From the NCBI GenBank assembly GCA_009780675.1, contig WQZP01000012.1:3769-67768 (forward strand): 64,000 bases of DNA. The letters run 5' to 3'. This DNA is from Spirochaetaceae bacterium (GTDB lineage: Bacteria > Spirochaetota > Spirochaetia > CADAEX01). How positions within the stretch are numbered: position 1 is the stretch's first letter; the number at the start of each line of letters is the position of its first letter. Below the pieces are notes generated by a model. That model did no database searches, had not been told where the DNA came from, and saw only the letters and a list, made by a program, of their open reading frames with translations. Position numbers and translations under genes: made by a program. Below, piece after piece: positions 1 through 64,000 of the stretch.

Positions 1-175
1 AGCACATGTTGCAAGCGGAAGCTATATAAAAAAAGTTTTTGAAAGCAGAAAAAATCTTCCAATTTTTATTTGGCATAATAGATATGAAAAAAATAACAGA
101 TCCAGTTTTAAAGAAGATGATGTTTTTTTCAATTATAATAAAAATGTTCCCCACGAAGAAAAGTTTGATCCTTCA

Positions 176-1183
176 ATGGCAGAAAAATTTTTAAATGTTG
201 CCAAAATCCCCAAAGATAAATCTCTTGACCTTTTAGGGACCGATAGTACTTTTGGGGCCATAGCGCTCAGAAATATTTTTACGTTACTTGAGTTGCTGTA
301 TGAAGAAACAACGCTTCCAATTAGCAAAAAATGCGCCCCTGGTGAAAAATTAGCAACTCTTATAAATAACTTCATAAATTCAAATATTGAAATTAAAGAT
401 GCAGATAGCGCTGTTTTAAATCTTTTTGAATACATTGGAATTTTTCTTTCAAAGCTAAGTAAAAAAAATGATCAAGGAATAAATGTTTATAATCTCCTTT
501 CTGATAAAGAAAGAAATAACATAAAAGAATGTTTTGAAAAAATAAAAAATGATAAATTACTTGGAAAGCTAAGAAAAGCCATTACAGTTGTTGGAGATTC
601 ACTTCAATATCTTGAAAACTCATCGCGTCAGTTCTATGTAGACCTTTCTCCGGATAAATTCAATTCTGTGGCAAGAGAAGTTTCTGCTGTTCTTACAGAT
701 ATTGAAAAAAGTAATCACACAGGAGAACAAAAACATATTGCAAGTGTGATCCTGTTTTACTTTGCCCTCTTTTTTCTTATTAAGAAAAAAGAGTATCACA
801 GCGCTATGGTAAAATTTCTTTCAACAAGAAAAGATAAAAACGGGAAACTTATAAGAGACAGAAATCTGCAAATAAAAATGATCATAGAGAAAAATAAAGA
901 ATACCGGACTAAGTATCTTGGACTTGTAAAACATATGCACGCTCCTTTAATGGAAGAATTAAAAAATATTTCAACTAAATTATCTCTAAGAAAAATAATT
1001 TTTACTTCAGACAAAAATGGAAAAGAAGAAGTTATTGGTAGCGCTTATGCAAAACTTTTGGGAAATTATCTCCATGATTCGCTGAACAGCGGGCTAAGTA
1101 TTATTGTGGGGTTTCCTTATAGAACTGCTTCTATAAATTTTCAAAAATCAGCAGGACTTATACTTGGATTACTTAACAATTAA
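176..1183 (+). CDS. hypothetical protein with no recognisable motif; may continue upstream of the window
   Basis: Long ORF with AT-rich codon usage typical of the window. No signal peptide or known motif. Confidence 0.35.
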   Translation: MAEKFLNVAKIPKDKSLDLLGTDSTFGAIALRNIFTLLELLYEETTLPISKKCAPGEKLATLINNFINSNIEIKDADSAVLNLFEYIGIFLSKLSKKNDQGINVYNLLSDKERNNIKECFEKIKNDKLLGKLRKAITVVGDSLQYLENSSRQFYVDLSPDKFNSVAREVSAVLTDIEKSNHTGEQKHIASVILFYFALFFLIKKKEYHSAMVKFLSTRKDKNGKLIRDRNLQIKMIIEKNKEYRTKYLGLVKHMHAPLMEELKNISTKLSLRKIIFTSDKNGKEEVIGSAYAKLLGNYLHDSLNSGLSIIVGFPYRTASINFQKSAGLILGLLNN

Positions 1184-1211
1184 AATGATATTTGAAAAGG
1201 GAGGATTCCTA

Positions 1212-1799
1212 ATGTATCCTCTCTTGATTTTTTCAATACTTGCTGTTGCTGTGATTGCAGAGAAAATCGCAGACCTATATAAAATTGCAATTAACAGAAA
1301 TACTTTTAATAAAATAGTGCACTTGTCCAGAGAGAAGAACAAAAAAGATCTGTTACTATATCTTGATACTAAAATAGCAAAAAATAAAATATACAATAAC
1401 TCCATTGAATTAATAAAAAAAGCAGCAGAGCAAGGCGCAGGTTTTAAAAAAGAATGTGATGTTGAAATTTCTTTATTAATAACAAAAATTTCTGAAAGAA
1501 TACATCTTCTTGATCTTGTTGGGAGAATTTCTCCAATGATTGGGCTTACAGGAACTGTTATAGGGCTTGCGAGAATTTTTCAAAGTGTATCTGCTTCCGG
1601 AAGAACAGGAGACCCTGCAGTGCTTGCTGGCGGTATATGGGAAGTGATGATCACTACGATTGCAGGGCTTTTAATAGCTATTACTTCAATAGTTGCAGCT
1701 CATGCAATCCGGAGTAGTTTTAAAAAATATATTGAGCGACTCAAATTTTGCTGCAGTGCTGTTTTATTTGAATCTGTCATCGCGGATGATCCAAAATGA
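1212..1799 (+). CDS. exbB: MotA/TolQ/ExbB family proton-channel protein
   Basis: Likely start is the ATG at 1212, 5-8 nt after AAGGGAGG. Three TM-like stretches. The C-terminal half (GLTGTVIGL.., AGGIWEVMITTIAGLLIAI) matches the ExbB/TolQ family. The stop overlaps the next start (ATGA). Confidence 0.8.
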   Translation: MYPLLIFSILAVAVIAEKIADLYKIAINRNTFNKIVHLSREKNKKDLLLYLDTKIAKNKIYNNSIELIKKAAEQGAGFKKECDVEISLLITKISERIHLLDLVGRISPMIGLTGTVIGLARIFQSVSASGRTGDPAVLAGGIWEVMITTIAGLLIAITSIVAAHAIRSSFKKYIERLKFCCSAVLFESVIADDPK

Positions 1800-2242
1800 A
1801 AGAAGTAAAAGAAAACCAAATATCTGATAAGGATATTTATTTTGAAAAATTATCAGAAGATTCTTTTCCTGACCTTACCCCGCTTATTGATGTAGTTTTT
1901 ATGCTGATAATATTTTTTCTTCTTACACCAACTTTGATGGGAGAAAGAAGTTTGTCCATAAATCTTCCAGCATCATCTGCAGGGGAAATATTGCAGGCAG
2001 AAAATATAGTAATTGAAATCGATAAAGAAAATAATATTTTTTTTCAAAATACTAAAACAGATTTTGGACAAATAGAAATTATTTTAAGAGATATAATAGC
2101 AACAGCCAACAACCCTCTTCCGGAAATAATCATAAGAAGTGATGAGGAGTGTAGCTTTGGAACAGTTGTCCGGTTAATGGAGATAATACAAAATAGCGGG
2201 TATGATGCAATATCATTTGCTGTAAGGGACAAGTCGTTATAA
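1796..2242 (+). CDS. exbD: ExbD/TolR biopolymer transport protein
   Basis: One N-terminal TM (DLTPLIDVVFMLIIFFLL) followed by a periplasmic domain. Translationally coupled to exbB. Confidence 0.8.
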   Translation: MKEVKENQISDKDIYFEKLSEDSFPDLTPLIDVVFMLIIFFLLTPTLMGERSLSINLPASSAGEILQAENIVIEIDKENNIFFQNTKTDFGQIEIILRDIIATANNPLPEIIIRSDEECSFGTVVRLMEIIQNSGYDAISFAVRDKSL

Positions 2243-2429
2243 GACGCTATATTTTGCTGTTAAAGTATTCCTTGTGTTATGCAATCATAAAAATTGTTAC
2301 ACAGCCACCGCCATGGACAGCGGTGGTTTTTATCTTTATTATTTTAAATCATTTCCCAAAAATATTAGAAAAAGAAACTCCTGCCATAATACAACATTGA
2401 TTTGACAGTTTGTCCGGGTATAAGCGTAA

Positions 2430-3848
2430 TTACCTAGCTCTGATTGAAAAATCTCTCCACACATTCGCTCCTTGATACGCACTTACAGAATCTGCTGGGA
2501 CAATCAGCGTAACATCACTTCTTTCTACACGGTCAAATACATTGGCTTGAATTGCCTGAGGTCTGGCTGCCATATTGGTTATTTCAACCAAATTTGTACA
2601 CCGCCAAAAAACATTGGTTCCAATGGCATTTACCCGGCTGCCTATGACCACATATTCCAGACTCGCAACTCCACTGAACAGACTATTCGGTATACGCCTT
2701 ACATTTTCACCAAAAACAACCCTTTCCAGAACCGGGCAGTCGGCAAAATGGTTGTTTGCGCCACCAACATCCGCAGCATTGCGGGCATTAAAATAAACTG
2801 TCTGCAGGCGGGAAGAACGTCTGAAAGCAGCTTGGCCGATGGAAGTAATATTTTCGGGAATGGTAAGGGTAGTTATACTGGTATTAAAAAATGCCTGTGG
2901 TCCTATTTCACTTAAGCCGCTGCCAAGTGTAATTGATCTTACACTAATGTTATTGTAAAATGCATTTTGTCTGATTGTATGTACAGAGTCCGGTATGACA
3001 ATTTCTGTCAAATTCCTGCATCCGGAAAAAGCATATCTGTCTATTTGAGTAACACTGTTTCCAATAGTAATAGAAGTCAAACCGGATTGTCCGATAAAAA
3101 GAGCAGAAGGAATACGTTGAACATTATTTCCAAAAATAACCGTTCTTAGAGCATTCAGTCCACTAAACGGATGAAGCACGCCAAATGCAGGATCAAAACC
3201 GCTCATGTTTTCTGCATTAAAATAAATAGTCGTTAAATTGCCTGAGTCTGAAAAAACATTTGCCCCCATAGAAGATATACCTTCAGGGATAGTGACCACT
3301 GTTAAACCGTTGTTTCGAAATGCTCCGTTAGGCAGTTCGGTGATTCCCCTGCCAATATGTAAGGAAGTTAACTGCACACAATTTTCAAATGCGGCGGGAC
3401 CCAAAGTTCTTACAGTATCAGGAATAACAAGGTTTGTTAAACCGCTTCTGGTAAACGCAAAAGAACCTATTGCAATAACGCTGGCCGGAATATCGACAGA
3501 ACTTAATCTGGAACACTGGGCAAAAGCATAATTGCCAATATGAGTTACGGTATTTCCTATACTTACCGATGTCATGGCAGAATGACCAAAGAATGCATAT
3601 CCACCAATATTTGTAACACCGTTTTCAATTACAACTCTATTTATACTGCCAACATGGCTCTGCCAAGGGCGGTTGCTTGTTGAACCCCAATCATCAGGCA
3701 TCTGACCATTGCCGGAAATTGTTAATATGCCATTTGAAAATGTCCAACCAAGGGAAGTCCCAAAAGACCCTTGAGTTTGGGAATTTGCCGAGATTACGAT
3801 TAAGCAAAATATAGCTAATGTCAAAATAATACATTTATTATTTTTCAT
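2430..3848 (-). CDS. secreted BspA-type leucine-rich-repeat surface protein
   Basis: N-terminal signal peptide (MKNNKCIILTLAIFCLIVISANSQ). Repeated ~23-aa units (IGxYAFxxCxxLTSVxIPxSVTxIG) typical of LRR_5/BspA proteins. Confidence 0.75.
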   Translation of the reverse strand: MKNNKCIILTLAIFCLIVISANSQTQGSFGTSLGWTFSNGILTISGNGQMPDDWGSTSNRPWQSHVGSINRVVIENGVTNIGGYAFFGHSAMTSVSIGNTVTHIGNYAFAQCSRLSSVDIPASVIAIGSFAFTRSGLTNLVIPDTVRTLGPAAFENCVQLTSLHIGRGITELPNGAFRNNGLTVVTIPEGISSMGANVFSDSGNLTTIYFNAENMSGFDPAFGVLHPFSGLNALRTVIFGNNVQRIPSALFIGQSGLTSITIGNSVTQIDRYAFSGCRNLTEIVIPDSVHTIRQNAFYNNISVRSITLGSGLSEIGPQAFFNTSITTLTIPENITSIGQAAFRRSSRLQTVYFNARNAADVGGANNHFADCPVLERVVFGENVRRIPNSLFSGVASLEYVVIGSRVNAIGTNVFWRCTNLVEITNMAARPQAIQANVFDRVERSDVTLIVPADSVSAYQGANVWRDFSIRAR

Positions 3849-3901
3849 ATTGCACTCCTTTAGCTTATTATATATTTTTCTTGATTTCTGTCAATAAATC
3901 A

Positions 3902-4112
3902 CAATGGCTCACGTTAAATCAAACCATGAGAGGAGAAAAATCTCAAGTACCGGAAATAATCATAAAAAATGATGAGGAGTGTAGCTTTGGAACAGTTGTC
4001 CGGTTAATGGAGATAATCCAAAATAGCGGGTATGATGCAATATCATTTGCTGTAAGGGAAAAATCGTTATAAGATGCTATATTTTACTGTTAAAGTATTC
4101 CTTTGTTACTTG
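3902..4112. repeat. 48-bp leader (3902-3949) followed by a duplicated copy of the exbD 3' end and downstream sequence
   Basis: 3950-4112 is a near-identical direct repeat of 2119-2280 (the last ~40 codons of exbD plus ~40 bp downstream), with a few mismatches. ORF 3881-4072 translates to the ExbD C-terminus. Confidence 0.85.
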
Positions 4113-4295
4113 AAGCTGTTTATGTAATATCTTATTCCACAGATTCCCTTTGATTTCACCAGTCCCTTTGGAAATTTTGGTAAATCTTGGCATCCCATCA
4201 GCATTGTCTTTTCTATAGAAATAATGGTCTGTATTTTTATATAATTCCCAGCCATCCCGCTCACAAAATCGTTTTAAATCTTTCCACGACGGCAT
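4077..4295 (-). CDS. HicA/YcfA-family toxin (mRNA interferase-like)
   Basis: 72 aa. DGWELYKNTDHYFYRK...GTGEIKGNLWNKILHKQL fits the YcfA/HicA pattern (GWxxxxxxxH...G.LxxILKQ). Overlaps the upstream gene by 22 nt. Confidence 0.55.
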   Translation of the reverse strand: MPSWKDLKRFCERDGWELYKNTDHYFYRKDNADGMPRFTKISKGTGEIKGNLWNKILHKQLQVTKEYFNSKI

Positions 4296-4696
4296 TTTAT
4301 TGAACCTTCTATCTTGTCAACATCGCCAAGAATCAGGGCTTTGAAAACATATGGAATATGAAGCTTTCTGTTACCTCTGGACCAATAAGCGAATTCATTG
4401 TAATAATCTTCTGAATATTCAAGGATAGCGCTGGCTAACCTGGATATAGCGCTTTGCATATCAGGAGCGTTCTCTACTAAGTCAATTTCATCAAGAGATA
4501 TAGTGACAGAGCCGTCATCTTCAATCAGGGTTTCAGCATGAAAAGAGTAAGCAGATAATATGTTTTCCAAAACATTCATATCGGAAAGAAACAAATAGTC
4601 TCTTGTTCTCTTGATGAATGCTGGTTTTTCTCTGATAACTGACTCAACAAGCGAACTCCACTCATTTCTTGCTGTTGTAGCGTTAATAGTATGCAT
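4274..4696 (-). CDS. putative antitoxin with a Phd/YefM-like N-terminus and HicB-like remainder
   Basis: N-terminal INATTARNEWSSLVESVIREKPAFIKRTRDYLFLSDMNV resembles the Phd/YefM antitoxin N-terminus. Operon-coupled with the HicA-like gene. Confidence 0.4.
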   Translation of the reverse strand: MHTINATTARNEWSSLVESVIREKPAFIKRTRDYLFLSDMNVLENILSAYSFHAETLIEDDGSVTISLDEIDLVENAPDMQSAISRLASAILEYSEDYYNEFAYWSRGNRKLHIPYVFKALILGDVDKIEGSIKCRRGKI

Positions 4697-4834
4697 ATCA
4701 ATTACTCCTCATCACATACTATTGCACAATATGTACACATTGTCAACAATGTCCTTTTTCAGTTTTTTTGTAGCGCGCCATGATATATTATTTTATCATG
4801 ACACAGGCCGAAGGGCTAGGTTATTTTATACTCG

Positions 4835-4975
4835 TTATCTGCTATATTGCTTTTTATTCGATAATTCTTTCATTAAATTACTTGCTGCCATAGACGATTC
4901 CAGTATATCTTTAATGTAATTATAACCTGAGTCAATATCCTCATCAAATACTTTGGAAAAAACCAATTCGAGCAT
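4835..4975 (-). pseudogene. truncated ParE/RelE-family toxin (46 aa, N-terminal half only)
   Basis: ATG at 4975 lies 2 nt after the antitoxin stop. MLELVFSKVFDEDIDSGYNYIKDILESSMAASNLMKELSNKKQYSR* matches the ParE N-terminus, then a TAA stop. No continuation in any frame. Confidence 0.5.
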
Positions 4976-4977
4976 TA

Positions 4978-5241
4978 TCAGTTTCCAATGTATTTATGAA
5001 TTTTCTTGAACACTTTTTCCTTAGAAATTGTTTCACCATTTTTAATTTGATTCATGCCTAATTGAAGGGATTTATACAATTCAATTTTTCCAACTAATTC
5101 CTCATATACTTGAATACTCATTACTGCTAGATCCCCCTGTCCATTTTTAGTAATAAATATTGGCTCTCTATTATTATGACAAAAATCTGAAATTTCTCCA
5201 TAATTATTCCGTAAGTCTGCACTTTTCCTTATAACTGGCAT
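4978..5241 (-). CDS. Phd/YefM-family antitoxin
   Basis: 87 aa. ADLRNNYGEISDFC..NREPIFITKNGQGDLAVMSIQVYEEL matches the Phd/YefM signature. Confidence 0.65.
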   Translation of the reverse strand: MPVIRKSADLRNNYGEISDFCHNNREPIFITKNGQGDLAVMSIQVYEELVGKIELYKSLQLGMNQIKNGETISKEKVFKKIHKYIGN

Positions 5242-5308
5242 TCATTACCTCCTTACTTAATTTAACAATAATAATATATCATTATTTTGATATATTATCA
5301 ATAGTTCG

Positions 5309-5489
5309 CAATGGCTCACGTTAAATCAAACCATGAGAGGAGAAAAATCTCAAGTACCGGAAATAATCATAAGAAGTGATATCTTTGCCTACAGCCGAAC
5401 CGCTCGCACTCCGCCATTCGGGTAACTGCGACACAGGAATCCATGTTTAGCAATTCCGGACATTATCTGTATTGCACGCTCCAGCTACC
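5309..5489. repeat. composite repeat: 48-bp leader + 25 bp of the exbD 3' fragment (5309-5380) fused to an orphan LRR 3'-UTR element (5381-5489)
   Basis: 5309-5380 is identical to 3902-3973. The junction ..aagtgat|atctttgcctacagcc.. is the same as at 7318-7336. 5381-5489 matches 7325-7433, including the last 8 codons (GSWSVQYR*) of an LRR gene, with no gene body. Confidence 0.85.
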
Positions 5490-5556
5490 TATTCATGCAT
5501 GGCGTTGTTATTAAAAATATTTTTATAGAAAAATTTAATAGCGCTAATAACAAGAT

Positions 5557-5685
5557 TTATGTAAGAGGCTGAGTACTCATTACAAAACTATGATGTTCCA
5601 TGATATGAAAAAGAACTTGAGCGGGTTTTGATGAAGGAAACAGTAGAGCAGAAAAAATGATATTTGTATCTGTCATTACCTTCAT
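5557..5685 (-). pseudogene. possible truncated PIN-domain toxin (42 aa)
   Basis: MKVMTDTNIIFSALLFPSSKPAQVLFHIMEHHSFVMSTQPLT* resembles a PIN N-terminus (TDTNii.sall). It ends where the repeat block begins. Confidence 0.3.
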
Positions 5686-5775
5686 TTGCGGTTTTCCCTA
5701 GAATACCTTACTTCATCAACAAGCTGTTGAATATCTTCTTCTTTAATTTTTTATATTGTTTCATTTGTCATATTG

Positions 5776-6150
5776 TCATCCAATCTCTACAACTTCACCT
5801 ATGGAAAACAACAAATTATATAATTCAATATTTTCATCAAAATCAACTAAATCAAATTCATTTTCTAAAATATTGTTTAATTTTGAGTATGTTCTTATGT
5901 AATTTTTTGGAGATAAACCCATAACTCCAATGTCAATATCTGATAATTCGGTATACTTTCCTGTTGCTAATGAACCAAAAAGGAAAATTGAAGTGCAGCC
6001 TTCTTCCTTTAAACACATAGTAGCCTTTTCAATATCCTGTCGATATTTTTCAGGAATTTCTGGTAAAGTCATAATAAATAATATATACTTATTTGTGATG
6101 GTGTCAAGTGCATTTTTCATTAATTTGGAGATTTTGGATAATTCTAGCAA
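5776..6150 (-). CDS. minimal nucleotidyltransferase (MNT), pol-beta superfamily; antitoxin-like
   Basis: IFLFGSLATGKYTELSDIDIGV contains the GS..G...D.D nucleotidyltransferase motif. Confidence 0.65.
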   Translation of the reverse strand: MLELSKISKLMKNALDTITNKYILFIMTLPEIPEKYRQDIEKATMCLKEEGCTSIFLFGSLATGKYTELSDIDIGVMGLSPKNYIRTYSKLNNILENEFDLVDFDENIELYNLLFSIGEVVEIG

Positions 6151-6387
6151 AATTTACAAAATTTTTCAGCTCAATTGCATATAACGTATTATATGCGAAC
6201 TTCGTATAATCTTCATCCGAAGATATAACGCGAAATAAAGGTTCGTGTTATATCAAAAACAAATGTAAAGGGAAAATCACACAATGTAAAGAATCTTGCA
6301 AACTTGGGCTCTGCATAATTTTTCATTTTTTTATCTTACAGCAGACCACGCGGGCTTTTGCCTACGTTACTGAGTAAGAAAAATAAA

Positions 6388-6696
6388 TTAACCTGGCGGA
6401 TTTTTAAATTTTACAGCAGGCCGTTGCAAAAATTCTAACTTGAGGGTCATATTCATGGCAGAAGCTAGCCGCTTTAATGTCTGCAAGGTGGGGTTGCCAT
6501 CGCCTGCTTCCAGTTTGCTTATATCACTTTGGGCTATACCTGTGCGTTCGGAAAGCTGCTTCTGGGTAAGTCCTGCATTTTTACGAGCATCTATAATGGC
6601 TTGGACAATCGCAAACTCTGGCTCTAATGCATCCCATTCAGCGCGAATTTCAGGGTTCTTCAATTGTTCATCAAGAAATTTTTTCCACTCGCTCAT
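6388..6696 (-). CDS. HTH XRE-family antitoxin (HigA-like)
   Basis: GLTQKQLSERTGIAQSDISKLEAG is a helix-turn-helix. Overlaps the upstream toxin gene by 4 nt. Confidence 0.7.
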   Translation of the reverse strand: MSEWKKFLDEQLKNPEIRAEWDALEPEFAIVQAIIDARKNAGLTQKQLSERTGIAQSDISKLEAGDGNPTLQTLKRLASAMNMTLKLEFLQRPAVKFKNPPG

Positions 6697-7058
6697 TTCC
6701 GACTCTCCTTTCTACTTAAATATTCTGTACGATACCTTTTTGCTCTTTCAATTTCAGATGACGGCGTCTTTTGCATTTTTTTGATAAAGCCGTGTGTTAG
6801 AATGGCTTTCCGCCCCACAATAAAGAAGTATAGAATACGGGATATATCCGCACCTACCTGCGCACGAAGCTCAAAAATACCACTATCTAGATGCTTTGAA
6901 TAAGGCTCTCTCAACTCTGAACCATTGGTTTCCAAAAAATCAACAACCCTAAGCATTTTAGCTCTCATTTTTGGAGCTAATCTCAAGATAAAGTCTTTAG
7001 CGGGTTCTGTCTCATCGGCCTTATCATAAAATTTGATTTCAAATTTTAAATCCCGCAC
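6693..7058 (-). CDS. HigB/RelE-like toxin (Gp49/DUF891-type addiction module killer)
   Basis: 121 aa. ILYFFIVGRKAILTHGFIKKMQKTPSSEIERAKRYRTEYL is typical of the HigB-like Gp49 family. Toxin-first gene order. Confidence 0.7.
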   Translation of the reverse strand: MRDLKFEIKFYDKADETEPAKDFILRLAPKMRAKMLRVVDFLETNGSELREPYSKHLDSGIFELRAQVGADISRILYFFIVGRKAILTHGFIKKMQKTPSSEIERAKRYRTEYLSRKESRK

Positions 7059-7311
7059 AATATTTTGCCTTTACCAGTGCATATACTTACAATATAGGAT
7101 ATATCCGATATTGTCAAGATGCTGTATTTATCAAACTTTTTCATGAGGAAGAAATTTACTTTTCTCATTTTTATGTTTCCCTTTGTTTCTGTATAATAGT
7201 TGCCAATAAAAGCGTTGCCGCCAGTAGCTATACTTTTATAACTGAATAAAAAGAGGTTTTGCTTCAAAAAGAGATTTTAATTACTGTTTTTGCAAAAAAT
7301 TTGAGTTTTGT

Positions 7312-7433
7312 CATAATAAGTGATATCTTTGCCTACAGCCGAACCGCCCGCACTCCGCCATTCGGGTAACTGCGACACAGAAATCCATGCGCAGCGATTC
7401 CGGACATTATCTGTATTGTACGCTCCAGCTACC
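7312..7433. repeat. GC-rich LRR 3'-UTR element, copy 2, preceded by a 'cataataagtgat' remnant of the exbD-fragment junction
   Basis: Aligns with 5368-5489 and 8421-8513. Confidence 0.8.
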
Positions 7434-8315
7434 ATTTAATGTATAAGCTCCTGCTCTACGCTCTTGATAGTTATAGAATTCAACAAATTCTTGGTTGAAA
7501 GCATTATTTTCTATCTTGATGTTTGCTCCAATAATAATGCTGGTTAATGGAGGCAACCCTAAAGCTCTAAATGCATTATCCTCGATAATAGTCACGCTAT
7601 CAGGAATAACAACGCTGGTCAGTTGATTCCAACTAAATGCACCTTTTTCGATAATAGTCACGTTGTCGGGTATAATAATGCTGGTCAGTTGATTTCCAGT
7701 AAATGCATCCTCTTCGATAATAGTCACGCTGTCTGGTATAACAACACTGGTCAATCGATTATCAGCAAATGCACCAGTCCTGATAATAGTCACGTTGTCG
7801 GGTATAATAACGCTAGTCAGCCGATTAGCAGAAAATGCATACCTCCCGATAGTAGTCACGCTGCTGGGGATAACAACGCTGGCCAATCGGTTACGGCGAA
7901 ATGCCCACTTCCCGATAATAGTCACGCTGTCAGGTATAACAACACTGGTCAATCGATTATCAGCAAATGCACCATTCCCGATAATAGTCACGCTGTCTGG
8001 TATAACAACACTGGTCAATCGATTATCAGCAAATGCACCAGTCCTGATAATAGTCACGCTGTCAGGTATAACAACACTGGTCAGTCGATTACCAAAAAAT
8101 GCATCCTTCCCGATTGCAGTAACAGGCAAGTTTTGTATTTGGGGAGGAATTCGCACATCTGTATTTCTTCCATTATATTTGGTAATTTCTATTGCAGTAC
8201 CGCCCTCAATAACCCGCACAGTAAAATTTTCTTCAGGTTCAAATTGTGGCTGGGTATATGCTAAAAATGCTGTCAACAGTATCAGAATAATTCCAAAAAT
8301 AATTTTTCTGTTCAT
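7407..8315 (-). CDS. secreted leucine-rich-repeat protein; member of a tandem paralog pair
   Basis: Signal peptide MNRKIIFGIILILLTAFLAYTQ. About 9 tandem 23-aa (69-bp) repeats NRLTSVVIPDSVTIIxxxAFxx. Confidence 0.8.
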   Translation of the reverse strand: MNRKIIFGIILILLTAFLAYTQPQFEPEENFTVRVIEGGTAIEITKYNGRNTDVRIPPQIQNLPVTAIGKDAFFGNRLTSVVIPDSVTIIRTGAFADNRLTSVVIPDSVTIIGNGAFADNRLTSVVIPDSVTIIGKWAFRRNRLASVVIPSSVTTIGRYAFSANRLTSVIIPDNVTIIRTGAFADNRLTSVVIPDSVTIIEEDAFTGNQLTSIIIPDNVTIIEKGAFSWNQLTSVVIPDSVTIIEDNAFRALGLPPLTSIIIGANIKIENNAFNQEFVEFYNYQERRAGAYTLNGSWSVQYR

Positions 8316-8420
8316 AAAACCCTCTTTATTTATTGCAATATAAATCCTTATATTTCAAAACAACGTATTGTTCATAATAAAATCCAACTGCAGTCAAATA
8401 GCTCGCGATTCGTCTTTCAG

Positions 8421-8513
8421 CACCGCCCGCACTCCGCCATTCGGGTAGCTGCGGCACAGGAATCCATGCTCAGCGATTCCGGACCCTACTTAAATTGCAC
8501 GCTCCAGCTACCA
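8421..8513. repeat. GC-rich LRR 3'-UTR element, copy 3
   Basis: accgcccgcactccgccattcgggtagctgcggcacaggaatccatgctcagcgattccgga... Conserved with the copies at 5381 and 7325. Confidence 0.8.
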
Positions 8514-9517
8514 TTTAATGTGTAAGTTCCTGCTCTACGCCCCTGATAGTTATAGAATTCAACAAATCCTTGGTCGAAAGCATTATTTGCTATCTTGATG
8601 TTTGCTCCAATAATAATGCTGGTTAGTCGATTCCTACTAAATGCATTATCCTCGATAATGCTCACGCTATCTGGAATAATAACACTGGTTAGTTGATTCC
8701 AACTAAATGCACCCTCTTCGATAATAGTCACGCTATCAGAAATAATAACGCTGGTTAATTGGTTCCAAAAAAATGCATTCCTCCCAATAGTAGTCACGCT
8801 GTCAGGTATAACAACACTGCTCAGGTAATTCCAACTGAATGCATTCTCCCCGATAACAGTCACACTGTCGGGTATAACAACACTGGTCAATCGGTTAACA
8901 GAAAATGCACTATCCATGATAGTAGTCACACTGTCGGATATAATAACGCTGCTCAGGTAATTCCAACTGAATGCATTCTTCCCGATAACAGTCACGCTGT
9001 CGGGTATAACAACGCTGGTCAATCGGTTAACAAAAAATGCACTATCCCTGATAATAGTCACGCTGTCAGGTATAACAACGCTGCTCAGGTAATTCCAACT
9101 GAATGCATCCTTCCCGATAGTAGTCACGTTGTTGGGAATAACAACGCTGGTCAATCGATTACGAAGAAATGCATACCTCCCGATAATAGTCACGTTGTCG
9201 GGTATAACAACGCTGGTCAGTCGATTATCAGCAAATGCACTATCCCTGATAATAGTCACGCTATCGGGTATAACAACACTGGTCAGCCGATTACCAAAAA
9301 ATGCATCCTTCCCGATTACAGTAACAGGCAGATTTTGTATTTGGGGAGGAATTCGCACATCTGTATTTCTTCCATTATATTTGGTAACTTCTATTGCAGT
9401 ACCACCCTCAATAACCCGCACAGTAAAATTTTCCTCAGGCTCAAATTGTGATTGGGTATATGCGAAAGATGCTGTAAACAGTATCAAAATAATTCCAAAA
9501 ATAATTTTTCTGTTCAT
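8486..9517 (-). CDS. secreted leucine-rich-repeat protein; paralog of 7407-8315
   Basis: Near-identical N-terminal 90 aa and C-terminal 40 aa to the neighbour, with about 11 repeat units. The upstream region (9560-9607) also duplicates 8362-8408. Confidence 0.8.
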   Translation of the reverse strand: MNRKIIFGIILILFTASFAYTQSQFEPEENFTVRVIEGGTAIEVTKYNGRNTDVRIPPQIQNLPVTVIGKDAFFGNRLTSVVIPDSVTIIRDSAFADNRLTSVVIPDNVTIIGRYAFLRNRLTSVVIPNNVTTIGKDAFSWNYLSSVVIPDSVTIIRDSAFFVNRLTSVVIPDSVTVIGKNAFSWNYLSSVIISDSVTTIMDSAFSVNRLTSVVIPDSVTVIGENAFSWNYLSSVVIPDSVTTIGRNAFFWNQLTSVIISDSVTIIEEGAFSWNQLTSVIIPDSVSIIEDNAFSRNRLTSIIIGANIKIANNAFDQGFVEFYNYQGRRAGTYTLNGSWSVQFK

Positions 9518-9611
9518 AAAAACCCTCTTTATTTATTGCTATATAAATCCTTATCTTTCAAAATAACGTACTGTTCATAATAAAATTCAACTGCAGTCAA
9601 AGAGCTCGCGT

Positions 9612-10658
9612 TTATCTTTTTGGCAGCAGTTGCGAAAGGTAAGTGGATAAAATATCTTTGTATTCTTTTTCTATTTTTTGCTCTGCTGATACAAACACAC
9701 GGTTTTCTGCTCCTGCAACTGTGGGATGCCCTTCTCGAATATTAAAAGTGAATGGCAATAATACCTCTCGCGTGACAGTATCAGTAAGGTTTGCGCTTAA
9801 TTCCATAAGAATAAATCTGTGCGGATTATCAGGAAAATCAACAGGCGAAAGCCATACATTTACTCGAAGCGCATAACGCGAATTACTTCCTCCACTTCTA
9901 AATCCAAAATCAGTAAAAGTTTTCGCGAAAGCATCCTGAATTCTTCCGGCTCTATCGTTGTTAACAACTATATTGACCGGAATGGCTCTGGTTATGTTTC
10001 GCGCTTCCAGCCGGTATTCGTCGCCTCTTCTAACCCCTGCGGGTGTTCTTGCGCCCAGCATATTCAATAAATTAGCATAAGTGATATTTATATCTGCCAC
10101 TGTTGCGGCGAATTGAAATCTGGAAAAACCTTCCAGAGAATTTCTTTCAGCCTGACTCATGGTAGTAAGATTTCTAATCATTTCCAGATTGGCTAATATC
10201 ATATCTGTGTACAAGCGAATGGTTTTTGCCCTTTCCATGACTGCAACAGCATAAAAAATATTGTGCCGTGTGTCCTGCCATACATCTTTTATTTCCGCTC
10301 CAATAAGATTATCCATCGAAACTGATGTTCTTATTGTATTTTGCATGGCGATATTATCGACCCAGCCTATGGTAATGCCATCTCTTACAGCTTCAAGATA
10401 TGTATTTACTATTATTTGATCTGCCTGTATGGATTGACCAAAAAAAGCAGCCAGATTTGCAATAGCGTTTCTTTCTGCCATTTCGCGGTCTGTAGCATGG
10501 CCCACTGCAGCAATGAATTGCGATCTGCTGTAAACAGAATCAACAGAATCGACCCATGCAGGTTTTCCGCTGTTGCCAGGCGAACTTGCGCAGGAGAAAA
10601 ACAACAGCATCAGCGGAAAAAAGAAAAAATTATTCGCTAACTTGAAGAGGTCTTTCAT
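9612..10658 (-). CDS. lipoprotein with an N-terminal LPP20-like domain
   Basis: Probable start is the ATG at 10658 (MKDLFKLANNFFFFPLMLLFFSCASS lipobox). KPAWVDSVDSVYSRSQFIAAVGHATDREMAERNAIANLAAFFGQSI fits the LPP20/FlgP-type fold. Confidence 0.5.
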   Translation of the reverse strand: MKDLFKLANNFFFFPLMLLFFSCASSPGNSGKPAWVDSVDSVYSRSQFIAAVGHATDREMAERNAIANLAAFFGQSIQADQIIVNTYLEAVRDGITIGWVDNIAMQNTIRTSVSMDNLIGAEIKDVWQDTRHNIFYAVAVMERAKTIRLYTDMILANLEMIRNLTTMSQAERNSLEGFSRFQFAATVADINITYANLLNMLGARTPAGVRRGDEYRLEARNITRAIPVNIVVNNDRAGRIQDAFAKTFTDFGFRSGGSNSRYALRVNVWLSPVDFPDNPHRFILMELSANLTDTVTREVLLPFTFNIREGHPTVAGAENRVFVSAEQKIEKEYKDILSTYLSQLLPKR

Positions 10659-11214
10659 TTCTTGCAAGTTGGGCATCAAGCATCTGTAAAGCTTGTTGCG
10701 CTTTGAACTGGGCAAAAGCAGCTTCCTGATTATTAAGAATACTTGCTACTTCCCTTCTGGCATCAGCTTTTCTGTACTCAACAAGAAACCACCAGTATCC
10801 ATCCGGAGCTTCCCATCGCCTGATGGGGTGTGCGCCAGTAAGATTTATACTGCTAACCTGGCGGCTTACATCTTCCTGCAAGGAAGCGTTAGCTTGATTG
10901 TTTACATTGCCTGCATCAAGATTGTAGTCTGTGAACATAGCCTGAACTAAAGTATCAAGCTGACGCGTAATAGCGGTTCTTCCCCTGGCTTCCGCTGTTG
11001 TCATGGACATGGAACGGGAAGATTGTTTTGCGGTTCCAATACCCCAAATAACATCATTTGGCGGCAAATCATTTAACCATTCCGGCGTGTTAGCCATTCT
11101 GCCTGTGGCAGGGGCAGACCCGCACCCTGCGACAAAAACTACTATGAATACCAGTATTATTGCCGTTACTCCAATTGTAAACAAATTTTTCTGTTTCATT
11201 TTTTTCTCCTTCAA
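10630..11214 (-). CDS. LPP20-like lipoprotein
   Basis: Lipobox VFVAGCGS. PEWLNDLPPNDVIWGIGTAKQSSRSMSMTTAEARGRTAITRQLDTLV matches the LPP20 domain pattern. Confidence 0.55.
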   Translation of the reverse strand: MKEKKMKQKNLFTIGVTAIILVFIVVFVAGCGSAPATGRMANTPEWLNDLPPNDVIWGIGTAKQSSRSMSMTTAEARGRTAITRQLDTLVQAMFTDYNLDAGNVNNQANASLQEDVSRQVSSINLTGAHPIRRWEAPDGYWWFLVEYRKADARREVASILNNQEAAFAQFKAQQALQMLDAQLARNERPLQVSE

Positions 11215-11308
11215 AATTTATTTTGCACACATTTTTATCATGTGCGAGAATGACCACTTTAGTTCTAAAATTTTGCCGCTATGCGTGTACACGAATCTTT
11301 CTCGTTTT

Positions 11309-12295
11309 TTATATTTTTTCAAGACTTCTCGAAAAACACCAACCACGCTTTTCGTCTTTTGTAATAATTTCAAACCATGTATTAGTAAGAGTTATATCAT
11401 CTCCTGTGCTTATGTGTTGCACTTCTGCCCCATTAGGAATTACTGCAAAATGATCAATTGATACATTAGGTTCTTTTCTTAACTCCATCCCATAAGATCC
11501 AGTGGGGAACGATCTAACACGATGTGTGGGAATGAATTCTTTATAAATATTTATACCAGAAAATAATTTTAACATCCGCCTTCTATCACCCATAGCAATT
11601 ATTCCTATTTTTTCAAGATCATCTTCTGTCAATTCGGAAATTATTTCTAAATCAGTCAATTTATTTTTTTCAAAAATATCGATATATTCATCCAGATTAT
11701 TTTCCCGGAGTATATCATTCCATTTTTTTTCGACTCCACATATTTGTGAAATTTGATTTGAAGGCGGTAAAATATTTTTCTTATTATTCCATAAAAAATC
11801 CAATGTACTCATAATACTTTGAATTTCAACCTGTAGTTCTTTAAAGCGATTAGAATTTATTTTTATAGAGCTACTCAGCAACGGTACAGAAATAAAGGGA
11901 TTATTAAAATCATTCATTTTAAATATTAAGTCAATTTCAGATATTTTCTCTGGCGCATCAGCACCTATTAATGCGCCAGAAGCTGCACCAAGTCCGCCAA
12001 GCATTGTTGTCCTGCCAGAAGCAGATGATGCATAACTTCCGGTTGCGCCTGCTCCTAATAAGCCGCCAAGTAATGCGCCACCTAAGCCACCCAGCAGAGC
12101 TCCTGCCCCAATGCTTCCTGCTGTATTTTTCTTGGTGTCACCGGTAGTAATTTTATATTCTGTTACCTCATTAATATTAAATATTTTGACTGAATATGAA
12201 TATGGATTTATACCAATGTAGCCATTCTCATTTATTGCAACAGGTATCTCTATAGCTTGTTGAAATATCTTTGCTCCTTTTAATTTATCATCCAT
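11309..12295 (-). CDS. glycine-zipper + SAM-like + SH3b multidomain protein
   Basis: Gly-zipper stretch GAGALLGGLGGALLGGLLGAGATG...GGLGAASGALIG. SAM-like helix bundle DEYIDIFEKNKLTDLEIISELTEDDLEKIGIIAMGDRRRMLKLF. C-terminal SH3b-like beta domain. No signal peptide. Confidence 0.45.
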   Translation of the reverse strand: MDDKLKGAKIFQQAIEIPVAINENGYIGINPYSYSVKIFNINEVTEYKITTGDTKKNTAGSIGAGALLGGLGGALLGGLLGAGATGSYASSASGRTTMLGGLGAASGALIGADAPEKISEIDLIFKMNDFNNPFISVPLLSSSIKINSNRFKELQVEIQSIMSTLDFLWNNKKNILPPSNQISQICGVEKKWNDILRENNLDEYIDIFEKNKLTDLEIISELTEDDLEKIGIIAMGDRRRMLKLFSGINIYKEFIPTHRVRSFPTGSYGMELRKEPNVSIDHFAVIPNGAEVQHISTGDDITLTNTWFEIITKDEKRGWCFSRSLEKI

Positions 12296-12384
12296 AATTA
12301 TCCTCTAACTTATTTGCATTTTTCCTGGCATTTTGTTTTTTGATTTTCATTGCTATTTAATTTTACCATTTTGTTGCTTCCTTA

Positions 12385-14466
12385 CTATGTCAACAACTTA
12401 ATACCGATACTAATGGCATGGGCTCTTATTCTCTCGCTCTTAAATAATTTATATTTGTACTCATTCCATCTCCACCCATTCCATTCATACCCACTAGACA
12501 CTTCATTCCAATTCATCTCATACCACGTTAGTCTGTATTTAAAAAAAAATGGTTGAAATGATAAGCCGAAGTTTAATGAAGGAGTTGCCCAATCTGTAAT
12601 AATGCCCTTCATACCTGGTGGGAACATTCCCATTTCAAGTGCTAGATTAGAAAACACTTTTAGATTACTGCCAAGGGGATATACCAAGCCAATATTTGGA
12701 GAAATAATAAAAGTCATGTTTGAAGAATAACTTCCTCCATCTTCCGATTCATACTCATACTCTCCAAAAAACCCTAACCTCAAATCTATTCCAGATGTAA
12801 TATAGGGAATTAATGTAAAATAATAATTAACTTCAGCGCCAATAATACCAGGAGCATAATCTGACCATTGATAATAACCAGAAAGGGCAATAAAATTTTT
12901 ACTAGCATTACGTCTTTTTTCTGCTGCCTTCCTTTCTCTCTGCTGTTGAAGCTCCCTCGCTCGTTGTTCTTGAGCTCGTTGCTCTTGAGCCCGCTGTTCT
13001 TGAGCTCGTTGTTCCGCGACCTCACGTTCACGTATTCTTTTCTCGAAATCCCCTGTTTCGATCCTCATATAACCAGTAGCAGCTAGATTATGCGAAGAAA
13101 CCCCGTTAACCGCAACGATCATAATAGTAAGTGTTGGCGTTAAAATTTCTGGAGTTGCATTTACATTGTTAAACATAACTATCCCTTCGACACTAGATGG
13201 TGGTGTTACAATTCTGTCCCCTGCATTAAAATTGATTGGGTCAGTGTTCAAAGTAATACTGCTTCTGCCAATAGTTCTCCCATTTTCATTTATAAGCGCA
13301 ACATCTACTTTGTAACTAAAAGAACGCCTGCCGCCAAATACTGCAGTTCCTCGTGCTTCTCGTGAATTATCCATAACAAATGGCCAGCCAGAGAAGCCCC
13401 ATATTTCGCGCCTGCCAGTTCTTTCAAGTCCTTCCAGCAATGCATTGAGCGCGTCAAAACCAGCCTTTGATGAATCAAGAGCTACCCTCATTCCCAAAGT
13501 TGCGGTACGCCTGGCAAAATCAGTTTCACCAATTTGAATAAGATTTGGGTCAAAGACTATCTCAAAGGGTGGGTGGTCACTAAAAAAACGAGTGGTTTCT
13601 CTAAATGCTTCAAGCCATCTATCGCGCGCTTGAATGTCGTTTAAAATTCTCTGGCTAATCGTTCCATCAGTTATGGAGGCGGAAAGTGTATTGAGCCGCG
13701 ATAATGCTTCGAGTTGTGATGGGTCAAAGGAAGCAGCCTGAGCAAAATTTAATAAAGCTTCTACTTCTGACCCGCCAGCTTGTGCTGTGATTCCTCTTGC
13801 AAGTCCTGCTTGCGCCTGTACTGTTGAGATATTCCCTGCCAACAACGATTGTCTTCCCGCATCTGTTAACTGGACTCCCATTTGGGCAAGAAGTTCCGCA
13901 GTTGCTTCATTTAAAAGCGTTGCTCGCCCTTCTAGCTGCGCGAGAGTCCCTTCCTTCATAAAAGTTGCCCTGCGCACCCCTGTACTTGATTCAGTAATAG
14001 CGAGTTGTAGAGCAAACCGATTTCCAGGCAGTCTTTGAATTGTTCCAAAAAGATTAAACTGGGTATTGGTTAAATTACCAATGCGCACAAAATCTTGATC
14101 TGAAAATCTACCGCTTGCAGCAATATTCTGTTCAGCAATTATTCTATCTAAATGTTGACGGTCTATTAAGTTGATGGCGGAAAACCTGTTAAAGTTGTTA
14201 TTTAACATCCCTTGAATATATAATGGTAAATGAGCTGGTACATCACCTTGAATTTCAGGAGCAACAATAGCAAGGCGTATATTACTGCCGCCATTACCTC
14301 TCCACATTGGGCCAGTAGCTGCTTCCAGTCGGCCAATAGCCCCACGAGCGGTTATTCCCAGTTCATCAGTAGCAGGAGAAGTTCCACGTACTTCGCCAGT
14401 TGACGAACAAGCGATTAAAATCACGACTGCTAAAAGCAGTAAAACTATGTGCTTAAGGGTTTTCAA
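12385..14466 (-). CDS. large lipoprotein: N-terminal LpoB/CsgG/TolB-N-like (LppaM-clan) domain, charged (AQEQR)n linker, C-terminal outer-membrane beta-barrel-like domain
   Basis: Lipobox LIACSS. NIRLAIVAPEIQGDVPAHLPLYIQGMLNNNFNRFSAINLIDRQHLDRIIAEQNIAASGRF..FGTIQRL fits the LpoB/CsgG-type fold. The last ~180 aa alternate aromatic/hydrophobic residues, consistent with a beta-barrel. Confidence 0.5.
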   Translation of the reverse strand: MKTLKHIVLLLLAVVILIACSSTGEVRGTSPATDELGITARGAIGRLEAATGPMWRGNGGSNIRLAIVAPEIQGDVPAHLPLYIQGMLNNNFNRFSAINLIDRQHLDRIIAEQNIAASGRFSDQDFVRIGNLTNTQFNLFGTIQRLPGNRFALQLAITESSTGVRRATFMKEGTLAQLEGRATLLNEATAELLAQMGVQLTDAGRQSLLAGNISTVQAQAGLARGITAQAGGSEVEALLNFAQAASFDPSQLEALSRLNTLSASITDGTISQRILNDIQARDRWLEAFRETTRFFSDHPPFEIVFDPNLIQIGETDFARRTATLGMRVALDSSKAGFDALNALLEGLERTGRREIWGFSGWPFVMDNSREARGTAVFGGRRSFSYKVDVALINENGRTIGRSSITLNTDPINFNAGDRIVTPPSSVEGIVMFNNVNATPEILTPTLTIMIVAVNGVSSHNLAATGYMRIETGDFEKRIREREVAEQRAQEQRAQEQRAQEQRARELQQQRERKAAEKRRNASKNFIALSGYYQWSDYAPGIIGAEVNYYFTLIPYITSGIDLRLGFFGEYEYESEDGGSYSSNMTFIISPNIGLVYPLGSNLKVFSNLALEMGMFPPGMKGIITDWATPSLNFGLSFQPFFFKYRLTWYEMNWNEVSSGYEWNGWRWNEYKYKLFKSERIRAHAISIGIKLLT
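12957..13020. repeat. 15-bp imperfect tandem repeat (x4) inside the CDS, encoding (AQEQR)n
   Basis: tcgttgttcttgagc / tcgttgctcttgagc / ccgctgttcttgagc / tcgttgttccgcgac. Confidence 0.7.
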
Positions 14467-14484
14467 AATATGGCTCCTTAAATA

Positions 14485-14943
14485 CTATCTTCTATCCGTA
14501 CGATATAGTAAAAAATATAATTCGCCATTACTCTCACGATGAAAGTAAAATGTATAACCACGCGCACCTTGAGGTGTCTGATTTAGTATGACTTGCCATG
14601 TTTCTCCTCGTCTTATAGTTTCATTATGTAAAGCCGCTTCTGCTCTTTGAAGTAATTGCTCTTCAAGTGAATTTAAACGGTCAACTCTATACATAAAAGC
14701 ACCAGTATTGAGTATTCTTGCGATTTCATTGATACCAGACACAAAATTTGCTATTTCACTTACCCAAGTTCTATCAGTTAGCGTGGTATATCCGATCTCA
14801 ACTGATGTAACAGAGAAAGAAGCAGCTGTTTGACCCCATGCGCCAATATTAATCAGTAATAAGAGAGCCAATAAAAACATTTTTCTAATCTTATATCTCA
14901 TCATCTTTTTTCTATCCTCCCCAAAACAAAATGCTTTTTTCAT
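14485..14943 (-). CDS. small secreted hypothetical protein; first gene of the lipoprotein operon
   Basis: Signal peptide (MFLLALLLLINIGAWGQ). A 19-nt gap to the next gene. Ribosome-binding site AGAGGG upstream. Confidence 0.4.
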   Translation of the reverse strand: MKKAFCFGEDRKKMMRYKIRKMFLLALLLLINIGAWGQTAASFSVTSVEIGYTTLTDRTWVSEIANFVSGINEIARILNTGAFMYRVDRLNSLEEQLLQRAEAALHNETIRRGETWQVILNQTPQGARGYTFYFHRESNGELYFLLYRTDRR

Positions 14944-14988
14944 ATGTTCCCTCTTGAACTCGCGCCTTATAAATTATCAGGTATATAG

Positions 14989-15177
14989 TTACTCCTCATC
15001 AATTGTTTTTCTTGTTTGAATGGGGCGCAATTCTTGGGTTTTATCGCTATTTATACCCGCAGGAGATACGGTAATTACAGTCTTTTTCCCCTGCTTCTCA
15101 ATTTCGCTCACTTTAAGACCTGCTTTTTCGAGAGCTATTAGTAGGGGTTCATAAGTGTCGACGGAAGTGAATTTCAT
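14989..15177 (-). CDS. possible small protein (62 aa)
   Basis: Good ribosome-binding site (AAGGGG, 5 nt before the ATG). Non-repetitive hydrophilic sequence. Confidence 0.25.
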   Translation of the reverse strand: MKFTSVDTYEPLLIALEKAGLKVSEIEKQGKKTVITVSPAGINSDKTQELRPIQTRKTIDEE

Positions 15178-15296
15178 ATAGCCCCTTATTATTCTATAAT
15201 AGAATTATTTACCCATTATGGAATATGAACATACAAATTGTCAAGACACAATAATGAAAGATGACAATTTTTAGAGTTTATGTAATAATTTAGGAA

Positions 15297-15704
15297 ATGA
15301 AACAAACTTACGGAGAGCGTCTGGCAGCAGCTCTAAGACACAAGAACCTTAAACAAGCAGATTTGGCCAGCGAACTTAATATAGTGCAGGGTACAGTTTC
15401 AAAGATCATCAATGGTACCCAATATCTCGATTTTGATTTGGCAGTAAAGGCATGCAAAATCCTTGATATTTCTCTGGACTGGTTGGCTTATGGTGGCGAC
15501 CAAGTTGCCAAACCCAAGTTTTACCACAACCCAGAAAGACAACGGATTGAATATCTTTTGTCGATAATAAATGAAGCTGAATACCCCTTAATTATTGTAG
15601 CAATGGAGGAAATAATCGAAATCAGGCTCAAGGACGAAGCGTCAGAAAGCTCAGAAAAACCCTGCAAGCCAAACATACCAGATAATCATAAGAGAAAAAA
15701 ATAA
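15297..15704 (+). CDS. HTH XRE-family transcriptional regulator
   Basis: LKQADLASELNIVQGTVSKIINGTQ is a helix-turn-helix. Divergently transcribed from the lipoprotein operon. Confidence 0.7.
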   Translation: MKQTYGERLAAALRHKNLKQADLASELNIVQGTVSKIINGTQYLDFDLAVKACKILDISLDWLAYGGDQVAKPKFYHNPERQRIEYLLSIINEAEYPLIIVAMEEIIEIRLKDEASESSEKPCKPNIPDNHKRKK

Positions 15705-15831
15705 CCTGCACGGCTGATTGTTCCAGTCAGAGCTATGCCTTAAACTAATTTGCCCATTGCGAATTATTGTAATATTCCCACATCTAAATTATAATGCTAT
15801 AACTTTTCCCCCAATTTTCAGGAGTGTAAAA

Positions 15832-16752
15832 ATGATTGACTGGCTTCGAAAAAGCATTGCGCGAAAACCAATACTATTATTTATCTGCGGAGCGTTGGCA
15901 CTATTGCTGGCGAGTAGCTGCCGCCCTACGCCTCAGGAACCGATTGCGCCGCGCATCCCTTCAACTCTAAGAATTCTCGATGACCTGGAAGCTCAAGAAA
16001 GACTCATGCTCACTTTTGCCAAAGCACACCCAACAAAAATCTCTGGCGTGGAATTCATGGACAATGACTGGACCATGCTGGTCAATGGTGTCCGCTTTTT
16101 CTTTGCGCAAGGCAGGTTCTTGCCAGAAGAGTTACGCGACAAGTGGGAAGAATTTTACCCTTATGACTTTTACGATTATCCATGGGTTGGCACACCCAGA
16201 GAAAGGCGAGCTGCGTTTGAAAATCCTGTTCGTTCTGTTGGCTCCCCTTTTTTGTTTGACATACTCTATTTTTCATTAACAGAAGATGACAGTTGGGATA
16301 AGCAGGTAAAGTATTCTTTTCTGGGCGTTAAAATGCTAATCCATAATCATATTGAACCTTTTCTGGACCTCGTACAGGAACGTATCCGCGCTGCTGCCAA
16401 AACTGATCCATCAATAAATGAATGGATTGCTGAACTTCGAACCAGTCCGCCAAGCTTTGGCTGGAATTGGCGCAACATAGCCAGCACCAATCGCCGCAGC
16501 CTTCATTCTTACGGCATAGCTCTTGACCTGTTGCCCAAAGATATGGAGAACATTCAAACCTATTGGCAATGGGGTGTCGATGAAACAGATCTTGAAAATC
16601 TTTATATGCCGCCGGAAGCAGTTATCAGGGCTTTTGAAGCTTATGGCTTTCTTTGGGGCGGTAACTGGAGCTTGATCGATACAATGCATTTTGAATACAG
16701 ACCAGAAATATTATTGCTGAATAACTTTGTCATAGAGCATTTGAATCATTAG
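15832..16752 (+). CDS. M15-family (VanY-like) D-Ala-D-Ala/L,D-carboxypeptidase; probable lipoprotein
   Basis: Start at 15832 after AGGAG. Signal peptide/lipobox LLASSC. Zinc-binding motifs SLHSYGIALD (SxHxxGxAxD) and DTMHFEY. Confidence 0.7.
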   Translation: MIDWLRKSIARKPILLFICGALALLLASSCRPTPQEPIAPRIPSTLRILDDLEAQERLMLTFAKAHPTKISGVEFMDNDWTMLVNGVRFFFAQGRFLPEELRDKWEEFYPYDFYDYPWVGTPRERRAAFENPVRSVGSPFLFDILYFSLTEDDSWDKQVKYSFLGVKMLIHNHIEPFLDLVQERIRAAAKTDPSINEWIAELRTSPPSFGWNWRNIASTNRRSLHSYGIALDLLPKDMENIQTYWQWGVDETDLENLYMPPEAVIRAFEAYGFLWGGNWSLIDTMHFEYRPEILLLNNFVIEHLNH

Positions 16753-16819
16753 GATTGTTGCCTGATAGTGTCCGGCAGAATTACCACATGGAGAAAGAGA
16801 TGAAAAAGGTGAGCAATAG

Positions 16820-17704
16820 TTGATACATGAAATTACAATGCTGCTTGGCAGTATCTGGCTACAGTTCCAGCATATTGGGCAGTACTGGGCTTTGGGGCTT
16901 GTTGCTGGTTCCCTGGTCTCTGTTTTTCTTTCAGAAAAAGTTGCGAAAAGAATGGTTGCTCTTGCGTCTGGCAGTTTCTGGTTGCTGCCACTGTGCATAG
17001 CTGCTGCGCTTGGGATTGTTTCGCCACTCTGCATGTATGGCACTGTGCCGATCATTGCGGCATTTGGAAGAAAAGGTGTGCCGCAACATCTGCTTGCTGC
17101 TTTCATGATTAGCTCGATTTTGCTTAACCCAAATATTTTCTTTTTCACTTTTGCTCTTGGCGCTAATATTGCGCTTATGCGGCTGGCATTATGCTTTATG
17201 AGCGGGGTTCTGGCAGGCAGCCTCGTCCTTCTGTTCTTTAGGAATAAAGCATTGTTTAGCCTTGAACGCTTTGCCCAGGCAGAGTGCAAGCAGAAAAAAA
17301 CTTTTTTCCTTGACCTGTTTAAAGCTTTCAGGATTACTGCGCCCTATCTTTTAATTGGTATAACGCTTGCTGCGTGGTTTGAAAGATATGTTCCGCCAGA
17401 GCTGATCGCTGGAATGTTTGGCGCAAAGCGCGGACTTGGCGTATTGTTCGCCACAGTGATTTCAATTCCTTTGTATGTCTGCGGCGGTGGCACAATACCG
17501 CTGGTCAGGGCGTGGATGCACACAGGCATGGGCACAGGTGATGCAATGGCATTCTTGCTTGCAGGGCCAGCAGTCAAAATCAACAACCTTAGCGCTGTAA
17601 AAATGATACTTGGCGGGAAGCATTTTATGCTGTATCTTGTTTATAACATTGTGTTTGCTATCCTTGTTGGCTGGGCTATAGAATTTTTTCTGTCCAGAAT
17701 GTAG
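16820..17704 (+). CDS. polytopic membrane permease (DUF318/YraQ-like)
   Basis: 8-9 hydrophobic segments. Cys/Gly-rich loops (VCGGGTIP). Confidence 0.45.
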   Translation: MIHEITMLLGSIWLQFQHIGQYWALGLVAGSLVSVFLSEKVAKRMVALASGSFWLLPLCIAAALGIVSPLCMYGTVPIIAAFGRKGVPQHLLAAFMISSILLNPNIFFFTFALGANIALMRLALCFMSGVLAGSLVLLFFRNKALFSLERFAQAECKQKKTFFLDLFKAFRITAPYLLIGITLAAWFERYVPPELIAGMFGAKRGLGVLFATVISIPLYVCGGGTIPLVRAWMHTGMGTGDAMAFLLAGPAVKINNLSAVKMILGGKHFMLYLVYNIVFAILVGWAIEFFLSRM

Positions 17705-17725
17705 TATATAATAGAAGGAGTTGCT

Positions 17726-18991
17726 ATGAAAAATAAAAGGATAATATTAGGTATTGCTGTACTGATTTTGATTTTATTCAGCGCTGGCCTCGCGGCTCAG
17801 CAAAGAAGGGGCTCCACGCCTCCTGCTTCCACATCACCAGAAGCCCCAAGCCTAAGCGGAAATAGCCCTGCCTGGACACTTCCAGATGGTATAGTTTCCA
17901 CAGTTTTTGTAGAGGACTCAAATGGCACAGACGATGGGGTGCGAAGACTGATACGCTCGATGCAAAACCATGGGGTCAGCTTTTACAAAACTGATATGAA
18001 CACTTCCGGCTTGATTGCATCTGGCTCCGTGGTACTGCTTAAGATCAATGCTCAGTGGGATCAGCGGGGCGGCACAAACACCGACCTTCTTCGAGGTGTT
18101 ATTCAGGCGATACTTGATCATCCCAATGGCTTTGCCGGAGAAATAATAGTTGCAGACAACGGACAAGGGCAGTTCGGCAGCGCTCCTGGAGGCGGAGGCA
18201 GTCTCGACTGGCCGCGCAATAATGCTGTTGATCAAAGTCAATCCACACTTAGAGTAATCCGCTCTTTTCAGGCCATGGGACACCGTGTTACTGGCGTATT
18301 ATGGGATGAATTCACCCGAACCCAGGTACAGGAGTTCAACGCAGGGGATATGAGAAATGGCTTTGTAGTGGAAAATGAAGTGCGCCACACAGGTATCGCG
18401 GTCTCTTACCCAAAGTTCACCACTGAATTCGGAACACATGTCAGCTTTAGGGAAGGGGTATGGAATCCTGCTGCCAGAACATACAATAGTGAAATACTCA
18501 AAGTAATAAATATGCCAGTGCTTAAATCGCACAGACTTTTTCAGGTAACTGCTGCTGTCAAGAATTACATGGGTGTACCATCAGATATACTAACAAGAAA
18601 TCGCGGGCGCGCCCACAACAGCGTTGGTACCGGTGGGATGGGAACCCTTATGGTGTATACCCGCATGCCTGTTCTCAATATCACGGACATGATCTGGATA
18701 GCTCCGGACCGCGGGCCCCGTGCAGATTATAATGCTGCTGTACAAATAAACAAAATTGCAGCGTCAACCGATCCTGTGGCATTGGACTACTGGACAACCA
18801 GGCACATACTCATGCCAGAAGCAGCAAAAGTTCCTGGTGGGCGGGCGCCTGCAATGGATCCAGCAGGCACAGAGCCTGGAACCTTTGGGCATTGGTTGCG
18901 ACTCTCCATGAACGAACTTCACAGAGCAGGGATAACAGCTACCATGAATCCAGCAGAGATGCTGATCGTTCAAAATGGAACTGTGCGATAG
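17726..18991 (+). CDS. secreted DUF362-like protein
   Basis: Signal peptide. VLLKINAQWDQRGGTNTDLLRGVIQAILDHPNGFAGEIIVADNGQG resembles the DUF362 core. Confidence 0.4.
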   Translation: MKNKRIILGIAVLILILFSAGLAAQQRRGSTPPASTSPEAPSLSGNSPAWTLPDGIVSTVFVEDSNGTDDGVRRLIRSMQNHGVSFYKTDMNTSGLIASGSVVLLKINAQWDQRGGTNTDLLRGVIQAILDHPNGFAGEIIVADNGQGQFGSAPGGGGSLDWPRNNAVDQSQSTLRVIRSFQAMGHRVTGVLWDEFTRTQVQEFNAGDMRNGFVVENEVRHTGIAVSYPKFTTEFGTHVSFREGVWNPAARTYNSEILKVINMPVLKSHRLFQVTAAVKNYMGVPSDILTRNRGRAHNSVGTGGMGTLMVYTRMPVLNITDMIWIAPDRGPRADYNAAVQINKIAASTDPVALDYWTTRHILMPEAAKVPGGRAPAMDPAGTEPGTFGHWLRLSMNELHRAGITATMNPAEMLIVQNGTVR

Positions 18992-19004
18992 ACGGCAGTA
19001 GTTT

Positions 19005-21356
19005 ATGTTTCACACAAAAACTAAAACCATTATTTTTTTTCTTCTTTTTCTACTCTGTTTTTCTTCATGCGCAGAGGCTCAGGTTTTAGGACTACGCCAA
19101 CAAAGGGCAACAGAGCTGTTCAAACAGGGAGATCTGGACTTTATTATCCGGGCGCAACTGCCTGCTGATTTTTCAGGCGCTGTATCTCGGCTTCAGGAAC
19201 TTATGCGTATACACCCGGCAGCCCCATTTTACGCAGGGCTCATTGTAGGCAACATGGAGTCAGCAGAACAAAACCGGAGATTACAAATACTTCTTTTCTC
19301 CGCAGCAATAGAAAGCCCCTCTCCTCCTGTCAGAAGAGAAGCAGCGCTCAAACTTACCCGCCTTATACTGGAGTCCGAGAGACCTCGGGAAGTTCAGAGT
19401 ATCCTTAACTTTCTGGCGCCTGGAACCAGCCGCCGGGACAGGGCTATAAATGAAAGATCAGAGCGGATACTGCTTCGTGCAGCTTGTCTCTATCGTCTGG
19501 GGCGCTACAGCGAAGCGCTACAACTTCTTCCAGCAAATCCAGATGGGCAATGGGAAAAGGCTTTAGCTCTTTTCGCAACATGGAAAGCTTCCGGCGGGAA
19601 TGTTGATAAAACAAAATATCAGGAAATCATGTGCTTTCTTTTTGATCTTCCCACAGGGGATCTAAGACGCTGGGCATACGCAGAAGCGCTTTCTATTGAT
19701 GAGTTCCTTAGCCCAGAAGAACATGGAATTATTTTCAGCAGGCATTCCCCTGCAAGACACATAGTAACACTGGCTAATCTGCAGCCTGCTCTTTCAGATG
19801 GAGGGCTTCTCTTTTTTCGTTATCCAAGACTTATAGGAGATTTAACCAGAGCTTATCAGTTTACACCTCTTATGCGGGAAGAAGGGTTAACCCTTTTAGG
19901 AAATTGGGACAGGATGCTGGAATATTTTTCGCAACCCCTTGACCCCCTTGAGGCAAATAACAACTTTGAACATCCCATAGATCCAGAGCTTGAAACCTTC
20001 TTGAGAACCCTGGACAAAGAAGCCATAAACGCCCGCAGATACTTTATCCTCCACCACGCAGGGAGAATAGAACGGGCCAGAGGGCGCTTTCCAATTTCTT
20101 CGGAATATTTCATGCAGGCATTGCAGTTTGCCCCTGACACTACACAAGCAGACGCCTGCATCTGGTACATACTTACGAATACCCTAACCCATAATCCATC
20201 AAGCGCAGCAGCGATATTTATAAGCACCATCCCCAAGTGGACAGATATGTCTGTCTTTAATGGTCTCCTTGATCAATTGTCAAGATATCTGACAACCGGA
20301 CGGCACTGGAATACGTTACTGCAAGTATTTTTTGCCCTTGAAAGCAAAGTAACAAGCGGTACCCGACCTGGCGCAGCCTATGCCCAGTACGCATGGATCG
20401 TGGGCAGGGCAATACAGGAAGGCTTTCTAGTAACAGAACGAAGCGCTGAAAGTTTTTTCCGTATTGCCTTTGAGGAAGAAAGCGCTTCTTTTTATTACCG
20501 CACCATGGCTGCTCTAAAACTGGGAGAGAACCTTTCCCCCATAAACAGTAACCAGAGAACAGGGAGGCGGCCACCTCCGGCTCCTGTTCGCTCAGGAGGG
20601 GAGCTGGAATTTCTGCTGGGATTTTTTGAATACAGCGCAGCTTCATTTGCCCTGCCTTTCATACGATCTCTGGAAGGGGAACTTTCAATACCAGAACTAA
20701 GAAGATTAGCAGCAAGAATGGCAGAAGCTGAGCAATGGCAAGAATCCCTGCGTCTTGTCTCCCGTTATATGAGACGGGATGGTTTCCAAACCAGCCGGGA
20801 AGACCTTTACCTTTCCCACCCCCGCCCTTTTGTCGAGCAAATAGAAAGGCACGCCAGAAAAGTTGGTATTGGGCCTGAAATAATGTTTGCCCTTATCCGT
20901 ACTGAAAGTTTTTTTGGAGCTGATGCAGTTTCTCATGCCGGCGCAGTGGGTCTTGCACAACTCATGCCTACAACAGCCCAGGATATCGCAACCAGGATCG
21001 TCAGGGCAGGAGGTCCTGACCACCGCAGCCCCAATGGCATAAACCTTACAGACCCGGAAGTAAATATCCATCTGGGTTCATTTTACCTGCGTCACCTTAT
21101 TTACAATCAGATGGATGGAAGCCCCATGCTGGCCCTTATGGCCTATAACGGCGGCCAGGGCAGAGTGCGGCGCTGGGTTGCTGCGGACAGAGCGCGCGCA
21201 GGCGGCAGCCTTCCCAAAGACCTGTTTCTTGAAACCATCATATACCCAGAAACCAGACAATACGGCCGCCTCGTGCTTTCCGCAGCAGCAATCTACGGAT
21301 ATCTTTACTATGAAATGAGTATGGAAGAGGTAGCTGTAAATATTTTCCGGCAATGA
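19005..21356 (+). CDS. slt: soluble lytic murein transglycosylase (Slt family)
   Basis: Signal peptide. Long alpha-helical superhelical region. C-terminal SLT domain EIMFALIRTESFFGADAVSHAGAVGLAQLMPTTA. Confidence 0.75.
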   Translation: MFHTKTKTIIFFLLFLLCFSSCAEAQVLGLRQQRATELFKQGDLDFIIRAQLPADFSGAVSRLQELMRIHPAAPFYAGLIVGNMESAEQNRRLQILLFSAAIESPSPPVRREAALKLTRLILESERPREVQSILNFLAPGTSRRDRAINERSERILLRAACLYRLGRYSEALQLLPANPDGQWEKALALFATWKASGGNVDKTKYQEIMCFLFDLPTGDLRRWAYAEALSIDEFLSPEEHGIIFSRHSPARHIVTLANLQPALSDGGLLFFRYPRLIGDLTRAYQFTPLMREEGLTLLGNWDRMLEYFSQPLDPLEANNNFEHPIDPELETFLRTLDKEAINARRYFILHHAGRIERARGRFPISSEYFMQALQFAPDTTQADACIWYILTNTLTHNPSSAAAIFISTIPKWTDMSVFNGLLDQLSRYLTTGRHWNTLLQVFFALESKVTSGTRPGAAYAQYAWIVGRAIQEGFLVTERSAESFFRIAFEEESASFYYRTMAALKLGENLSPINSNQRTGRRPPPAPVRSGGELEFLLGFFEYSAASFALPFIRSLEGELSIPELRRLAARMAEAEQWQESLRLVSRYMRRDGFQTSREDLYLSHPRPFVEQIERHARKVGIGPEIMFALIRTESFFGADAVSHAGAVGLAQLMPTTAQDIATRIVRAGGPDHRSPNGINLTDPEVNIHLGSFYLRHLIYNQMDGSPMLALMAYNGGQGRVRRWVAADRARAGGSLPKDLFLETIIYPETRQYGRLVLSAAAIYGYLYYEMSMEEVAVNIFRQ

Positions 21357-21383
21357 GCATTTCCAAATTACAAGGAGCTTAGT

Positions 21384-22826
21384 ATGATAAAAACCGATAT
21401 ACTGGTGATCGGCGCTGGCGCTGTTGGCTGTGCTATTGCGCGGGAGCTAACCAAATACCGGGTAAAAGTTCTGGTAGTGGATAAAAATGAAGATATTGGA
21501 GGGCTAGCGTCCAGATCAAACAGCGCCATCATCCATACTGGATTTGACGCGCCTCCTGGCTCTCTGGAATCTGAACTGGTAGTGGCTGCAAATCCCATGT
21601 ATGAAAAACTTTGCATGGATATGGACATACCCTTTGCAAAAACCGGAGCCATTCTTCCTGCTTTTACTGATGAACAATTTGCAATGCTCCCCTCCATCAA
21701 AGAAAAAGCTTTTAATAACCGCGTATATGATGTTGAATATCTTACTGCTGAACAGCTTCTGGCTATGGAGCCTAATCTGAGTCCAGATGTAAAGGCTGGA
21801 CTTTTCATACCAAGGGAAAGTATTATTGATCCATTTCTCCTGGTTGTGGCTTATGCAGAAAACGCCCAGACAAATGGCGCTTCTTTTTTATTGAGCACCA
21901 AAGTAACTGGAATGAAAATAGAGAACAATAAAATCCAGTCAGTTACAACTACTGGAGAAGAAATTGTTCCCTCGTATGTTATCAATGCAGCAGGACTTTT
22001 CAATGATGAAATCGCTGCTATGGTGAATAAAAACGATTACAGCGTTAATCCCAGAAAAGGGCAATTCTATATTTTGGACAAGAATACAAATTGCAAAGTT
22101 AATCATATTGTTCTCCCCATTCCAACCAAGCTGACCAAGGGGAAACTTATGTGTCCAACTATTCATGGCAATATGCTGGTGGGGCCAACTGCGGAAGATC
22201 TTGTTGACAAAGAAGATACTTCTTGCGATAGCGCTGGGCTTTTTAGCGTGGAAGAGGATGTCCGTCGCCTTATACCTAACGTCAACTTAAGAGATACCAT
22301 TACCCAGTACGCAGGGCTCAGGGCAAACCGTAATCCTGAGGGCTTGCATGTAGATACTTATGATGATGTTAAAAACTATGTCAATCTTTCGGGAGTCAGA
22401 TCAACAGGACTTACAGCATCTGCAGCTCTGGGGAAATATGTGGCTCAAACTCTTATCAAAATTGGAATGGAGGCGGAATTCAATACCAGGTTCACTCCCA
22501 TTCGCAAAGGCATTCCCCGCTTCAATGAGTTGAGCCGCGAAGAACAGAATGAACTTATCAAAAAAAATCCTCTCTATGGTAAGGTGATTTGTCGCTGTGA
22601 AACTGTTACTGAAGGTGAAATCACTGACGCGATCCATAGACCCATTCCAGCCCGAAGTATGGACGCGATCAAACGGCGGCTCCGCCCAGGAGCAGGACGC
22701 TGCCAGGGCGGCTTTTGTGGTCCGCGAGTCATTGACATTCTGGCAAAGGAATTACGCCTCTCTGCTGCAGATATAAATAAAAATCTGTCAGGTTCATACA
22801 TGATTGTTGGCAAAATCAGAGATTGA
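21384..22826 (+). CDS. FAD-dependent oxidoreductase, GlpA-like, with a C-terminal BFD-like [2Fe-2S] domain
   Basis: VIGAGAVGCAIAREL Rossmann motif. C-terminal CRCETVTEGEI...RPGAGRCQGGFCG. Confidence 0.75.
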   Translation: MIKTDILVIGAGAVGCAIARELTKYRVKVLVVDKNEDIGGLASRSNSAIIHTGFDAPPGSLESELVVAANPMYEKLCMDMDIPFAKTGAILPAFTDEQFAMLPSIKEKAFNNRVYDVEYLTAEQLLAMEPNLSPDVKAGLFIPRESIIDPFLLVVAYAENAQTNGASFLLSTKVTGMKIENNKIQSVTTTGEEIVPSYVINAAGLFNDEIAAMVNKNDYSVNPRKGQFYILDKNTNCKVNHIVLPIPTKLTKGKLMCPTIHGNMLVGPTAEDLVDKEDTSCDSAGLFSVEEDVRRLIPNVNLRDTITQYAGLRANRNPEGLHVDTYDDVKNYVNLSGVRSTGLTASAALGKYVAQTLIKIGMEAEFNTRFTPIRKGIPRFNELSREEQNELIKKNPLYGKVICRCETVTEGEITDAIHRPIPARSMDAIKRRLRPGAGRCQGGFCGPRVIDILAKELRLSAADINKNLSGSYMIVGKIRD

Positions 22827-22837
22827 GGAAAGAAGAT

Positions 22838-24115
22838 ATGCATGAAATAAAATGTGATGTAGCAATTATTGGTGGCGGACCTGCAGGACTTGCTGCTGCT
22901 GCGGCTGCGAAAAAACATGGAGCAGAAAAGGTATTGATTATTGAGCGGGACAGCGCTCTTGGCGGAATACTCCAGCAGTGCATCCATCCGGGTTTTGGTC
23001 TGATCTACTACAACGAAGAACTTACAGGCCCGGAATACGCAGGGCGCTTTATTTCAGAAGCAGAATCTTTGGGAGTGGAGAGCATTCTTAATACCATGGT
23101 GCTGGAGTTGCTGCCAGGCGCTGATGAAACCAGGATCATCTGCACCAACAGTGATTTTGGAATTACAGAAATCAAAGCGCGCAGCGTGATTCTTGCCATG
23201 GGCTGCCGTGAGCGGACACGGGGTAATATCCAGCTTCCTGGAACCAGACCAGCCGGGGTGTATACTGCTGGCGCAGCCCAGAGGCTCATTAACAGACAAA
23301 ACGCCATGGTAGGCAGGGAAGTGGTAATTCTTGGCTCCGGAGATATTGGTATGATCATGGCAAGACGACTTACACTGGAAGGGTCCAAAGTTGTAGCTGT
23401 GGTAGAAATCATGAACTTCCTTAGCGGGCTTACCCGTAACCGCGTTCAGTGCCTGGATGATTTTGGTATTCCACTGATGCTCTCGCATACTGTTACATGG
23501 ATAACAGGAAACAGACGGGTTGAAGGGGTCAAGATAGCCAAGGTCGATGAAAACAAAAAACCTATTCCTGAAACAGAACAGTTTTTCAAATGCGATACTC
23601 TTTTGCTTTCAGTTGGCCTGATTCCGGAAAATGAATTAAGCTGCACTGCTTCTGTTGAGATCGGCCCTGTTACATCAGGCCCTGTTGTCAATCAATATAT
23701 GCAGACATCAATCCCATCAATCTTTGCCTGCGGAAATGTTGTCCATGTCAATGACTTGGTGGATAACGTTTCTGTGGAGAGTGAAATTGCGGGAAAAGAA
23801 GCAGCTGCTTATGCTGCGGGCGCTCTTCCACCTGCAACAGGCAGTGTATCCTGTTTAGCTGGAAGTAATGTGCGGTATGTTTGCCCCCAGCGCATAGATT
23901 TGGGCAATGAAGAAAAAGACATTACCCTCTACTTCCGTGTTTCTGCTCCAGAGACCAAAGTGCGCATCTTTGCCTCGCAAGATAACAAAGAACTATGCAG
24001 CAAAAAAGCAATAAAAGTTAATCCCGGAGAAATGGAGCATCTTACCATTAAGAGCAAGGACTTGCAGCCAGGCAAGCTAATTGTGAATATAAGCAAGGAG
24101 GAAAAAAATGGCTGA
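22838..24115 (+). CDS. FAD/NAD(P)-binding pyridine-nucleotide-disulfide-type oxidoreductase
   Basis: VAIIGGGPAGLAAA followed by a second Rossmann motif VVILGSGDIGM. Start at 22838 after GAGGAAAG. Confidence 0.7.
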   Translation: MHEIKCDVAIIGGGPAGLAAAAAAKKHGAEKVLIIERDSALGGILQQCIHPGFGLIYYNEELTGPEYAGRFISEAESLGVESILNTMVLELLPGADETRIICTNSDFGITEIKARSVILAMGCRERTRGNIQLPGTRPAGVYTAGAAQRLINRQNAMVGREVVILGSGDIGMIMARRLTLEGSKVVAVVEIMNFLSGLTRNRVQCLDDFGIPLMLSHTVTWITGNRRVEGVKIAKVDENKKPIPETEQFFKCDTLLLSVGLIPENELSCTASVEIGPVTSGPVVNQYMQTSIPSIFACGNVVHVNDLVDNVSVESEIAGKEAAAYAAGALPPATGSVSCLAGSNVRYVCPQRIDLGNEEKDITLYFRVSAPETKVRIFASQDNKELCSKKAIKVNPGEMEHLTIKSKDLQPGKLIVNISKEEKNG

Positions 24116-24467
24116 AAAACAAATCACCTGTATTATCTGCCCGCAGGGGTGTGATATTTTGGTTGATGGTGATGGAAATAATATTCGCTCCATGGCTGGA
24201 CAAGATTGCAAACGGGGGGAGACCTATGCCCGTGATGAATTTATACATCCCCTGCGGGTTCTGACTTCAACAGTCAAAGTTATTGGAGCAGATGTGCCAC
24301 TTGTAGCAGTCAGAACAAGTAAGCCCATCCCAAAAGATTTACTTTTTCGTGGCATGGATGAGATACAAAAGGTTCAAGCTAAGGTTCCGGTCAAACGAGG
24401 CGATGTTATTATCCCTGATTTTCTGAATACCGGCGCTGATCTGGTAGCAACCGGAGAAGCTTGTTAG
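24108..24467 (+). CDS. DUF1667-domain protein
   Basis: ITCIICPQGCDILV cysteine motif. About 119 aa. Overlaps the preceding gene. This gene trio is a conserved arrangement often annotated as an anaerobic glycerol-3-phosphate dehydrogenase-like complex. Confidence 0.65.
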   Translation: MAEKQITCIICPQGCDILVDGDGNNIRSMAGQDCKRGETYARDEFIHPLRVLTSTVKVIGADVPLVAVRTSKPIPKDLLFRGMDEIQKVQAKVPVKRGDVIIPDFLNTGADLVATGEAC

Positions 24468-24501
24468 AAAACAAAAAAAAATATTTAAGGAGAATCAATA
24501 C

Positions 24502-25059
24502 ATGAAAAAACTTTTTTTATTTACGATTATACTTTTTTGCATGGGAATAAACATGGAATTGCAAGCGCAAAATCAGAATCAAAGAATTCTAATTGCCTAT
24601 TTTTCATGGAGCGGAAATACCCGTATTGTTGCGCAGCACATTCATCTTGCTGTTGGCGGCGATATTTTTGAAATCAAACCAGCAAAGCCTTATCCAACTA
24701 ACTATCAAGCTACATTGAATATTGCCAGACAGGAACTACAAACAGATGATCGTCCTGAACTTGAATCAAATGTAAGTAATATGGCTGAATATGATATAAT
24801 TTTTTTGGGCTTTCCAAATTGGTTAAATACAATACCAATGATCATATACACTTTTCTTGAATCTCATGATTTTAGGGGAAAAACAATAATTCCGTTTTGC
24901 ACACACGGTAGCGGCGGACTGGGCAGAAGTATTGTCGATATACGAAGATTGACTCCAGGCGCAACTCTCTTGGAACCTTTGGGGATTAGAGGCGCAGATG
25001 TAAGGAATTCCCAAAACGATGTAATCGCATGGCTTCGCCGTCTTAATATGGTGAGATAA
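24502..25059 (+). CDS. flavodoxin-family protein with an N-terminal signal peptide
   Basis: RILIAYFSWSGNTRIVAQ FMN-binding loop. TIIPFCTHGSGG. Signal peptide MKKLFLFTIILFCMGINMELQAQ. Confidence 0.65.
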   Translation: MKKLFLFTIILFCMGINMELQAQNQNQRILIAYFSWSGNTRIVAQHIHLAVGGDIFEIKPAKPYPTNYQATLNIARQELQTDDRPELESNVSNMAEYDIIFLGFPNWLNTIPMIIYTFLESHDFRGKTIIPFCTHGSGGLGRSIVDIRRLTPGATLLEPLGIRGADVRNSQNDVIAWLRRLNMVR

Positions 25060-25087
25060 TAAATTAACTCAGCAGCAGGTGCTACAG

Positions 25088-25723
25088 TTAATTAAGAGAA
25101 AAATTGACTGCGATCCTGAGGACATCTGCTGTTGGGCGTCCCATGTAGCTTGCAGGCGCAAATCTTGCTCTTCTTACACATCTTATTGCTGCTCTATCCA
25201 AAATATCATAATTGCTTGAAGTAATAATTTCTGTTTTGAAAACTCTTCCGGATGAGTCTATGCTTACATCGATCAGCACTGTTCCTTCCAGCCCTCTCCT
25301 TACAGCATTAGCAGGGTAAACAGGTATAAGTTCCGACAACAAATAGGCTTTCCTGAAAAATCCTGTTCCATAACTCCCCTGCTGTATTGATTCTATATTG
25401 CTTTCAAAATCTCCCTGATATTTTTTTTCATTGGCATTGTTGTCGCTGTTGCTATCGTTATTTGCGCTGCTTTCAATACTTTCGCGAATATTTTTTTCAA
25501 CGCTGCTCTCTGCCCGAAACACACTTTGCGACAAACTACCTGGCGCAGCAGCGCTGAAATTTTGGTTAAGTGAAACTCTTATAACCCCTTCCTGACTGCC
25601 TTGTGCCTGCAAAGAAGTTTTTCCAGCAGGCGATAACACAAAAACAGACAGAAGGGTAATAAGAAATACATGAAACAATACAGAAAATAAATAATATTTT
25701 CCGCTAGTAAGTAAATGCCACAC
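25088..25723 (-). CDS. tonB: energy transducer TonB (C-terminal domain)
   Basis: YPANAVRRGLEGTVLIDVSIDSSGRV..RFAPA is a TonB C-terminal domain. N-terminal TM. Confidence 0.7.
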   Translation of the reverse strand: MWHLLTSGKYYLFSVLFHVFLITLLSVFVLSPAGKTSLQAQGSQEGVIRVSLNQNFSAAAPGSLSQSVFRAESSVEKNIRESIESSANNDSNSDNNANEKKYQGDFESNIESIQQGSYGTGFFRKAYLLSELIPVYPANAVRRGLEGTVLIDVSIDSSGRVFKTEIITSSNYDILDRAAIRCVRRARFAPASYMGRPTADVLRIAVNFSLN

Positions 25724-27725
25724 CTAACATGACCTCTCTTCCATTGCCTGGATAATAACTGGCCCAATGCACAAGCTGGGCATACTCTTTATCAGTAATA
25801 TTTTTTACTTTTCCAAAAACAGTAAGAAAACTGCGGCCCACAGGCAAGGTTAAATTTGCCCCTATATTGCATAAAAGATATCCATCAATTTTATCAAAAT
25901 TGTTTGATGTATCTCCTCCACCATAAAAAGAAGCTGAGTAGCTTATTTCGCTATACAACCTCAACATATTAAAAAATGAAAATTCAGGGATAACTGCAAA
26001 TCTGTGAACTGGGACAATAGGAATTTGGTTCCCTTTATCCTCCCCTTCTCTGAATTCTGCGATTGTAAAATTATAGGTCCCTGTTAAAGAAAAATATTCT
26101 ACAGGAGAAAAAGAAACAAAAGACTCTATTCCATAGCGGATTGTCTTATCAAGATTTTCATTTGAAAAAGTTGCATTATTAAATGAAATTTCATCATTCA
26201 TCAAAAGCAGAAACAAGTTTACCCCTAAAGCAACAAGACTTCCAAATCTATATTCAACTCCCAGATCAAAAGAGTGACCACGCTCCGGATTAAGGTCTTT
26301 AATAAAACCATCATTGCCTATTCCGTGATACATTATTAATTCATCTGTAAAAGGAAATCTAAAAACCCTGTCGTAGCGCAAATATACTTTGCCGTTATCA
26401 GAAAACATAAAATTAAAGCCAGTTCCAAAGTTAAATACTAAATAGTTTTTATTGTCATTTACATCAGGAAGATCGCCACTATAGAAAACATGGTCATATC
26501 TTCCTGACAGAGAAAACAAAAGCCTCTCTGTAACAGGCAATTCTCCTCTTGAAAAAAACGCATAATTTGTTTTAGTGATTTTACCGCTGTAATATCTATC
26601 TTCACGATTTGCATCGTTATATCTTTTTACACTTAGATCATCCATTATAAAATCAAACCCTGCTGTTATTTTAAGTTCTCTTAAAAGCACAGGAAATTCT
26701 CCTGTAAAAGATACTCCTGCTGCTATTGAGTCAATATTGGTATTTGTGAAAGCTTGCATACCCCAAAATGATATATCTGCTTTTGTATCTCTTGAGTTAT
26801 ACCCTGCTGTTAAAAAAAGAAAATGATTTTCTGTAAACTCCCATCTACCTTGCGCCTGAATAAATAAAGATTCTATTTCTGCCTTATCATATTTATTGCT
26901 TGCCTGCCTGGGATTATTTTTAAATTCTTCTTCTGTAAGACCACCGGGCATTTCATACATTTGATTCCCGGATGAAAGAAAAAGAGAAGCAGAGCCTCTT
27001 TCTGCAAATGATGTTGAAATATTTGCGCTAAAATTAGTATTTTCTGTCCCTGTTCTGTCTCGCCACCCATCAGTCCTGCTATCTACAGCAGATACAGAAA
27101 CCAATAAAACATCGCTCCCTGCAGATGCGGTAATCCTCTTTTCAAGAAAAGAGTTGCTTCCCCCCATAACTTCTGTACTTAATGAAACCCCTTCACGCGG
27201 TTTTGCAGGAATAATATTTATTACAGCAGCAACAGCATAATCTCCATATAACGAGCTTGCTCCGCCCCTTACAACTTCTATTTTTTCAATTCCACCTGCG
27301 CCAGGTATTGCAAGCCAATTAATCCCAGCCATATCAGGATTATTCAACTTTATTCCATCAAAAAGGATAAGGATCCTCCCCTGCCCCCCTTCTGTAAAGC
27401 CCCTTGCAGAAGGTTGAGCAAGAGCTGGTAAGCCGTTAAACGACCTCATGTCTATTCCAGCAAACAAAGCAAGCGCTTCCGGAACAGTTCTGTTCCTGAG
27501 TTGTTCCGCTGTTATGGTTATAACAGAAGCAGGGATCTGGTTATCTGGCTGAGGGCTTCGCGTAGCAGTTACTGAAACCATAATATCAGCTTCTCTTGCT
27601 GAATCCGCTGCAGGCTGCGAATCACTGGTAGCGACGCTAAATTCCTCGCTTGGGATTGCAGCCTCTTCGGCCCAACCTGCTGCTACCACAAGCAGACACA
27701 TTAAAACTGTAAGAAAAATTTTCAT
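25704..27725 (-). CDS. btuB: TonB-dependent outer-membrane receptor (BtuB-like; riboswitch-controlled)
   Basis: Start is the ATG at 27725 (AAGGAG ribosome-binding site, signal peptide MKIFLTVLMCLLVVAAGWA). Plug domain with TonB box DIMVSVTATR. Long beta-barrel with a terminal aromatic residue. Confidence 0.8.
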   Translation of the reverse strand: MKIFLTVLMCLLVVAAGWAEEAAIPSEEFSVATSDSQPAADSAREADIMVSVTATRSPQPDNQIPASVITITAEQLRNRTVPEALALFAGIDMRSFNGLPALAQPSARGFTEGGQGRILILFDGIKLNNPDMAGINWLAIPGAGGIEKIEVVRGGASSLYGDYAVAAVINIIPAKPREGVSLSTEVMGGSNSFLEKRITASAGSDVLLVSVSAVDSRTDGWRDRTGTENTNFSANISTSFAERGSASLFLSSGNQMYEMPGGLTEEEFKNNPRQASNKYDKAEIESLFIQAQGRWEFTENHFLFLTAGYNSRDTKADISFWGMQAFTNTNIDSIAAGVSFTGEFPVLLRELKITAGFDFIMDDLSVKRYNDANREDRYYSGKITKTNYAFFSRGELPVTERLLFSLSGRYDHVFYSGDLPDVNDNKNYLVFNFGTGFNFMFSDNGKVYLRYDRVFRFPFTDELIMYHGIGNDGFIKDLNPERGHSFDLGVEYRFGSLVALGVNLFLLLMNDEISFNNATFSNENLDKTIRYGIESFVSFSPVEYFSLTGTYNFTIAEFREGEDKGNQIPIVPVHRFAVIPEFSFFNMLRLYSEISYSASFYGGGDTSNNFDKIDGYLLCNIGANLTLPVGRSFLTVFGKVKNITDKEYAQLVHWASYYPGNGREVMLGVAFTY

Positions 27726-27854
27726 AAGAAACTCCTTTTTCTTCTGAAAAAGAAGCCAGAGATAGGCAAGTAATCTAACAAGACAAAAAAATAATAGCCT
27801 ATTCCAACTCAATCCTCGAAGTTGTTATCACCCCAACTAAAGGGGTCTTACTGG

Positions 27855-28040
27855 TTTAAGTATTCTGACTTATGGCTCTGGTATAATTGAATTATACCGC
27901 CGTACCTTTTCCTTCCCAGTTACTCCATTAAAAAACAGAATCACCAGTGGTTGCCAATACATAGTCTCTTTGTATAGGCATAAAAGGTTTGTGGCCAATT
28001 ACAGCAGCGGGACTGCGGAGGAATTTCACCTCTCTTCCAT
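27855..28040 (-). ncRNA. cobalamin (B12) riboswitch
   Basis: Minus strand reads GGTGAAATTCCTCCGCAGTCCCGCTGCTGTAA...CCACTGGTG...ACTGGGAAGG, containing the cobalamin-riboswitch core and B12 box. It is followed by alternative CAACT/AGTTG hairpins and a T-run before the btuB ribosome-binding site. Confidence 0.7.
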
Positions 28041-28151
28041 AAAATCCAGCATCTACACTGTATTATTTTTTTTCTAAATGTTCAAGATTAATAAAAATTG
28101 AGCAGAAGAAACAATATATCGATTTAAGTTACCTTTTTCGTTATCGGAGTG

Positions 28152-28188
28152 TTGACATATAAAAGCATAGTATTATACTTAAAGCATG
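28152..28188 (+). promoter_or_regulatory. sigma70-like promoter (TTGACA-16-TATACT) placing the transcription start at or near the ATG; possible leaderless mRNA
   Basis: TTGACA at 28152-28157 and TATACT at 28174-28179. ATG at 28186 with no Shine-Dalgarno sequence. Confidence 0.35.
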
Positions 28189-29415
28189 ATTATACGAATG
28201 GATACCCTTATCAAGGCTATTGCAACGGCTCTTGACGCAGTAGAACATGAACTTTTAGGGGCCAGCACAAACCACGGCAAACGAATTGCTGTATTGTGCG
28301 CTAGAATGGGAAAGGTTCTGGGGAAAAGCCCGGAAGAGATTGCCAGCATGGCGAATTGCGCGCTGCTTCATGACAACGCGCTTACCGAATTCATTCTTGC
28401 CGAAAAGACAGGCGGACAACACGACCCGGCAATGAAAAAACACTGTGAATATGGCCAACGAAATGTGGATACCCTGGCCTTCAAAACCAACGTGACTGAC
28501 TTGATTCTTTACCACCATGAAAGGGCAGATGGCAAAGGGCCATTTGGAATAAAGGCAGGAGAAGGCCCTGTGGAGGCTGAGCTCATAGCAATAGCTGATT
28601 CAATTGATGTGGGGCATCATTTACAAAGGTTGACTCCTGACAAACTCCCCTTGATCCGGCACACAATCGCCGCAGAGTCCGGAAAAAGATACAGCAAAAC
28701 CGCGGCGGAAGCTATGCTGGAAATCCTTGATTGGCCAACGATTCTTTCACTTAGGGACAACGTCATCCGGGAAACTGCCGAAGCTGCTTTTATTCCCTGG
28801 ATTGCCGATGTGGACGATGAGGCTCTTTTGAACCTGGTAGGCTTTATAACGAGGATCATTGACTATAAATCGGTCTTTACCCAAAAGCATTCAAATCAGA
28901 TTGCCAACAAGGCCTGGTTCATGGGCGGATATTACAAGTATGAAAATGCTGAACGGACACAACTATACCTGGCCGCAGCTCTCCACGACATAGGCAAACT
29001 GGAAGTCCCAACAGCGATTCTGGAAAAACCCGGTAAACTCACGGATGAAGAATTCGTCATCATCAAAGGGCATGCAAGCCAAACTTGGGAACTCCTTAAA
29101 GATATTGATGGGTTCGAAACTGTTTGTAAATGGGCATCCAATCATCATGAAAAACAAAACGGCTTGGGTTATCCCTTTGGGAAAAAGGCCAGCGAACTGG
29201 ATTTTAATTCCAGGCTTATGGCCTGCATTGATATTTACCAGGCTGTAAGCGAGGAACGGCCATACCATCCTGCACGAAACCATAAAGACACCATGCAGAT
29301 ATTATACCAAATCGCAGATACCGGCGATATAGACAAAAAAATTGTTGATGACATATCTGTTGCCCTGTCATCCTTTGATGGCATGGATCTACCAAACCCT
29401 GATCTGTCAAAGTGA
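28186..29415 (+). CDS. tandem HD-GYP domain c-di-GMP phosphodiesterase-like protein
   Basis: C-terminal domain is canonical (ALHDIGKLEVP ... HHEKQNGLGYPFG). N-terminal domain is degenerate (LLHDNALTEF ... YHHERADGKGPFG). Confidence 0.75.
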   Translation: MIIRMDTLIKAIATALDAVEHELLGASTNHGKRIAVLCARMGKVLGKSPEEIASMANCALLHDNALTEFILAEKTGGQHDPAMKKHCEYGQRNVDTLAFKTNVTDLILYHHERADGKGPFGIKAGEGPVEAELIAIADSIDVGHHLQRLTPDKLPLIRHTIAAESGKRYSKTAAEAMLEILDWPTILSLRDNVIRETAEAAFIPWIADVDDEALLNLVGFITRIIDYKSVFTQKHSNQIANKAWFMGGYYKYENAERTQLYLAAALHDIGKLEVPTAILEKPGKLTDEEFVIIKGHASQTWELLKDIDGFETVCKWASNHHEKQNGLGYPFGKKASELDFNSRLMACIDIYQAVSEERPYHPARNHKDTMQILYQIADTGDIDKKIVDDISVALSSFDGMDLPNPDLSK

Positions 29416-29525
29416 ACCTGGCTGGAATATCTCATGCTGTAGATACAGATAGCATCATCACATTAATCCGAGAGCCTTGCCTTCTTAGATATAACACAGC
29501 CGTTGACATATAACACAGTCTCTAC

Positions 29526-30566
29526 TTGACTCTAAAGCTCCGTATGTATGTAATAGAGATAGTGAATAAAAAACAAAAATATAGAGGTTTTTTTCTTCTT
29601 GTTATACTATCTTTTCTTCTCTTTATATTAAATTTGCTTACAGGTTCTGCAGGTATCCCATTTTTAAGCGAAAATATATTTCATACTGATGGCGCAAGAA
29701 CCATAATATGGAAAACAATAATTTTTGAAATAAGATTCCCCAGAGCTGTTTCTGCTTTTCTGGCAGGTGGGGCTCTTGCGCTTGCCGGACTTCTGCTTCA
29801 AACATTTTTCAGAAACCCTTTAGCTGGTCCTGATATTCTGGGAATAGCATCAGGCGCAGGTTTTGGAGCAGCAGTTGTAATTTTAGCCATCCCTTTTTTA
29901 GGCATAGCAGGAATAATATCAACAGCATCTGCTGCTGCAGTTGGAGCTGCTGCAGTAACACTCTTTCTTGTTATGATTGTTAAAAAATCAGGAAGCATAA
30001 CACTTACCCTTATTGCTGGTTTGCTTACAGGTTATTTTATAGCTTCGATCACAGGGATAATGGTAAGGTTTTCTGAAAATCAGGCAGTCAGATCTTTTAT
30101 AAATTGGTCTGCCGGAAGTTTTAAAAATATCTCTCCAGATACTCTCCCTTTTCTTGCTTTAGTAGTTGCTTCTTCGTTTTTAGTTGCTGTTATTATTTCC
30201 AGACATTGCGACCTTTATCTACTTGGAGATGATTATGCATCAAGCATGGGCTTAAATCTTAAATACTTTAGATATTCGGTTATAATCATAACTTCCATAT
30301 TAACAGGAGTAGTAACAGCTTTTTGCGGTCCTATTACTTTTATAGGGATCGCAGCTCCCCATTTTTGCAGATTTTTTCTTAAAACAGATAAACACAATAT
30401 TTTAATACCAGGAACTTTTTTCGCAGGGACAACACTCGCGCTTGCAGCAGATATAATATCATCTCTTCCGGGACATGGTATAACTCTTCCATTAAATTCA
30501 GTAACTGCGATAATAGGAACCCCAATAGTAATAAAAGTGCTATTAAAAGGATATTATGATAAATAA
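29526..30566 (+). CDS. btuC: FecCD/BtuC-family ABC permease
   Basis: About 9 TM segments. FecCD-type signature region GPITFIGIAAPH. Confidence 0.8.
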   Translation: MTLKLRMYVIEIVNKKQKYRGFFLLVILSFLLFILNLLTGSAGIPFLSENIFHTDGARTIIWKTIIFEIRFPRAVSAFLAGGALALAGLLLQTFFRNPLAGPDILGIASGAGFGAAVVILAIPFLGIAGIISTASAAAVGAAAVTLFLVMIVKKSGSITLTLIAGLLTGYFIASITGIMVRFSENQAVRSFINWSAGSFKNISPDTLPFLALVVASSFLVAVIISRHCDLYLLGDDYASSMGLNLKYFRYSVIIITSILTGVVTAFCGPITFIGIAAPHFCRFFLKTDKHNILIPGTFFAGTTLALAADIISSLPGHGITLPLNSVTAIIGTPIVIKVLLKGYYDK

Positions 30567-31332
30567 CGAAAAAATTCTTGAGGCTAAAAACCTTACAACA
30601 GGATATAAAACTAAAAAAATTACAAATGATTTTTCTTTTTCAATAAATACAAATTCAATAACTGTAATAATTGGGCCGAATGGGAGCGGAAAAACAACCC
30701 TGCTTAAAACAATATCAGGAATCATAAAACCAATTTCCGGAGATATTTTTTATTTACTAAACAATACTAATATAGAAGATATGGATGCAATAACATTTGC
30801 AAAAGCAAGATCTGTAGTGCTATCCAAACCTCCGGAAACAGGGATGCTTACTGTTTTTGAAGTTATATCTTTGGGAAGATTTCCCTATACAGGCTGGAAA
30901 GGGAAATTTTCAGACCAGGATTATTTTGAAACTGAAAGAGCTCTGGAAGAAATAGGGATAACTGCTCTTTCAAACAGAATTTTTAGAACATTAAGCGATG
31001 GGGAAAAACAAAAAGTTATGATAGCCAGAGCTCTTGCCCAAAACACCCCACTTATTTTTTTCGATGAACCATCTGCGTTTCTTGACCTCCCGTCAAAAAT
31101 TGAGTTATCAAAACTTATTGCAGATATTTCAAAAAATAAAACAATTATAAGTACAACACATGATATTGATTTCGCGCTTAATTACGCCAATGAGTTGTGG
31201 GTTATTGACAGAGATGGAACTACTCATACAGGAGCGCCAGAAAAACTTTATGGAACCATCGAGAATATTTTTAAAATCATGCCACACAAATTTTTGGAAC
31301 AAAAAATAAAGCTACAGCATACGCTTTGCTAA
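30556..31332 (+). CDS. btuD: ABC transporter ATP-binding protein (BtuD/FepC-like)
   Basis: Walker A GPNGSGKTT. ABC signature LSDGEKQKV. Walker B IFFDEP. Confidence 0.8.
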   Translation: MINNEKILEAKNLTTGYKTKKITNDFSFSINTNSITVIIGPNGSGKTTLLKTISGIIKPISGDIFYLLNNTNIEDMDAITFAKARSVVLSKPPETGMLTVFEVISLGRFPYTGWKGKFSDQDYFETERALEEIGITALSNRIFRTLSDGEKQKVMIARALAQNTPLIFFDEPSAFLDLPSKIELSKLIADISKNKTIISTTHDIDFALNYANELWVIDRDGTTHTGAPEKLYGTIENIFKIMPHKFLEQKIKLQHTLC

Positions 31333-31368
31333 TCTAAAACAAAGAGCCGAGGTGAGGAGAGCCTAAAG

Positions 31369-34245
31369 ATGAAAAGATTTACCATACTGTTGCTGCTTAT
31401 ATTTGTAACTGTTATTGCCGAAGCGCAGCTTTTTCCCCCTTTTCAATCATTCCGCGTTATCAAAACAGAAAAATTTGATATTATCTTCCCTAAAGAATCA
31501 GAAGCATCTGCCCGCCTTTTGGCATCCTATGCAGACAATGTTTATGAAGAGTTAAGTACGCTTTTTGGCATTAGTGTTCCTGGCCGCATTCCTGTAACTT
31601 TTGCTCCACATACTGATATGTTTAATGGTTATTACAATCCCATATCACGTCCTCATATTGTGCTTTTTGATACAGCTATGAATATAGAGTGGACCACTTT
31701 TGAAGATAATCTTAAAGGGCTTTTTATTCATGAGTTAACCCATGCAATTACTTTAAACACAAGAAGCCCTTTTTACCGCTTTCTGCACAGATTTTTTGGC
31801 AATTGGGCAACTCCCGCATTTTGGACCGCGCCGGCATTTATGCTAGAGGGCGCTCCAATCAGCATGGAAAGCCTTGGGGGTTTTGGCAGAGCAAATGATC
31901 CATTTGCCAGGCATTATCTAAGGCAGGCTCTCCACGAAGGGAAGTTTCATACACCCTTTCAGGCTTCGGGTGTATACGATTTTCCAGGGCAACGATATTT
32001 GTTTTACGAGTACGGAGGTTTTTTTTCCGCATGGCTACAGCAACAATTCGGTATGGAAAAATATGCTGAACTTTGGCAAGCCATGGGTAAGAGCGGACAA
32101 TTTTCCATTTTCGCATACCGGTCAGGGTTTTATAATATTTTCAGAAGAGTGTACAACATGGATTTTATCTATGCCTGGAATACTTTCAGGGATTCACTTG
32201 CCCTGGATAACATTGAAGAAAATCAGAATGAAATCCTTCCAGGACAATACCGTTTCTTTTCCGAAAACAGAAATTCTTTTCCTGCTCTGGCAGCCAGTAA
32301 AAATGAAGTCTTTATTCTTGACAGAACAGGAAAAATCCATGTTTATAATTCACAGACAGGAAATACCCGCACATTTAACTCCGGGCTTTTTTTAGTTTAT
32401 GACCTTGATGTTTCTGCCTGCGGTACAACTCTTCTCGTGTCCGGGTATCAGGCTATAACAGGCGATCGGTTCAGAGCAGTTGTCATAGAACACAGGACAG
32501 ATTCCGGGCGCAGAACAGGCAGGGTTTTTCATGGGCTTTACAGAGCCAGATATTTCAGAGACGGCGTTATTGGAATTCGTACCGAACTCCACAACAATAA
32601 AATTGTATACGAAGATTTTAATGGTAACAGAGAAATTCTTTTCCAGGGAAATCAGAGATTGATGTTTTCAGGCCCGCAGGCTGTGGATAATGATAGGATT
32701 GCATTTATAGCAGCCCGTAATGGCGCGCGGGAACTTTTGCTTTACAATTATGTTTCTGGAGAACTTTTTCGCATTGAAAATTCCACAGACAATAATGACT
32801 ATTGGCGATTTATGCGAAACTTAAATGTCTCGGAAGGAAGGCTTCTTTTTAGCCATAATGCGAACGACCGCATGTACAAATTTGCTTCTATTGATCTGGA
32901 AAATATGCAGGCAATTTTTAGCACCCGTGATTTTTCCGGCGGTGTTTTTAATCCAGTTTCTGTTAATGGAAATATTTATTACCGCGCAAACTTTTTTTCC
33001 GGAGACAACATTTTACGTTTTCCGGAAACTATAACATCTCTTTCAGGAGAGCAAACCAATATAAATTTCGCAGCGCCTGCTGAAGATTACAGATTGGCTG
33101 CGCAGAGGAGGGGCAACACACAGGAAGCGCTGACTGTACAACCACATGATAACAACCTTCCTCCCTTTGAGTCCCGGCCATATTTTACCATCAGGTATAT
33201 GAATCCCTTTGATTTTTGGCTACCATTACCATTAATTAGAGTGGATACTGATTTTAATTTCTCTTTGGATGGCGGGGGCATTCTTTCAGTAATAATGGAT
33301 CCTACAGACAGGCATTTAATAATTGCCATGGCGTATGCAGATACAAAATATCAAATGGCAAATGTAGAACTTTTTACATGGCAAAATACCGTTGCTGGAT
33401 TCCCTATAGCCCTGGAATTTTCAGATACAATATTAACAAATTCCAGAGATGATCTTTATCGAAATACCAGAGTAAGTTTAATAGCCAGTTTTAGCCAAAT
33501 TCCAGGGCGTTGGCGATATGGATTCTCTTTTGGCGGAGGATATTACCGGATTGCCGAAGATGACGGCAGAGCAAGCGCTTATGATTGGGAAAAAACAGAA
33601 AGCGGCTTTTTATATTCTGCAACTCTTTCATTTTCAACCCTGACACGCCGTCAGCATGAATTGTTTGGAACTGGTATGTCTCTTGGGTTCAGGGGGATCA
33701 GTATTGTAGAAGATTTTCACCCCCGCCTTGAGGGCAGATTTCGGGCAAGCACAGAAACAAGATTCCCCTTGGGCCTTGTTCTTTACGGCGTTTATGATGA
33801 ACGCGGAATGAATCTTCATGGATCATCACGAACTTATGGAGGTTCATTGTTTCGTGATTCTGCATCAGTGGAATATACAATCCATAGAGGACTCAATAAC
33901 CTTTTATGGATTGCCGGAGCAGAATTGTCGTTAGGGCTTTTTTCTTTTGAAATTCAAAGAAATCTTTCCCATGTTTATTTTAACAGATTTTTCTGCACCC
34001 TTGCAGTAAGAAATGTTTTGTATAACAGTGACGGACATTTCCTGGCAGAAGGAATTGAAATGGGGGATTTTCACTTGGCGCAGTCGCTGGTGCTTAGTCT
34101 TGGATTAATATCCTCGGTTATTCCACTTAAACAAGTACCGCTTTTTCTGGAACCCAGAATTTGGGGTGCCTGGAAATTCTCCAACACCATTACCGGAAAA
34201 GGCGATATCTGGCAAATTGGGGCAGGCTTTAATTTTCAGTATTAA
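31369..34245 (+). CDS. large secreted protein: HExxH metalloprotease-like N-terminal region, beta-propeller-like middle, beta-barrel-like C-terminus
   Basis: Signal peptide. FIHELTHAITLN (HExxH motif). Repeated TolB-like blades. C-terminus ...GAGFNFQY. Confidence 0.4.
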   Translation: MKRFTILLLLIFVTVIAEAQLFPPFQSFRVIKTEKFDIIFPKESEASARLLASYADNVYEELSTLFGISVPGRIPVTFAPHTDMFNGYYNPISRPHIVLFDTAMNIEWTTFEDNLKGLFIHELTHAITLNTRSPFYRFLHRFFGNWATPAFWTAPAFMLEGAPISMESLGGFGRANDPFARHYLRQALHEGKFHTPFQASGVYDFPGQRYLFYEYGGFFSAWLQQQFGMEKYAELWQAMGKSGQFSIFAYRSGFYNIFRRVYNMDFIYAWNTFRDSLALDNIEENQNEILPGQYRFFSENRNSFPALAASKNEVFILDRTGKIHVYNSQTGNTRTFNSGLFLVYDLDVSACGTTLLVSGYQAITGDRFRAVVIEHRTDSGRRTGRVFHGLYRARYFRDGVIGIRTELHNNKIVYEDFNGNREILFQGNQRLMFSGPQAVDNDRIAFIAARNGARELLLYNYVSGELFRIENSTDNNDYWRFMRNLNVSEGRLLFSHNANDRMYKFASIDLENMQAIFSTRDFSGGVFNPVSVNGNIYYRANFFSGDNILRFPETITSLSGEQTNINFAAPAEDYRLAAQRRGNTQEALTVQPHDNNLPPFESRPYFTIRYMNPFDFWLPLPLIRVDTDFNFSLDGGGILSVIMDPTDRHLIIAMAYADTKYQMANVELFTWQNTVAGFPIALEFSDTILTNSRDDLYRNTRVSLIASFSQIPGRWRYGFSFGGGYYRIAEDDGRASAYDWEKTESGFLYSATLSFSTLTRRQHELFGTGMSLGFRGISIVEDFHPRLEGRFRASTETRFPLGLVLYGVYDERGMNLHGSSRTYGGSLFRDSASVEYTIHRGLNNLLWIAGAELSLGLFSFEIQRNLSHVYFNRFFCTLAVRNVLYNSDGHFLAEGIEMGDFHLAQSLVLSLGLISSVIPLKQVPLFLEPRIWGAWKFSNTITGKGDIWQIGAGFNFQY

Positions 34246-35393
34246 GGAAGGACAGGTATATGCCTGAAAAAATATTTTTTTCTGCCAGTAGAAAAGTGGT
34301 CATGATGGATAATATTTATAAGGTCAGACAATATCCTGTCCGGATGCGCAGTGCCTTCATCCCAAAAAGGATTCCCATCTCCTCTATCCCTAAGGTCATT
34401 ATTATAGACCTGCCTGTTTTGGAAAGCCCTAAAAAGGGAATATCTTCGGTCTCTGTTTACAATATCTCCAAGAACCCTTATCCCCGAAGTATTCAAGAGC
34501 CAAATATCTGCGTTACCAGCCGCAACATAAACTTGCTTGAAGTCAAAAAACAGGGAGCCCTGCCTTCTTACGCTTGCCCACGGATAGGCTGCCCCGGCAT
34601 GCTCCAGCATAATGGCAAAGTAACTATTGCCGGAAGGGGTAACCCAGCTATCTCCATGCATCATATTTAAAAACACAACAGGTCTCTTGCCATTTAAAGG
34701 AACTTTTTCTTTTAGCGCGTTATACCTCAAAACCGTATCATTTAAAATACGCTTCCCCTCATACTCCATATCAAGAAAAAGAGAAAGAAAAACAAGCCAC
34801 TCCAACCTTCCCAAAGGGTGATTCTCAAGCCACCCCGCAGTTACTGCAACAGGAAACCCATGCCGCAATAATAACCCGGTAGAGTCATAATCTCCGCCTG
34901 TCCATGGAGTAATTACAAGCTCCGGGCTTATGGAAAAAATCATTTCAATATCAATATCGCGCCCCTCGCCCACTTGCGCCACAGAGCCTTTTCCTACACG
35001 CTCCTTAACTTCCATATTAGAAGTGTTTCTGGAAAAATCTATTGCTTTTAACTTATCAAGAGAATCCAGAGATTCAAGAAAAAATATATTTTCCGAAGAA
35101 AGAGATATTATTCTTTGCACAGGGATTTTTACATACTGAATTATCCTGTTTCTATTAGCCCTTCTACTATCGTTTATAGAAGGTTTTTCATCACGGTAAA
35201 GATACCAGATATATTCAAAACCACCCACATTTACATAAACTTCTATGTGATTTTCATAATTTCTATATGAAAAATTTTGCGCATAAAGGTTTTTAGTAGT
35301 TGTTCTTGGACTGATATTGCCTTGTTTGCAACCTATACACAAAAAAAGCAAAAATATACTAACAATTGTTAAAATTTTTAATTTTTTATCCAT
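34242..35393 (-). CDS. periplasmic binding lipoprotein (BtuF/class III substrate-binding-like)
   Basis: Lipobox LCIGC. Peripla_BP_2-like core GLLLRHGFPVAVTAGWLENHP. Convergent with the btuCD operon. Confidence 0.6.
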   Translation of the reverse strand: MDKKLKILTIVSIFLLFLCIGCKQGNISPRTTTKNLYAQNFSYRNYENHIEVYVNVGGFEYIWYLYRDEKPSINDSRRANRNRIIQYVKIPVQRIISLSSENIFFLESLDSLDKLKAIDFSRNTSNMEVKERVGKGSVAQVGEGRDIDIEMIFSISPELVITPWTGGDYDSTGLLLRHGFPVAVTAGWLENHPLGRLEWLVFLSLFLDMEYEGKRILNDTVLRYNALKEKVPLNGKRPVVFLNMMHGDSWVTPSGNSYFAIMLEHAGAAYPWASVRRQGSLFFDFKQVYVAAGNADIWLLNTSGIRVLGDIVNRDRRYSLFRAFQNRQVYNNDLRDRGDGNPFWDEGTAHPDRILSDLINIIHHDHFSTGRKKYFFRHIPVLP

Positions 35394-35678
35394 TTTCTTC
35401 TGTTTTTCATAATATTTAATAACTTATTATTATAAATTATTAAATATTGATAACCCAACGCAATATTATCATGTTTTTTCCTTAATAATATAGCTAAATT
35501 TCAATATATTTTTGCAAAAATATATTGCATAGTAAAGTAAATATTGCGGAAAAAGGGTTGGCAATATTAAATATTACTATTATCATTATTATTATGATGC
35601 TTGTACTATTTAATATTTTTTATAAATTGTTTATAACATTTTATTATAATTTATTTAAAAGCGAGCGGATTAAATAAG

Positions 35679-36689
35679 ATGAAATCGAAACCAGAAACAA
35701 TTGATTTATCATTATTAACTCCTATATATGAAAAATTTGTAGCAAATCCACTATTTAAATTTGTACCACGGTGGATACCTGCAAATATTATTACGATTAT
35801 TTCACATCTTTGCGTAATTTTAGCTACAATTATAGCTATTTTGATAACAGCAGGGTTCTTTAAATTTTGGTTGCTGGTCCCTATTTTAATTCTTTGTTAC
35901 CTTACAGGTGATATTTTTGACGGAAAACAAGCAAGAAGAACAAAAACCTGTTCCAAACTTGGCGAATTCCTTGACCACTTTTTAGACATATTTGTTGTTG
36001 GATTTTTGGCAAGCATTATATTTGTTATCTATGGAATTATAGATCCTTTATTTATCGCAGTCTTTTTTGGAATGGCTTTTCTACCGCTTTTTGGCTTTCA
36101 CCACGAACAATATATGACAAAAACTATTTTTTTTGAAAAACTAAGCGCTTTTGAAGGGGTAATTGTTTTTATAGTCTTTATAGTACTTGGTTTTATTGAG
36201 CCAACAAAACAATTCTTGATAAATACAACAATAATGCATTTTTCTTTAATAGAAATAATATTGATAGCAATTGCTATTGGCGGTGTTTATGCTACAAAAA
36301 GAAACCTTGACCGCATAGGCGCAAAAGGAAACAGGGGCTTTTTAGTTTATTTGTTGCTCACTGGCATAACAGTTTTTTTTGCTTCCAAATTATTACCTTT
36401 TGCAGCAGTTATGTTTATAATGACTGCATATTGTGGCGGAACTATAGGAAGACTGCATATAGCATATATTCTTGACCATAAAGAACCTATTCCGGACTTT
36501 ATATTTCCCGCATTTCTTATAATTGCATTTTTTATAAATATTCCAGGTCTTGCTATTGTAGCAATTTCAATTATCTATCAGGTAGTAAATATACTATTAT
36601 CGTTTTTTTCAGGCTTTATCCCTTTAAAAAAATATTGGGTATGGGTCAATCCTGGAGAAGATGAATATTTAGATGTTTACACAGTGTAA
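35679..36689 (+). CDS. CDP-alcohol phosphatidyltransferase-family membrane protein
   Basis: DIFDGKQARRTKTCSKLGEFLDHFLDIF matches D-G-x2-A-R-x8-G-x3-D-x3-D. Multiple TM segments. Confidence 0.55.
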   Translation: MKSKPETIDLSLLTPIYEKFVANPLFKFVPRWIPANIITIISHLCVILATIIAILITAGFFKFWLLVPILILCYLTGDIFDGKQARRTKTCSKLGEFLDHFLDIFVVGFLASIIFVIYGIIDPLFIAVFFGMAFLPLFGFHHEQYMTKTIFFEKLSAFEGVIVFIVFIVLGFIEPTKQFLINTTIMHFSLIEIILIAIAIGGVYATKRNLDRIGAKGNRGFLVYLLLTGITVFFASKLLPFAAVMFIMTAYCGGTIGRLHIAYILDHKEPIPDFIFPAFLIIAFFINIPGLAIVAISIIYQVVNILLSFFSGFIPLKKYWVWVNPGEDEYLDVYTV

Positions 36690-36716
36690 AACCACTATAA
36701 CCGCAGGTATATTAAA

Positions 36717-37772
36717 TTGAAATCTTTTTCCGACAAAATATCCATAAGAAAACCAGATGATATGCATCTACACTTAAGGCAAGGCGAAATTCTTAAAGTA
36801 TGCGCGCCTGAATCTGCCAAATGGTTTCAGAGAGCCATGATAATGCCCAATACAATTCCTCCAATAATCAACAGTGAAAGATTGATCAGCTACAGAAAAG
36901 AGATTGAAGAAGCAGTTTTCTATAGAAATAACAGAGAATCAAATATTCCAAAAGAAAACTTTACTCCGCTTATGAGTTTTAAACTTTATCCTGGCATGAA
37001 AGAGGAAGAGGTTATAAAACTATCTAAGGCAGGAGCAGTTGCAGGAAAACTATATCCGGAAGGGAGCACAACCAATTCAGAAGATGGTGTAAAATCATGG
37101 AAGCAGATAACAGAAGCGTTATCCGCCATGAGCAAACTTGGCATTATCCTTGCAATACATGGAGAAAAGCCAGATTCTTTTGTTCTTGACAGAGAAAAAG
37201 ATTATCTTCCTGAACTTTTTCAAATAATCGAACATTATCCTGATCTCAAAATAGTACTTGAGCATGTTTCAAGTGTTGAAGGGGTAAATGCTGTTATAAA
37301 TGGGCCTGTTAACCTTGGAGGTACGATTACTATCCACCACCTTCTTATTACCCTTGACGACCTTCTTGGCGGAGGTATTAATCCACATAATTTTTGCAAG
37401 CCTGTAGTTAAAACACCCAAAGACAGGGAAGCAATCCAAAATGCAGCGCTATCGGGAAACAGAAAATTCTTTTTTGGGTCAGACAGCGCTCCCCATCCTG
37501 AATCATTAAAAATAAAAACAGGGGGAAATGCAGGTATATTTTCAGCTCCTGTTGCGTTCCCGTTATTAGTATCTTTTTTTGAAAAAAATGGCTCAAAAGA
37601 ACTGCTTGAAAATTTCACATCAAGGTATGGCGCGGAATTTTACAACCTTCCATTAAATAGCTCTTCTATTACTCTTGAAAGAAAAGAGAGTAAAGTGCCA
37701 GAAAGATTTTCGGATATTGTCCCTTTTATGGCAGGCGCTACAATTGAATGGGATATTTCCACATCTGAGTAA
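36717..37772 (+). CDS. pyrC: dihydroorotase (homodimeric type)
   Basis: IRKPDDMHLHLRQGE...MPNTIPP mirrors E. coli PyrC (IRRPDDWHLHLRDG...MPNLAPP). About 350 aa. Confidence 0.75.
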   Translation: MKSFSDKISIRKPDDMHLHLRQGEILKVCAPESAKWFQRAMIMPNTIPPIINSERLISYRKEIEEAVFYRNNRESNIPKENFTPLMSFKLYPGMKEEEVIKLSKAGAVAGKLYPEGSTTNSEDGVKSWKQITEALSAMSKLGIILAIHGEKPDSFVLDREKDYLPELFQIIEHYPDLKIVLEHVSSVEGVNAVINGPVNLGGTITIHHLLITLDDLLGGGINPHNFCKPVVKTPKDREAIQNAALSGNRKFFFGSDSAPHPESLKIKTGGNAGIFSAPVAFPLLVSFFEKNGSKELLENFTSRYGAEFYNLPLNSSSITLERKESKVPERFSDIVPFMAGATIEWDISTSE

Positions 37773-37783
37773 CGCGCAATCAA

Positions 37784-38395
37784 ATGGTTGAAAAATATTT
37801 TCTGGAATATTGCAAAATACGCGATAATATTGATTTAAAAATATCAGAAATTTTATCTTTTTATAAAGGGGATATCCTTTGCAAAAAAGGGTGTTCTGGT
37901 TGTTGTATGGCAATAACGCTTTTTCCTGTTGAATTTTTCGCAATAAAGCAGGAAACTGACAAGGGCTCATTAAAAACTTTGTTGTCACCTTCGTTTACTC
38001 TGGATTCTAAAAATACAAAACAAAACCAGGATTGCATTTTTCTTGAAAAATCAATATGCACGATATATGAATCCAGACCCATAATATGCAGGACACAGGG
38101 GCTGCCGTTATTCTACTTCTCAGATACGCTTGAAGATTACACAATATCTTTCTGCGATAAAAATTTTACATCCTGTCGGGAAGATTTTGAATTTAACACA
38201 GAATATTCAATTGACCTTGATAAGTTGAATTCATCGCTGTATAAGTTAAACAAGGAATTTATGAAAGAAATCAATCTTGAAAACAATATGGATAAAAGAA
38301 TTCAAATATCGCTTTTACTTTCCAACAATAACACATCCGCGTCCGCGTCAGACAAGATTGATTATAAAAGTCCAAGTTTATATTTTAATGAATAA
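37784..38395 (+). CDS. YkgJ-family Cys-cluster (CxxCxxCC) protein
   Basis: CKKGCSGCCMA motif and a second Cys cluster ICRTQG. Confidence 0.5.
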   Translation: MVEKYFLEYCKIRDNIDLKISEILSFYKGDILCKKGCSGCCMAITLFPVEFFAIKQETDKGSLKTLLSPSFTLDSKNTKQNQDCIFLEKSICTIYESRPIICRTQGLPLFYFSDTLEDYTISFCDKNFTSCREDFEFNTEYSIDLDKLNSSLYKLNKEFMKEINLENNMDKRIQISLLLSNNNTSASASDKIDYKSPSLYFNE

Positions 38396-39264
38396 AGTGT
38401 ATTTTTCATAAGCATTGCAATAGTCATTGGGCCTACTCCGCCAGGCACTGGTGTAATAAACCCTGCAACTTTTGATGCTTCTTCAAAATCTACATCTCCC
38501 TTAAGAATCGCAACTGGCTTGCCTGTTTTTTCGCTTATTTTTTCCCCTACCCTGTTTACCCCTACATCTATTATGCAAGCCCCTTTTTTTATCCATTCTG
38601 TTTTTAAAACCCCAGGAGACCCTGCTGCTACAATAATTATATCTGCATTTTTACAGTAATACTCCATATCTTTTGTGCCTGTATGAAGAATAGTAACAGT
38701 TGCATTTACAGATTTTTTTATAAGCATATTTGCCAGAGGTTTTCCTACAATATTCGATCTTCCTATTATTACAGTATCAGTGCCATTTGTTTTTATGTTT
38801 GCTGCTTTTAAAAGCTCCAGAATACCAGCAGGTGTGCAGGGATAAAATCTTGCATCATCTTCACCAAGAACAATTTTACCAATATTGACAGGATGAAAGC
38901 AGTCAACATCTTTATCAGGATTTATGGCATAGATAACGCTTTTTTCGTTAATATGTTTTGGAATGGGAAGCTGAATAAGAATCCCGTGTATTGAATCATC
39001 ATTATTATATTTTTCTATTACAGAAAGCAACTCCTGTTGCGAAACATCTTCTTTAAGATTTTCCTGAACTTCTTTAAAACCAAGAGAATTAGCGGTTTTT
39101 ATTTTAAGATTTACATAGGAAACAGAAGCAGGATTACTGCCAACAAGAATTGTCACAAGGCCAGGAACTTTATTGTATTTTTTTTCTATTTCTATTGCTT
39201 CTGCCTTGATTTCCGCAAGGATTTTTTCTCTTACCTCATGGCCATTTATTATAGTTGCCGGCAT
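38362..39264 (-). CDS. folD: bifunctional methylene-THF dehydrogenase/methenyl-THF cyclohydrolase
   Basis: Full-length FolD-like sequence (YVNLKIKTANSLGF.., GRSNIVGKPLANML, PGGVGPMTIAMLM). Confidence 0.85.
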   Translation of the reverse strand: MPATIINGHEVREKILAEIKAEAIEIEKKYNKVPGLVTILVGSNPASVSYVNLKIKTANSLGFKEVQENLKEDVSQQELLSVIEKYNNDDSIHGILIQLPIPKHINEKSVIYAINPDKDVDCFHPVNIGKIVLGEDDARFYPCTPAGILELLKAANIKTNGTDTVIIGRSNIVGKPLANMLIKKSVNATVTILHTGTKDMEYYCKNADIIIVAAGSPGVLKTEWIKKGACIIDVGVNRVGEKISEKTGKPVAILKGDVDFEEASKVAGFITPVPGGVGPMTIAMLMKNTLYSLKYKLGLL

Positions 39265-39297
39265 AAAAACTCCTTCTTTTGATCCATTTTATCAGTA

Positions 39298-40152
39298 TCA
39301 GATTATTCCATTAAGCTCATCAATAATTTCTTTTTTCATTGTAAACGAATGTTTTTCTTCAGGGAAATTCCCTTCTTTTACATCTTTTACATATTCTTCA
39401 ATAGCTTTTTCTATAATATCATAAACATTTGCATAAACTTTCACAAATTTTGGAGTAAACCTTTTGTAGAGCCCCACCATATCATGAAAAACAAGGACCT
39501 GCCCATCACAGGATATTCCGCCACCAATACCTATCGTCGGTATTGAAAGTTTTTTCGTTATAATAGCTGCAAGAGCAGCAGGCACTGCTTCAACCACAAC
39601 CATAAATGCTCCGGCTTCCTGAACAGCTATTGCATCATCTATCAGTTTTTTTGCTGCATCCAATGTTTTGCCCTGCACTTTTAGCCCCCCAAGCAAAGCA
39701 GATGTTTGGGGAGTAAGCCCGATATGAGCGCAAACAGGAATTCCTGCTTTACAGATAGAGTTGATTATTCCTGCGTACTCTGCACCACCTTCGATTTTAA
39801 CAGAATCAGCAAGACCTTTTTGATAAAAAGCTCCGGCATTTTCTATAGCTTTTTCTGTAGAAACACTAAAACTCAAAAAAGGCATATCTGCAGCAACATG
39901 GATATTTGGAGACCCTCTCCTGACAGCCTTCAAGTGTATCATCATATCTTCCATTGTCACAGGAATAGTGCTGTCATACCCAAGTTCCACCATTCCCAGC
40001 GAATCCCCCACAAGAATTATATCCACCCCTGCTTCCTGCGCAGCCATTGCCTGATAATATGTGTAAGCAGTAACCATTGCTATTTTTTTCCCTTCCTGCT
40101 TCATCTCCAGGTAGTTATCTGGCAGAAGCTTTTTTTTATCAATACCTTTCAC
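39298..40152 (-). CDS. panB: 3-methyl-2-oxobutanoate hydroxymethyltransferase
   Basis: KKIAMVTAYTYYQAMAAQEAGVDIILVGDSLGMV is the PanB signature. Confidence 0.85.
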   Translation of the reverse strand: MKGIDKKKLLPDNYLEMKQEGKKIAMVTAYTYYQAMAAQEAGVDIILVGDSLGMVELGYDSTIPVTMEDMMIHLKAVRRGSPNIHVAADMPFLSFSVSTEKAIENAGAFYQKGLADSVKIEGGAEYAGIINSICKAGIPVCAHIGLTPQTSALLGGLKVQGKTLDAAKKLIDDAIAVQEAGAFMVVVEAVPAALAAIITKKLSIPTIGIGGGISCDGQVLVFHDMVGLYKRFTPKFVKVYANVYDIIEKAIEEYVKDVKEGNFPEEKHSFTMKKEIIDELNGII

Positions 40153-40179
40153 GTCCCAATCCTCTCAAATATATACTTG

Positions 40180-41445
40180 CTATTTTTTGTCAATTTCTTT
40201 TGCAAGAACACTTATAATTTTTTTTGCTACATTTTCCTTCAGATCCATTGCTATTTTTTCTGTATATCCGTTATTTGTAATAACAAACATTTCATTGGTA
40301 TCAGACTCAAAGCCCACCCCTTTTTTGGAAACATCATTTACCGCAACCATATCTGCTGCTGCTTTTTCCATTCTCTTCTTTGCATCTTCCAATAAACCTG
40401 CTTCCGGCAAATCATGCTGAGCCCGAAACACAAGAAGAAAAATCAAAGGGTATTTTGCCTTAATGCTGTCAATGATTTTAGGAGTTGGCTTTAAACGTAT
40501 AACAAGAGAATCTTTTTCATGCGTAGATATTTTTTCTGTTGATTTTTCTTCTGCCTGCCAGTCGCCAACTGCTGCTGCTGCTGCAAATATATCATAGTGG
40601 CTGCTCTCCAGTTCTTTGTGAACAGCGTCATACATTTCCTGACCAGTATCTGTATATATAACTTTTATTTTTTTCGATGGAGTTACAGAGATTTTCCCTG
40701 CAATCAAAGTAACATCTGCTCCAGCTTCTGCTGCTTTTTCCGCAAGCGCCACACCCATTTTGCCGGATGAATTATTCGTTACAACTCTTATGGGGTCAAT
40801 ATACTCAACTGTTCTCCCTGCAGTAACAATCATTTTTTTCCCTTCAAGCAGCTTTTTCCCGGAAGCAGGAGAAAGAAGTTCCAGAACCTTTTCGTATATC
40901 TCATTGTTTTCGGGTATTTTTGCTTTCCCTTCTTCTACGCGGGGCTGCATAACAGTAATACCATAAGAAATAAGTTTATCGATATTCTCCTTTACAAAAG
41001 GGTGTCTATACATGGGCTCGTGCATTGCAGGAACAACAAGAAGGGGAATTTTTTCTCCAATCGCAGTTGTTGCAAAAGTTGTAACAGAAGTATCATCTAC
41101 TCCTGTTGCGATTTTGCCTATAGTATTTGCTGTACACGGCGCAATAATTATAAGATCTGCTTTTGTTTTTGTATTTCCCGCAAGCGCCACATGTTCGACA
41201 TTGCCAGTTAATTCTATAATGGGATAACGTCCGGTTGCCCAGTGCATAAGGTCAGGATGGATAATGTTGCACGCTGCTTTACTCATTACCGGAAAAACAT
41301 CTGCGCCGTGCCGCATAAGAAGCCTTGCAAGGTCAGAAGATTTTACAGCAGCAACACTTCCGGTAATACATAGTACAATTTTTTTTTCACCCAGCTTGCT
41401 GTCTAAACTGTTTTTAATATCAAATGAGGGATGTTTTTCTTCCAT
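40180..41445 (-). CDS. coaBC: bifunctional phosphopantothenoylcysteine decarboxylase/synthetase
   Basis: N-terminal flavoprotein domain (KKIVLCITGSVAAVK). C-terminal CoaB domain (VTAGRTVEYIDPIRVVTNNSSGKMG). Confidence 0.85.
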   Translation of the reverse strand: MEEKHPSFDIKNSLDSKLGEKKIVLCITGSVAAVKSSDLARLLMRHGADVFPVMSKAACNIIHPDLMHWATGRYPIIELTGNVEHVALAGNTKTKADLIIIAPCTANTIGKIATGVDDTSVTTFATTAIGEKIPLLVVPAMHEPMYRHPFVKENIDKLISYGITVMQPRVEEGKAKIPENNEIYEKVLELLSPASGKKLLEGKKMIVTAGRTVEYIDPIRVVTNNSSGKMGVALAEKAAEAGADVTLIAGKISVTPSKKIKVIYTDTGQEMYDAVHKELESSHYDIFAAAAAVGDWQAEEKSTEKISTHEKDSLVIRLKPTPKIIDSIKAKYPLIFLLVFRAQHDLPEAGLLEDAKKRMEKAAADMVAVNDVSKKGVGFESDTNEMFVITNNGYTEKIAMDLKENVAKKIISVLAKEIDKK

Positions 41446-41448
41446 AAA

Positions 41449-42246
41449 TCAAACTCCGCTTTCTGTTGAGAGTTTTAAAAGCCTCTCTGACATAAACACA
41501 AGAGAATCTTTTAACACTTTTTTATTATCATAAGAATCATATATTGATTTTAGTTCTTCTTTTTTTTTCTTTTTATAACTTTTAATTTTCGCTGTAAGAA
41601 GAGGAAGGACTCTTGTAATATTATCGATTATTGAAACATGGGCTTTCCTGGGAGTTCTGGAAAGAGGATTAAGGTCAACAGTAACTACTTTTTTCCCAAT
41701 TTTTACAAGAGCTTCTGTTCTGTCTCCATCTTCAAGAGGGACAAAAACCATATCTGCTTTTAAAATTCCATTGGGGTCAACGATTCTTCTGTCACTGGCA
41801 AGCTCTTTGATTACACTGCTGTTTCCGCTTACGCCAAGCACTGTTTTGGCTCCTGCTTCTTTAAGCACTTTAAGTATTGCCTCTTCTCTTCCCGGGGTCC
41901 TATAAAAAAGATTTATCTCAAGAGGCGCGCCAGATTCTTTGGAAAGTTTCACAAGGTCTTTTGCTGCAATTTGTGCGATATTGCCGTTAACAGAAATAAC
42001 AGGATATTCTGCGAGAAGAAAAGCGCAGGCAGCAGCCTCTATTGCGGCAAGTGAAAACTTTTCTGTTTTTTCCCCTATAATATAATCAAAAGCTTCGCCC
42101 CTTCCCTGCGCAATAAGCCCTGCAGGCGCGACAACTTTGGTCTCACAACCTTTGATAATGCTTTCCCGTATCATCATTGCCGTGTAACGGGGGTGGTCTT
42201 TGGGGATATTGGGCCCGGTTGTTGTCTTATTAATCTTCGCTGACAA
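41449..42246 (-). CDS. archaeal-type 4-phosphopantoate:beta-alanine ligase (phosphopantothenate synthetase)-like
   Basis: About 265 aa. HPRYTAMMIRESIIKG...AQGRGEAFDY. Operon context with a pantoate-kinase-like gene, panB, coaBC and panE. Confidence 0.45.
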   Translation of the reverse strand: MSAKINKTTTGPNIPKDHPRYTAMMIRESIIKGCETKVVAPAGLIAQGRGEAFDYIIGEKTEKFSLAAIEAAACAFLLAEYPVISVNGNIAQIAAKDLVKLSKESGAPLEINLFYRTPGREEAILKVLKEAGAKTVLGVSGNSSVIKELASDRRIVDPNGILKADMVFVPLEDGDRTEALVKIGKKVVTVDLNPLSRTPRKAHVSIIDNITRVLPLLTAKIKSYKKKKKEELKSIYDSYDNKKVLKDSLVFMSERLLKLSTESGV

Positions 42247-43162
42247 TGTTAACCCCTCCTCTCGCGATATTGGAAAAAAACAGAAAAGGTTTTCTGTCTG
42301 ATTTTATTTCAGAAATATTTTTTTCCGCGATTTTCCTTATTCTTTCAATATCAGTTTTAGGGACAATTGAAAATGTCCCTTCGCCAAACATAAGCATACT
42401 GCTGTTTATCCCTTTTTTATCAAACCCATCCATAACCATTCTGACGCTTTGAGGAATCATTTCAGTACTTTCCGCAAACTCACGGGAATATTTTATAAAG
42501 TTTTCAAAGCTGGGTTCTTTTTTTATAAGCGAATGATATTTTTTGCCACTGATGGTTATTTTTTCACGAAGTAATGGGTCTGATAACGCTTCTTTTGTTG
42601 ATAGCGGGCCATATACAGCAAACATTGCATACAGTCCATCAGGATATGGTATTGAAATAGTTGCCCCAATTCCAGGCGCGCCTGGTTTTATCAATATTTT
42701 TACCCCTCCAAGAGTCTCCCCCATAACAGTACCAAGCCCTGTTTTGCAGATCACCTCTGCGCAATGGGCAACCTGCGAAGCTTGAAGCGCGCTTATAGGG
42801 TCGCCATACAGTCTGTTAAGCGCAAACACAAGACTTAGAGCTCCTGACCCGCTTGATCCAAAGCCTGACCCCTGAGGTGTTTCTATTTTATGCTCTATTT
42901 TGAGGGATTCTGGAATAATTCCTGTTTTTTCAAAAAAAAGCTCTATTATTTTTCTGCTGACAGGCGCTGTTTTTTTTATGGAATTTATTGCAATTAGATG
43001 GTCTTTTGAACTCTTATTCCTGCCTACAGTTGTAGATGTCCCTTTTATTATTGAAAAACCAGAACCCAGGGACCCGCAGTACAATGGGTCTGTTTCCAAA
43101 TCTTTCATATAAAAGAGTCCTGTAATATGTCCCGGAGAAAAAGCTGTTACCCTTTTCATCAA
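42230..43162 (-). CDS. GHMP-kinase family protein, archaeal-type pantoate kinase-like
   Basis: AFSPGHITGLF N-terminus. PQGSGFGSSGSGALS GHMP phosphate-binding loop. About 310 aa. Confidence 0.5.
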   Translation of the reverse strand: MMKRVTAFSPGHITGLFYMKDLETDPLYCGSLGSGFSIIKGTSTTVGRNKSSKDHLIAINSIKKTAPVSRKIIELFFEKTGIIPESLKIEHKIETPQGSGFGSSGSGALSLVFALNRLYGDPISALQASQVAHCAEVICKTGLGTVMGETLGGVKILIKPGAPGIGATISIPYPDGLYAMFAVYGPLSTKEALSDPLLREKITISGKKYHSLIKKEPSFENFIKYSREFAESTEMIPQSVRMVMDGFDKKGINSSMLMFGEGTFSIVPKTDIERIRKIAEKNISEIKSDRKPFLFFSNIARGGVNIVSED

Positions 43163-43245
43163 GTAGAGTATCTATTAAATCTGCCATTTATTCAACATAA
43201 AATGATTTAGGAGACAATTTCTTTTAAATCTGATACATTATAAAA

Positions 43246-44208
43246 ATGAATATTGCAATAATTGGAGCAGGGGCAACTGGTTCGCTTTTTGGAAGTTATC
43301 TTAGCCATGCTGGATATAATGTTATAATTACAAATTCCAGTGAAACAAAAACAAATGTTATTGCAGATAAAGGGATAAAGGTTTTATCCCCATCTGGAGA
43401 GGAAATCCTGCACACTTTTCTTTACGAAGCGCTCCCTGTCTCAAAACTGGGATCAAGCGAAAAGTTTAAGAATTGCCAGTACTATATATTTTGCGTAAAA
43501 TCATTTTCAACTGCCAGCGCAGCTGAATCTATCTATAAATTTGTCAAACCAGACTCTATTGTTGTAACACTCCAGAATGGAGCTGGAAATATCGAAAATC
43601 TCTCTGCTTTTTTTAAATTGGACAATATTGCAGCAGGCACAACAACAGAAGGGGCTACGCTACTTGAACCAGGAATTGTTATACATGGGGGAAAAGGCAA
43701 AACAACTATTGGGATGGTTGGGAATAATAAAGAAAAAAGCCAACTTGAGCCTTTAATTACAGCTTTTGAAAAAGCAGGGTTTAATACTTCCTATACAGAT
43801 GATCCAAAAAAAATAATATGGGAAAAACTTGCGATAAATGCGGCCATAAATCCAATAACAGCTATTTTAAAAGCAAGTAACGGAATTATTGTTGAAAATG
43901 AATACTTAAAAAATCTTGTAAAAATAATTACAGAAGAGGTTTGCCTGACTGCATCTGCATCCGCGCCAGCAGGGAGTGATAACATAAAACTTGATCCAGA
44001 TGAAACATATAACAAAGTTCTTGAAGTCGCAAAAAACACAAAAGCAAACAAATCTTCGATGCTCCAGGATATATTGGCTGGCAAGAAAACAGAAATTGAA
44101 AATATTTCAGGATTTATTTCCAAAACCGCAGAAGATAATGGGATAAGCGCAAAAGGGAATCATGCTCTCTTTCTTCTTGTAAAGGCCCTTGAAAATAAAA
44201 CTATATAA
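43246..44208 (+). CDS. panE: 2-dehydropantoate 2-reductase
   Basis: MNIAIIGAGATGSLFG Rossmann motif. ApbA/PanE-like length and C-terminal domain. Confidence 0.7.
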   Translation: MNIAIIGAGATGSLFGSYLSHAGYNVIITNSSETKTNVIADKGIKVLSPSGEEILHTFLYEALPVSKLGSSEKFKNCQYYIFCVKSFSTASAAESIYKFVKPDSIVVTLQNGAGNIENLSAFFKLDNIAAGTTTEGATLLEPGIVIHGGKGKTTIGMVGNNKEKSQLEPLITAFEKAGFNTSYTDDPKKIIWEKLAINAAINPITAILKASNGIIVENEYLKNLVKIITEEVCLTASASAPAGSDNIKLDPDETYNKVLEVAKNTKANKSSMLQDILAGKKTEIENISGFISKTAEDNGISAKGNHALFLLVKALENKTI

Positions 44209-44251
44209 AAAGCCCCTTTAAACATAATGTTTTTATTGGTATTATTATTCC

Positions 44252-44815
44252 ATGAACAAAGAAAAAGTAATCAATCTTGTGAAAGAACTTATAATTGAAC
44301 TGGGAGAAGACCCTCAAAGAGAAGGGCTGTTAAAAACCCCTGAAAGATTTGCAGATGCTTTCTCTTTTTTCACAAAAGGTTATAAAGAAAATATTGAAGA
44401 TGTTGTTAACGGAGCAATATTCGCATCAGAAGCCAACAACATGATAATCCTTAGAGATATAGAAGTATATAGCTTATGCGAACACCACCTTCTCCCTTTT
44501 TACGGGAAATGCCACATAGGGTACATAGCAGGTAAACAGGTAATAGGATTAAGCAAAGTTGCGCGGATCGTTGAAATGTACGCAAGAAGATTTCAAATCC
44601 AGGAAAGACTTACATCACAAATCGCACAAGCCATAAAAAGTTGCGTAAAAGCAGAAGGTGTTGGCGTTGTTATGGAATGTAGACATCTATGTATGATGAT
44701 GAGGGGTGTAGAAAAACAAAACTCTTTAATGACAACATCTTCTGTACTTGGCTGTTTTCACAACCTTGCAACCAGAGAAGAATTTATGAGCCTTATAGGC
44801 CGGCAACCTTCATAA
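44252..44815 (+). CDS. folE: GTP cyclohydrolase I
   Basis: [20 protein letters not shown] is the FolE active-site region. Confidence 0.85.
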
Positions 44816-44835
44816 AATTGGTATACTTGCCAACT

Positions 44836-46425
44836 TCAATTCGCAAATATAATTTTCATTAAATTCAAAAACACATATATTTTTTTATAAATTGATTTAA
44901 TATCTTCGACTATATCGCCTTCACCATTTTCATAAGCTGATTTTACAACTGTAGGGTTTATAATTATATTCATAGGAGGCTTTTCAACAAATTCCGGAAG
45001 AATATCTGCCAATGCTTGCCCAATTTTTGTCAGGTTTTTATAAATATCCTGCGCGCTAAGCACAAAAGCACTGTTTACATCATGAAGAAGTTTTTTTATT
45101 TCTACTTTACATTTTGGGTCAGAAGCCATTCTTTTCATATATGAATTGATTTTACCGCCAACATCTCCATCTGATCCCAACGAGTTATCAAGTTGTATGA
45201 TTTTATCTGACAAAGAGACCAAAGCCTCAAGCGTATCGGAAATTTCCTTACTGGATGCATTTGTCTTCCATTCAGCCTTAACAATAAGGTAATTAACAAT
45301 CTTCATAACGTCTTTTTTTACATAATCAAGCATAAATGTTTTTACATAATTAATAGCTTCAACATGAAGATAGCCGCCAAGAAGCTTTTGCTTAAAAATA
45401 CCATTATTTGCTTCTGTATAATTTTTCATTCTGTTTGCAAGCGCTGTCTCTCCAAAGACCTGTTTAAGCACTTCATCTTTTTTTGAGTTTTTCTTTTCCA
45501 TAGCTACTTTTTGAATAACCATTTCAACAGAAGTTTTAAGCTTTGAAATATACTCATCAAAAATACTTTCTTTGGGCTCTTCAATGCGCACAACATAGGA
45601 AGGATTTTTTAAAACCAGTTTTATCATGTATTTAAAAACTTCTGAATTAGCAACATTATTCACATATCTCATAAGTTTAGACCAGTCGTCCCTCGATAAA
45701 ACATCTTGTTGTTTAAAAGCTTTTAAAACATCAAATACCCCATTCCATGAACTATAACTTAGCAACAAGGGAAACATTGAAGCCATTTCAATCAAATCAT
45801 CAGTTATATATTCACAATTAATAGATTTAAATAATGGCTTATATTTAAAATCCATTTCCGGCAACAAAGAATCAAATTTTTTCAAAAGAAAATAATAATC
45901 AAATTTGAGCAATCTTACAAATATAAGGTACTGTTTATAAATTCCATTCGCATTTGCCATTTGCTCATTACTAATTGACTGTATAAGGGCTGCCAGTTCT
46001 TTTTTAATATTTTCAAGCTCTTCGCTACTCTCACTAAGCCGCTTTTCTAAATTTTCCTTCTGCAACTGCCCTATAAGCTCTTTTTGTTGGTCAGATAAAA
46101 CACTATCTATAAAAAGAGACTTTAGTGATGGTATATTTTCCTGTCCAGCCAGGAATTTTGCAGGAACAGCAGTTACGGCATAAATTTGATGATAGAATTT
46201 CGCAAGAGCAGGAAGCGCTTCTTCTGTTTTAACATTTATAAATTTATATCTCTGTTTTTTTAATATTTTGCCAATATCTTTTAAAAGTTGCTTCTTTTTT
46301 CCCTCAGGACTATTATCTTTGAATAAATTTAGAATTCTTTGAACTATTGATAAATTTTCTTCTGAAATTTCTTTATCAGAATCAATTTGTCTTGGATTTT
46401 TATTATTCAACTTTTTTTCAGCCAT
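44836..46425 (-). CDS. hypothetical cytoplasmic all-alpha protein (529 aa)
   Basis: Long ORF. No TM segment and no recognisable motif. Confidence 0.35.
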   Translation of the reverse strand: MAEKKLNNKNPRQIDSDKEISEENLSIVQRILNLFKDNSPEGKKKQLLKDIGKILKKQRYKFINVKTEEALPALAKFYHQIYAVTAVPAKFLAGQENIPSLKSLFIDSVLSDQQKELIGQLQKENLEKRLSESSEELENIKKELAALIQSISNEQMANANGIYKQYLIFVRLLKFDYYFLLKKFDSLLPEMDFKYKPLFKSINCEYITDDLIEMASMFPLLLSYSSWNGVFDVLKAFKQQDVLSRDDWSKLMRYVNNVANSEVFKYMIKLVLKNPSYVVRIEEPKESIFDEYISKLKTSVEMVIQKVAMEKKNSKKDEVLKQVFGETALANRMKNYTEANNGIFKQKLLGGYLHVEAINYVKTFMLDYVKKDVMKIVNYLIVKAEWKTNASSKEISDTLEALVSLSDKIIQLDNSLGSDGDVGGKINSYMKRMASDPKCKVEIKKLLHDVNSAFVLSAQDIYKNLTKIGQALADILPEFVEKPPMNIIINPTVVKSAYENGEGDIVEDIKSIYKKIYVFLNLMKIIFAN

Positions 46426-46543
46426 AATGTAATAATAGGCTCAATAAGTGTTTTTTTCAAGGTCATTATTCTTTAAGTATGCTATTTTTTGAATACTTTT
46501 TTTTAGATATTTTGAATAACTGTTGTCTCTATGAATAAACGCA

Positions 46544-47818
46544 TTGACATTATATCTCTTGTACCATAAATTTTCATATATGTTTTTACACAGAATTATT
46601 ATTATTTTAATTGCTATTATTGTTGTCATATTTTCGGCACTTTTTTTTATAAATAGATTTGGCACCAACAACCATAAAATAGTGTTATGGACAGATATTC
46701 CTGAATTTATATCTTATATCGAAATGTTTAACTCTAAACATGACAATTTAAAAATAGAACCTGTTTTTCAAAGAGATCCTGCAAGAGCATTAATAAGGGC
46801 AAGAAGGCATCCTGATATTATTATAGGCAGTTATTTAAATTCACCTCAAGTTATCGATAACTTTAGAAGAGTCAATCATCTTTTCAGGCAAAAAATAAAT
46901 AGAAACTCTTTTTATAGCGAATTGCTTTCAAGAGGAGCAAGAGGGAGAAACCAGCTGGTTTTGCCTGTTTCATTTAATATGCCTGCTTTAATGTTCCTAC
47001 GGGAAAACAATATAACCAACTTTGTGCTTACAAATGAAAATATTATTGAAATGAGCAGAGCATTCAACGCGGGCAGAAGAGGTGATATTTCTGCTTTTTC
47101 TCCCAGATGGAACAGCGATATGCTTTTTTACAATGCTGTTATGAATAATGCTAATTTTAGGGCAAACGAAGCCTTGGGTATTTCATATAATATTGACAGG
47201 ATCGAAGAATCACTAAGAGCAGTAAGAACATTTATTAATGAGATAAATGGGGGTATTGAAAGAGATATCCGTTTTGAAGAAAAACATTTATTCAAGCCAC
47301 CAGAAATACTTATAAATGAGCAGAGAATATTTTTTGCATATACAACCCTTAGAGATTTTTATGCAATAAGACAAGAGCAGAGGGAAAGGCTTAATTTTCG
47401 CTGGATTGGAAAAGATAACATGATACCAGTGTGTGATGACATAATATTTGCAGGGATACCAAAAACAGCTTCAAATAGAAAAGGGGCAGAAGTATTTTTA
47501 GCATGGCTTTTTGATTTTCATACACAGGAAAAAATAATGGAAATAGAGCAAAGTAGAAGAGTAAGGACTTTTGGAATAGGCAATGGATTTTCCTCTTTGA
47601 GGGCAGTTAATGAGCAGATTTTTCCAAGGCATTATCCCCGCTTGGTAGGGCACATACCCCCTGCAAATATGCTTGCTTTCCCGCAACCTTTACCTGTAGA
47701 GTGGGAGCCGCTTAAAAATAGTGTTATAAAAAGATGGCTATACAGAGAAGCAGGTAACCCCAGAACAACTTCGGACCTTGAGGCTGCAATAGATAACTGG
47801 TATAGATTTAACCCTTAA
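46544..47818 (+). CDS. membrane-anchored solute-binding-protein-like protein
   Basis: N-terminal TM. IVLWTD... and IPKTASNRKGAEVFLAWLFDF resemble ABC substrate-binding family 1. Confidence 0.3.
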   Translation: MTLYLLYHKFSYMFLHRIIIILIAIIVVIFSALFFINRFGTNNHKIVLWTDIPEFISYIEMFNSKHDNLKIEPVFQRDPARALIRARRHPDIIIGSYLNSPQVIDNFRRVNHLFRQKINRNSFYSELLSRGARGRNQLVLPVSFNMPALMFLRENNITNFVLTNENIIEMSRAFNAGRRGDISAFSPRWNSDMLFYNAVMNNANFRANEALGISYNIDRIEESLRAVRTFINEINGGIERDIRFEEKHLFKPPEILINEQRIFFAYTTLRDFYAIRQEQRERLNFRWIGKDNMIPVCDDIIFAGIPKTASNRKGAEVFLAWLFDFHTQEKIMEIEQSRRVRTFGIGNGFSSLRAVNEQIFPRHYPRLVGHIPPANMLAFPQPLPVEWEPLKNSVIKRWLYREAGNPRTTSDLEAAIDNWYRFNP

Positions 47819-47820
47819 TT

Positions 47821-47995
47821 TTACTGCAACAGGGACGTTGCGCCCCGTGTCGCTACCCCGCGCTTTATTGCTTGACAGCGTCCCCTATGGACGCTGTCCG
47901 CCGACGCGCGCAAGGAAAGCTGCGCTTGACGTCCGTGTCGCGGCGCGGGATGCGACATCCATGTCGCTAATTTTCTTAAAGAGCCAGGTGGTTTC
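47821..47995. other. GC-rich palindromic island between convergent genes (probable bidirectional terminator or structured RNA)
   Basis: Perfect hairpins GACAGCGTCC-cctat-GGACGCTGTC (47876-47900) and GCGACAT-cc-ATGTCGC. Direct repeat ccgtgtcgc (x2). About 70% GC in an AT-rich genome. Confidence 0.6.
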
Positions 47996-49042
47996 GGGAA
48001 TTTTTCCAGGAACATTTCCCGCAGCATAATTCCATATTGTATCGCTCTCCATACAGAAGTAAATAGAAGAATTTGTAACTTCTTTCAATCTATTATACAG
48101 CTTGCGATATACCTCTTTTCTTCTCCTTTGCAGATACCTGTATTTTCCATCTGCGCAGGGAACAAATTCATCAAACAAATAAGGCCGCTCTGCTTGCGCA
48201 ATTTTTTCTTTTAAATCAGGGGGATATCTAAGTGTCCCAATACTGATCCACTTAATTTTTTCTTTTGGAAAAACCGAAAGTTTTTCTATTGTATCAAGAT
48301 AGCGTTTTTCCCATTCTTCTTCGCATATAACAGGGTCAAAATGAAAAGCAAGATTATATCCTGCTTTTACAGCCTTGGTTGCTGCATCAAGTCTATTATC
48401 CAGAGAAAATGCTTCTGTTTCTTCAGTCAAAATAATCTCCTCTGGATTAAGAGAAAAACTTATTACACCATTCCCTTTGTTTTTAATTTCAAGAAGATGA
48501 TCCACAAAACAAGTTTTTGTTTTAGCTTCAAAATATACATTTTCAGTATCAGCAAGACCTTGTATAAAATCTGCGCTCATTTCAAAAAGAGGATCAAATT
48601 GCAAAGAATCCCCAACTTCCCCAGTGCCCACCCTTACGATCCTATCTTTATTGCTTAAGGCAATTCTTTTTATCTCTTCTATTGAAGCAGAAGAGTCAAC
48701 ATAAACAGTAATAGGCGAAAAATTAAGGTAGCTTTTCATTATACAATAGCTGCACCCAAGCGTACATCCTTCATATAAATCAACAGTAAGATAATTGCAG
48801 CAAATGTGCCGCCTTGTTCCAGGGCAGCGCGTGACAAGCGCCCCCTTCCGCTTTGTAATAAAAAGAGTTTTACTGTTAAGGTGCTCTTCCGGAATATCTT
48901 TTGCAGAAACAATTTCTTTCACAGGAAGAGAGAGCCTCTCTATAGCTTTTTTTGATTCTTTATAAAGCAACGCATCTTCAGAGATATATATCCGGTCAAA
49001 TATATTTATATAATAATTTTTAAAGTAATTCGAAAATTTCAT
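47885..49042 (-). CDS. radical SAM protein, spore-photoproduct-lyase (SplB)/COG1533 family
   Basis: CTLGCSYC radical-SAM cluster (CxxxCxxC). SP-lyase-like conservation throughout. The C-terminal ~45 aa run through the GC island. Confidence 0.65.
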   Translation of the reverse strand: MKFSNYFKNYYINIFDRIYISEDALLYKESKKAIERLSLPVKEIVSAKDIPEEHLNSKTLFITKRKGALVTRCPGTRRHICCNYLTVDLYEGCTLGCSYCIMKSYLNFSPITVYVDSSASIEEIKRIALSNKDRIVRVGTGEVGDSLQFDPLFEMSADFIQGLADTENVYFEAKTKTCFVDHLLEIKNKGNGVISFSLNPEEIILTEETEAFSLDNRLDAATKAVKAGYNLAFHFDPVICEEEWEKRYLDTIEKLSVFPKEKIKWISIGTLRYPPDLKEKIAQAERPYLFDEFVPCADGKYRYLQRRRKEVYRKLYNRLKEVTNSSIYFCMESDTIWNYAAGNVPGKIPETTWLFKKISDMDVASRAATRTSSAAFLARVGGQRP

Positions 49043-49943
49043 CGCTTTTTTCTTTTAGATCCGAAAGTCTTTTAATTATTTTCTCAAGATGCTTTTTGCT
49101 CCTAAAAGAAAATTCAGCACTATATGAACTACCTTCAAAATAAGGGGGGTGCTTTAACTTTATCCCTGAATCTTTAAGAACAATAGAGTTAAACTGATCA
49201 AATTTTTCCCTGCATAAAGAAAGCTCAGGATATCTTATTATAATAACAGCTTCAAAAGGGATTTCTTCTTTTAATAATCCCTTAACAAGAGAAAAGCTTT
49301 TGTCGTTATCAAGAACCCCTTTTTTAATGATTTCTGATATATTTGTTAAAATTATCCTTCTATTGCTAAAAGATAAAGTCAACAGATATGGCTCAAGCAG
49401 TTCCAGGCTGTTTTCCGGAATATTGCTACAGTTTTTAGCAGTTTTTAGGTCAATAATACCTTTTTTTACAAAAGTTTTGAGAACAGGTGAAAAAGAATTA
49501 TATAACGAAGCAGTATTGAGAAATACACCCCCCTGCTCTACCAATAATAAAACAGAATTACTTACTTTGCCTTCAAGTTCTTTAACAATAAACAGATAAA
49601 TTTTTTCCTTCTCATCCCATGAGTAATTACTGCATCTATTTTCGCATTGAAGCGCAATAAGCAGTTTTTCCTCCTTTGTAAGATTTTTTGAATTTATATT
49701 TCTGCATAAAAGATTTTTCATTCCTGCTTTTGAAGCAGCATTAATTATATGAAATCCCCATATAACAAGTTCATTATCAACAACAGGGAGAGGATAAAGC
49801 TCTTTTTTTACCAAATCGATTATTTCATGGTTTTTGCAATCATCATGGTTAGTGGAAAAAAAATCAAAAATGGGGCTGCTATTTAAAAGCTTCCCAAGTT
49901 CTTCTTCATAAATGTTTTGGCTATTAATTTTCATCAGTAACAT
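49020..49943 (-). CDS. hypothetical protein with a degenerate ParB/Srx-like N-terminal domain
   Basis: PLPVVDNELVIWGFHIINAASKAGMKNLLCR...LTKEEKLLIALQCEN parallels ParB (GERRWRAAKLAGL...LDDEEALELALIEN), with GFHI in place of GERR. Overlaps the SplB-like gene by 23 nt. Confidence 0.35.
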   Translation of the reverse strand: MLLMKINSQNIYEEELGKLLNSSPIFDFFSTNHDDCKNHEIIDLVKKELYPLPVVDNELVIWGFHIINAASKAGMKNLLCRNINSKNLTKEEKLLIALQCENRCSNYSWDEKEKIYLFIVKELEGKVSNSVLLLVEQGGVFLNTASLYNSFSPVLKTFVKKGIIDLKTAKNCSNIPENSLELLEPYLLTLSFSNRRIILTNISEIIKKGVLDNDKSFSLVKGLLKEEIPFEAVIIIRYPELSLCREKFDQFNSIVLKDSGIKLKHPPYFEGSSYSAEFSFRSKKHLEKIIKRLSDLKEKSDEIFELL

Positions 49944-50057
49944 AAAATTACCAAAATAATTGTTATTTTTCTAGAGCCCCTGCATAAACCCGGCAGCAAT
50001 AATCATTTGAAGCAATAAACACTTTGAGTTAGCTCATAAAGGAAAGTGAGTAGTCAC

Positions 50058-50459
50058 TCACCAAAGTAGTTTTAAACCATCTTTTTTGTATTGTTCAAAT
50101 AATTCATCTTTGCTTATCATTACCATATTTTTAGTTATTGCCTGCCATATTAACATTCTATCAAATGGATCTTTATGATCTTTTTTTAGCGGCAATTCAT
50201 GGAATGAGATAGCTTCATTTTCTTGTATATTTATTACATTAAAATCCATATTTTTTGCAAGTTGAGGAAAAAATTTTATATCCACATTTTTAAATGAAAA
50301 TTTCTTCATTCTTGTTTTTAATGATATTTCCCAAAATGAAACAGTACTAATGCAAATTTCATTGTTTTTATTGAAAATTATGTCTTTACACTTTTTACTT
50401 AATCTATCTGTTTCTAAAATAGTCCAAATAAATGTGTGGGTATCCAGAAGATAAATCAT
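50058..50459 (-). CDS. vapC: PIN-domain toxin (VapC-like)
   Basis: MIYLLDTHTFIW...ISTVSFWEI is a PIN N-terminus with the acidic residue. Overlaps the antitoxin gene by 4 nt. Confidence 0.75.
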   Translation of the reverse strand: MIYLLDTHTFIWTILETDRLSKKCKDIIFNKNNEICISTVSFWEISLKTRMKKFSFKNVDIKFFPQLAKNMDFNVINIQENEAISFHELPLKKDHKDPFDRMLIWQAITKNMVMISKDELFEQYKKDGLKLLW

Positions 50460-50716
50460 ATTCCTAAAAATTCTTCTTCGGTAATTTTGGGATTTTCGAT
50501 TATATTAAACGTTGCTTTTCCATTTAAAATACCAATTTGTCTGGGTGTATCTATATTTTTAATTGGAACTATCATAGCAACTGGTCTTTTTGATTTACCA
50601 TATAAAATTTTAATACTTTCCCCATTTTTTACTTGGACAAGTATATCAGAAAAATGAGTTTTTATTTCAGCAACTGTTAATGCCTTCATATTTTTAGTAT
50701 AAAATATTTTTGTCAA
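50456..50716 (-). CDS. vapB: Phd/YefM-like antitoxin (VapB)
   Basis: LTVAEIKTHFSDILVQVKNGESIKILYGKSKRPVAMIVP. Confidence 0.6.
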   Translation of the reverse strand: MTKIFYTKNMKALTVAEIKTHFSDILVQVKNGESIKILYGKSKRPVAMIVPIKNIDTPRQIGILNGKATFNIIENPKITEEEFLGI

Positions 50717-50814
50717 CTTGTCAAGAAAAGGCGCAAACTTAAAATAGGCTTATCGACTCCCACGCGAGAGGCATCACGCATACTACTTACTCTTCCTATT
50801 GATAAACGAGTTTT

Positions 50815-51078
50815 TCATGAATGGCAATTGACACTTTTTTTTGATTTTTCATAAAGTACCTCGGGATCTAAATCGATTCCATTAGGCCAACCTATTGTAT
50901 CAAATGATATTTTGACCATTTTGAAAAAATTCTCATCTTTTAATGCCTTGAACAGCCCTGTATCCAAGTATGGTTTTACATCAAATACTTTTATCTCTTT
51001 ATTTTCAAAAGTTAATTCTAATTTATAACCATCCAAAGCCTTTACTTTACTAACAGATAAATACAATATATACCCCAA
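50815..51078 (-). CDS. DUF2442-domain protein
   Basis: 87 aa. LELTFENKEIKVFDVKPYL...ISFDTIGWPNGIDLDPEVLY is the DUF2442 pattern. Confidence 0.55.
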   Translation of the reverse strand: MGYILYLSVSKVKALDGYKLELTFENKEIKVFDVKPYLDTGLFKALKDENFFKMVKISFDTIGWPNGIDLDPEVLYEKSKKSVNCHS

Positions 51079-51087
51079 TTTAAACCA

Positions 51088-51120
51088 TAAAAAAAGCAGC
51101 CCTCAAAGGCTGCTTTTTAT
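51088..51120 (-). terminator. rho-independent terminator downstream of the porin gene
   Basis: GCAGCC-ctcaaa-GGCTGC followed by a T-run on the minus strand. Confidence 0.7.
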
Positions 51121-51147
51121 TGTTAATTAACTATTTATCTTAGACAA

Positions 51148-52485
51148 TTAGAAACTAGCATTAACTGTGAACATAAGTCCACCTTTCCAATCTCCACCAA
51201 CTCTGCCGTGTGCGCCATTTCCAGTAGGTCCTGTGTTTCCAAGTCCCCATGTATCTGACATATATGTGCTAGCAGCATTTGTAGCTGAAGAACGTCTAGC
51301 ATCTTCGTTAAGTATTAAATAACCAAGGTCATATCTAACTCTACCTGGTCTTAAAACAACTCCAAATTCTGCGCCAAGGAATGTTTCATTATTAGCTTTT
51401 TTTTCTTTGAAATCGCTCATAGCAAATTTTGCTCCTGCCTGAACAGCAAGGAAGTTTGTTACAGCGTAACTTGCTGATAAACCAAGTTTTCCTGTTGGGA
51501 AAAATTCGTTAGTATTATCGCTAATTCCACCTGCGAAAGCAAGACCTAAGTCAAGTCCAAGAACAGAAAAACCAGCTAAAAGTTTGTACATAGTTGCAAA
51601 CTCATCAGATGCATTACCTACTGCGGCTGCTGAATATGGATAGAAACCACCCCAATATTTATTTTTTACATCAAGAACACCACCAATGCTAAGGCGCATA
51701 TCATCACCAATGTTTGTTGCAACTTGAGCTTCTACACCAAATCCTCTACTAGGAATTCTGCTGCGGTTAGCTGTAACTGCAATTTCTTGATCATTATGAG
51801 CTCCATCCTGTAAAAAGAAAGCTTCCAACCAAATATCCACAGGCTCTACAACTGTTGACAAGTCAATACCAGCTCCAGCAATAAAGCTTGGGCGAGCTGT
51901 ATTATAAGCTGCAAAACCAGTTGCTAAGTATGGTCTTACGATTCCCATAATATTAAAATCAAGTCTACCACCAAAGTCTCTTGCTGTTTCCCATCCTTGT
52001 CCACCAACTCCCCAAATAGTATAAGAAAGTCTGTCAAAAGGTCCAAACGCAGCATAACCAACTGTAGTTGTAATGCCTACTGAATCTTCAAAACCAAAGT
52101 ATCTTGCCCAGTTTGTTGTTACTGTAGCTGTGTGTACATAGAGAAGATTGCCCATCGCACCTGGGTTAGTTGGTTGACCAAATTGACCTAGTGCGGACTC
52201 AGTAGTAGTGCCGAACGCACCAAAAGTTCCATCAGTAGACTCCTGTCCACCAACAAGACCAACACCCGCTCTATTTCTTAAACCTCTCATTTCAAAGCGA
52301 ACAGCATTATAGTCGTCAACATTTGAGCGCAAAACAAGTCTTGCTCTGTCAAATCTTGCCATATAGTTGTTCTCCTGTACATCCCATATAGCGCCAAGTC
52401 TAAATGTACCTGAAAGCGTAGGGCTTGCCATAACAGGTGTAGCAAAAATTACTATTGCAAGAGCTATTAATAGATATTTTTTCAT
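51148..52485 (-). CDS. outer-membrane porin-like protein (Msp-like)
   Basis: Signal peptide. Beta-strand alternation throughout. C-terminal ...FTVNASF. GC-richer, biased codon usage suggests high expression. Confidence 0.45.
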   Translation of the reverse strand: MKKYLLIALAIVIFATPVMASPTLSGTFRLGAIWDVQENNYMARFDRARLVLRSNVDDYNAVRFEMRGLRNRAGVGLVGGQESTDGTFGAFGTTTESALGQFGQPTNPGAMGNLLYVHTATVTTNWARYFGFEDSVGITTTVGYAAFGPFDRLSYTIWGVGGQGWETARDFGGRLDFNIMGIVRPYLATGFAAYNTARPSFIAGAGIDLSTVVEPVDIWLEAFFLQDGAHNDQEIAVTANRSRIPSRGFGVEAQVATNIGDDMRLSIGGVLDVKNKYWGGFYPYSAAAVGNASDEFATMYKLLAGFSVLGLDLGLAFAGGISDNTNEFFPTGKLGLSASYAVTNFLAVQAGAKFAMSDFKEKKANNETFLGAEFGVVLRPGRVRYDLGYLILNEDARRSSATNAASTYMSDTWGLGNTGPTGNGAHGRVGGDWKGGLMFTVNASF

Positions 52486-52851
52486 TCTAAAACCTCTCCT
52501 TTTAAAATTAGGGATATAAATCTACGACTTATATATTCTTTCCCTTAAAAAGTTTCTCAAATCAGATTATATATATTTTAAAATTTTTAGTCAAGAATAT
52601 TTTATAACTATTGTAATAAAATAAAAAAAAATAAAATTTACCCTATATATTGCCCTTTTTTTACTACACCACGCTGTATATAGTGGTGCTCCTGTGGGCA
52701 CATAACTTAGAAAAACCCCGATTTTTATCGAAAAAACAGAGTCCGTGGATTATCGCATTTGTCAAGTATTTTTACAAACCACCACTCCCTTATGTAATGT
52801 TTTTTATAAAAAGTAGAACCTCTTTTTGTAATTTTATGTAAAATATCTACT

Positions 52852-53493
52852 ATGATTAAGCATATACTTTTTGATGCAGATCAAACTTTATACCCTGCTT
52901 CTTCTCGTGTGGAAGCAGAAATGGTAAGGCGCATAAATATTTTTGTAGCAGAGTATCTTGGAATTTCAATCGAAGAAGCTATACTTTTTAGGACAAACAG
53001 GGAAAAAAAATATGCTTCTACCCTTGAATGGCTGCAGGAAGCTAAAGGACTTAATAATGCAGAACCTTTTTTTTCCGCTATCCACCCTGTAGATTTTGAA
53101 AATTATTTTCCCAAAAACCCTGCTTTAGTTCATTTGCTTTCAAAAATAGCAGTCCCTTGCTCGATTTTTACCAATTCATGGAAAAAACACGCGGAAAACA
53201 TCCTAAAATACCTCGAAATTTCCCATTTTTTTACAAATATTTTTGATATTGTTTTTAATAACTATTTTGGGAAACCGCACATCACTGCATTCACAAATGT
53301 CCTTAAATCCCTTGACCTTAAACCCCAGGAAGTGCTTTTAATCGATGATATAAAGCAATCTACTGATACTTTTTATTCTCTTGGGGGTAATGTAATCCTT
53401 GTAGATGAGTCAGATAAATATGATGAAGTAAAATATGAGAAAATACATTATATAGAAGAAATAGAGCCTGTTTTAGAAAAATTAATAAGGTGA
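52852..53493 (+). CDS. HAD-superfamily hydrolase
   Basis: ILFDADQTLY (DxDxT motif I) and downstream HAD motifs. Confidence 0.7.
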   Translation: MIKHILFDADQTLYPASSRVEAEMVRRINIFVAEYLGISIEEAILFRTNREKKYASTLEWLQEAKGLNNAEPFFSAIHPVDFENYFPKNPALVHLLSKIAVPCSIFTNSWKKHAENILKYLEISHFFTNIFDIVFNNYFGKPHITAFTNVLKSLDLKPQEVLLIDDIKQSTDTFYSLGGNVILVDESDKYDEVKYEKIHYIEEIEPVLEKLIR

Positions 53494-53538
53494 CAGTCCC
53501 CGTTGTCTTGGTTTATAATTAGAAAAATAACTATATAA

Positions 53539-54846
<1,308 letters not shown>

Positions 54847-54861
54847 CTATACGGCTTTTCA

Positions 54862-54915
54862 CTCATCTGCCATTGCGAATTCTGCGTAAAGCAGGGCAAA
54901 GCAATGGCAGATGAG
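54862..54915. terminator. long inverted repeat (15-bp stem) between convergent eno and ompA-like genes
   Basis: ctcatctgccattgc ... gcaatggcagatgag. Confidence 0.6.
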
Positions 54916-56139
54916 CTAGTCTTCAAGTATAATGATTTCAACACGGCGGTTTCTTGCTCTTCCTTCTTCTGTGGCATTATTTCCTACTGGAATGGTTCCC
55001 CCTTTGCCGGTAAAGATAAGCCTGTCGCTGCTTATTCCGTATTGCCTAAGAAGCTGGGCAATTCTTTCAGCTCTTAGAATTGAAAGCTCCATTTGACTTT
55101 CTGCAGTGCCAACATCTGCGGTATGTCCAACAATAAGAAAAGTTCTGTCAGGAATTCTTCTTAAAATAGTTGATATTATCTCTACTTTTCTATTTTCACC
55201 AGGCAAGAGTTCAGCGCGGTCCGGAACAAAGTGTATATTATTGGTAGTCAGGGATATCCCCTCTTCTATTTCTTTAACATCGAAATCTTCGATATCCAAA
55301 GAGCTTCTTATTATTGATTCCATAATATCGTTTTTAACAACATCTCTTTTCATTGGAACGACATTTGAATACCATATATGGGAAAAACCTCTCATTGAAA
55401 CAGCCAAAGATGGGAATGTATAAACTTCATCAATATTTTTCTGTATAAAAAATGGAGTGTAATCTTTTGTTGTAATATAAATTGTAGCATTGCGGGAGCC
55501 TGAAACTCTTAATAAATCCTGGTCACCATAAGGGTCATCCCCTTGGTTATATCTCATAGCATATCTGGCAGTTATTGAATGTACTTCAACACCTTGAAAG
55601 TGTGTTATTCCTGCATATCTGTATTCGCTAATGAAATTTATCTTCGTAAACAGATTTTTTCTTAAAGGGTCTACAACAATACTGCCTGCTGCTTCCCATG
55701 TGCTCCCAATTCTAAGGTTTTGCTGCTCCGGGAAAACAGGAAATCCCAGAAGCCGGGGGAAAATCGAGTCCTCATCTCTTTCAATACTGCCGTCCCTGTT
55801 TACAATAAAACTTCCATCAATTATATTGTTTACTTTTCTTACAAGATCCCTGCCTTGTGATTTTAATTCTTCAAAAATAAAGGTTCTTCCTGCAAACTTT
55901 TTTTCAAAAGGGGTGTCTGCGACAAGTGAAAAATTTTCCCTTATTTCCCTGAACGCATGTCCCTTATAAACATTATTTTCCCTTACTCTAATATTATATA
56001 TGGTTCTTGTCTGATAGGCGCCTGTATATATAAAAACCGAAGAGAGCTCATTTGTATTACGACCCAAACTTTGTCCATATGAATAAATTGCTACTATAAA
56101 TAGAAAGATTGCGGCAAATATTGTCTTGTAATGTTTCAA
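54916..56139 (-). CDS. OmpA/MotB C-terminal-domain protein
   Basis: C-terminal FLIVGHTADVGTAESQMELSILRAERIAQLL...ARNRRVEI. N-terminal signal peptide. Confidence 0.7.
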   Translation of the reverse strand: MKHYKTIFAAIFLFIVAIYSYGQSLGRNTNELSSVFIYTGAYQTRTIYNIRVRENNVYKGHAFREIRENFSLVADTPFEKKFAGRTFIFEELKSQGRDLVRKVNNIIDGSFIVNRDGSIERDEDSIFPRLLGFPVFPEQQNLRIGSTWEAAGSIVVDPLRKNLFTKINFISEYRYAGITHFQGVEVHSITARYAMRYNQGDDPYGDQDLLRVSGSRNATIYITTKDYTPFFIQKNIDEVYTFPSLAVSMRGFSHIWYSNVVPMKRDVVKNDIMESIIRSSLDIEDFDVKEIEEGISLTTNNIHFVPDRAELLPGENRKVEIISTILRRIPDRTFLIVGHTADVGTAESQMELSILRAERIAQLLRQYGISSDRLIFTGKGGTIPVGNNATEEGRARNRRVEIIILED

Positions 56140-56163
56140 AGTTTTACCTTCTTTTTTGGTTAG

Positions 56164-59100
56164 TTAGCTTTTCTTCAAGTATTTTTCCAGTGCGCCAGCA
56201 ATCTCTTCCAGGACAAGTGGTTTACCGATATGACCGTTCATACCTGAAGCAAGACATTTTTCAATATCTTCTTTGAAAACATTTGCAGTCATTGCAATAA
56301 TAGGAATATCTGCTGCCCGCTCAACATTGGATGAGCGTATGACTCTTGTTGCAGAAAAGCCATCCATTTCCGGCATTTGGATATCCATGAATATCATTCC
56401 ATACTTCAAAGGGTTTTCTAAAAATGCTTTTACAGCTTCAGTGCCGTTTGTAGCACAATCTATATCCAGTTCTGTGGGCTCAAGAAGAGCCAGAACAATC
56501 TCCCGGTTAATATCTACATCTTCTGCAAGGAGAATAGAGTGGCCTTTATAGGTTTTTATAACCTCTGTTTGCTGTTTCTGGGCTTGTGTACTCAAACACT
56601 CGTTTATACAATCTGCAATAGATGACATAAATAATGGTTTAGGAATAAATCTAGTTATACCAACCTCGCGCGCTTTTTCCTGAATAATACTCCAATCAGT
56701 CGCTGATATCATAATAATAGCCAAATTATCAATGTGCTTTTCATTCATAATACGCACAAGCTCAACGCCATTCATTTCTGGCATAACCCAGTCTATGAAA
56801 TACATATTATAGGGGCCATTTTTAGCAATCAACAAAAGGGCTTCCTCTCCACTCAATGCTGTGTCACATATAATACCCAATTGGTTGGCAGCTTCCTCAA
56901 AAAAAGTAAGGACACTGGGATCATCGTCAACAGCAAGCAGCCGCATGGTTTCCTGATTAAATTCAGTGGCAAGCAGCCTCTTTTCCTCCCCTGTGCAGCG
57001 GGCAAGACAAACTGTAAACGAGAAAGTAGCCCCCTTCCCAAGTTCAGAATCAACCCATATACTGCCGTCCATCATTTCAATAATACTTTTGGAAATAACA
57101 AGGCCCAGTCCTGTGCCTCCGTATTTACGCGAAGTACTGCTTTCTGCCTGTTCAAAGGAATTAAACAGCCTGGACTTTTGTTCAGCGCTTATACCAATGC
57201 CAGTATCGGAAATCGCTATCAATAGCGTATAGATGCTGTTTTTCTCGGATAAAATCTTTATATCCATATGTATTGAGCCACCATCAGGCGTAAATTTGAC
57301 TGCATTGGTAAGCAAATTTGTAATAACCTGAGCAAGCCGCTGGTCATCCCCTATAAGTGTGTGAGGTATCGCAGGATCTATATGAACAGACAACTTCTGC
57401 TTCTTTTCATCAGCGCGGAAGTTTATCACATCCACCACCCGTTGAAGCATTTTTTCAAACACAAACTCTATAACAAAAAGGCTGAACTTATTTGCCTCTA
57501 TCTTCGACATATCCAGAATGTCATTGATAACTCCAAGCAAATGCTTTGACGCATTCTGGATTTTGTTTAGGGCATAATCCTTTTTTTCAATGTTCGGCGC
57601 AGTCACACCAATAGAAGCCATCCCAATAACAGCATTCATCGGCGTACGTATTTCATGACTCATATTAGACAAAAAGGTACTCTTGGCACGGTTTGCCTGC
57701 TCTGCTTTTTGCCTGGCGATCTCTATCTCCGTAACATCATTTGTTACGATTATATATCCAATTCTGTAGCCTTCTTTATCCAGCAAGTAATTCGCGGTCC
57801 CTTTGTAGTAATGCTCACTGTCTTCCTTATACAACACTTCTGCTTCCCTTTCTTCATTCAATGCAGTAATAGGACAATATTTTGAGCCTGCAGGATAAAC
57901 ACTTATGTGATCGTAAGAGGTCCCTATAACTTCTTCCAAAGTTTTCCCGACGATGCTCAAGGCATGGGCATTCATATAAATAATCTCGTGGTTCATATTA
58001 ATAATCGAAAGCGGTTCGGTTATGCTTTCTTCTATACTATCTGCCATTTCATCAAATGAATCAGCAAGGGTGCCAAACTCGTCCTTGATGGTTGAATTGA
58101 TACGGAATTGACGCTCCCCGGATCGAAACTTGGATATGCCTCGTATAAGCAGCCGAATGTTATCTGTAAGATAAGACGAGAGAATAATTGCAGCCAAAAC
58201 CACTATAAGGAGTAACAACAGGCTTATTGCAAACAGTTTGAGTGAGTTTATGAATATATTGCTATTAATAACATTGGTAAGCTTGCTTCCTGTAACAAGA
58301 GCAGGTTGGTAGAAATCTTCAAGGCTTGCTCCTACTGTAACAAAACCAAAGCCGCGTCTGGAAAAATTATTGGTTTCTGACGGGGCAAATTGCCCTGTAA
58401 AATAAGGGATTGCCGCAACAGTCGTAAGCTTTTCAATGCCGCTCCAGAGAATGTAAAACGACCCAGATCCGCCGTTTTCTGTAATATCCATCCAGCCAGT
58501 ACATTGAGGAGCATTGTTAAGATAACGCCCGTCCAGCCCCACAAAGCCAGCTCTTGTAAGCGCTGGATGCGGGCTCTTGTCGCGCGACTGGTTGTCAAAA
58601 GTTGGCCAACCAACAATAAATTCATTCCACTTTTCTATTCCGCTCGCTTTCCAGGCTTCATATATGGAAGTTTCCAGCCATGGCACTTCGGGCTCACCTG
58701 TTTCGGGGTTAAAACCAACAATGGAATGATGCCTTGGGTGGCAGATGCTGCGGGATTTATGATCCCAAATAAATGCGTAATTGCCATCATAAGCATTGGG
58801 AAGGTTGGTATAGCGCTCATTCATGGGGGTAATATAATCCACAAATCGCATAATATGATCATGGTTTAAAGCAAATGTTACATAACCAATAATATTGCCA
58901 TCATTGCCAACAACCGGAGTTGCCCATCGCACAATGCCCTCAAACCGCTGCCCATTGGGGTTTTCCATCCCAGCGTATGCCTGAGCTTCTGGATCAAATT
59001 TTATATCATAACCCCGTTCATCAATAGCCCTCTCAATATTAGAAGGGGTGTACATACCTATATAGTTTGTACCCACATACGCGCCAATAACATCTGATAC

Positions 59101-59823
59101 AAAAATTTCCCCAGGCCTTAATTTCTTTAATTGCTCAAAATAAGTTTCTGCCCTGACATATGTATTTGCCCTAATGGATATATTGACCTTCTCCGGATTC
59201 ATGGGAAAATGTCTTTTTGTTGAATGGGGCGTTACATATTTATAAATTTGATTTCCCTGCAAATCAATAAACGCTATTTCATCGTATAGCGGCACTTTAA
59301 TATATTCAAAAAGATCACGAGGCCTGTAATTAAAAAAATCATTTCTGTTATTTTCCATGTTTGAGGATTGCGCGCCCTCTTCTTCATGAATATGCTGATG
59401 CAGCGGTACCCATGACATTTGGTCCGGCGCCAGCTTCCATTTGCCCCTCTCCCTTAAGTGGCTGCGTTTGTTCTCGGCAAAAAGTTTAAAAGTTTCGTCC
59501 GAAAGAGGCAATTGGGAAAGTAAAAGAATATCTTCATCCCGCTGATACAGGAAGTAAGCAACTGCGATAGCTGCATCAGTGGTAATTCTTTCAATATTCT
59601 CAATAGCGCTTTCATTCAGGGCTTTTGACGAGTCTGCAACAGCAATATCGCGCAATATATGACCAAACAAAGAGAATTGAGCCAACATAACAATTGTAAG
59701 CAAAATAATAGGGATGACCTTTACAATAAGAAAAGTAATGACCAGCTTGGTGCGCAAATTCAAGTTCACTTGATTCAGTTTACGCCCCAACCATTTTGAC
59801 ATATTTTTTGTATAGTGTTTCAC
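56164..59823 (-). CDS. hybrid sensor histidine kinase with periplasmic Cache-like domain, HAMP, PAS, HisKA-HATPase and two receiver domains
   Basis: H-box [12 protein letters not shown]-boxes (GGTGLGL). Two REC domains with conserved Asp (LAVDDD.., [17 protein letters not shown]). Confidence 0.85.
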
Positions 59824-59914
59824 TACCCCCCCTACTCCAAAACCCCAAAGCGCACTAACCGCTAAAAATCATACTACAATAATAGATACAGAAACCATTG
59901 TAAATACAAAGACA

Positions 59915-59965
59915 AAAAAGCCCCGATGAAAATCGGGGCTTGTCCCCCGAAGAAAATCGGGGTCT
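59915..59965 (-). terminator. tandem-hairpin rho-independent terminator
   Basis: CCCCGA-agaaaa-TCGGGG and GCCCCGAT-gaaa-ATCGGGGC followed by a T-run on the minus strand. Confidence 0.65.
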
Positions 59966-59981
59966 AAATTTTATAATTTAA

Positions 59982-60740
59982 TCACCAGCCATCTCTCATA
60001 TCATCAATATCTCTGCTCTCCTCGGCAAATAAGTCTGTAACAGCTCTAAGATCATCAAAATAAATATAGTACACTCCCCACGTATCAAGAAGATCACAGT
60101 CTACTCTAAATCCGTTAAACTTTATCCCTTGTAGATTAGTAGTACGAAAATCTTGCTGCACAATCTCTGGAGGAACAGCGACTGTAAGCCTTCTCCACCC
60201 TGAAAAATTGAGTCTTCCTACTACAAGTTCTTTATGTTGATTATTATAATCCAACAAAAGTATACTTAAAGTATGATCACTATTTCTTCCAGCAACCCAA
60301 ACAGAAAGTGTTTTTGTTATCCCAGGAATTGGTATAGGCCTGGTTGGCAATAATGCGAAGGAATGGACTCCTCTTCTTAGATATTCTACTTTAAGACCAA
60401 TAACATATATATCCTGCTCGTTTATCCCATGTCGCACTTCATCTTCTATTGGCACTTTGCCAAGAGGAGAACCACGAAGCCTCCTCATAGTCACAAAGCC
60501 ATCATCGTGTGACATAAATGTCCTAAAAAATCCCGGATTTTCAAATTTAGTCACTGATACTTCTTTAAGCCTTTGCTGAGCAGAAGTAACGCCTATATTT
60601 TCCGGCGCCGGGCTACCTGCAGGGCGTGTTTGTGCTTGAGTCTGTGCAAATACCAAGCAAGGAAAAATAGTTGCTACAACTAAAAGAATCAATATTTTTC
60701 TAAAACTATTCATTAATTTCCCTCCACGGCAGAGCCCCAA
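59982..60740 (-). CDS. secreted protein, possible FlaA-family (periplasmic flagellar filament outer-layer) paralog
   Basis: Signal peptide. GRLNFSGWRRL and C-terminal YIYFDDLRAVTD are reminiscent of spirochete FlaA. This is an unverified recollection. Confidence 0.3.
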   Translation of the reverse strand: MGLCRGGKLMNSFRKILILLVVATIFPCLVFAQTQAQTRPAGSPAPENIGVTSAQQRLKEVSVTKFENPGFFRTFMSHDDGFVTMRRLRGSPLGKVPIEDEVRHGINEQDIYVIGLKVEYLRRGVHSFALLPTRPIPIPGITKTLSVWVAGRNSDHTLSILLLDYNNQHKELVVGRLNFSGWRRLTVAVPPEIVQQDFRTTNLQGIKFNGFRVDCDLLDTWGVYYIYFDDLRAVTDLFAEESRDIDDMRDGW

Positions 60741-61447
60741 ATTCTTTGTACATTTTCGGGGTTTGCAAGATCATCACCATCAAATCTTGTTACAAACATA
60801 TCTGTTAATACTTTAATCTGATCAAGATAAACATAAAAATTATCTACTCTTTCCCAAGGTCTTGTCCATATAACAAACTTCATAAGGGACAATGGCGCAG
60901 CATGAGGTACCTGCCTCCTTCCCTGTGATATTCTGCCAGGAATTGAAACCCTTAGGTTTTGCCACCCTGTATGCATTATAGTACCAAGATCAAGAACATG
61001 TATAAAACCTCTCTGATCCATTAGATGAACTTCCATATAAAAGTCATGCATAGATCCCCACACCCACAAATCCAGCATCTGTACTATTCCTGGTATTGGA
61101 ATTCCTGTAAAATTACCTTCTTCGTCTCTTATATCCGGAATCACTTCAATGTAATTAAATCCCTGCCTGTCAAATTTGCCCCATATACCAAGAACTCTAT
61201 AATCAATGCCTTCTCTGTTGGCTCCATGCAATGCCTCTGGCCATGCTGTTGGGAAAGCCACTTTAGGAAACCCAGGAGTAGCAAATTTACTACCTACTAC
61301 TATCCAATTATTTTCCTGTGGCGTATCAAAATCATCCAGAATAATCGACACCAAGTTTAGTGTTCTATCAGTATTAGCTGCTATTGGAAAAACGAGCAGC
61401 ATAAACATTAAAATGAATAAGCCAAAAAACAAACTGGCTCGCCTCAT
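60713..61447 (-). CDS. secreted paralog of 59982-60740 (FlaA-like?)
   Basis: Signal peptide. Shared motifs (IILDDFDT.., HTGWQNLRV, YVYLDQIKVLTD). Overlaps its partner by 28 nt. Confidence 0.3.
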   Translation of the reverse strand: MRRASLFFGLFILMFMLLVFPIAANTDRTLNLVSIILDDFDTPQENNWIVVGSKFATPGFPKVAFPTAWPEALHGANREGIDYRVLGIWGKFDRQGFNYIEVIPDIRDEEGNFTGIPIPGIVQMLDLWVWGSMHDFYMEVHLMDQRGFIHVLDLGTIMHTGWQNLRVSIPGRISQGRRQVPHAAPLSLMKFVIWTRPWERVDNFYVYLDQIKVLTDMFVTRFDGDDLANPENVQRIWGSAVEGN

Positions 61448-61542
61448 TATTCCTCTCCTTTTGCGAAAAGTACCGCTTTCTTATTTATCTGATTATATTT
61501 CTAACAAGATTCTTTGTCAAATATATTTTCCAACCTTCATTT

Positions 61543-62463
61543 TCATCGAAAGAAAGAAAAAACAGATACATAACTTATTCCTTTTTCGGTACTTTTACCC
61601 ATAATTTTGAACATTTTATGTAAAGTTTTTTTATAATCATAACTTAAAGAGGCAGAAGAAGTTGTTTCAGTATTTACATAGAAACTTTGCCTTAAATTGC
61701 GGCTGTTAACATAGTCAAAAAAAATAACTTTTCCGTCAGATTCTGTAATCAGACTTCTGGCCCCGGGTGATAATCTTCTTATACATAATATATTTATTGA
61801 ACCATCCTTAAAATGCTCTGAATTTCTTCCCATACCTCCGGCAAAAGGCAATTTATTAACACTGCCTGCGCTTTGAGAATAAAATTTTTCTGTTAATAAA
61901 GATATAAGAGTGCTTTCAGGCTCAACAGAGCCTACTCTTTCATATATTGATTCAGGCATAAAAAAAACAAGTTCTTTAAATCTGTTTAGAAAATGCCTAA
62001 GTCTTTCTTCATTAGATATAGATTTGAAAACAGTTATTGGATTTTCGCTCTGCTCATAGTCAAAAAGAGGTCCATAAATATATAATATGCTATTATTAAA
62101 AAAATTATTATATTCTTCATTACTTTTAAGCATTGAATACAAATATGCGGTTATAACGATTTTTCTTCTTTTATCTCTATCAGAAAGATTTTCAAAAATT
62201 TCGGGGAAATTTCCATATTGCGCTTCAATAGGTTTAATAAAAAGCTGATGCTTTATCCCAGCTCTTTTTATTTGTGAAATGTCAAGGTTTGAAATTTTTA
62301 TTGTATAAGGATCATAAATAAACAGTACTCTTTGGCTAAAAATAACAAAACTTAAAACAGCTATAAAAATTGCGATTACCGGAATTATAACAGGCACAAT
62401 TATTTGAGAAAGTGATACTTTTATATTTTTTTGTAATAATTCTATTTTTTCTTCAAAAAACAT
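61543..62463 (-). CDS. membrane-anchored hypothetical protein
   Basis: Single N-terminal TM (IIVPVIIPVIAIFIAVLSFVIF). Confidence 0.35.
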   Translation of the reverse strand: MFFEEKIELLQKNIKVSLSQIIVPVIIPVIAIFIAVLSFVIFSQRVLFIYDPYTIKISNLDISQIKRAGIKHQLFIKPIEAQYGNFPEIFENLSDRDKRRKIVITAYLYSMLKSNEEYNNFFNNSILYIYGPLFDYEQSENPITVFKSISNEERLRHFLNRFKELVFFMPESIYERVGSVEPESTLISLLTEKFYSQSAGSVNKLPFAGGMGRNSEHFKDGSINILCIRRLSPGARSLITESDGKVIFFDYVNSRNLRQSFYVNTETTSSASLSYDYKKTLHKMFKIMGKSTEKGISYVSVFSFFR

Positions 62464-62530
62464 TTAAAAATGCCCCCTCCAAGGGGGCACCGAGGCTAAT
62501 GCCTTATTGAATAGCCCATTAATAAAGGAA

Positions 62531-63814
62531 TTAATCGTCAAAATCTCCAGCAGGACCTCTATCTGTGGATAGCTTTGCTGCTTTTTCTGCAATCTTCGCA
62601 GGAGTCCATGCTGCAGCATCTTCTACTTTATTGACCTTTGGGCCAAGATCATAAGAGCCTGCTTTAAGGATCGCATCTATTGCAAGAGGCGCAGTATCTT
62701 TTGCATTAAAAACATTTACAAGCATATTGTATACAAAATCTTCAACATCTTTTGCCATTCTGTCTCTTATTTCTTTGTTTTGCCCGCAGAACTTATTCTC
62801 AAAAGGGAGGTTGAGGCTTTTATAGTCCCCTTTTTTCCAACCTTTTTCATTTGCATAAGCAACAACAGAAGCCCACATCTCTTCAGAAGCCCCTTTTCCC
62901 TTTACTTTTGTAAATTTCCCTTCTTTATCTATAATTGCATTGCCATAATCATTTACTTCAACTCCCCAGGAGATCATTTGAAGCGCTGTTGCAACATTTG
63001 CTTTTGTTGTATGGGTATTTTGGGCAATTTCACGAAGTTTATCCGAGCTATTACCAGAAGTTCCGTGCTGCGCTCCTGACATTTTATATTTTTCAAGTGC
63101 TTTGTGGATTTCTGCTGTAAGTTCAACCTGGATCCCGGAAGCGCTTGCTTCGATCCCATGTGTTGTTCCATTGTTTAAAGCGATCCAGTCCGGGAATACG
63201 CCATTTGCATTAAGGCCTGCAATCTGAAAAACAGCTTCTATAGGTGTTGAAAGCCCTTGATCCCCTTTTATTTCTCCAACTTCTGTTTCAAGTCCTGCCC
63301 ATGCTGGTACATACTTGCAAAGCTCGATATTTGCAAGGAGGTTTTTGTCTTCTGGAAGATGTGACGCATCAATTGCAATTGAAGTTATCCCTGCATCAAA
63401 CATACTTGGAATTTCTACTTTTGCAATTTCAATATCTTTATCGCTCTTAATCCCATAATGATCTGCATGCACTGCAACAGGAACCGTAATACCAAGTTCA
63501 TTACACATCTGGTCAACAAACATTGCCATGTTCCAGAAGCTTACTGGGCAGTAGTTTGATTCTGATTTTGCAATCTCAATTATTATGGCTGCATTTGCTT
63601 TTTGAGCTGCCATTAACGAACCCTTAATAATAAAGCTGCTTCTCCCGTTTGCAGCAATTGTCATTGCTTTGCCTTTGGCAATCATTGCTCTGTCAATAAC
63701 TTTGCCACTTACAATAAGCGCTTTTGAATTTGGAAAAAGCTTTTTTATGTTTGGCGGTCGCCCTATTTCCAATGCTTTTTCAAAATTATCATTTTTGCTA
63801 CAACAATTTCCCAT
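62531..63814 (-). CDS. class II fructose/ketose-bisphosphate aldolase-family protein (long form)
   Basis: AVHADHYG (compare HTDHC). IDASHLPEDKNLLANIELCKY..ETEVGEI (compare IDLSEESLQENIEICSKY..EIELG). HGTSGNS (compare HGGSGS). Confidence 0.55.
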   Translation of the reverse strand: MGNCCSKNDNFEKALEIGRPPNIKKLFPNSKALIVSGKVIDRAMIAKGKAMTIAANGRSSFIIKGSLMAAQKANAAIIIEIAKSESNYCPVSFWNMAMFVDQMCNELGITVPVAVHADHYGIKSDKDIEIAKVEIPSMFDAGITSIAIDASHLPEDKNLLANIELCKYVPAWAGLETEVGEIKGDQGLSTPIEAVFQIAGLNANGVFPDWIALNNGTTHGIEASASGIQVELTAEIHKALEKYKMSGAQHGTSGNSSDKLREIAQNTHTTKANVATALQMISWGVEVNDYGNAIIDKEGKFTKVKGKGASEEMWASVVAYANEKGWKKGDYKSLNLPFENKFCGQNKEIRDRMAKDVEDFVYNMLVNVFNAKDTAPLAIDAILKAGSYDLGPKVNKVEDAAAWTPAKIAEKAAKLSTDRGPAGDFDD

Positions 63815-64000
63815 TTTTTCCTCCGGATTTATTTATAATTTAATTATATTTCCACAAAGCCATATTAGACAGCTTCGCCTATTATACTCCTCTATCCCTA
63901 TAATAAAAATACAACCCTGGTGCAATTATTACAATAATTATAATAAAAGAAACAAAAGGGTATCTAATATAATAGAAAAAAGGCACTAATGCTAAAATAA

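Follow-up and report, generated by a model that had tools for sequence, protein, structure and literature searches.

Direct repeats of an exbD/hicA junction in a leucine-rich-repeat and toxin-antitoxin mosaic between exbD and tonB of a Spirochaetaceae bacterium

The window analysed here, a 64-kb stretch of DNA from a metagenome contig of a Spirochaetaceae bacterium, carries exbB and exbD near one end and tonB 23 kb away. The gene calls of a first-pass annotation, namely ExbB, ExbD, three BspA-type LRR_5 genes and toxin-antitoxin genes, agree with Pfam. The framework of the locus is formed by the following features.

1212-1799, plus strand: exbB (Pfam MotA_ExbB, E 3e-22), syntenic with related loci
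1796-2242, plus strand: exbD, intact, 148 aa (Pfam ExbD, E 5e-26)
2243-25087, no strand: lineage-specific 22.85 kb between exbD and tonB, delimited by synteny with contigs L003-L008 and L025-L026
25088-25723, minus strand: displaced tonB
25704-27812, minus strand: TonB-dependent receptor gene, beside the displaced tonB
27860-28038, minus strand: cobalamin riboswitch (Rfam)

In eight related contigs, which carry four ExbD variants 76-83% identical to that of the window and equal to it in length (148 aa), exbD and tonB are convergent and overlap by 10 nt. Synteny with these contigs stops at about 2229-2242 and restarts at about 25092. The comparison bears out the earlier proposal that tonB, which directly adjoins exbD in all eight contigs, has been displaced in the window, and it indicates that the two genes converged and overlapped in the ancestor. 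Such empty exbD/tonB sites are seen only in relatives whose ExbD is at most 83% identical. The island had been described as LRR and toxin-antitoxin genes, which holds for about 7 kb, but about 15 kb of the 22.85 kb codes for other products, namely lipoproteins, a lytic transglycosylase, a glycerol-3-phosphate-dehydrogenase-like block and a flavodoxin. The 22.85 kb was also considered as a translocated conserved block and rejected as such, as the glpA-like genes of an 85%-identical homolog lie in a different context, with glpK; the region is therefore itself composite. Its exbD-proximal part contains the following features.

2120-2279, plus strand: repeat copy A, comprising the live 3' end of exbD (2120-2242), a spacer of 4 nt and a hicA relic (2247-2279)
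2303-2338, plus strand: exbD intrinsic terminator, made up of a 9-bp stem and the T run after it (fold z-score -2.95)
2430-3848, minus strand: LRR1, a BspA-type leucine-rich-repeat gene, 472 aa (Pfam LRR_5, E 5e-77)
3867-3894, minus strand: LRR1 promoter, TTGACA, 16 nt, TATAAT (12/12 match to the sigma-70 consensus)
3902-3949, no strand: first copy of the leader (48 nt), immediately upstream of the -35 box in the LRR1 promoter
3950-4108, plus strand: repeat copy B, comprising a relic exbD 3' end (3950-4072) and the live hicA 3' end (4077-4108)
4077-4295, minus strand: HicA-family toxin gene, 72 aa (weak Pfam HicA_toxin match; end-to-end HicA homology)
4274-4696, minus strand: PHD_like antitoxin gene, partner of hicA, 140 aa (Pfam PF12910, E 1e-28)
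4835-4975, minus strand: truncated 46-aa ORF downstream of phd (no family match; no continuation in any frame)
4978-5241, minus strand: Phd/YefM antitoxin gene (Pfam, E 4.5e-10)
5273-5301, minus strand: phd promoter, TTGATA, 17 nt, TATATT (10/12 consensus)
5309-5380, no strand: second leader copy (5309-5356) and a 24-nt exbD piece (5357-5380)
5381-5500, minus strand: orphan LRR 3' element, the last 8 codons (GSWSVQYR, then stop) and about 95 nt of conserved 3' flank
5557-5685, minus strand: PIN-domain toxin N-terminal fragment, 42 aa (Pfam PIN_3 and TIGR00305, weak, profile positions 1-34 only)
5776-6150, minus strand: MntA-like nucleotidyltransferase antitoxin gene without HEPN partner (domain search)
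6388-6696, minus strand: HTH antitoxin gene, partner of Gp49 (domain search)
6693-7058, minus strand: Gp49 (HigB/RelE-like) toxin gene (domain search)
7311-7444, minus strand: LRR2 3' flank, including TCATAATAAGTGAT at 7311-7324
7407-8315, minus strand: LRR2, tandem paralog of LRR3, followed by the conserved 3' element
8486-9517, minus strand: LRR3, tandem paralog of LRR2, with its 3' element at 8422-8523

The repeats within the window are real and far beyond chance, and self-BLAST together with a repeat search reproduces every one listed in the first-pass annotation. Specifically, LRR1 is bracketed, as had been claimed, by direct repeats that hold the exbD 3' end: 2120-2279 matches 3950-4108 over 160 bp at 95% identity (E 1.7e-66), with 8 differences in 160 positions and a longest identical run of 48 nt. 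Additionally, 3866-3973 matches 5272-5380 at 88% (E 8e-30), and its core, 3902-3973 against 5309-5380, differs at 2 of 72 positions and includes 64 identical nt; this repeat had been reported to start at 3902, but its homology reaches about 36 nt further left. Positions 2120-2143 and 5357-5380 are equal at 24 of 24, and the divergence among the three copies of the exbD piece (A, B and, at 5357-5380, C) is compatible throughout (8/160 for A-B, 2/72 for B-C, 0/24 for A-C). The segment 5367-5493 matches 7311-7436 at 93% (E 1.7e-46; 91% over 5367-5500 against 7311-7444) and 8422-8515 at 86%, and the junction 14-mer TCATAAGAAGTGAT has three matches with at most one mismatch (2130, 5367 and 7311; chance expectation 0.05). 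All repeat copies lie head to tail in a single orientation. A DGR-like adenine bias between copies A and B proved unconvincing (5 of 7 substitutions at copy B adenines, plus an indel), and no reverse transcriptase domain, expected near a diversity-generating retroelement (DGR), was found.

Copies A and B are each live for one gene and relic for the other, with derived changes called against outgroups. The hicA relic of copy A, on the opposite strand, retains the stop and about 10 codons and contains a 1-nt indel besides one derived substitution, and the exbD relic of copy B carries two derived nonsynonymous changes; the exbD terminator lies just beyond copy A and is absent after copy B. The repeat had been described as the exbD end plus 40 bp downstream. 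These ~37 nt are instead the native 3' end of the convergent hicA, as homology to plasmid HicA reveals: the 72-aa protein aligns end to end, at 65-67% identity, with annotated HicA toxins of C. botulinum and B. cereus plasmids, and plasmid HicA toxins conserve its C-terminus, which lies inside copy B and persists in decayed form in copy A. What is repeated is therefore an exbD/hicA junction rather than a site specific to exbD. Prior to the arrival of LRR1, exbD faced a hicA-type toxin-antitoxin module in convergent orientation. The same ~37 nt were also considered as a vestige of the tonB 3' end, but local alignment to the tonB end of the window gave no significant match (p 0.4-0.7).

The repeated "leader" of the first-pass annotation is genuine as a repeat, but it represents the stretch immediately upstream of the -35 box in two homologous promoters on the minus strand, those of LRR1 and phd, which are collinear. 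Taken alone, the homology of the two promoter regions is not significant (p 0.09-0.19); what makes it credible is solely its position on the diagonal of the 72-nt core. The leader at 3902-3949 is not significantly structured in a fold comparison, and its joint with the exbD fragment occurs twice, at 3949/3950 and 5356/5357, the two occurrences differing at 2 of 72 nt. Each of LRR1, phd and the Gp49 module has its own strong promoter-like site, and the cassettes all point the same way, on the minus strand. The orphan LRR 3' element, correctly recognised at first pass, keeps the last 8 codons of the ORF of a lost paralog. Two other readings were rejected, that the LRR 3' element is coding, since no reading frame stays open in all copies, and that this element or the leader is a structured RNA or terminator (fold z-scores -0.4 to +1.3). 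An Rfam scan of the window returned only the cobalamin riboswitch, outside the repeats, and a separate tRNA search found none; searches with the leader and the LRR 3' element gave 0 matches in two metagenome scans, of a collection that also lacks the known JGI contig, and only a chance match, to Phyllobacterium, in a genome scan.

At the family level, three type II toxin-antitoxin pairs are present: HicA with PHD_like, Phd with a truncated partner, and Gp49 with an HTH protein. The overlapping two-gene layout of hicA and PHD_like also occurs on C. botulinum and B. cereus plasmids, and the Gp49/HTH pair shows ~70% DNA identity to a RelE/ParE and HTH pair on a Ruminococcus albus plasmid. Four truncated genes lie within 1.5 kb, namely a toxin remnant, the PIN fragment, the 8-codon LRR remnant and the exbD relics. 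The 46-aa ORF at 4835-4975 is probably that toxin remnant, and one might conjecture that it represents a ParE/RelE N-terminus.

The arrangement is shared by contigs from three samples, with no indels and one SNP within 2120-5500. The contigs compared are ENA ERZ27257297 (99.85% identical), JGI 3300010369 L002 (99.6%) and L021 (100%), and Logan SRR5215140 L012 and L019 (both 100% identical to the window). Among these available assemblies the arrangement does not vary.

Taken together, we propose that the repeats are probably scars left passively by general recombination within an accessory region specific to this lineage, and not the ends of a mobile element. The recombination mosaic of the first-pass annotation is upheld in this form, as ordinary duplication, replacement and deletion. 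In the history that we envisage, tandem duplication of a ~1.4-kb unit (equivalent to 3950-5356), running from 123 nt of the exbD 3' end through hicA/PHD_like and parE-like/phd to 48 nt upstream of the phd promoter, would have created the novel joint between leader and exbD fragment. A third unit would then have been gained by unequal crossing-over, which would account for the two near-identical occurrences of this joint. In the exbD-proximal unit, LRR1 with its own terminator and promoter may have replaced the toxin-antitoxin genes, leaving the 33-nt hicA relic at 2247-2279. The third unit would have been reduced to 24 nt by a deletion between two near-identical sequences, TCATAAGAAGTGAT of the exbD fragment and TCATAATAAGTGAT from the 3' flank of a tandem LRR paralog; the two 14-mers match at 13 of 14 positions and so provide microhomology. 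Further toxin-antitoxin fragments may later have overwritten that paralog. We infer this order of events, since no intermediate genome, with exbD facing hicA and without LRR1, was found.

Tandem amplification by unequal crossing-over with short-homology deletion resembles the locus in its head-to-tail copies, recurring novel joint, tandem LRR paralogs, deletion-joint microhomology and truncated relics. The locus differs in that the unit interiors are no longer homologous and one unit now holds LRR1. In particular, self-BLAST finds no similarity between 2280-3865 (LRR1) and 4109-5271 (toxin-antitoxin genes), so that an extra replacement step must be assumed, which counts against the amplification model; the promoter parts of the 3866-3973/5272-5380 repeat, ~73% identical and adjoining a 64-nt perfect stretch, point to an additional conversion or mosaic event outside it. 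The model is also less direct than a hotspot of breakage or recombination in accounting for the three homology edges that fall within 24 nt.

With clearly lower probability, LRR1 came in a single step, in which circular or linear DNA integrated at the exbD/hicA junction and 160 bp were duplicated, either by Campbell-type homologous integration of a circle carrying a copy of the junction or by staggered-break repair. In that case the leader would represent the insert's right end, and a later local duplication would have copied the leader/exbD joint to 5309-5380. That both flanking genes are intact and the copies half live and half relic is the classic signature of target duplication, and LRR1 comes with a terminator of its own and a promoter that matches the consensus perfectly; its lack of a close homolog (best 53% identical) fits a foreign origin. 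However, a Campbell-type circle must already have carried the same junction, the second joint at 5356/5357 still needs a separate event, no integrase gene appeared in the ORFs scanned, and we know of no bacterial insertion mechanism that yields a 160-bp target duplication. Integrative islands with attL and attR at a gene 3' end are likewise flanked by direct repeats that include the target 3' end and leave the target intact, as exbD is here. They differ in having a short identical core, whereas the repeat at this locus is 160 bp long, 95% identical and spans two convergent gene ends; moreover, the ORFs scanned in the 22.85-kb region include no integrase gene, and the 1.67-kb insert encodes a single gene, LRR1.

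The site-directed recombination invoked by the first-pass annotation fares worse, as the scanned ORFs contain no recombinase gene and no site is common to all cassette boundaries. The scan covered all ORFs of at least 40 aa in the region of the finding and the main ORFs elsewhere in the 64-kb window, and returned no integrase (Phage_integrase), transposase or other recombinase domain. We regard it as unlikely that the 14-24-nt core (CCGGAAATAA-TCATAAGAAGTGAT) is the crossover site of a site-specific system, integron-like or resembling a Xer-dependent module, in which a recombinase encoded elsewhere in the genome shuffles promoter-equipped LRR and toxin-antitoxin cassettes. Around the common core, the four sites do show three different left arms and two different right arms in varying combination, three homology edges fall inside one 24-nt stretch, the cassettes are co-oriented, and the contig with the closest LRR1 homolog (L014, 53%) carries a toxin-antitoxin/LRR array with hairpin-forming repeat elements. 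Against this, the core is missing from the boundaries at 4697-4834 and 6151-6387, and the core at 7311 can also be read as native LRR flank serving as microhomology. Inverted-repeat architecture is absent as well: no attC-like or recurrent inverted repeats were found at the cassette boundaries, and the repeated elements fold no better than shuffled sequence. The heptamer-armed elements of L014 are missing from the window island (nhmmer). Divergence between the repeats amounts to 5%, and all three samples show the same arrangement. That the core at the four junctions is a true hotspot of recombination or breakage, used by an unlinked recombinase or a Xer-like host enzyme to exchange these cassettes, is less probable still; if true, it would mean that uncultured gut spirochetes possess a cassette system of integron type that does without attC sites. 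Finally, a metagenome assembler that chimerised or duplicated the exbD end is scarcely credible: although the sequence comes from a metagenome contig with repeats near k-mer length, the same structure recurs in ENA, JGI and Logan contigs and diagnostic differences between the copies allow unambiguous assembly.

Among known systems, the chromosomal integron arrays of oral and gut Treponema (PMC3607928) share with the locus small, co-oriented, toxin-antitoxin-rich cassettes in a spirochete host, but neither IntI nor attC hairpins were found at the locus, where LRR1, phd and the Gp49 module have promoter-like sites of their own; integrons were not found in the two termite-gut Treponema species examined (PMC3607928). 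An insertion hotspot between core genes with toxin-antitoxin occupants fits the locus best, with no essential difference: the flanks exbD and tonB are conserved, the content between them is lineage-specific, and the type II modules have ~70% DNA homologs on Firmicutes plasmids. Overall, the locus is a real but not unusual mosaic, in which nothing points to a dedicated mobile element or a new mechanism.

These findings call for caution, as fragments of neighbouring genes at cassette borders can mimic attachment sites though they are only duplication scars. The sole likely consequence for the organism is that the 160-bp repeats could permit homologous loss of LRR1, leaving exbD and hicA unharmed. 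The locus also demonstrates that 23 kb can separate the parts of a TonB system while all its genes stay intact, and it offers a clean, datable case of BspA-type LRR and toxin-antitoxin genes accumulating between conserved genes in an uncultured gut spirochete.

Self-BLAST of the 64-kb window, together with repeat finding, recovers every repeat that the first-pass annotation had listed behind exbD. One of them is a 160-bp repeat that includes exbD sequence and whose copies at 2120-2279 (copy A) and 3950-4108 (copy B) are 95% identical (E 1.7e-66) and differ at 8 of 160 positions in a base-level comparison. A second pair, 3866-3973 and 5272-5380 (88%, E 8e-30), contains a core formed by a 48-nt leader (3902-3949 and 5309-5356) and the first 24 nt of the exbD fragment; between copy B and the third piece (C, 5309-5380), this core shows 2 differences in 72 positions, with 64 nt identical, and 2120-2143 equals 5357-5380 at 24/24 positions. 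Additionally, 5367-5493 matches 7311-7436 (93%, E 1.7e-46; 12 differences in 134 positions for 5367-5500 and 7311-7444 at base level) and is similar to 8422-8515 (86%). Self-comparison also identifies LRR2 and LRR3, two of the three BspA-type leucine-rich-repeat (LRR) genes, as a tandem duplication (7343-8417 and 8422-9619). The cassette genes all lie on the minus strand.

Features of the window. Gene calls of the exbB-LRR3 region were confirmed by Pfam and NCBIfam, the 46-aa ORF being listed without a domain.
1212-1799, plus, exbB
1796-2242, plus, exbD
2430-3848, minus, LRR1
4077-4295, minus, HicA-like toxin
4274-4696, minus, PHD_like antitoxin
4835-4975, minus, truncated 46-aa ORF
4978-5241, minus, Phd
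5557-5685, minus, PIN N-terminal fragment
5776-6150, minus, MntA-like nucleotidyltransferase
6388-6696, minus, HTH antitoxin
6693-7058, minus, Gp49/HigB-like toxin
7407-8315, minus, LRR2
8486-9517, minus, LRR3
past 9.6 kb, two LPP20 lipoprotein genes, a SAM/SH3 protein gene and a 693-aa ORF
after the 693-aa ORF, a higher-GC block with M15 peptidase, ArsP permease, DUF362, SLT transglycosylase, GlpA-like dehydrogenase trio and flavodoxin
25088-25723, minus, tonB
25704-27812, minus, TonB-dependent receptor gene
27860-28038, minus, cobalamin riboswitch (Rfam, 46 bits)

The repeat structure is no assembly artefact. Contigs from ENA ERZ27257297, JGI 3300010369 and Logan SRR5215140 match the window at 99.6-100% identity and show zero indels, and across 2120-5500 a single SNP is found among them relative to the window. 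Elsewhere, SNPs between near-identical assemblies are tightly clustered at 4-106, 490-569 and 5875-6007; the ParA-like gene carries 17 SNPs in two patches between the window and L001, and the JGI contig L002 has 20 SNPs within its final 140 nt, inside the nucleotidyltransferase gene, where L021, another contig from that sample, does not differ from the window. The clustered SNPs suggest recombination tracts or co-existing haplotypes.

In a distant plasmid search, 4075-4300 is similar to annotated HicA-family toxin genes of Clostridium botulinum and Bacillus cereus plasmids. The 72-aa HicA-like protein of the window aligns end to end with these plasmid toxins at 65-67% identity and shares with them the C-terminus QVTKEYFNSKI, which is encoded, together with the stop codon, by 4077-4108 within copy B. 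In the copy A counterpart, 2247-2279, the ending KEYFNSKI-stop is still readable, although an upstream stop cuts the frame and the hicA part carries one derived substitution and a 1-nt indel; compared with outgroups, two nonsynonymous changes in the exbD part of copy B are in turn derived. By these alignments, the 160-bp repeat is a duplicated junction of two convergent genes, exbD and hicA, composed of 123 nt of exbD, a 4-nt spacer and the hicA stop plus ~10 codons. In copy A exbD is live and hicA a relic, and in copy B exbD is a relic and hicA live; exbD and hicA thus faced each other until LRR1 came between them.

ExbD homologs of 76-83% identity were compared on eight contigs of relatives representing four different ExbD variants. 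A convergent tonB directly follows exbD with a 10-nt overlap on all of these contigs (8/8), and beyond it lie a TonB-dependent receptor gene and FecCD/ABC transporter genes. By BLAST, synteny of the window with these loci ends at ~2229 and restarts at ~25092, and 22.85 kb therefore separates exbD from tonB in the window's lineage. The first-pass annotation was right that tonB had been displaced, but of the inserted DNA LRR and toxin-antitoxin genes occupy no more than the initial ~7.4 kb. As the riboswitch precedes the TonB-dependent receptor/tonB operon, tonB, though displaced, is part of a B12-uptake unit that stayed intact.

The 16000-24500 block has 44-50% GC against ~35-39% in its surroundings. 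Simple translocation of its GlpA-like part was ruled out, an 85%-identical homolog occurring in another context, with glpK. With Clostridia/Oscillospiraceae proteins the GlpA-like protein shares 75-78% identity, not far below the 82-88% of its nearest database homologs, and inter-phylum transfer is possible. Relative to three of the relatives' contigs (L003, L004 and L007), 28086-29519 and 31279-34286 are two more lineage-specific segments; the former has an HD-domain protein gene (28186-29415) in place of an ORF6N gene, and in the latter a 958-aa ORF (31369-34245), which has no Pfam match, is inserted between ABC transporter and periplasmic binding-protein genes. In the 328-aa protein at 11309-12295 (minus), a glycine-rich segment occurs together with a SAM (sterile alpha motif) domain and a bacterial SH3 domain, an architecture uncommon for a bacterium. 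A 26-nt near-perfect palindrome, ACAATATAGGATATATCCGATATTGT (7089-7114), overlaps a promoter-like site of the Gp49/HTH module and is probably its autoregulatory operator. Two further palindromes, at 35411-35448 (38 nt, 89%) and 35502-35527 (26 nt, 100%), are situated upstream of a CDP-alcohol phosphatidyltransferase gene, in intergenic DNA with 26% GC. FlaA genes in the window, and the names that databases give to identical proteins, assign the organism to the Spirochaetaceae.

On the minus strand, the leader lies directly upstream of the -35 box of the LRR1 promoter (3894 to 3867, perfect consensus, 12/12) and also upstream of a collinear 10/12 phd promoter (5301 to 5273). Leader and 24 nt of exbD are nearly identical at both sites, whereas the promoter parts are only ~73% alike, a similarity that is insignificant alone but shares the diagonal of the core. 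The leader shows no significant structure, and it was found neither in the relatives' exbD/tonB loci (BLAST) nor in the public collections scanned. Next to piece C, 5381-5500 comprises the eight terminal codons of an LRR ORF (GSWSVQYR-stop) and ~95 nt of 3' flank common to LRR2 and LRR3. This orphan element is non-coding, since no frame is free of stops in all copies. Its predicted folding does not surpass that of shuffled sequence and Rfam gives no match; the simplest reading is that it is part of the duplicated LRR gene unit. Its junction with the exbD fragment falls within the 14-mer TCATAAGAAGTGAT, which has 3 occurrences at up to 1 mismatch (0.05 expected), and the intact LRR2 flank has TCATAATAAGTGAT at the matching position (7311-7324). 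Most economically, TCATAAGAAGTGAT/TCATAATAAGTGAT would be a pre-existing microhomology, and a deletion across it would have fused the exbD fragment with flanking DNA of a lost LRR paralog.

The leader|exbD-fragment joint occurs twice, head to tail, 1407 bp apart, and the three exbD pieces show mutually compatible divergence (A-B 5%, B-C 2.8%, A-C 0/24), as tandem amplification predicts. We propose that one illegitimate duplication made the joint and that unequal crossing-over then added a further unit. In the first unit, LRR1, bringing its own promoter and terminator (2303-2338), would have replaced the toxin-antitoxin genes; a microhomology deletion would have truncated the third unit, and more toxin-antitoxin fragments would have overwritten the adjacent LRR paralog. 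The order of these five events is inferred; the many truncated genes packed into 4.8-5.7 kb are consistent with repeated illegitimate events. A viable alternative is that LRR1 was inserted in one step with the 160-bp duplication, which would account for the A/B pair. A dedicated site-specific system shuffling cassettes, in line with the site-directed one of the two recombination modes offered by the first-pass annotation, is an unlikely possibility that is not supported: although three homology edges fall inside 24 nt and L014, a gut metagenome contig, has a toxin-antitoxin/LRR array with hairpin-forming repeat elements between genes, no recombinase gene was found in the ORFs scanned across the window (no integrase, transposase or reverse-transcriptase domains), the shared core is missing at two cassette borders (4697-4834 and 6151-6387), a search for attC-like hairpins found none, the repeats are 5% diverged, and structural variation is zero across three samples.

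L014, which carries the nearest LRR1 homolog (53% identical), holds an array of toxin-antitoxin genes plus one LRR gene. An element of ~125-225 nt directly follows several of its plus-strand genes, the LRR gene included (885-1020, 2827-2955, 3827-4063 and 8975-9108; likewise on L015 and L016). Its arms are inverted heptamer runs (CAATGAG/CAAATAG ... TTTGCTA/TTTGTTA), which as single-stranded DNA form long hairpins (z -3.4 to -4.0). These elements are possible attC-like or MITE-like cassette borders. L014 has no called integrase gene, and elements of this type are absent from the window's island.

With the repeats confirmed, the recombination-mosaic reading is essentially right, and the locus is an ordinary accessory-region mosaic. 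The refinement gained is that its attachment-site-like repeats are the duplicated ends of two convergent genes.

What the first reader, a model, noticed from the sequence alone, without database searches (positions are those of the whole stretch)
5381..8513. Conserved GC-rich ~110-bp element in the 3' UTR of LRR genes, present three times including one orphan copy
The element ...ccgaaccgcccgcactccgccattcgggtaactgcgacacag(g/a)aatccatg.gcagcgattccggac... is about 60% GC in an AT-rich genome. It follows the stop of both tandem LRR paralogs, at 7325-7433 and 8421-8513, and also occurs without a gene body at 5381-5489, which retains only the last 8 codons (GSWSVQYR*). It could be any of the following:
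- a recombination or gene-conversion hotspot that moves LRR cassettes;
- a conserved 3' structured RNA (stability element or terminator);
- a small RNA derived from the 3' UTR.
Basis: seen in the sequence. Interest (0 to 1): 0.55.

Follow-up and report, generated by a model that had tools for sequence, protein, structure and literature searches.

The report
Locally duplicated LRR gene tail
The GC-rich element is real but occurs only at this one locus, where it is the downstream flank of a surface LRR gene copied twice by local rearrangement; it shows no RNA-structure signal, though its core mutates like a tiny 24-codon gene.

Summary
There are three copies of a 100-134 bp segment with a core of about 62% GC in a 38% GC window. 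Each sits just 3' of a BspA-type LRR reading frame on the minus strand; copy 1 keeps only GSWSVQYR*.

The copies are products of local rearrangement, not a dispersed family.
- Copies 2 and 3 belong to a ~1.1-1.2 kb tandem duplication (promoter + LRR + flank). Its junction lies in a microhomology with the tail of the upstream LPP20 gene.
- Copies 1 and 2 are 134-bp direct repeats (91%) bracketing a toxin-antitoxin block (HigBA, nucleotidyltransferase, truncated PIN).
- The whole region is a hypervariable island between exbD and LPP20, and the 3' end of exbD is also repeated there.

No copy was found elsewhere in the 74-kb contig, in relatives, or in the genome, metagenome, viral, plasmid and phage collections. 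There is no Rfam hit, terminator, folding-energy signal, attC boxes or nearby recombinase.

One unexpected signal remains. All six single-base differences in the core fall on third codon positions of one minus-strand frame, a 24-codon ORF whose ATG overlaps the LRR stop (ATAATG). In that frame dN/dS is about 0.1, and dS is similar to the LRR gene's. The peptide has no homologue, its codon usage is atypical, and copy 3 lacks a start codon.

The verdict is an ordinary segmental duplication with a possible orphan small ORF.

The parts
7311..7444 (-). Element copy 2 (the full copy). On the minus strand it comprises the last ~13 codons of LRR1, the GC-rich core, the distal part ...GGCTGTAGGCAAAGATA, and 14 nt (atcacttattatga) that match exbD 13/14.
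5367..5500 (-). Element copy 1 (the 'orphan'). It covers the same 134 nt at 91% identity to copy 2, keeps only GSWSVQYR* of an LRR gene, and abuts a 24-nt exbD fragment plus segment B.
8405..8523 (-). Element copy 3. It comprises the LRR2 tail and the core up to ...GCGGGCGGT (8421-8523). It then switches (8405-8420) into a remnant of the LPP20 tail plus the 95-nt upstream region of LRR1. This switch is the tandem-duplication junction.
7333..7407 (-). Candidate small ORF in copy 2: MSGIAAHGFLCRSYPNGGVRAVRL*. Its ATG overlaps the LRR1 stop (cagATAATGtcc).
5389..5463 (-). Candidate small ORF in copy 1: MSGIAKHGFLCRSYPNGGVRAVRL*.
8421..8483 (-). The same frame in copy 3 (SGIAEHGFLCRSYPNGGVRAV), but without a start codon (GGG in place of ATG, with TAA two codons upstream).
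7407..8315 (-). LRR1, a BspA-type LRR_5 protein of 302 aa with a signal peptide.
8486..9517 (-). LRR2, a BspA-type LRR_5 protein of 343 aa and the tandem paralogue of LRR1.
8316..8410 (-). The 95-nt upstream region of LRR1, 92.6% identical to 9519-9613 upstream of LRR2. It is part of the tandem-duplication unit.
5501..7310 (-). Block bracketed by copies 1 and 2. It holds a truncated PIN gene (5557-5685), a nucleotidyltransferase (5776-6150), an HTH antitoxin (6388-6696), a Gp49/HigB-type toxin (6693-7058) and its promoter region X (7060-7279).
5357..5380 (+). A 24-nt fragment identical to exbD 2120-2143, lying directly next to copy 1. Its last 14 nt are part of the copy 1/copy 2 repeat.
3950..4108 (+). 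A duplicate (95%) of the exbD 3' end (2120-2279). Together with segment B (3866-3949 = 5272-5356), it brackets the other modules of the island.

Best explanation
The element is the 3' flank of one LRR gene lineage. It was multiplied in place by two local rearrangements inside a hypervariable island between exbD and an LPP20 lipoprotein gene. It is not a dispersed repeat, and no RNA element could be demonstrated.

Step 1 (shown). A tandem duplication of [promoter - LRR - flank] produced copies 2 and 3. The junction lies where the distal end of the element (GGCTGTAGGCAAAGATA) resembles the LPP20 gene tail (TGCTGCCAAAAAGATAA).

Step 2 (the repeat is shown; the mechanism is inferred). A 134-bp stretch (14 nt of exbD origin + element + last ~13 LRR codons) became a direct repeat bracketing a toxin-antitoxin block. 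This most likely happened by illegitimate or homology-facilitated recombination between differently arranged alleles, an event that also truncated the PIN gene next to copy 1.

Today the copies act only as stretches of homology that allow further duplication or deletion of the LRR and TA modules.

The GC-rich core itself most likely is, or recently was, a 24-codon reading frame in the -1 frame relative to the LRR gene, with its start overlapping the LRR stop (ATAATG), which suggests translational coupling. This part is inferred from the substitution pattern only. My sub-confidences are about 0.85 for the duplication history and about 0.4 for the small ORF.
For: Only three copies exist, all within 3.2 kb.

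No copy was found anywhere else:
- the rest of the 74-kb contig;
- five related loci fetched through LPP20 homologues, and the loci of three LRR homologues;
- GTDB genomes, where the one 20-mer hit in Phyllobacterium has no flanking similarity;
- metagenome and viral contigs;
- plasmids and phages.

Copy 3 diverges from copy 2 exactly where the LPP20-tail/upstream-region homology starts.

The core identity between copies 2 and 3 (93.7%) equals that of the co-duplicated upstream region (92.6%) and 5' CDS (94.1%). The element is therefore as old as the duplication and is not specially conserved.

In relative L009, the X-HigBA block follows the LPP20 gene directly. That places the LRR units and the element as extra material in this genome.

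Evidence for the small ORF:
- All six single-site differences are third positions of one open minus-strand frame.
- Random placement reproduces this in 0.2-0.3% of trials.
- Peptide identity is 100/96/95% in this frame, against 84/80% and 83/74% in the other two.
- dN/dS is 0.08-0.16 with dS 0.28, close to the LRR genes' dS of 0.18-0.24. In the other two frames dN exceeds dS in all but one of six comparisons.
Against: The rest of the genome could not be searched, because only one 74-kb contig of this organism is accessible. Distant copies therefore cannot be excluded.

Against the small ORF:
- It rests on nine substitutions in three copies, and the frame was noticed post hoc.
- Copy 3 has no start codon, and copy 1 has no upstream gene to couple to. 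At most one copy is obviously translatable, yet all three look constrained.
- Codon usage is atypical: CAI 0.54 is in the lowest 3% of gene windows, and GC3 is 0.58 against 0.34.
- There is no Shine-Dalgarno sequence at a useful distance.
- No protein among 5.8 billion shares three 5-mers with the peptide.
- The only hit in the exhaustive search is an artefact of summing over nine repeats.

The high GC content remains unexplained.
Confidence: 0.5

Rival explanations
1. Neutral passenger. The element is non-functional DNA of foreign or unknown origin that happened to lie 3' of the LRR gene and was copied with it. On this view the codon-like pattern is chance.
For: Identity equals that of the neighbouring co-duplicated DNA. 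There is no homologue, no structure and no motif. Copy 3 lacks a start codon. Codon usage is atypical.
Against: The third-position pattern has a probability of about 0.002-0.003 under random placement. Divergence between copies 2 and 3 in the core (4 differences in 63 nt) is well below the 11-15 expected from the LRR synonymous rate.
Confidence: 0.3
2. Dedicated recombination or attachment site. The element is recognised by a recombinase acting in trans, or is a preferred target for insertion of TA/LRR cassettes, with duplication of the target.
For: Copies 1 and 2 bracket a TA block as direct repeats. The same X-HigBA block is bracketed in relative L009 by a 66-nt duplicate of the LPP20 tail. 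The exbD tails bracket two other modules here.
Against: The bracketing repeats differ in each case (exbD tail, LPP20 tail, LRR tail plus element), so they are local sequence, not an element-borne site. The element has no inverted repeats or core boxes. There is no integrase, transposase or reverse transcriptase among the ORFs of the window. The truncated PIN gene at the copy-1 junction points to an illegitimate join.
Confidence: 0.1
3. Structured 3'-UTR RNA: a stability element, a processing site or a 3'-UTR-derived sRNA of the LRR mRNA.
For: A GC-rich island in an AT-rich genome lies directly after a stop codon. RNAalifold draws a three-way junction on the mRNA strand (26 pairs, -21.6 kcal/mol), and four one-sided changes keep pairing.
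Against: MFE z-scores run from -0.9 to +1.6, and the three copies fold differently. No pair on the mRNA strand changed on both sides; the single such pair is in the weak plus-strand fold. The 5-bp CTGCG/CGCAG stem is destroyed in copies 1 and 3. There is no terminator-like site and no Rfam family, even at E up to 10.
Confidence: 0.08
4. Integron attC site, with the island being a cassette array lacking an integrase (CALIN).
For: The island is an array of small, mostly same-strand modules rich in TA pairs, with repeats between the modules.
Against: None of the copies, on either strand, contains an R''/R' box (RYYYAAC / GTTRRRY). There is no imperfect palindrome. There is no intI in the 74-kb contig. 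Two termite-gut Treponema isolates were reported to lack integrons (PMC3607928).
Confidence: 0.02

Closest known systems
Tandem/segmental duplication of surface-protein paralogues (BspA-type LRR families in Treponema and relatives)
   Same: The promoter, gene and 3' flank are copied as one unit. The ends are conserved and the number of internal 66-bp repeats varies. The junction lies at a short microhomology.
   Different: A third, gene-less copy brackets a TA block. The flank is compositionally foreign: 62% GC against 40% for the LRR gene.
Partial duplications of gene 3' ends left by homology-facilitated illegitimate recombination or Campbell-type integration (from my own knowledge of natural transformation in Acinetobacter and Streptococcus pneumoniae)
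   Same: Direct repeats of 66-160 bp made of local sequence flank the inserted modules. One junction truncates a resident gene (PIN).
   Different: The mechanism was not observed here. No donor or circular form is known, and competence of this organism is unknown.
Integron attC sites / sedentary chromosomal integron arrays
   Same: There are repeated sequences between small cassettes, many of them TA modules, mostly on one strand.
   Different: There are no R''/L''-L'/R' boxes or palindrome and no IntI. The repeats are tails of neighbouring genes rather than element-borne sites.
REP/BIME- or MITE-like intergenic repeats
   Same: It is short, GC-rich and repeated, and lies just after stop codons.
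   Different: It is not palindromic, has only three copies at one locus, and none was found elsewhere.
Translationally coupled small ORFs with overlapping stop/start (TAATG)
   Same: The ATG overlaps the stop of the upstream gene in two copies. The frame is open, and changes are synonymous-only except for one variable codon.
   Different: It has only 24 codons, no homologue and atypical codon usage, and the start is lost in one copy. Expression has not been tested.

Membership tests
Integron attC site | R'' (RYYYAAC) and R' (GTTRRRY) core boxes at the two ends | tested here: not met
   No box was found in any copy on either strand.
Integron attC site | Imperfect palindrome (L''/L') forming a hairpin in single-stranded DNA | tested here: not met
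   The only inverted repeats are 8-12 nt and differ between copies. Folds are no better than shuffles.
Integron attC site | IntI integrase and attI nearby (or several attC sites, as in a CALIN) | tested here: not met
   No integrase was found among the ORFs of the window or contig.
Dispersed intergenic repeat (REP/MITE-like) | Many copies scattered over the genome, independent of one gene family | tested here: inconclusive
   There are three copies within 3.2 kb and none in the other ~70 kb of the contig.
Dispersed intergenic repeat (REP/MITE-like) | Terminal inverted repeats or a palindromic stem | tested here: not met
Intrinsic terminator | GC-rich hairpin followed by a T run | tested here: not met
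   There are 0 terminator-like sites in 5200-9700 on both strands.
Known structured RNA family (Rfam 15) | Covariance-model match at or near the gathering score | tested here: not met
   No hit was found at gathering score. At E up to 10 there was only noise, at 15-21 bits against gathering scores of 40-70.
Conserved structured RNA (novel) | Stability above shuffles and compensatory base-pair changes | tested here: inconclusive
   z-scores run from -0.9 to +1.6. No pair changed on both sides on the minus (mRNA) strand; one did in the weak plus-strand fold, broken in a third copy. Three near-identical copies give little power.
Diversity-generating retroelement (VR/TR with a GC-rich IMH) | A reverse transcriptase nearby, and a template repeat differing from the VR at adenines over ~100 bp of the coding 3' end | tested here: not met
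   No reverse transcriptase was found in the window. The orphan copy shares only ~40 nt of coding sequence, and the differences are not adenine-specific.
Protein-coding small ORF | An open frame with start and stop in every copy | tested here: inconclusive
   Copies 1 and 2 have ATG...TAG over 24 codons. In copy 3 the frame is open but there is no start.
Protein-coding small ORF | A substitution pattern of purifying selection (dN/dS well below 1) in that frame only | tested here: met
   dN/dS is 0.05-0.16 in this frame; in the other two frames dN exceeds dS in all but one of six comparisons. The permutation p is about 0.002-0.003. The test rests on only nine substitutions.
Protein-coding small ORF | Homologues, or evidence of translation | tested here: not met
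   No homologue was found. Translation cannot be tested with these tools.
Attachment site of an integrative element | The same core sequence at every junction, with a cognate recombinase | tested here: not met
   The bracketing repeats differ between modules and genomes. No recombinase gene was found.

The most novel reading that the evidence does not exclude
The exbD-LPP20 island is a non-integron cassette array. In it, promoter-carrying TA and LRR modules are inserted next to the 3' ends of genes, with duplication of 66-160 bp of the target, and no recombinase is encoded in cis. The GC-rich element would be one such duplicated target. The same X-HigBA module would have used two different targets: the LRR tail plus element here, and the LPP20 tail in relative L009.
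Probability: 0.12. Interest if true: 0.6.

Novelty: new member of a known kind. Interest (0 to 1): 0.3.

Why it matters
As it stands, the finding explains an apparent 'conserved element' as a by-product of local duplication in a plastic island of a termite-gut spirochaete, so it should not be counted as a new RNA or repeat family.

Two things would matter if confirmed:
- an orphan 24-residue peptide co-expressed with BspA-type surface LRR proteins;
- a recurring pattern, seen in two genomes for the same HigBA module, of TA modules bracketed by long duplicates of the 3' end of the adjacent gene. This pattern bears on how small accessory modules spread without their own recombinase.

Tried and rejected
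Searches for further copies or homologues:
- Public scans with the 20-mer core found one chance hit in genome contigs, none in metagenome contigs and none in viral contigs. The metagenome collection evidently lacks the source sample, because JGI contigs L003 and L005 do carry the element.
- A back-translated degenerate pattern of FLCRSYPNGGV found nothing in metagenome or viral contigs.
- Plasmid and phage BLAST found nothing.
- The exhaustive phmmer search gave one hit, P0241, whose E-value comes from summing nine identical weak repeats. I rejected it.

LRR homologues and relatives:
- The LRR homologue search was dominated by repeat number and did not return orthologues.
- The 3' flanks of P0062, P0017 and P0071 lack the element.
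- Loci found through LPP20 homologues (L008-L013) lack it too.
- The JGI and Logan contigs of the same organism are identical in the element, so they add no variation.

Other tests:
- ARAGORN found no tRNA or tmRNA.
- I rejected the attC, DGR, terminator and Rfam readings.
- I rejected the idea that the element derives from the 3' coding end of the LPP20 gene, because only the last ~17 nt are similar.
- The plus-strand frame that shares the third-position phase contains a TAA/TAG stop in all copies, so I did not prefer it (frames).
Full report
**Observation.**
A 32-nt core matches at 5405, 7349 and 8428, with none expected by chance. Repeat finding gives 5367-5500, 7311-7444 and 8390/8421-8523.
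- The two LRR genes are BspA-type LRR_5 proteins encoded on the minus strand: 7407-8315 and 8486-9517. The element therefore lies immediately 3' of their stop codons.
- Copy 1 retains only the last eight codons, GSWSVQYR*.
- The 65-nt core is 61.5% GC. The window is 38% GC, and the LRR genes are 40% GC with GC3 of 0.34-0.38, like the other genes. The flank is therefore compositionally distinct from the gene it follows.

**Source and distribution.**
- The window is part of a 74-kb metagenomic contig (ENA ERZ27257297). Identical contigs exist in JGI 3300010369 and in a Logan assembly. NCBI labels the organism a Spirochaetaceae bacterium MAG, and its relatives are Treponema sp..
- The rest of the contig has no further copy.
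- The 20-mer core gave one hit in 185,579 species-representative genomes, in Phyllobacterium, with no flanking similarity. It gave none in metagenome or viral contigs, and plasmids and phages gave nothing.
- The metagenome collection evidently does not hold the source sample, so these negatives are weaker than they look.

**How the three copies arose.**
- Copies 2 and 3 belong to a tandem duplication unit made of a 95-nt upstream region, the LRR gene and the flank. Upstream-region identity is 92.6%, the first 270 nt of CDS 94.1%, and the core of the element 93.7%. The element is thus exactly as diverged as the DNA duplicated with it.
- Copy 3 follows copy 2 up to ...GCGGGCGGT. It then continues as GCTGAAAGACGAATCGCGAGC..., which aligns with the end of the upstream LPP20 gene and the sequence after it (GCTGCCAAAAAGATAAACGCGAGC...). 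The duplication junction therefore lies in a microhomology between the distal end of the element and the LPP20 tail.
- Copies 1 and 2 are 134-bp direct repeats (91%) that bracket positions 5501-7310. This block holds a truncated PIN gene, a nucleotidyltransferase, an HTH antitoxin, a Gp49/HigB toxin and its promoter region X.
- Both copies include, at their distal end, 14 nt that match exbD (tcataaKaagtgat). In copy 1 this runs on into a perfect 24-nt exbD fragment, followed by segment B.

**The island.**
- The region from 2274 to 9613, between exbD (plus strand) and the LPP20 gene (minus strand), is a mosaic of minus-strand modules. These are a BspA-like gene; a HicA-like/PHD-like pair with Phd; the block above; and LRR1 and LRR2.
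- The last 160 nt of exbD are repeated at 3950-4108 (95%), and their first 24 nt recur at 5357-5380. Each repeat is preceded by segment B (87% between its two copies), which carries the promoter of the adjacent operon.
- In relative L009 (LPP20 73% identical), the LPP20 gene is followed after 25 nt by the same X-HigBA block (76-83% nucleotide identity). Next come a 66-nt duplicate (97%) of the LPP20 3' tail and then the sequence that directly follows LPP20 in our window.
- L008 has the same LPP20 protein as L009 but lacks the second tail. L011 has a different LRR gene after LPP20, with other repeats.
- The locus is therefore a hot spot of gene-content variation, where rearrangements leave partial duplicates of whatever lies at the junction.
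- No integrase, transposase or reverse transcriptase is encoded in the window.
- The truncated PIN gene next to copy 1 suggests an illegitimate join rather than a site-specific event.

**What the element is not.**
- It has no Rfam match, even at E up to 10, and no tRNA or tmRNA similarity.
- There is no terminator-like site, no attC boxes and no significant inverted repeat.
- Folding energies on either strand are indistinguishable from shuffles (z from -0.9 to +1.6), and the three copies adopt different minimum-energy folds.
- RNAalifold draws a three-way junction on the mRNA strand, but with no compensatory change.
- LRR homologues from other samples with the same C-terminal tail motif have unrelated 3' flanks. 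The element is therefore not a feature of the LRR family.

**The one positive signal.**
- On the minus strand, in the -1 frame relative to the LRR gene, the core reads as follows:
  - copy 2: MSGIAAHGFLCRSYPNGGVRAVRL*;
  - copy 1: MSGIAKHGFLCRSYPNGGVRAVRL*;
  - copy 3: ..GSGIAEHGFLCRSYPNGGVRAV..
- In copies 1 and 2 the ATG overlaps the LRR stop (ATAATG).
- All six single-nucleotide differences in the core are third positions and synonymous in this frame. The only other variation is one codon (AAA/GCG/GAG).
- Random placement of six such changes is fully synonymous in some frame in 0.2-0.3% of trials.
- Nei-Gojobori estimates give dS 0.28 and dN 0.02-0.045 in this frame. In the other two frames dN exceeds dS in all but one of six comparisons, and the LRR genes have dS 0.18-0.24.
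- Several facts count against a working gene:
  - Copy 3 has no start.
  - Copy 1 has no gene upstream.
  - CAI is in the lowest 3% of gene windows.
  - No homologue exists in 5.8 billion proteins.
  - In 1.84 billion representatives, the single hit, P0241, is an artefact of nine summed repeats.
- I rate a present or recent coding function at about 0.4.

**Verdict.**
It is best explained as a gene flank multiplied by ordinary local duplication and recombination in a plastic island, not as a new repeat or RNA family. The candidate 24-codon ORF and the recurrent tail duplications around TA modules are the points worth following if more genomes of this clade become available.

Noticed in passing
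window 2120-2279, 3950-4108, 5357-5380; segment B at 3866-3949 and 5272-5356: The 3' end of exbD is repeated: 160 nt at 95%, plus a 24-nt third copy. Each repeat is preceded by a shared ~85-109-nt segment that carries the promoter of the adjacent minus-strand operon, while the cargo between repeats differs (a BspA-like gene versus HicA-like/PHD-like/Phd).
   Followed up: partly
L009 9203-9268 and 10183-10248: In a related Treponema contig, the same X-HigBA module is bracketed by a 66-nt, 97% duplicate of the LPP20 gene tail. Sister contig L008 lacks the second copy. HigB is truncated in both (73 and 88 aa against 121 aa here).
   Followed up: partly
L011 11390-11420, 12275-12425, 13177-13336: A hairpin-containing repeat (gaaagaaccgNaggttctt...) occurs upstream of an LRR gene. 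As 150-160-nt direct repeats (87%), it also brackets a DUF5615/DUF433 TA pair.
   Followed up: no
L006 1575-1690: Two copies of a hairpin element (agtacgcaaaaggtgcYagRcaccatgagcgtttac) lie downstream of an LRR homologue. They are unrelated to the element studied here.
   Followed up: no
window 27860-28038 (-): A cobalamin riboswitch (46 bits, E 2e-08) lies upstream of a TonB-dependent receptor (25704-27812) and a TonB_C protein (25088-25723).
   Followed up: no
window 7419-7427 versus 8498-8506 (around the LRR stop codons): A dense patch of 6 differences in 9 nt (tacagataatg against tttaagtaggg) changes YR* to FK* and removes the ATG of the candidate small ORF in copy 3. This is far denser than the ~6% divergence around it.
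   Followed up: no
window 5557-5685 (-): A PIN_3 gene is truncated after about 34 residues. It lies ~60 nt upstream of the orphan LRR tail and probably marks an illegitimate recombination junction.
   Followed up: partly
window 5875-6007 versus L005: The JGI contig L005 is identical to the window except for 20 mismatches clustered in the last 130 nt, inside the nucleotidyltransferase gene. This indicates either a second allele or a chimeric contig end.
   Followed up: no

Follow-up and report, generated by a model that had tools for sequence, protein, structure and literature searches.

An XRE-linked copy of a lipoprotein gene set from a large modular Treponema family

The locus at positions 9612-15704 of the window (the whole 64,000-nucleotide stretch of Spirochaetaceae DNA that was analysed) is one paralogous copy within a large modular Treponema family and not a singular system. 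Its conserved unit consists of a divergent XRE regulator together with the envelope proteins B, D and E. With a probability of about 0.5, we read it as a paralogous copy, linked to an XRE gene, of an envelope module of three proteins that is widespread in termite-gut Treponema, with unrelated cargo inserted into it.

Results

Layout of the locus

The features of the locus are as follows.

15297-15704, plus strand: XRE-family HTH regulator, 135 aa, transcribed away from the lipoprotein operon
15178-15296, no strand: divergent promoter/putative operator region, with promoter-like site, palindrome and inverted repeat
14989-15177, minus strand: 62-aa ORF, first in the transcription unit, no signal peptide, present in the gene calls of both public contigs
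14485-14943, minus strand: gene A, 152-aa secreted protein
12385-14466, minus strand: gene B, 693-aa lipoprotein, lipobox LIAC (from the translation)
13033-14466, minus strand: B N-module, residues 1-478, from the lipoprotein signal LIAC to the junction motif GYMRIETGD
12907-13047, minus strand: B linker (AQEQR)n, residues ~474-520, charged single helix or coiled coil
12385-12894, minus strand: B C-module, residues ~525-692, OmpA/OmpX/Ail-like 8-stranded outer-membrane beta-barrel, the exchangeable part
11309-12295, minus strand: gene C, 328 aa, no signal peptide
10630-11214, minus strand: gene D, Lpp20/FlgP-like lipoprotein of 189-194 aa, lipobox VAGC, C-terminal helix
9612-10658 (ORF to 10715), minus strand: gene E, 348-aa lipoprotein (ORF 367 aa), lipobox FFSC

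Five minus-strand ORFs, A to E, are separated by gaps of 18, 89 and 94 nt, with an overlap between D and E; the Met at 10658 is the likelier start of E. The original prediction described them as a five-gene operon, and the five ORFs are indeed there, but they do not form a conserved set, since co-occurrence at other loci is limited to XRE, B, D and E. A sixth, 62-aa ORF, missed by that prediction, lies between the best promoter-like site (15244-15215) and gene A. The 693-aa gene had also been called GC-richer than its neighbours; instead, A and C are GC-poor (GC3 0.235 and 0.22, respectively, versus 0.30-0.38 for B, D and E). TA modules lie on the flanks of the locus, two BspA-LRR secreted proteins are encoded directly downstream, and no flagellar genes were found near the locus in the window.

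Gene B is a modular lipoprotein

HMM and structure searches bear out the proposal that B is a lipoprotein with an LpoB/CsgG/TolB-N-like N terminus and a barrel. The N-module comprises an LpoB/TolB-N/CsgG-like alpha/beta domain (~55-200), a helical region (200-297), and a second alpha/beta domain (300-470). In the structure model, the N-domain matches the LpoB C-domain and TolB-N, both better than CsgG. The CsgG Pfam match in B is weak and covers profile positions 43-99 of 210, and the window protein does not reach CsgG, LpoB or FlgO membership at the sequence level; relatives of B have CsgG matches above threshold and also match the LpoB Pfam and TIGR02722 models, with LpoB equivalog scores of 20 to 26 bits against a cut-off of 110. 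The predicted (AQEQR)n linker is evident both in the DNA, as a 15-nt x 3.7 tandem repeat (12959-13014), and in the model, in which residues 474-520 form one long helix.

Searches with the 478-aa N-module returned a family of 1224 representatives. Homology to B stops sharply at residue ~475-478, at the protein and DNA level alike, and throughout the family the C-modules follow EQR-rich linkers that vary in length. The B-type N-module is joined to more than 10 kinds of C-module, among them barrels, a TM helix, TPR, WD40, LRR, FGE-sulfatase and lectin domains. A single TM helix forms the C terminus of ~8 paralogues, OmpA_C is present in one paralogue, and divergent members end in BspA-type LRR_5, RicinB lectin, Fib_succ_major or FGE-sulfatase domains. 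BspA-type LRR, ricin lectin and Fib_succ_major modules are typical of surface adhesins.

Genes D and E encode LPP20-type lipoproteins

Both downstream lipoproteins are of the LPP20 type, as originally proposed. E exceeds the LPP20 Pfam cut-off (26.4 versus 25.9 bits); D is sub-threshold (19.6 bits, E-value 1.3e-3), but its profile matches Helicobacter pylori Lpp20 in the PDB (5ok8, E-value 7.8e-4), and D aligns with the N-domain of E (hhalign E-value 7.5e-8). The AF2 model of E has an LPP20-like domain, a helical hairpin region and an LptE/PelC-like C-domain. Foldseek searches with this model returned HP1454 (4kzs, E-value 3.4e-8 over 307 columns) as well as LptE (about 1e-5), FlgT (3w1e, 3.8e-5), PelC and GNA1162; the overall predicted fold of E is of the HP1454/FlgT type. 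The 339 Treponema homologues of E are named 'LPP20 family lipoprotein'. D orthologues that are 56 to 78% identical lie downstream of B-type or CsgG/LpoB-type genes at four related loci.

The conserved unit recurs in related Treponema loci

Linkage of B, D and E is found in about 10 related Treponema loci, where a B-type gene is followed downstream by D and/or E. In L035 the triad is compact: a CsgG/LpoB/FlgO-like domain combined with a barrel that ends in GVGWAF is followed by an LPP20 gene (56% identity to D) and an E-like gene, all placed between GH77 and AAA/DUF2400/IMPDH housekeeping genes. In L034 the neighbourhood is the same and the triad is expanded. The neighbourhood comparison leaves XRE, B, D and E as the conserved part of the locus. 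Neither XRE nor D/E is present nearby in ~8 of 23 B-type loci, so B-type proteins can stand alone.

The XRE gene previously noted upstream (HTH_3, E-value 1.2e-9) is indeed divergent, and an M15_4 peptidase lipoprotein gene starts 13 nt after it. In 13 of 23 distinct related loci, including all nine with D/E and upstream sequence, the B-type gene has a divergent XRE-like gene as its immediate upstream neighbour; this arrangement also occurs in L034, L036 and the distant L033. The intergenic region contains a minus-strand promoter-like site (TTGACA-18-CATAAT, 15244-15215, 11/12 matches), a perfect 15-bp palindrome (ATTCTATAATAGAAT, 15191-15205), and an inverted repeat (15232-15243/15262-15273) overlapping both -35 boxes. 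These elements suggest a putative operator for the XRE protein.

A, C and the 62-aa ORF are cargo in a variable segment

Gene A encodes a small secreted protein, as had been predicted, with a signal peptide and no lipobox Cys. It matches none of the families of Pfam, NCBIfam, PADLOC and PHROGs and has no homologues in the 36 fetched loci or in viral contigs. The 62-aa ORF has no tblastn match in related loci and no Pfam, PHROG or PADLOC match. For C, a Gly zipper, a SAM domain and an SH3b domain had been proposed. The SAM domain (196-243) is secure (SAM_1, E-value 2e-10); the weak SH3b domain (272-325) is sub-threshold (SH3_3, E-value 1.4e-3), and the Gly zipper (~60-110, in the N-half) was recognised by eye, along with a weak YiaD Gly-zipper match. 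Residues 91-179 match phrog_888 (E-value 5.7e-7). Across 5.8 billion clusters there are only 6 relatives of C, and its N-half is recombined with other C-halves (e.g. in L012).

A, C and the 62-aa ORF share a low GC3 and are missing from nearly all related loci. Because A and C are rare, low-GC3 insertions with few or no relatives, they are not the system components they had been taken for; with the 62-aa ORF, they are cargo in a variable segment. At other loci this segment holds TIR_2, DUF1643, an HNH-like gene, an FkbM methyltransferase or PBECR2, and in L003 an RNase_T gene lies just past D.

Discussion

Comparison with known systems

No NCBIfam family above cut-off covers B, D, E or their relatives, and no description of the window locus was found in the literature searched; "uncharacterised envelope system" is therefore a fair description of the envelope proteins, although not of a coherent five-gene system, as A and C are not conserved. 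The original prediction recognised no system that combines three such folds with a barrel fusion; the combination is not without precedent, as the H. pylori Lpp20/HP1454 pair and Vibrio FlgO/FlgP/FlgT show. D and E reproduce the H. pylori operon pair. Among solved structures, Lpp20 is the nearest relative of D, and HP1454 is its operon partner; deletion of the Lpp20 gene, hp1456, reportedly has no phenotype, so the H. pylori analogue gives no functional guidance. To our knowledge, the structurally characterised assemblies of these folds all oligomerise (the FlgO/FlgP/FlgT H-ring, the PelC dodecamer, LptE in LptD, and CsgG). HP1454 and HP1456 are encoded in one operon, and FlgP and FapH are bound by both HP1454 and Lpp20 (PMC11756786). 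B, D and E have the same three fold types as the Vibrio H-ring proteins, among which the lipoproteins FlgP and FlgO form outer membrane-tethered C58 rings around C26 FlgT (bioRxiv 10.64898/2025.12.02.691832).

By analogy with these rings, B, D and E likely act as an outer membrane-tethered periplasmic scaffold. The module would combine the LpoB/TolB-N/CsgG/FlgO fold of B, the Lpp20/FlgP fold of D and the two-domain HP1454/FlgT fold of E, with lipid anchors holding the proteins to the outer membrane on its periplasmic side, a location that is assumed. Oligomerisation could then yield a ring, disk or lattice. B may serve as a modular adaptor, its conserved 478-residue N-module docking to the scaffold, its rigid charged helix of about 47 residues acting as a spacer (about 7 nm if fully helical), and its exchangeable C-module setting where or to what the assembly attaches. 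The OmpA-like 8-stranded barrel would here give B a second, integral outer-membrane anchor.

Alternative explanations

Given the adhesin-type C-modules, surface display suits the B family no less well than a periplasmic scaffold does. The N-module would then be a stalk or anchor presenting exchangeable ligand-binding modules (LRR, lectin, FGE-sulfatase, WD40, TPR) to protist hosts, lignocellulose or other microbes, with D and E as chaperone- or anchor-type helpers. The endings of divergent relatives and the downstream BspA-LRR proteins agree with this, and the C-modules, which diversify from locus to locus behind a sharp junction, hint that variable binding specificity has been selected for. 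However, the membrane barrel of the window and the TM helix of ~8 paralogues are anchors and not ligand binders; TPR, WD40 and OmpA_C are typical of periplasmic scaffolds (TolB, BamB/D, LpoA, Pal), and those LppaM-clan folds whose assemblies have been solved are periplasm-facing. We regard surface display as possible but doubtful. It is unlikely that B is a peptidoglycan-enzyme regulator or envelope tether of the LpoB, NlpI or TolB-Pal kind, using its coiled-coil spacer to reach across the periplasm, where it would regulate or place synthases or hydrolases or tie the outer membrane to the wall. The LpoB and TolB-N structural matches, the LpoB Pfam and TIGR02722 scores of relatives, WD40 variants that copy the TolB architecture, the OmpA_C paralogue, and variable linkers reminiscent of periplasmic rulers all point that way, as does the M15_4 D,D-carboxypeptidase-type gene predicted to be co-transcribed with XRE, M15-like genes also lying near B in two other loci. 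Yet the equivalog scores fall far below cut-off, the M15 adjacency is limited to 3 loci with inconsistent positions, no PBP gene is linked in any locus, and the LPP20 partners are left without a role.

The remaining alternatives are weaker. WD40, TPR and FGE are classic sensor modules of NTPase conflict systems, and all three occur as C-modules in the B family, which could suggest an envelope-linked conflict or defence island under XRE control, with the C-module as periplasmic sensor and cytoplasmic or membrane effector cassettes (TIR, HNH, PBECR2, Gly-zipper-SAM). Among the cassettes found between B and D are TIR_2 (ThsB-like in PADLOC), the HNH-like gene, PBECR2 and DUF1643; the RNase_T gene of L003, the flanking TA modules, and the resemblance of XRE to regulators of PADLOC candidate systems (PDC-M69A, E-value 3.9e-9) are also in keeping with this reading. 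Nevertheless, A to E have no PADLOC match, an NTPase or other periplasm-cytoplasm transducer is absent, cassette type is uncorrelated with C-module type, the compact triad of L035 has no cassette genes, and a permissive insertion hotspot explains the pattern equally well, which makes defence quite improbable. Still less credible is a flagellar-motor accessory, an H-ring or collar analogue around the periplasmic motors, despite the FlgO/FlgP/FlgT-like fold triad, the binding of the motor accessories FlgP and FapH by HP1454 and Lpp20 (PMC11756786), the position of L036 ~5 kb from fliK-flgD-flgE-flbD-motA and of fliS 3 kb away in L033. The B, D and E genes lie outside flagellar operons, in the window with no flagellar genes nearby, and paralogues with swapped C-modules are many, some genomes at least having more than one. 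Because the flagella of spirochaetes stay in the periplasm without crossing the outer membrane, they lack the L-ring context of an H-ring. We give almost no credence to a CsgG-type channel secreting small or amyloid cargo, with A as candidate substrate. Its attractions are the CsgG matches in B and, above threshold, in relatives, and the small secreted protein encoded just upstream of B; but the match in B is partial, LpoB and TolB-N outmatch CsgG, CsgE-, CsgF-, CsgA- and CsgB-like genes are absent, and A is missing from every related locus. A CsgG channel was also rejected for the B N-domain itself, which at ~145 residues is of LpoB/TolB-N size and has no counterpart of the two transmembrane hairpin inserts.

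Under the preferred reading of an XRE-linked envelope module, the XRE protein would probably repress the divergent promoter through the palindromes at 15191-15273, and A, C and the 62-aa ORF would be passengers in a recombination-prone variable segment, not structural parts.

Organization of the locus and its divergent promoter region

The locus comprises six ORFs in series on the minus strand, running from 15177 down to 9612 in the window, and a divergent XRE regulator gene.

15297-15704, plus strand, XRE gene
14989-15177, minus strand, 62-aa ORF
14485-14943, minus strand, gene A, 152 aa
12385-14466, minus strand, gene B, 693 aa
11309-12295, minus strand, gene C, 328 aa
10630-11214, minus strand, gene D, 194 aa
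ending at 9612, minus strand, gene E, 367-aa ORF (348 aa from the probable start at 10658)

Gaps of 18, 89, and 94 nt separate A from B, B from C, and C from D, and D and E overlap. The XRE gene and the minus-strand series share a 119-nt spacer, within which falls the strongest sigma-70-like site of the region (TTGACA-18-CATAAT, minus strand, 15244-15215, 11 of 12 matches). A perfect 15-bp palindrome, ATTCTATAATAGAAT, is located at 15191-15205, immediately upstream of the 62-aa ORF, and a 12-nt inverted repeat (15232-15273) overlaps the -35 box of each divergent promoter; the palindrome and the repeat are candidate XRE operators. The window sequence is identical to ENA contig ERZ27257297 k141_298220, whose precomputed Pfam matches gave the assignments in the toxin-antitoxin-type cluster at 4274-7058. 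On the plus strand, a gene for an M15_4 peptidase lipoprotein (15718-16752) starts 13 nt after the XRE gene and is followed by an ArsP-type permease gene and a DUF362 gene, the four apparently forming one unit (15297-18991). M15-like genes also lie near B-type genes in two of the related loci fetched for comparison (L011, 31-387; L033, 10275-10757; L numbers denote such loci throughout).

Domain architecture of the encoded proteins

Protein B, annotated by NCBI as hypothetical and assigned to a Spirochaetaceae MAG, has the lipobox LIAC. The N-terminal part of its AF2 model (mean pLDDT 75.5) contains an alpha/beta domain (residues ~55-200), a helical region (200-297), and a second alpha/beta domain (300-470). 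A single long helix covers residues 474-520, the (AQEQR)n stretch, for which a 15-nt tandem repeat codes, and residues 525-692 form an eight-stranded barrel, mostly with pLDDT above 90. The barrel is OmpA-like in that its eight antiparallel strands are closed and its fold matches the transmembrane domains of OmpA, OmpX, and Ail. Against Pfam CsgG (PF03783), B scores 15.3 bits, below the cut-off of 20.8, and covers only profile positions 43-99 of 210; some relatives pass the gathering score with 24-39 bits over the same short stretch. In the model, the ~145-residue N-domain is devoid of transmembrane hairpin inserts. B has no match to LpoB (PF13036 or TIGR02722) at E<0.1 and none to FlgO (PF17680), and its relatives reach 20-26 bits against the LpoB equivalog model, for which the cut-off is 110.55. 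The resemblance of the N-domain to the C-domain of LpoB (4q6l; Foldseek E 2.5e-4, TM-score (target) 0.57) is one of fold only.

Protein E, named "LPP20 family lipoprotein" by NCBI, has the lipobox FFSC and exceeds the LPP20 (PF02169) gathering score (26.4 versus 25.9 bits). The best structural match of its model (pLDDT 77) is Helicobacter pylori HP1454 (4kzs; Foldseek E 3.4e-8, 307 columns, TM-score (target) 0.54), to which no sequence-profile match was detected. After HP1454, the C-domain of E matches LptE, CC_3750, PelC, and GNA1162, and the full-length model resembles FlgT in fold alone (Foldseek E 3.8e-5). PDB sequence-profile searches with B and with E gave no matches, and when the B and E families were compared by hhalign, only the signal peptides aligned. 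The short lipoprotein D falls below the Pfam LPP20 cut-off (19.6 versus 25.9 bits, E 1.3e-3), although its profile matches both Lpp20 (5ok8, E 7.8e-4) and the LPP20 N-domain of E (hhalign E 7.5e-8). Protein C lacks a signal peptide and consists of a Gly-zipper N-half, a SAM domain (PF00536/PF07647; SAM_1 41.2 bits versus a cut-off of 23, SAM_2 38.3 versus 20.5), and a weak SH3b domain. Gene A and the 62-aa ORF have no family match. No PADLOC model matched A, B, C, D, or E, the XRE protein matched generic HTH models only, and no curated NCBIfam model scored above its cut-off for these proteins or their relatives.

Together, the Pfam, profile, and structure searches bear out, in essence, the folds called in the original prediction (LPP20, the LpoB/CsgG/TolB-N clan, the barrel fusion, and SAM). 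Two of these calls need qualification: of the two lipoproteins assigned to LPP20, E passes the Pfam cut-off, and D stays below it and is tied to LPP20 by its profile matches; in the predicted SAM/SH3b/Gly-zipper protein, the SAM domain is solid, the Gly-zipper lies in the N-half, and the SH3b part is weak.

Protein B belongs to a family with exchangeable C-terminal modules

A phmmer search of 1.84 billion representatives with B residues 1-478 (the N-module) returned 1224 proteins at E<=1e-3, of which 532 reached E<=1e-30; at 90% clustering, B has more than 222 relatives. Those that are named, as well as the MAGs from our genome scan, come from termite-gut Treponema or Spirochaetaceae. Identity of 65-74% between B and its relatives is confined to residues 1 to ~478. 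The junction motif GYM[RK]IxTGDLE, found in 75 of 120 relatives among the matches listed, is followed by an EQR-rich helix of differing length. Beyond the motif, these 75 relatives carry TPR (18), WD40 (14), or FGE-sulfatase (3) domains, a single hydrophobic helix (about 8), or a small barrel of one of at least four unrelated kinds (11, 9, 7, and singletons); one relative ends in OmpA_C by Pfam annotation, and the C-terminal modules of the family as a whole are of more than 10 kinds. Among members of ~35% identity, the C-termini are BspA-type LRR_5, FGE-sulfatase, Fib_succ_major, or RicinB; several of these proteins exceed the CsgG gathering score, and JGI labels some "TolB-like protein". A member with 34% identity (L033) has a divergent XRE gene upstream, and no LPP20 genes were found near it.

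B, D, and E recur with an XRE regulator

A scan of GTDB species representatives yielded 23 distinct B-type loci, all from termite-gut Treponema MAGs except those of T. primitia ZAS-10 and of one Fibrobacteria-binned contig. Synteny was read by tblastn and ORF clustering. In 13 of the 23 loci, the gene immediately upstream of B is a divergent XRE gene, and D and/or E lie downstream of the B-type gene in L003, L005, L011, L012, L013, L019, L021, L024, and L031; every D/E-bearing locus for which upstream sequence exists has the XRE gene. B stands alone in about eight loci. The neighborhood comparison thus confirms linkage of XRE, B, and D/E across related Treponema loci. The five genes proposed as one system are not a conserved unit, as A and C lack this conservation.

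On the Fibrobacteria-binned contig (L031; LIUH01000088.1, "Fibrobacteria bacterium GUT31"), a B-type gene containing masked runs of N occurs together with genes resembling E and D, with 40-70% identity to the Treponema proteins. Either this contig was mis-binned and belongs to Treponema, or it reflects horizontal transfer. In L021, a divergent locus, a third LPP20-type lipoprotein gene (8633-9460; 275 aa, LPP20 at the C-terminus, E 1.3e-4) lies between the D-like and E-like genes; therefore, the number of LPP20 paralogs differs between loci.

E has 339 relatives in Treponema, and three long contigs (L034, L035, L036) provide a view from its side. L035 holds a compact triad between GH77 and AAA/DUF2400/IMPDH housekeeping genes. 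Its first gene encodes a 374-aa secreted protein that matches LpoB (E 1.1e-8), CsgG (E 3.7e-7), and, below the cut-off, FlgO (E 0.008; 16.4 versus 22.6 bits), and whose C-terminal half is barrel-like and ends in GVGWAF; the second and third encode a 184-aa LPP20 protein with 56% identity to D and a 402-aa E-like protein. The B family aligns with the 374-aa protein over the CsgG/LpoB core only (hhalign E 8e-7). The design of an LpoB/CsgG-like domain plus a barrel is already present in the conserved triad. L034 represents the same neighborhood enlarged, with two HTH regulators, three CsgG/LpoB-like genes, two genes for short LPP20 lipoproteins, an E-like gene, and PBECR2, and the gene order in L036 is XRE, B (with WD40), DUF1643, D, E. 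On this evidence, the locus in the window is best understood as a paralogous copy derived from a conserved Treponema triad, with a linked regulator and cargo genes.

A variable segment separates B from D and E

The genes between B and D/E, which we call cargo genes, change from locus to locus and encode no signal peptides. Several are small genes without a family; the others are listed here together with one gene that lies beyond D.

Cargo-type genes with family matches in related loci
TIR_2, L011, E 2.7e-14; ThsB-like in PADLOC, without ThsA
DUF1643, L013 and L036, between B and D/E
HNH-like gene, L021, between B and D/E
FkbM methyltransferase, L024, between B and D/E
PBECR2, L034, in the variable segment
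RNase_T gene, L003, just beyond D

DNA homology between loci ends at window 13033-13046 (B residue ~475-478) and restarts at ~11090, inside D; the variable segment therefore consists of the C-module of B plus the cargo genes. B had been described as GC-richer than its neighbors; it is A and C that are the outliers, with GC3 of 0.235 and 0.22 versus 0.30-0.38 for B, D, and E.

Gene C has just six relatives among 5.8 billion clusters and occurs in one of about 10 syntenic loci, there with another C-half, and we rejected it as a component of the system. In L012 and in three relatives (P0243-P0245), the Gly-zipper N-half is followed by another C-half, which is PF27000 in precomputed annotation (P0243, P0244; L012 4274-5182). 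Gene A and the 62-aa ORF have no counterpart in any fetched locus, and with no homolog of A in these loci or in viral contigs, its interpretation as secreted cargo was also set aside. The same was done with a phage origin of A and C, which have no viral-contig relatives, the sole PHROG match being that of the N-half of C to an uncharacterized family, and with integron-like cassettes, the B-C and C-D intergenic regions showing by eye neither a shared repeat nor an attC-like site.

Relation to known systems

We know of no function for the Lpp20/HP1454 proteins of Helicobacter, though they are major antigens. Like the Treponema pair, the products of the H. pylori lpp20 operon (HP1454, HP1456/Lpp20, HP1457) are co-operonic envelope proteins with LPP20 folds; HP1454 shares its multidomain fold with E, and Lpp20 is the protein matched by the D profile. 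The Treponema pair differs in being joined to an LpoB/CsgG-like protein, often barrel-fused, and to an XRE regulator, and in having multiplied into paralogous cargo-bearing loci, none of which is reported for H. pylori (PMC11756786). Both HP1454 and Lpp20 interact with FlgP and FapH, which are motor accessories, and deletion of hp1456 left motility, the motor, and barrier function unaltered (PMC11756786); therefore, function cannot be transferred from these proteins to those of Treponema.

The same three fold types make up the Vibrio H-ring, in which FlgO is a compact LpoB/CsgG-clan lipoprotein, FlgP an LPP20-fold lipoprotein, and FlgT a three-domain TolB-N-like protein. The rings that they build are concentric and tethered to the outer membrane, with C26 symmetry for FlgT and C58 symmetry for the lipoproteins FlgP and FlgO (bioRxiv 10.64898/2025.12.02.691832). 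The likeness is at fold level only. The Treponema genes lie outside flagellar gene clusters, and B, at three to four times the size of FlgO, carries additional domains together with a coiled coil and a barrel and has many paralogs with exchangeable C-modules. The genes flanking the window locus have no flagellar Pfam domains, and the L035 triad sits among housekeeping genes. The combination of folds had been thought unlike any recognized; the Lpp20/HP1454 pair and the FlgO/P/T triad show that combinations of this kind, like the component folds, are known. What is new is the occurrence in a spirochete outside a flagellar setting; the growth of the LpoB/CsgG-like member into a multidomain protein with a barrel; its family, which is very large and modular at the C-terminus beyond a sharp junction; and the association with an XRE gene and with cargo genes. 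The literature searched on LPP20- and CsgG-type proteins and on Treponema contained no description of such a locus.

The B N-domain and the E C-domain have the two-layer alpha/beta fold of LpoB, the TolB N-terminal domain, PelC, LptE, and GNA1162. LpoB, PelC, and LptE are lipid-anchored, as are B and E, and the WD40 paralogs of B mirror the domain order of TolB; genes for the partners of these proteins (PBP1B, Pal, PelB, LptD) are not linked to the Treponema loci. Rhs/CdiA-type loci resemble the B family in having a conserved N-region, a short junction motif, unrelated C-modules, and variable downstream genes. Their C-modules are toxins, however, whereas those of B are anchors or binding repeats, and the B loci lack both secretion-system genes and a pairing of downstream genes with C-module type.

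Functional interpretation

Our preferred reading, to which we assign a probability of about one-half, is an XRE-linked, paralogous three-lipoprotein envelope module with inserted cargo genes. The anatomy of the locus, with its folds, lipoboxes, linkage, and modularity, is established with high confidence; for a scaffold function our confidence is moderate to low. B, D, and E would be anchored at the periplasmic face of the outer membrane and oligomerize into a tethered scaffold, because every solved assembly of these folds is an outer membrane-associated ring or plug; PelC dodecamers, LptE within LptD, and the CsgG oligomer are among the PDB matches. B would dock via its N-module, its helix could serve as a spacer of ~7 nm (47 residues x 0.15 nm), and its C-module would either fix the assembly in the membrane (barrel, transmembrane helix) or bind a partner (TPR, WD40, LRR, lectin, OmpA_C).

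A family of surface-displayed adhesins is a serious rival: LRR, lectin, and Fib_succ_major modules occur at the C-termini, BspA-LRR genes adjoin the locus, and LRR_5 is also fused to distant members of the B family. Three features hint at a peptidoglycan-linked role like that of LpoB or TolB: the fold, the existence of WD40 and OmpA_C variants, and the presence of M15 peptidase genes in the vicinity of three loci. B shares with CsgG the core motif region DRxxL...E...G...IG...A.Y...G, the source of the Pfam match, but a CsgG-type channel is disfavored and was rejected: the domain is too short, the profile is partly covered, the barrel of B is a separate OmpA-like C-terminal domain unlike the oligomeric CsgG barrel, and partner genes are missing, none of the neighboring genes having a Pfam match to CsgE, CsgF, CsgA, or CsgB.

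The idea of a defense island draws on the nature of the cargo genes only; none of the PADLOC models fits A through E. Spirochete flagella are periplasmic, and this location, gene context, and paralogy disfavor a flagellar accessory. Two loci do lie close to flagellar genes (L036 15401-19068; L033 13027-13473): the XRE-B-D-E locus of L036 is ~5 kb from a fliK-flgD-flgE-flbD-motA cluster, and in L033 fliS is 3 kb from the distant B-type locus. This proximity may be due to chance, though it bears on the flagellar explanation.

The organization, tethering, and decoration of the Treponema outer membrane are poorly understood. The three-lipoprotein module offers a concrete candidate for an outer membrane-associated scaffold in spirochetes and a comparative handle on Lpp20/HP1454-type proteins. 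The H-ring fold triad exists in spirochetes as a conserved, nonflagellar gene set, one member of which became a highly modular adaptor. Unrelated cargo genes break up envelope operons in these genomes, and a gene run taken as one system can therefore mislead. A bolder and rather improbable extension is that XRE-B-[variable segment]-D-E loci are a diversifying envelope system, in which C-modules would be swapped by recombination at the junction motif, adjacent cargo (TIR, HNH, PBECR2, Gly-zipper-SAM) would move along, and a FlgO/P/T-like scaffold would be coupled to conflict or host-interaction functions. If true, such a system would be a nonflagellar descendant of H-ring-type proteins, repurposed as a modular platform in termite-gut treponemes.

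Flanking genes and additional features of B-type loci

Downstream of the series, three genes on the minus strand encode BspA-type LRR_5 secreted proteins (7407-8315, 8486-9517, 2430-3848). The two adjoining E are tandem paralogs with 67% identity, and the long antisense ORFs over the LRR_5 genes are repeat artifacts. Window 4274-7058 holds a cluster of small toxin-antitoxin/defense-type genes, which marks this flank as a variable genome region.

6693-7058 and 6388-6696, Gp49/HigB-like gene and HTH gene
5776-6150, Pol-beta nucleotidyltransferase gene
~4978-5241, PhdYeFM antitoxin gene
4274-4696, PHD-like gene

Genes for PD-(D/E)XK "transposases" (PDDEXK_2/YhgA-like) flank XRE-B loci in L003 (6334-7341) and L015 (13181-14107) and may contribute to rearrangements of the variable segment. 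Two adjoining B-family ORFs, or B-type genes broken by a frameshift or stop codon, occur in L010 (363-3453), L025 (4469-7118), L028 (9941-12159), and L029 (9898-11147), which suggests tandem duplication and pseudogenization within the B family.

Follow-up and report, generated by a model that had tools for sequence, protein, structure and literature searches.

Does a gene lying directly behind a B12-type ABC transporter operon encode part of the corrinoid-uptake machinery, or does it only share the locus? The question arises in a 64,000-nucleotide stretch of DNA from a Spirochaetaceae bacterium (the window), where a cobalamin riboswitch, a TonB-dependent receptor and an ABC transporter lie together with a gene for a 958-residue secreted protein. 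A sequence-only reading of the window had favoured a corrinoid-capture or corrinoid-processing role for this protein, with a protease unrelated to B12 as an alternative. All open reading frames of the region were confirmed at the positions reported there.

The B12 locus and its counterparts in other spirochaetes

We scanned the whole 64 kb against Rfam with each family's gathering score as the reporting threshold, and a single family exceeded it: the Cobalamin riboswitch (RF00174; 27860..28038, minus strand), whose aptamer scores 46.1 bits against a gathering score of 31.5 (E = 2.2e-8). The riboswitch precedes a gene for a 702-residue TonB-dependent receptor with Plug and TonB_dep_Rec_b-barrel domains (25704..27812, minus strand), followed on the same strand by a tonB-like gene encoding 211 residues (25088..25723; TonB_C PF03544, E = 5e-20; TIGR01352, E = 2.2e-16). 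The two genes overlap by 20 nt, and the riboswitch-controlled receptor–tonB operon proposed from sequence is borne out. Against the BtuB equivalog model TIGR01779 the receptor scores 85.7 bits, under the cut-off of 599.7, so its B12 specificity is assigned from the riboswitch alone.

The ABC side comprises a FecCD-family permease (29526..30566, plus strand; PF01032, E = 2.8e-67), an ATPase (30556..31332, plus strand; ABC_tran, E = 3.5e-28) and a substrate-binding lipoprotein with an LCIGC lipobox (34242..35393, minus strand; Peripla_BP_2 PF01497, E = 2e-12). The permease's top NCBIfam match is BtuC (NF003001), at 182 bits with a cut-off of 334. None of the btuB-, btuC-, btuD- and btuF-like proteins reaches its NCBIfam equivalog cut-off, and these gene names are therefore names by inference; of the earlier btuC-btuD-btuF assignment, the transporter families stand and the Btu identities fall short of their models. 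No riboswitch lies upstream of the permease gene or of the binding-protein gene. The locus shares with the canonical btuB-riboswitch and btuCD-btuF systems a Cobalamin riboswitch and the TonB-dependent receptor, FecCD, ABC ATPase and Peripla_BP_2 families, but differs in having a dedicated TonB co-transcribed with the receptor, an ABC side without a riboswitch, and proteins below the Btu equivalog cut-offs.

The core gene order is conserved in other Breznakiellaceae/Treponema-like genomes, where orthologs of the window's proteins are 50–83% identical. One such locus (L091) is contiguous, with binding protein, ABC ATPase, FecCD permease, riboswitch, receptor and TonB. Another (L090) shares this core and carries other genes at its two junctions, a PemK toxin-antitoxin pair at one and an ORF6N gene at the other. 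RF00174 lies in the equivalent position in both (45.7 bits in L090, 59.9 bits in L091). Receptor orthologs are 72% (L090) and 51% (L091) identical, and in each of the two loci the receptor gene is followed by a tonB ortholog (62% identical in L090). Permease and ATPase are 83% and 76% identical to their L090 orthologs, and the binding protein is 71%, 67% and 50% identical to those of L090, a further locus (L089) and L091, respectively. The gene for the 958-residue protein is missing from both L090 and L091.

Domain architecture of the 958-residue protein

The gene (31369..34245, plus strand) begins 36 nt after the ATPase gene, is preceded by an SD-like GAGGTGAGGAG, and is convergent with the binding-protein gene, the two stop codons overlapping in TTAA. 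We found no terminator-like hairpin between it and the ATPase gene (z = -0.36). Simply from its placement behind the ABC genes, it is probably co-transcribed with them.

No Pfam or NCBIfam family matches the protein. AlphaFold2 returned a model (pLDDT 85.5, pTM 0.84) in which an alpha/beta N-terminal domain is followed by a beta-propeller (residues ~290–570), a low-confidence flexible linker (residues 579–594) and a 16-strand C-terminal barrel. Together with a signal peptide, this layout predicts a secreted outer-membrane protein of three domains: a gluzincin, a TolB-like propeller and an Omp85-like barrel. The earlier sequence-based reading of an HExxH motif, a propeller and a barrel is supported. 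Neither a POTRA domain nor a helical plug is predicted in the full-length or the barrel-only model.

The metallopeptidase-like domain (residues ~28–280; 31450..32208, plus strand) is predicted to fold as a beta-sheet followed by an active-site helix. It carries a HELTH motif at residues 121–125 (31729–31743), with Glu160 and Glu167 on the next helix. Across 104 homologues of 21–47% identity, H121, E122, H125, E160, E167 and R174 never vary; this family-invariant pattern (HExxH...E...E) suggests a catalytically intact gluzincin. The propeller (32236..33078, plus strand) has ~26 strands in the model and is TolB/YVTN-like; when the family profile was compared with the PDB, it matched Lp49 (2.2e-7), a YVTN S-layer protein (1.3e-5), tricorn protease (5e-4) and TolB (1e-3). 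Foldseek also returned propellers, including a putative TolB (2ojh).

The barrel (residues 616–958; 33214..34242, plus strand) is modelled on its own with a pLDDT of 95.7. Its best 48 Foldseek matches in the PDB are all BamA, Sam50 or TamA, at TMq 0.40–0.53, rmsd 8–11 Å and 9–12% identity. Like these proteins, it has 16 strands, its longest loop (30 residues) between strands 11 and 12, the position of Omp85 loop 6, and a C-terminal aromatic beta-signal: the sequence ends in ...GFNFQY, and of 36 close homologues 26 likewise finish with F or Y. It differs from them in lacking POTRA domains, in a moderate TM of ~0.5, and in giving no hhalign hit between the family profile and E. coli BamA; the same search against PepN was also empty. 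The Omp85 motifs VRG[F/Y] of loop 6 and FxDxG of strand 13 are not evident in the barrel, where only P619, G637, P645 and G769 are near-invariant.

This architecture appears to match the WD40-like subfamily of Omp85/TpsB proteins, which combine a peptidase, a TolB propeller and a BamA/TamA barrel (Heinz & Lithgow 2014, Front Microbiol 5:370, PMC4104836), a link made through predicted fold and architecture only. The best Phyre2 matches reported for those proteins are, for the N-terminal domain, M1 aminopeptidases (1z5h, 4kxd, 3qnf, 4fgm) or M9 collagenase (4ar1, 4ar9), with 2w8b and 2ivz for the propeller and 4k3b and 4c00 for a 16-strand barrel (PMC4104836 Table S3). The two groups share domain order, fold classes and the lack of a POTRA domain. 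They differ in Pfam content: WD40-like members are defined by matches to PF01103 (barrel) and PF07676 (PD40), whereas for 51 diverse members of the spirochaetal family a listing of 25 families at E<=10 does not include PF01103, and just two of the members match PF07676, both weakly (above E 0.01). The spirochaetal branch has diverged beyond the reach of these Pfam models. The WD40-like subfamily has no experimentally known function, and PMC11116518 describes it as still uncharacterised in 2024.

Family distribution and the role of the protein

At E<=1e-3 the family comprises 3838 representative clusters, of which a stricter limit of E<=1e-30 leaves 582. Those with an organism name are all from Spirochaetota, annotated as hypothetical or 'TolB family protein'. 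Within 6–8 kb of 88 homologue loci we found no FecCD, binding-protein, receptor or TonB gene, and none of ten homologue loci scanned has a cobalamin riboswitch. On six metagenome contigs with a homologue the neighbouring genes differ, and clade-specific neighbours are housekeeping genes: MurA-like (10 loci), EamA (9) and SecD/SecF (7). The family is Spirochaetota-wide and independent of B12 loci.

These distributions bear directly on the proposal that the protein is a corrinoid-capture or -processing accessory of BtuCD, an analogue of BtuG/BtuH that might, for example, free corrinoids from carrier proteins. The case for it is local: the short gap behind the ATPase gene, a Shine-Dalgarno-like sequence of its own, the lack of a terminator and the abutting binding-protein gene. 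BtuG is likewise a beta-propeller, and the present protein resembles these Bacteroides surface corrinoid-binding proteins in being a propeller-containing envelope protein whose gene, in this single genome, neighbours genes for B12 transport. Unlike them, it shows no conserved link to B12 loci (0/88), is not a lipoprotein, and has an invariant zinc-peptidase site and a predicted transmembrane barrel. Its host operon carries no riboswitch, it matches no Pfam family, and its strongest conservation lies in the peptidase site, not on a ligand-binding propeller face. Because the orthologous B12 loci L090 and L091 lack the gene and the 88 homologue loci examined lack B12-type transport genes, an accessory role in B12 uptake is unsupported, and we regard it as highly improbable. 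The sequence-only reading had itself set conservation of such a protease outside B12 loci against its favoured role; the comparative data show such conservation and back its alternative of a protease unrelated to B12. Every sequence feature that it described is present. In this lineage the gene may be linked locally to the transporter, given the 36-nt gap without a detected terminator. We think it likely, as one joint reading, that this is an ordinary spirochaete corrinoid-uptake locus with two lineage-specific passengers, an HD-GYP gene and the 958-residue gene, one at each junction, and that the latter encodes a widespread spirochaete outer-membrane zinc protease (predicted) that sits here by chance and is not a B12 factor.

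Two other readings concern the barrel. It could translocate the peptidase and propeller to the surface in a type-V-like manner, yielding a self-exporting protease that would break down proteins of the environment or of the host (termite gut) and so serve nutrition or adhesion. The order of an N-terminal 'passenger' and a C-terminal barrel and the flexible linker would fit, and Heinz & Lithgow (PMC4104836), drawing on PlpD, considered such export for the Omp85-'metalloprotease' subfamily. PlpD, a patatin-like Omp85 protein of type Vd, also places an enzyme domain before an Omp85-type barrel, but it carries a patatin lipase and one POTRA domain and has neither a propeller nor a zinc site, and PMC11116518 reports by experiment that this export precedent keeps its N-terminal domain in the periplasm. 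Since a folded propeller of ~280 residues would also be demanding cargo and neither a POTRA domain nor a helical plug is predicted, we consider surface export unlikely. Alternatively, the barrel could be the functional part, an Omp85 paralogue in outer-membrane protein assembly with a BamB-like propeller and an accessory or inactive HExxH site. Such a 'BamA-BamB fusion' was proposed for WD40-like Omp85 proteins (PMC4104836) and suits the BamA and Sam50 matches of the barrel, but the strictest conservation lies in the peptidase site (H121, E122, H125, E160, E167) with only four barrel residues near-invariant, and neither Omp85 sequence motifs nor PF01103 were detected; we hold it to be quite improbable.

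As a predicted outer-membrane zinc protease, the protein would most probably be directed to the periplasm by its signal peptide, and its C-terminal aromatic beta-signal would guide BAM-dependent insertion of the barrel. A barrel with an even number of strands has the start of strand 1 on the periplasmic side, so peptidase and propeller, tethered to it, would remain in the periplasm, the topology reported by experiment for the N-terminal domain of PlpD. The propeller could then select or gate polypeptide substrates for the zinc site, in a housekeeping role in envelope-protein processing or quality control.

The HD-GYP gene

The other passenger separates the riboswitch from the permease gene and encodes, as earlier described, a tandem HD-GYP protein of 409 residues (28186..29415, plus strand) with two HD_5 stretches (E = 7.5e-40) and the motifs HHERADGKGPFG (degenerate) and HHEKQNGLGYPFG. 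It is missing from this slot in L090, where the ORF6N gene occupies it, and in L091. A sigma-70-like site, TTGACA-16-TATACT, that agrees with the promoter consensus at 11 of 12 positions (28152..28179, plus strand; a consensus match only) stops 7 nt upstream of the HD-GYP ATG, a position that makes a leaderless transcript plausible.

Organisation of the cobalamin locus and its relatives

Over the whole 64-kb window, an Rfam scan gave one family above its gathering threshold: a Cobalamin riboswitch (RF00174; 27860-28038, minus strand), which scores 46.1 bits where the gathering score is 31.5 (E = 2.2e-8). Directly downstream on the same strand lie genes for a receptor with Plug and TonB_dep_Rec_b-barrel domains (25704-27812) and for a TonB_C protein (25088-25723, minus strand), which overlap by 20 nt. 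These data uphold the sequence-only reading, which had proposed a canonical cobalamin riboswitch controlling a btuB-like receptor and tonB; all of its open reading frame positions were also confirmed. By Pfam the receptor is a generic Plug-plus-barrel TonB-dependent receptor, and it reaches the cut-off of neither BtuB equivalog (TIGR01779, 85.7 bits vs 599.7; NF007926, 71 bits vs 836), and we infer its B12 specificity from the riboswitch. Convergent with tonB is a Flavodoxin_4 gene (24502-25059, plus strand); the equivalent position in L090, an orthologous locus from another spirochaete, holds ExbD and ExbB genes, and no exbBD was seen beside the window's tonB.

The transporter genes encode a FecCD permease (29526-30566, plus strand; PF01032, E = 2.8e-67), an ABC ATPase (30556-31332, plus strand; PF00005, E = 3.5e-28) that is closest to FecE in NCBIfam, and a cluster-A type binding lipoprotein (34242-35393, minus strand; Peripla_BP_2, PF01497, E = 2e-12) with an LCIGC lipobox. 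The permease scores 182 bits against BtuC NF003001, under the cut-off of 334, and the binding lipoprotein has no NCBIfam match; a phmmer search of the latter against the PDB returned spurious RecA-fusion linker matches only. No Btu equivalog cut-off of NCBIfam is reached by any protein of the locus, and the Btu names should be read as putative. Corrinoid specificity of the BtuC/BtuD/BtuF-like set is instead suggested by its conserved synteny with a riboswitch-controlled receptor in three genomes. A second cobalamin riboswitch was not found 5' of the permease gene or the binding-protein gene, even at E <= 10.

We searched for B12 loci in relatives with the binding lipoprotein and fetched three loci. 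In a 3.9-Mb genome, locus L091 encodes proteins 50-63% identical to those of the window, in the contiguous order CDP-alcohol transferase, binding protein, ABC ATPase, FecCD, Cobalamin riboswitch, receptor and TonB. L090 has the core in common with the window, with proteins 62-83% identical, and amidohydrolase and CDP-alcohol transferase genes flank both loci. In the window, L090 and L091 alike, RF00174 lies 5' of the receptor gene (45.7 bits in L090, 59.9 bits in L091). HD-GYP genes are absent from both L090 and L091, as are homologues of the 958-aa protein encoded after the ATPase gene in the window. L090 carries a PemK toxin-antitoxin pair between ATPase and binding protein and an ORF6N gene between FecCD and riboswitch (5963-6546 and 8770-9297 of that locus). 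The comparison thus indicates that the B12 core is conserved and that the window's two interruptions sit at junctions that hold other cargo elsewhere; both junctions look insertion-prone. Reading the region as a riboswitch and a transporter is sound and unremarkable, and as a B12 locus it is routine.

The first interruption is a gene (28186-29415, plus strand) between the riboswitch operon and the btuCD-like genes, where a tandem HD-GYP protein had been predicted; Pfam agrees, placing two HD_5 stretches in its 409-aa product. The N-terminal copy of the motif is degenerate (HHERADGKGPFG, with GPF) and the C-terminal copy reads HHEKQNGLGYPFG, so that the protein has the HD_5 domain with an HHExxDGxGYP-type motif expected of an HD-GYP phosphodiesterase. 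A promoter-like TTGACA-16-TATACT (11/12 matches, in the region 28152-28186) ends 7 nt before the ATG, and a Shine-Dalgarno sequence is absent before it, which together make a leaderless transcript plausible. A second in-frame ATG is present at codon 5.

Distribution of the 958-aa protein

The second interruption, the 958-aa open reading frame (31369-34245, plus strand), starts 36 nt past the ATPase gene. There is no terminator-like hairpin between the two genes, so co-transcription is predicted to be likely in this genome. At its other end the stop codon overlaps that of the convergent binding-lipoprotein gene in a palindromic TTAA (34242-34245), leaving no spacer between the genes in which a terminator could lie.

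A homology search with the 958-aa protein gave 378 matches, all unnamed or "hypothetical", the named organisms being Treponema/Spirochaetes MAGs. When 1.84 billion representatives were searched with a profile, 3838 passed E <= 1e-3 and 582 passed E <= 1e-30; wherever the source gives an organism it is a spirochaete, and the annotations are "hypothetical protein" or "TolB family protein" (Spirochaeta lutea). The family is therefore large, unannotated and, as far as named matches show, confined to Spirochaetota. We found no annotated relative in PLSDB plasmids by tblastn, and no description of the family in the literature on spirochaete HExxH, propeller or barrel proteins. Pallilysin (Tp0751) is a small HExxH protein unrelated to it. 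Some MAGs carry two paralogues on different contigs (L053/L066, L070/L079 and L074/L081, from Kf353_bin19 and two Brevinematales).

For gene neighbourhoods we sampled six metagenome contigs and 80 species-representative genome loci, including those of Breznakiella homolactica, Gracilinema caldarium, Rectinemataceae, Brevinematales and Salinispira, and searched them by tblastn with the window proteins. No FecCD permease, binding protein, receptor or TonB was found within 6-8 kb of a homologue at any of 88 loci; three loci have unrelated ABC ATPases nearby (27-31% identity). Ten diverse loci scanned with Rfam were likewise devoid of cobalamin riboswitches. Recurrent neighbours are clade-specific and housekeeping: EPSP_synthase-family (MurA-like) proteins at 10 loci, EamA at 9 and SecD/SecF at 7. 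Within the loci used for clade synteny (L021, L026, L032, L036, L037, L039, L040, L048, L050, L082 and a subset of L059-L084), the MurA-like neighbour is typical of one clade, which includes B. homolactica and G. caldarium, and SecD/SecF of a Treponemataceae clade.

We also considered a conserved association with the HD-GYP gene. At L009, an HD-GYP gene (8773-8880) lies 4.7 kb downstream of the homologue, its first 36 aa being 78% identical to the window's before the contig ends, and at L063 a full tandem HD_5 protein (9832-11064; 34% identity) lies 1.3 kb downstream. Proximity is thus seen at only 3 of 89 loci, the window included, and HD-GYP genes are common, so it is probably due to chance.

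The sequence-only reading had offered two views of the 958-aa protein, a corrinoid-capture or corrinoid-processing factor analogous to BtuG/BtuH, or a protease unrelated to B12. A BtuG/BtuH-type protein would be expected to be encoded consistently near B12 transport genes or riboswitches; the 958-aa family is not (0/88 and 0/10 loci, respectively), and the protein is absent from orthologous B12 loci. A B12 accessory role is therefore not supported. The second view is favoured by the conservation of the family outside B12 loci, beside clade-specific and housekeeping genes, which the sequence-only reading had itself named as grounds for refuting a link to B12. Gene adjacency is misleading here: what looked like an accessory factor is a passenger, sitting where a conserved locus is prone to insertions.

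Architecture of the 958-aa protein

We modelled the whole protein from a 36-sequence alignment (pLDDT 85.5, pTM 0.84). In the model a signal peptide is followed by an alpha/beta domain (residues 28-280), a beta-propeller of ~26 strands (290-570), a low-confidence linker (579-594) and a 16-strand barrel (616-957). The family, which comprises hundreds to thousands of clusters at 50% identity, is annotated as hypothetical and goes unrecognised by Pfam and NCBIfam, thereby gains a confident three-domain architecture. Neither the N-terminal domain nor the barrel was covered by any Pfam or NCBIfam family, whether the query was the full-length protein, one of its thirds or any of 51 diverse homologues.

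Among 104 homologues (21-47% identity), residues F36, F119, H121, E122, H125, E160, E167, R174 and G524 are invariant. In the model, the zinc-site residues are carried by helices 114-129 (HExxH) and 156-167 (the downstream Glu), the gluzincin arrangement of an HExxH helix and a conserved Glu on a later helix, and conservation within the protein is strongest in this putative zinc-site region. In sequence searches the N-terminal domain gave no significant hit to peptidase families such as M1 or M9; Pfam matches at the HExxH motif are sub-threshold (YgjP-like 0.21, WLM 0.077, M48 0.17). Searched against PDB sequences, the family profile matches propellers only (Lp49 2.2e-7, a YVTN S-layer protein 1.3e-5, tricorn protease 5e-4, TolB 1e-3), with a WLM match at HExxH at E = 0.79. 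Pfam PD40 gives weak matches in just 2 of 51 family members.

A Foldseek search with the whole model was saturated with WD40/TolB propellers, so we modelled the barrel alone, again obtaining 16 strands (pLDDT 95.7). Every one of its 48 top-ranking Foldseek matches in the PDB is to BamA, Sam50 or TamA, at E-values of 1.4e-5 to 1.3e-3 and TMq of 0.40-0.53, with no 16-strand porin among them. Strands 11 and 12 are joined by the longest connection (30 residues), which falls at the position of Omp85 loop 6, and the C-terminus (...GFNFQY) is typical of a beta-signal, with F or Y last in 26 of 36 close homologues. The lid-lock motifs VRG[F/Y] (loop 6) and FxDxG (strand 13) were not seen; conserved instead are E-I-Q in strand 12 and Y-x-N-R in strand 13. 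An hhalign comparison of the family profile with E. coli BamA and PepN gave nothing, a weak test with single-sequence templates.

Relation to Omp85 proteins and possible function

The Omp85/TpsB superfamily has been divided into ten subfamilies, one of them "WD40-like" (Heinz & Lithgow 2014, PMC4104836). Proteins of this subfamily match PF01103 as well as PD40 repeats (Table S2 of that study), and Phyre2 assigned them a BamA/TamA barrel, a TolB propeller and, as "best aminopeptidase hit", an M1 or M9 collagenase peptidase domain (Table S3); the authors compared them to a BamA-BamB fusion. In a 2024 paper (PMC11116518), the subfamily is still given as uncharacterised, and PlpD, another non-canonical Omp85 protein, is shown to have an N-terminal enzyme domain that is periplasmic and not secreted. 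Like the WD40-like proteins, the 958-aa protein has a 16-strand Omp85-fold barrel, a TolB-like propeller N-terminal to it and a peptidase-like domain before the propeller. In contrast to them, the spirochaetal family is not matched by the subfamily-defining Pfam models: at E <= 10, the 25 families listed for 51 diverse members do not include PF01103. Because the three-domain architecture is the same, we regard the protein as probably a divergent spirochaetal variant of the WD40-like Omp85 kind, a view that fold and architecture support and the defining Pfam models do not.

The protein has a signal peptide, invariant zinc-site residues, a propeller, a 16-strand Omp85-like barrel and a C-terminal aromatic residue; its barrel would be inserted in a BAM-dependent manner. 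The peptidase and propeller would then lie on the periplasmic side, as strand 1 of an even-stranded barrel begins in the periplasm and PlpD provides a precedent. Propellers act as substrate filters in tricorn and prolyl-oligopeptidase-type enzymes, and the propeller may do so here, in a housekeeping role in processing or quality control of envelope proteins.

Surface export of the protease is a less likely rival to this reading; the barrel topology and the PlpD precedent speak for the periplasm. Another, also less likely, is a mainly Omp85/BamB-like assembly role, in line with the BamA-BamB comparison made for WD40-like proteins; the proposed envelope protease accords with strongest conservation at the putative zinc site. 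A third and unlikely rival, lineage-specific recruitment to B12 uptake, would suit the predicted co-transcription with the ATPase gene. A bolder proposal, which we put forward tentatively and consider rather unlikely as a whole, is that the family is an unrecognised, highly divergent Omp85 branch in which POTRA domains are replaced by an active gluzincin and a TolB-like propeller; with no PF01103 signal, it would probably have escaped surveys based on Pfam. Most of the phylum would then possess a protease, integrated in the outer membrane, that processes envelope proteins or controls their quality. Still more speculatively, in this one lineage the protein would have joined the btuCD transcript and act on corrinoid carrier proteins. 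Spirochaetes have few beta-barrel proteins in the outer membrane, and these are in demand; one that occurs throughout the phylum and carries an invariant, putative zinc-protease site gives a tangible starting point for studying the function of non-POTRA Omp85 proteins. One family member, P0150 (1403 aa; Spirochaetaceae MAG, MDR0551690.1), has an extra N-terminal VWA domain (BatA/BatB-like) before the peptidase-propeller-barrel body.
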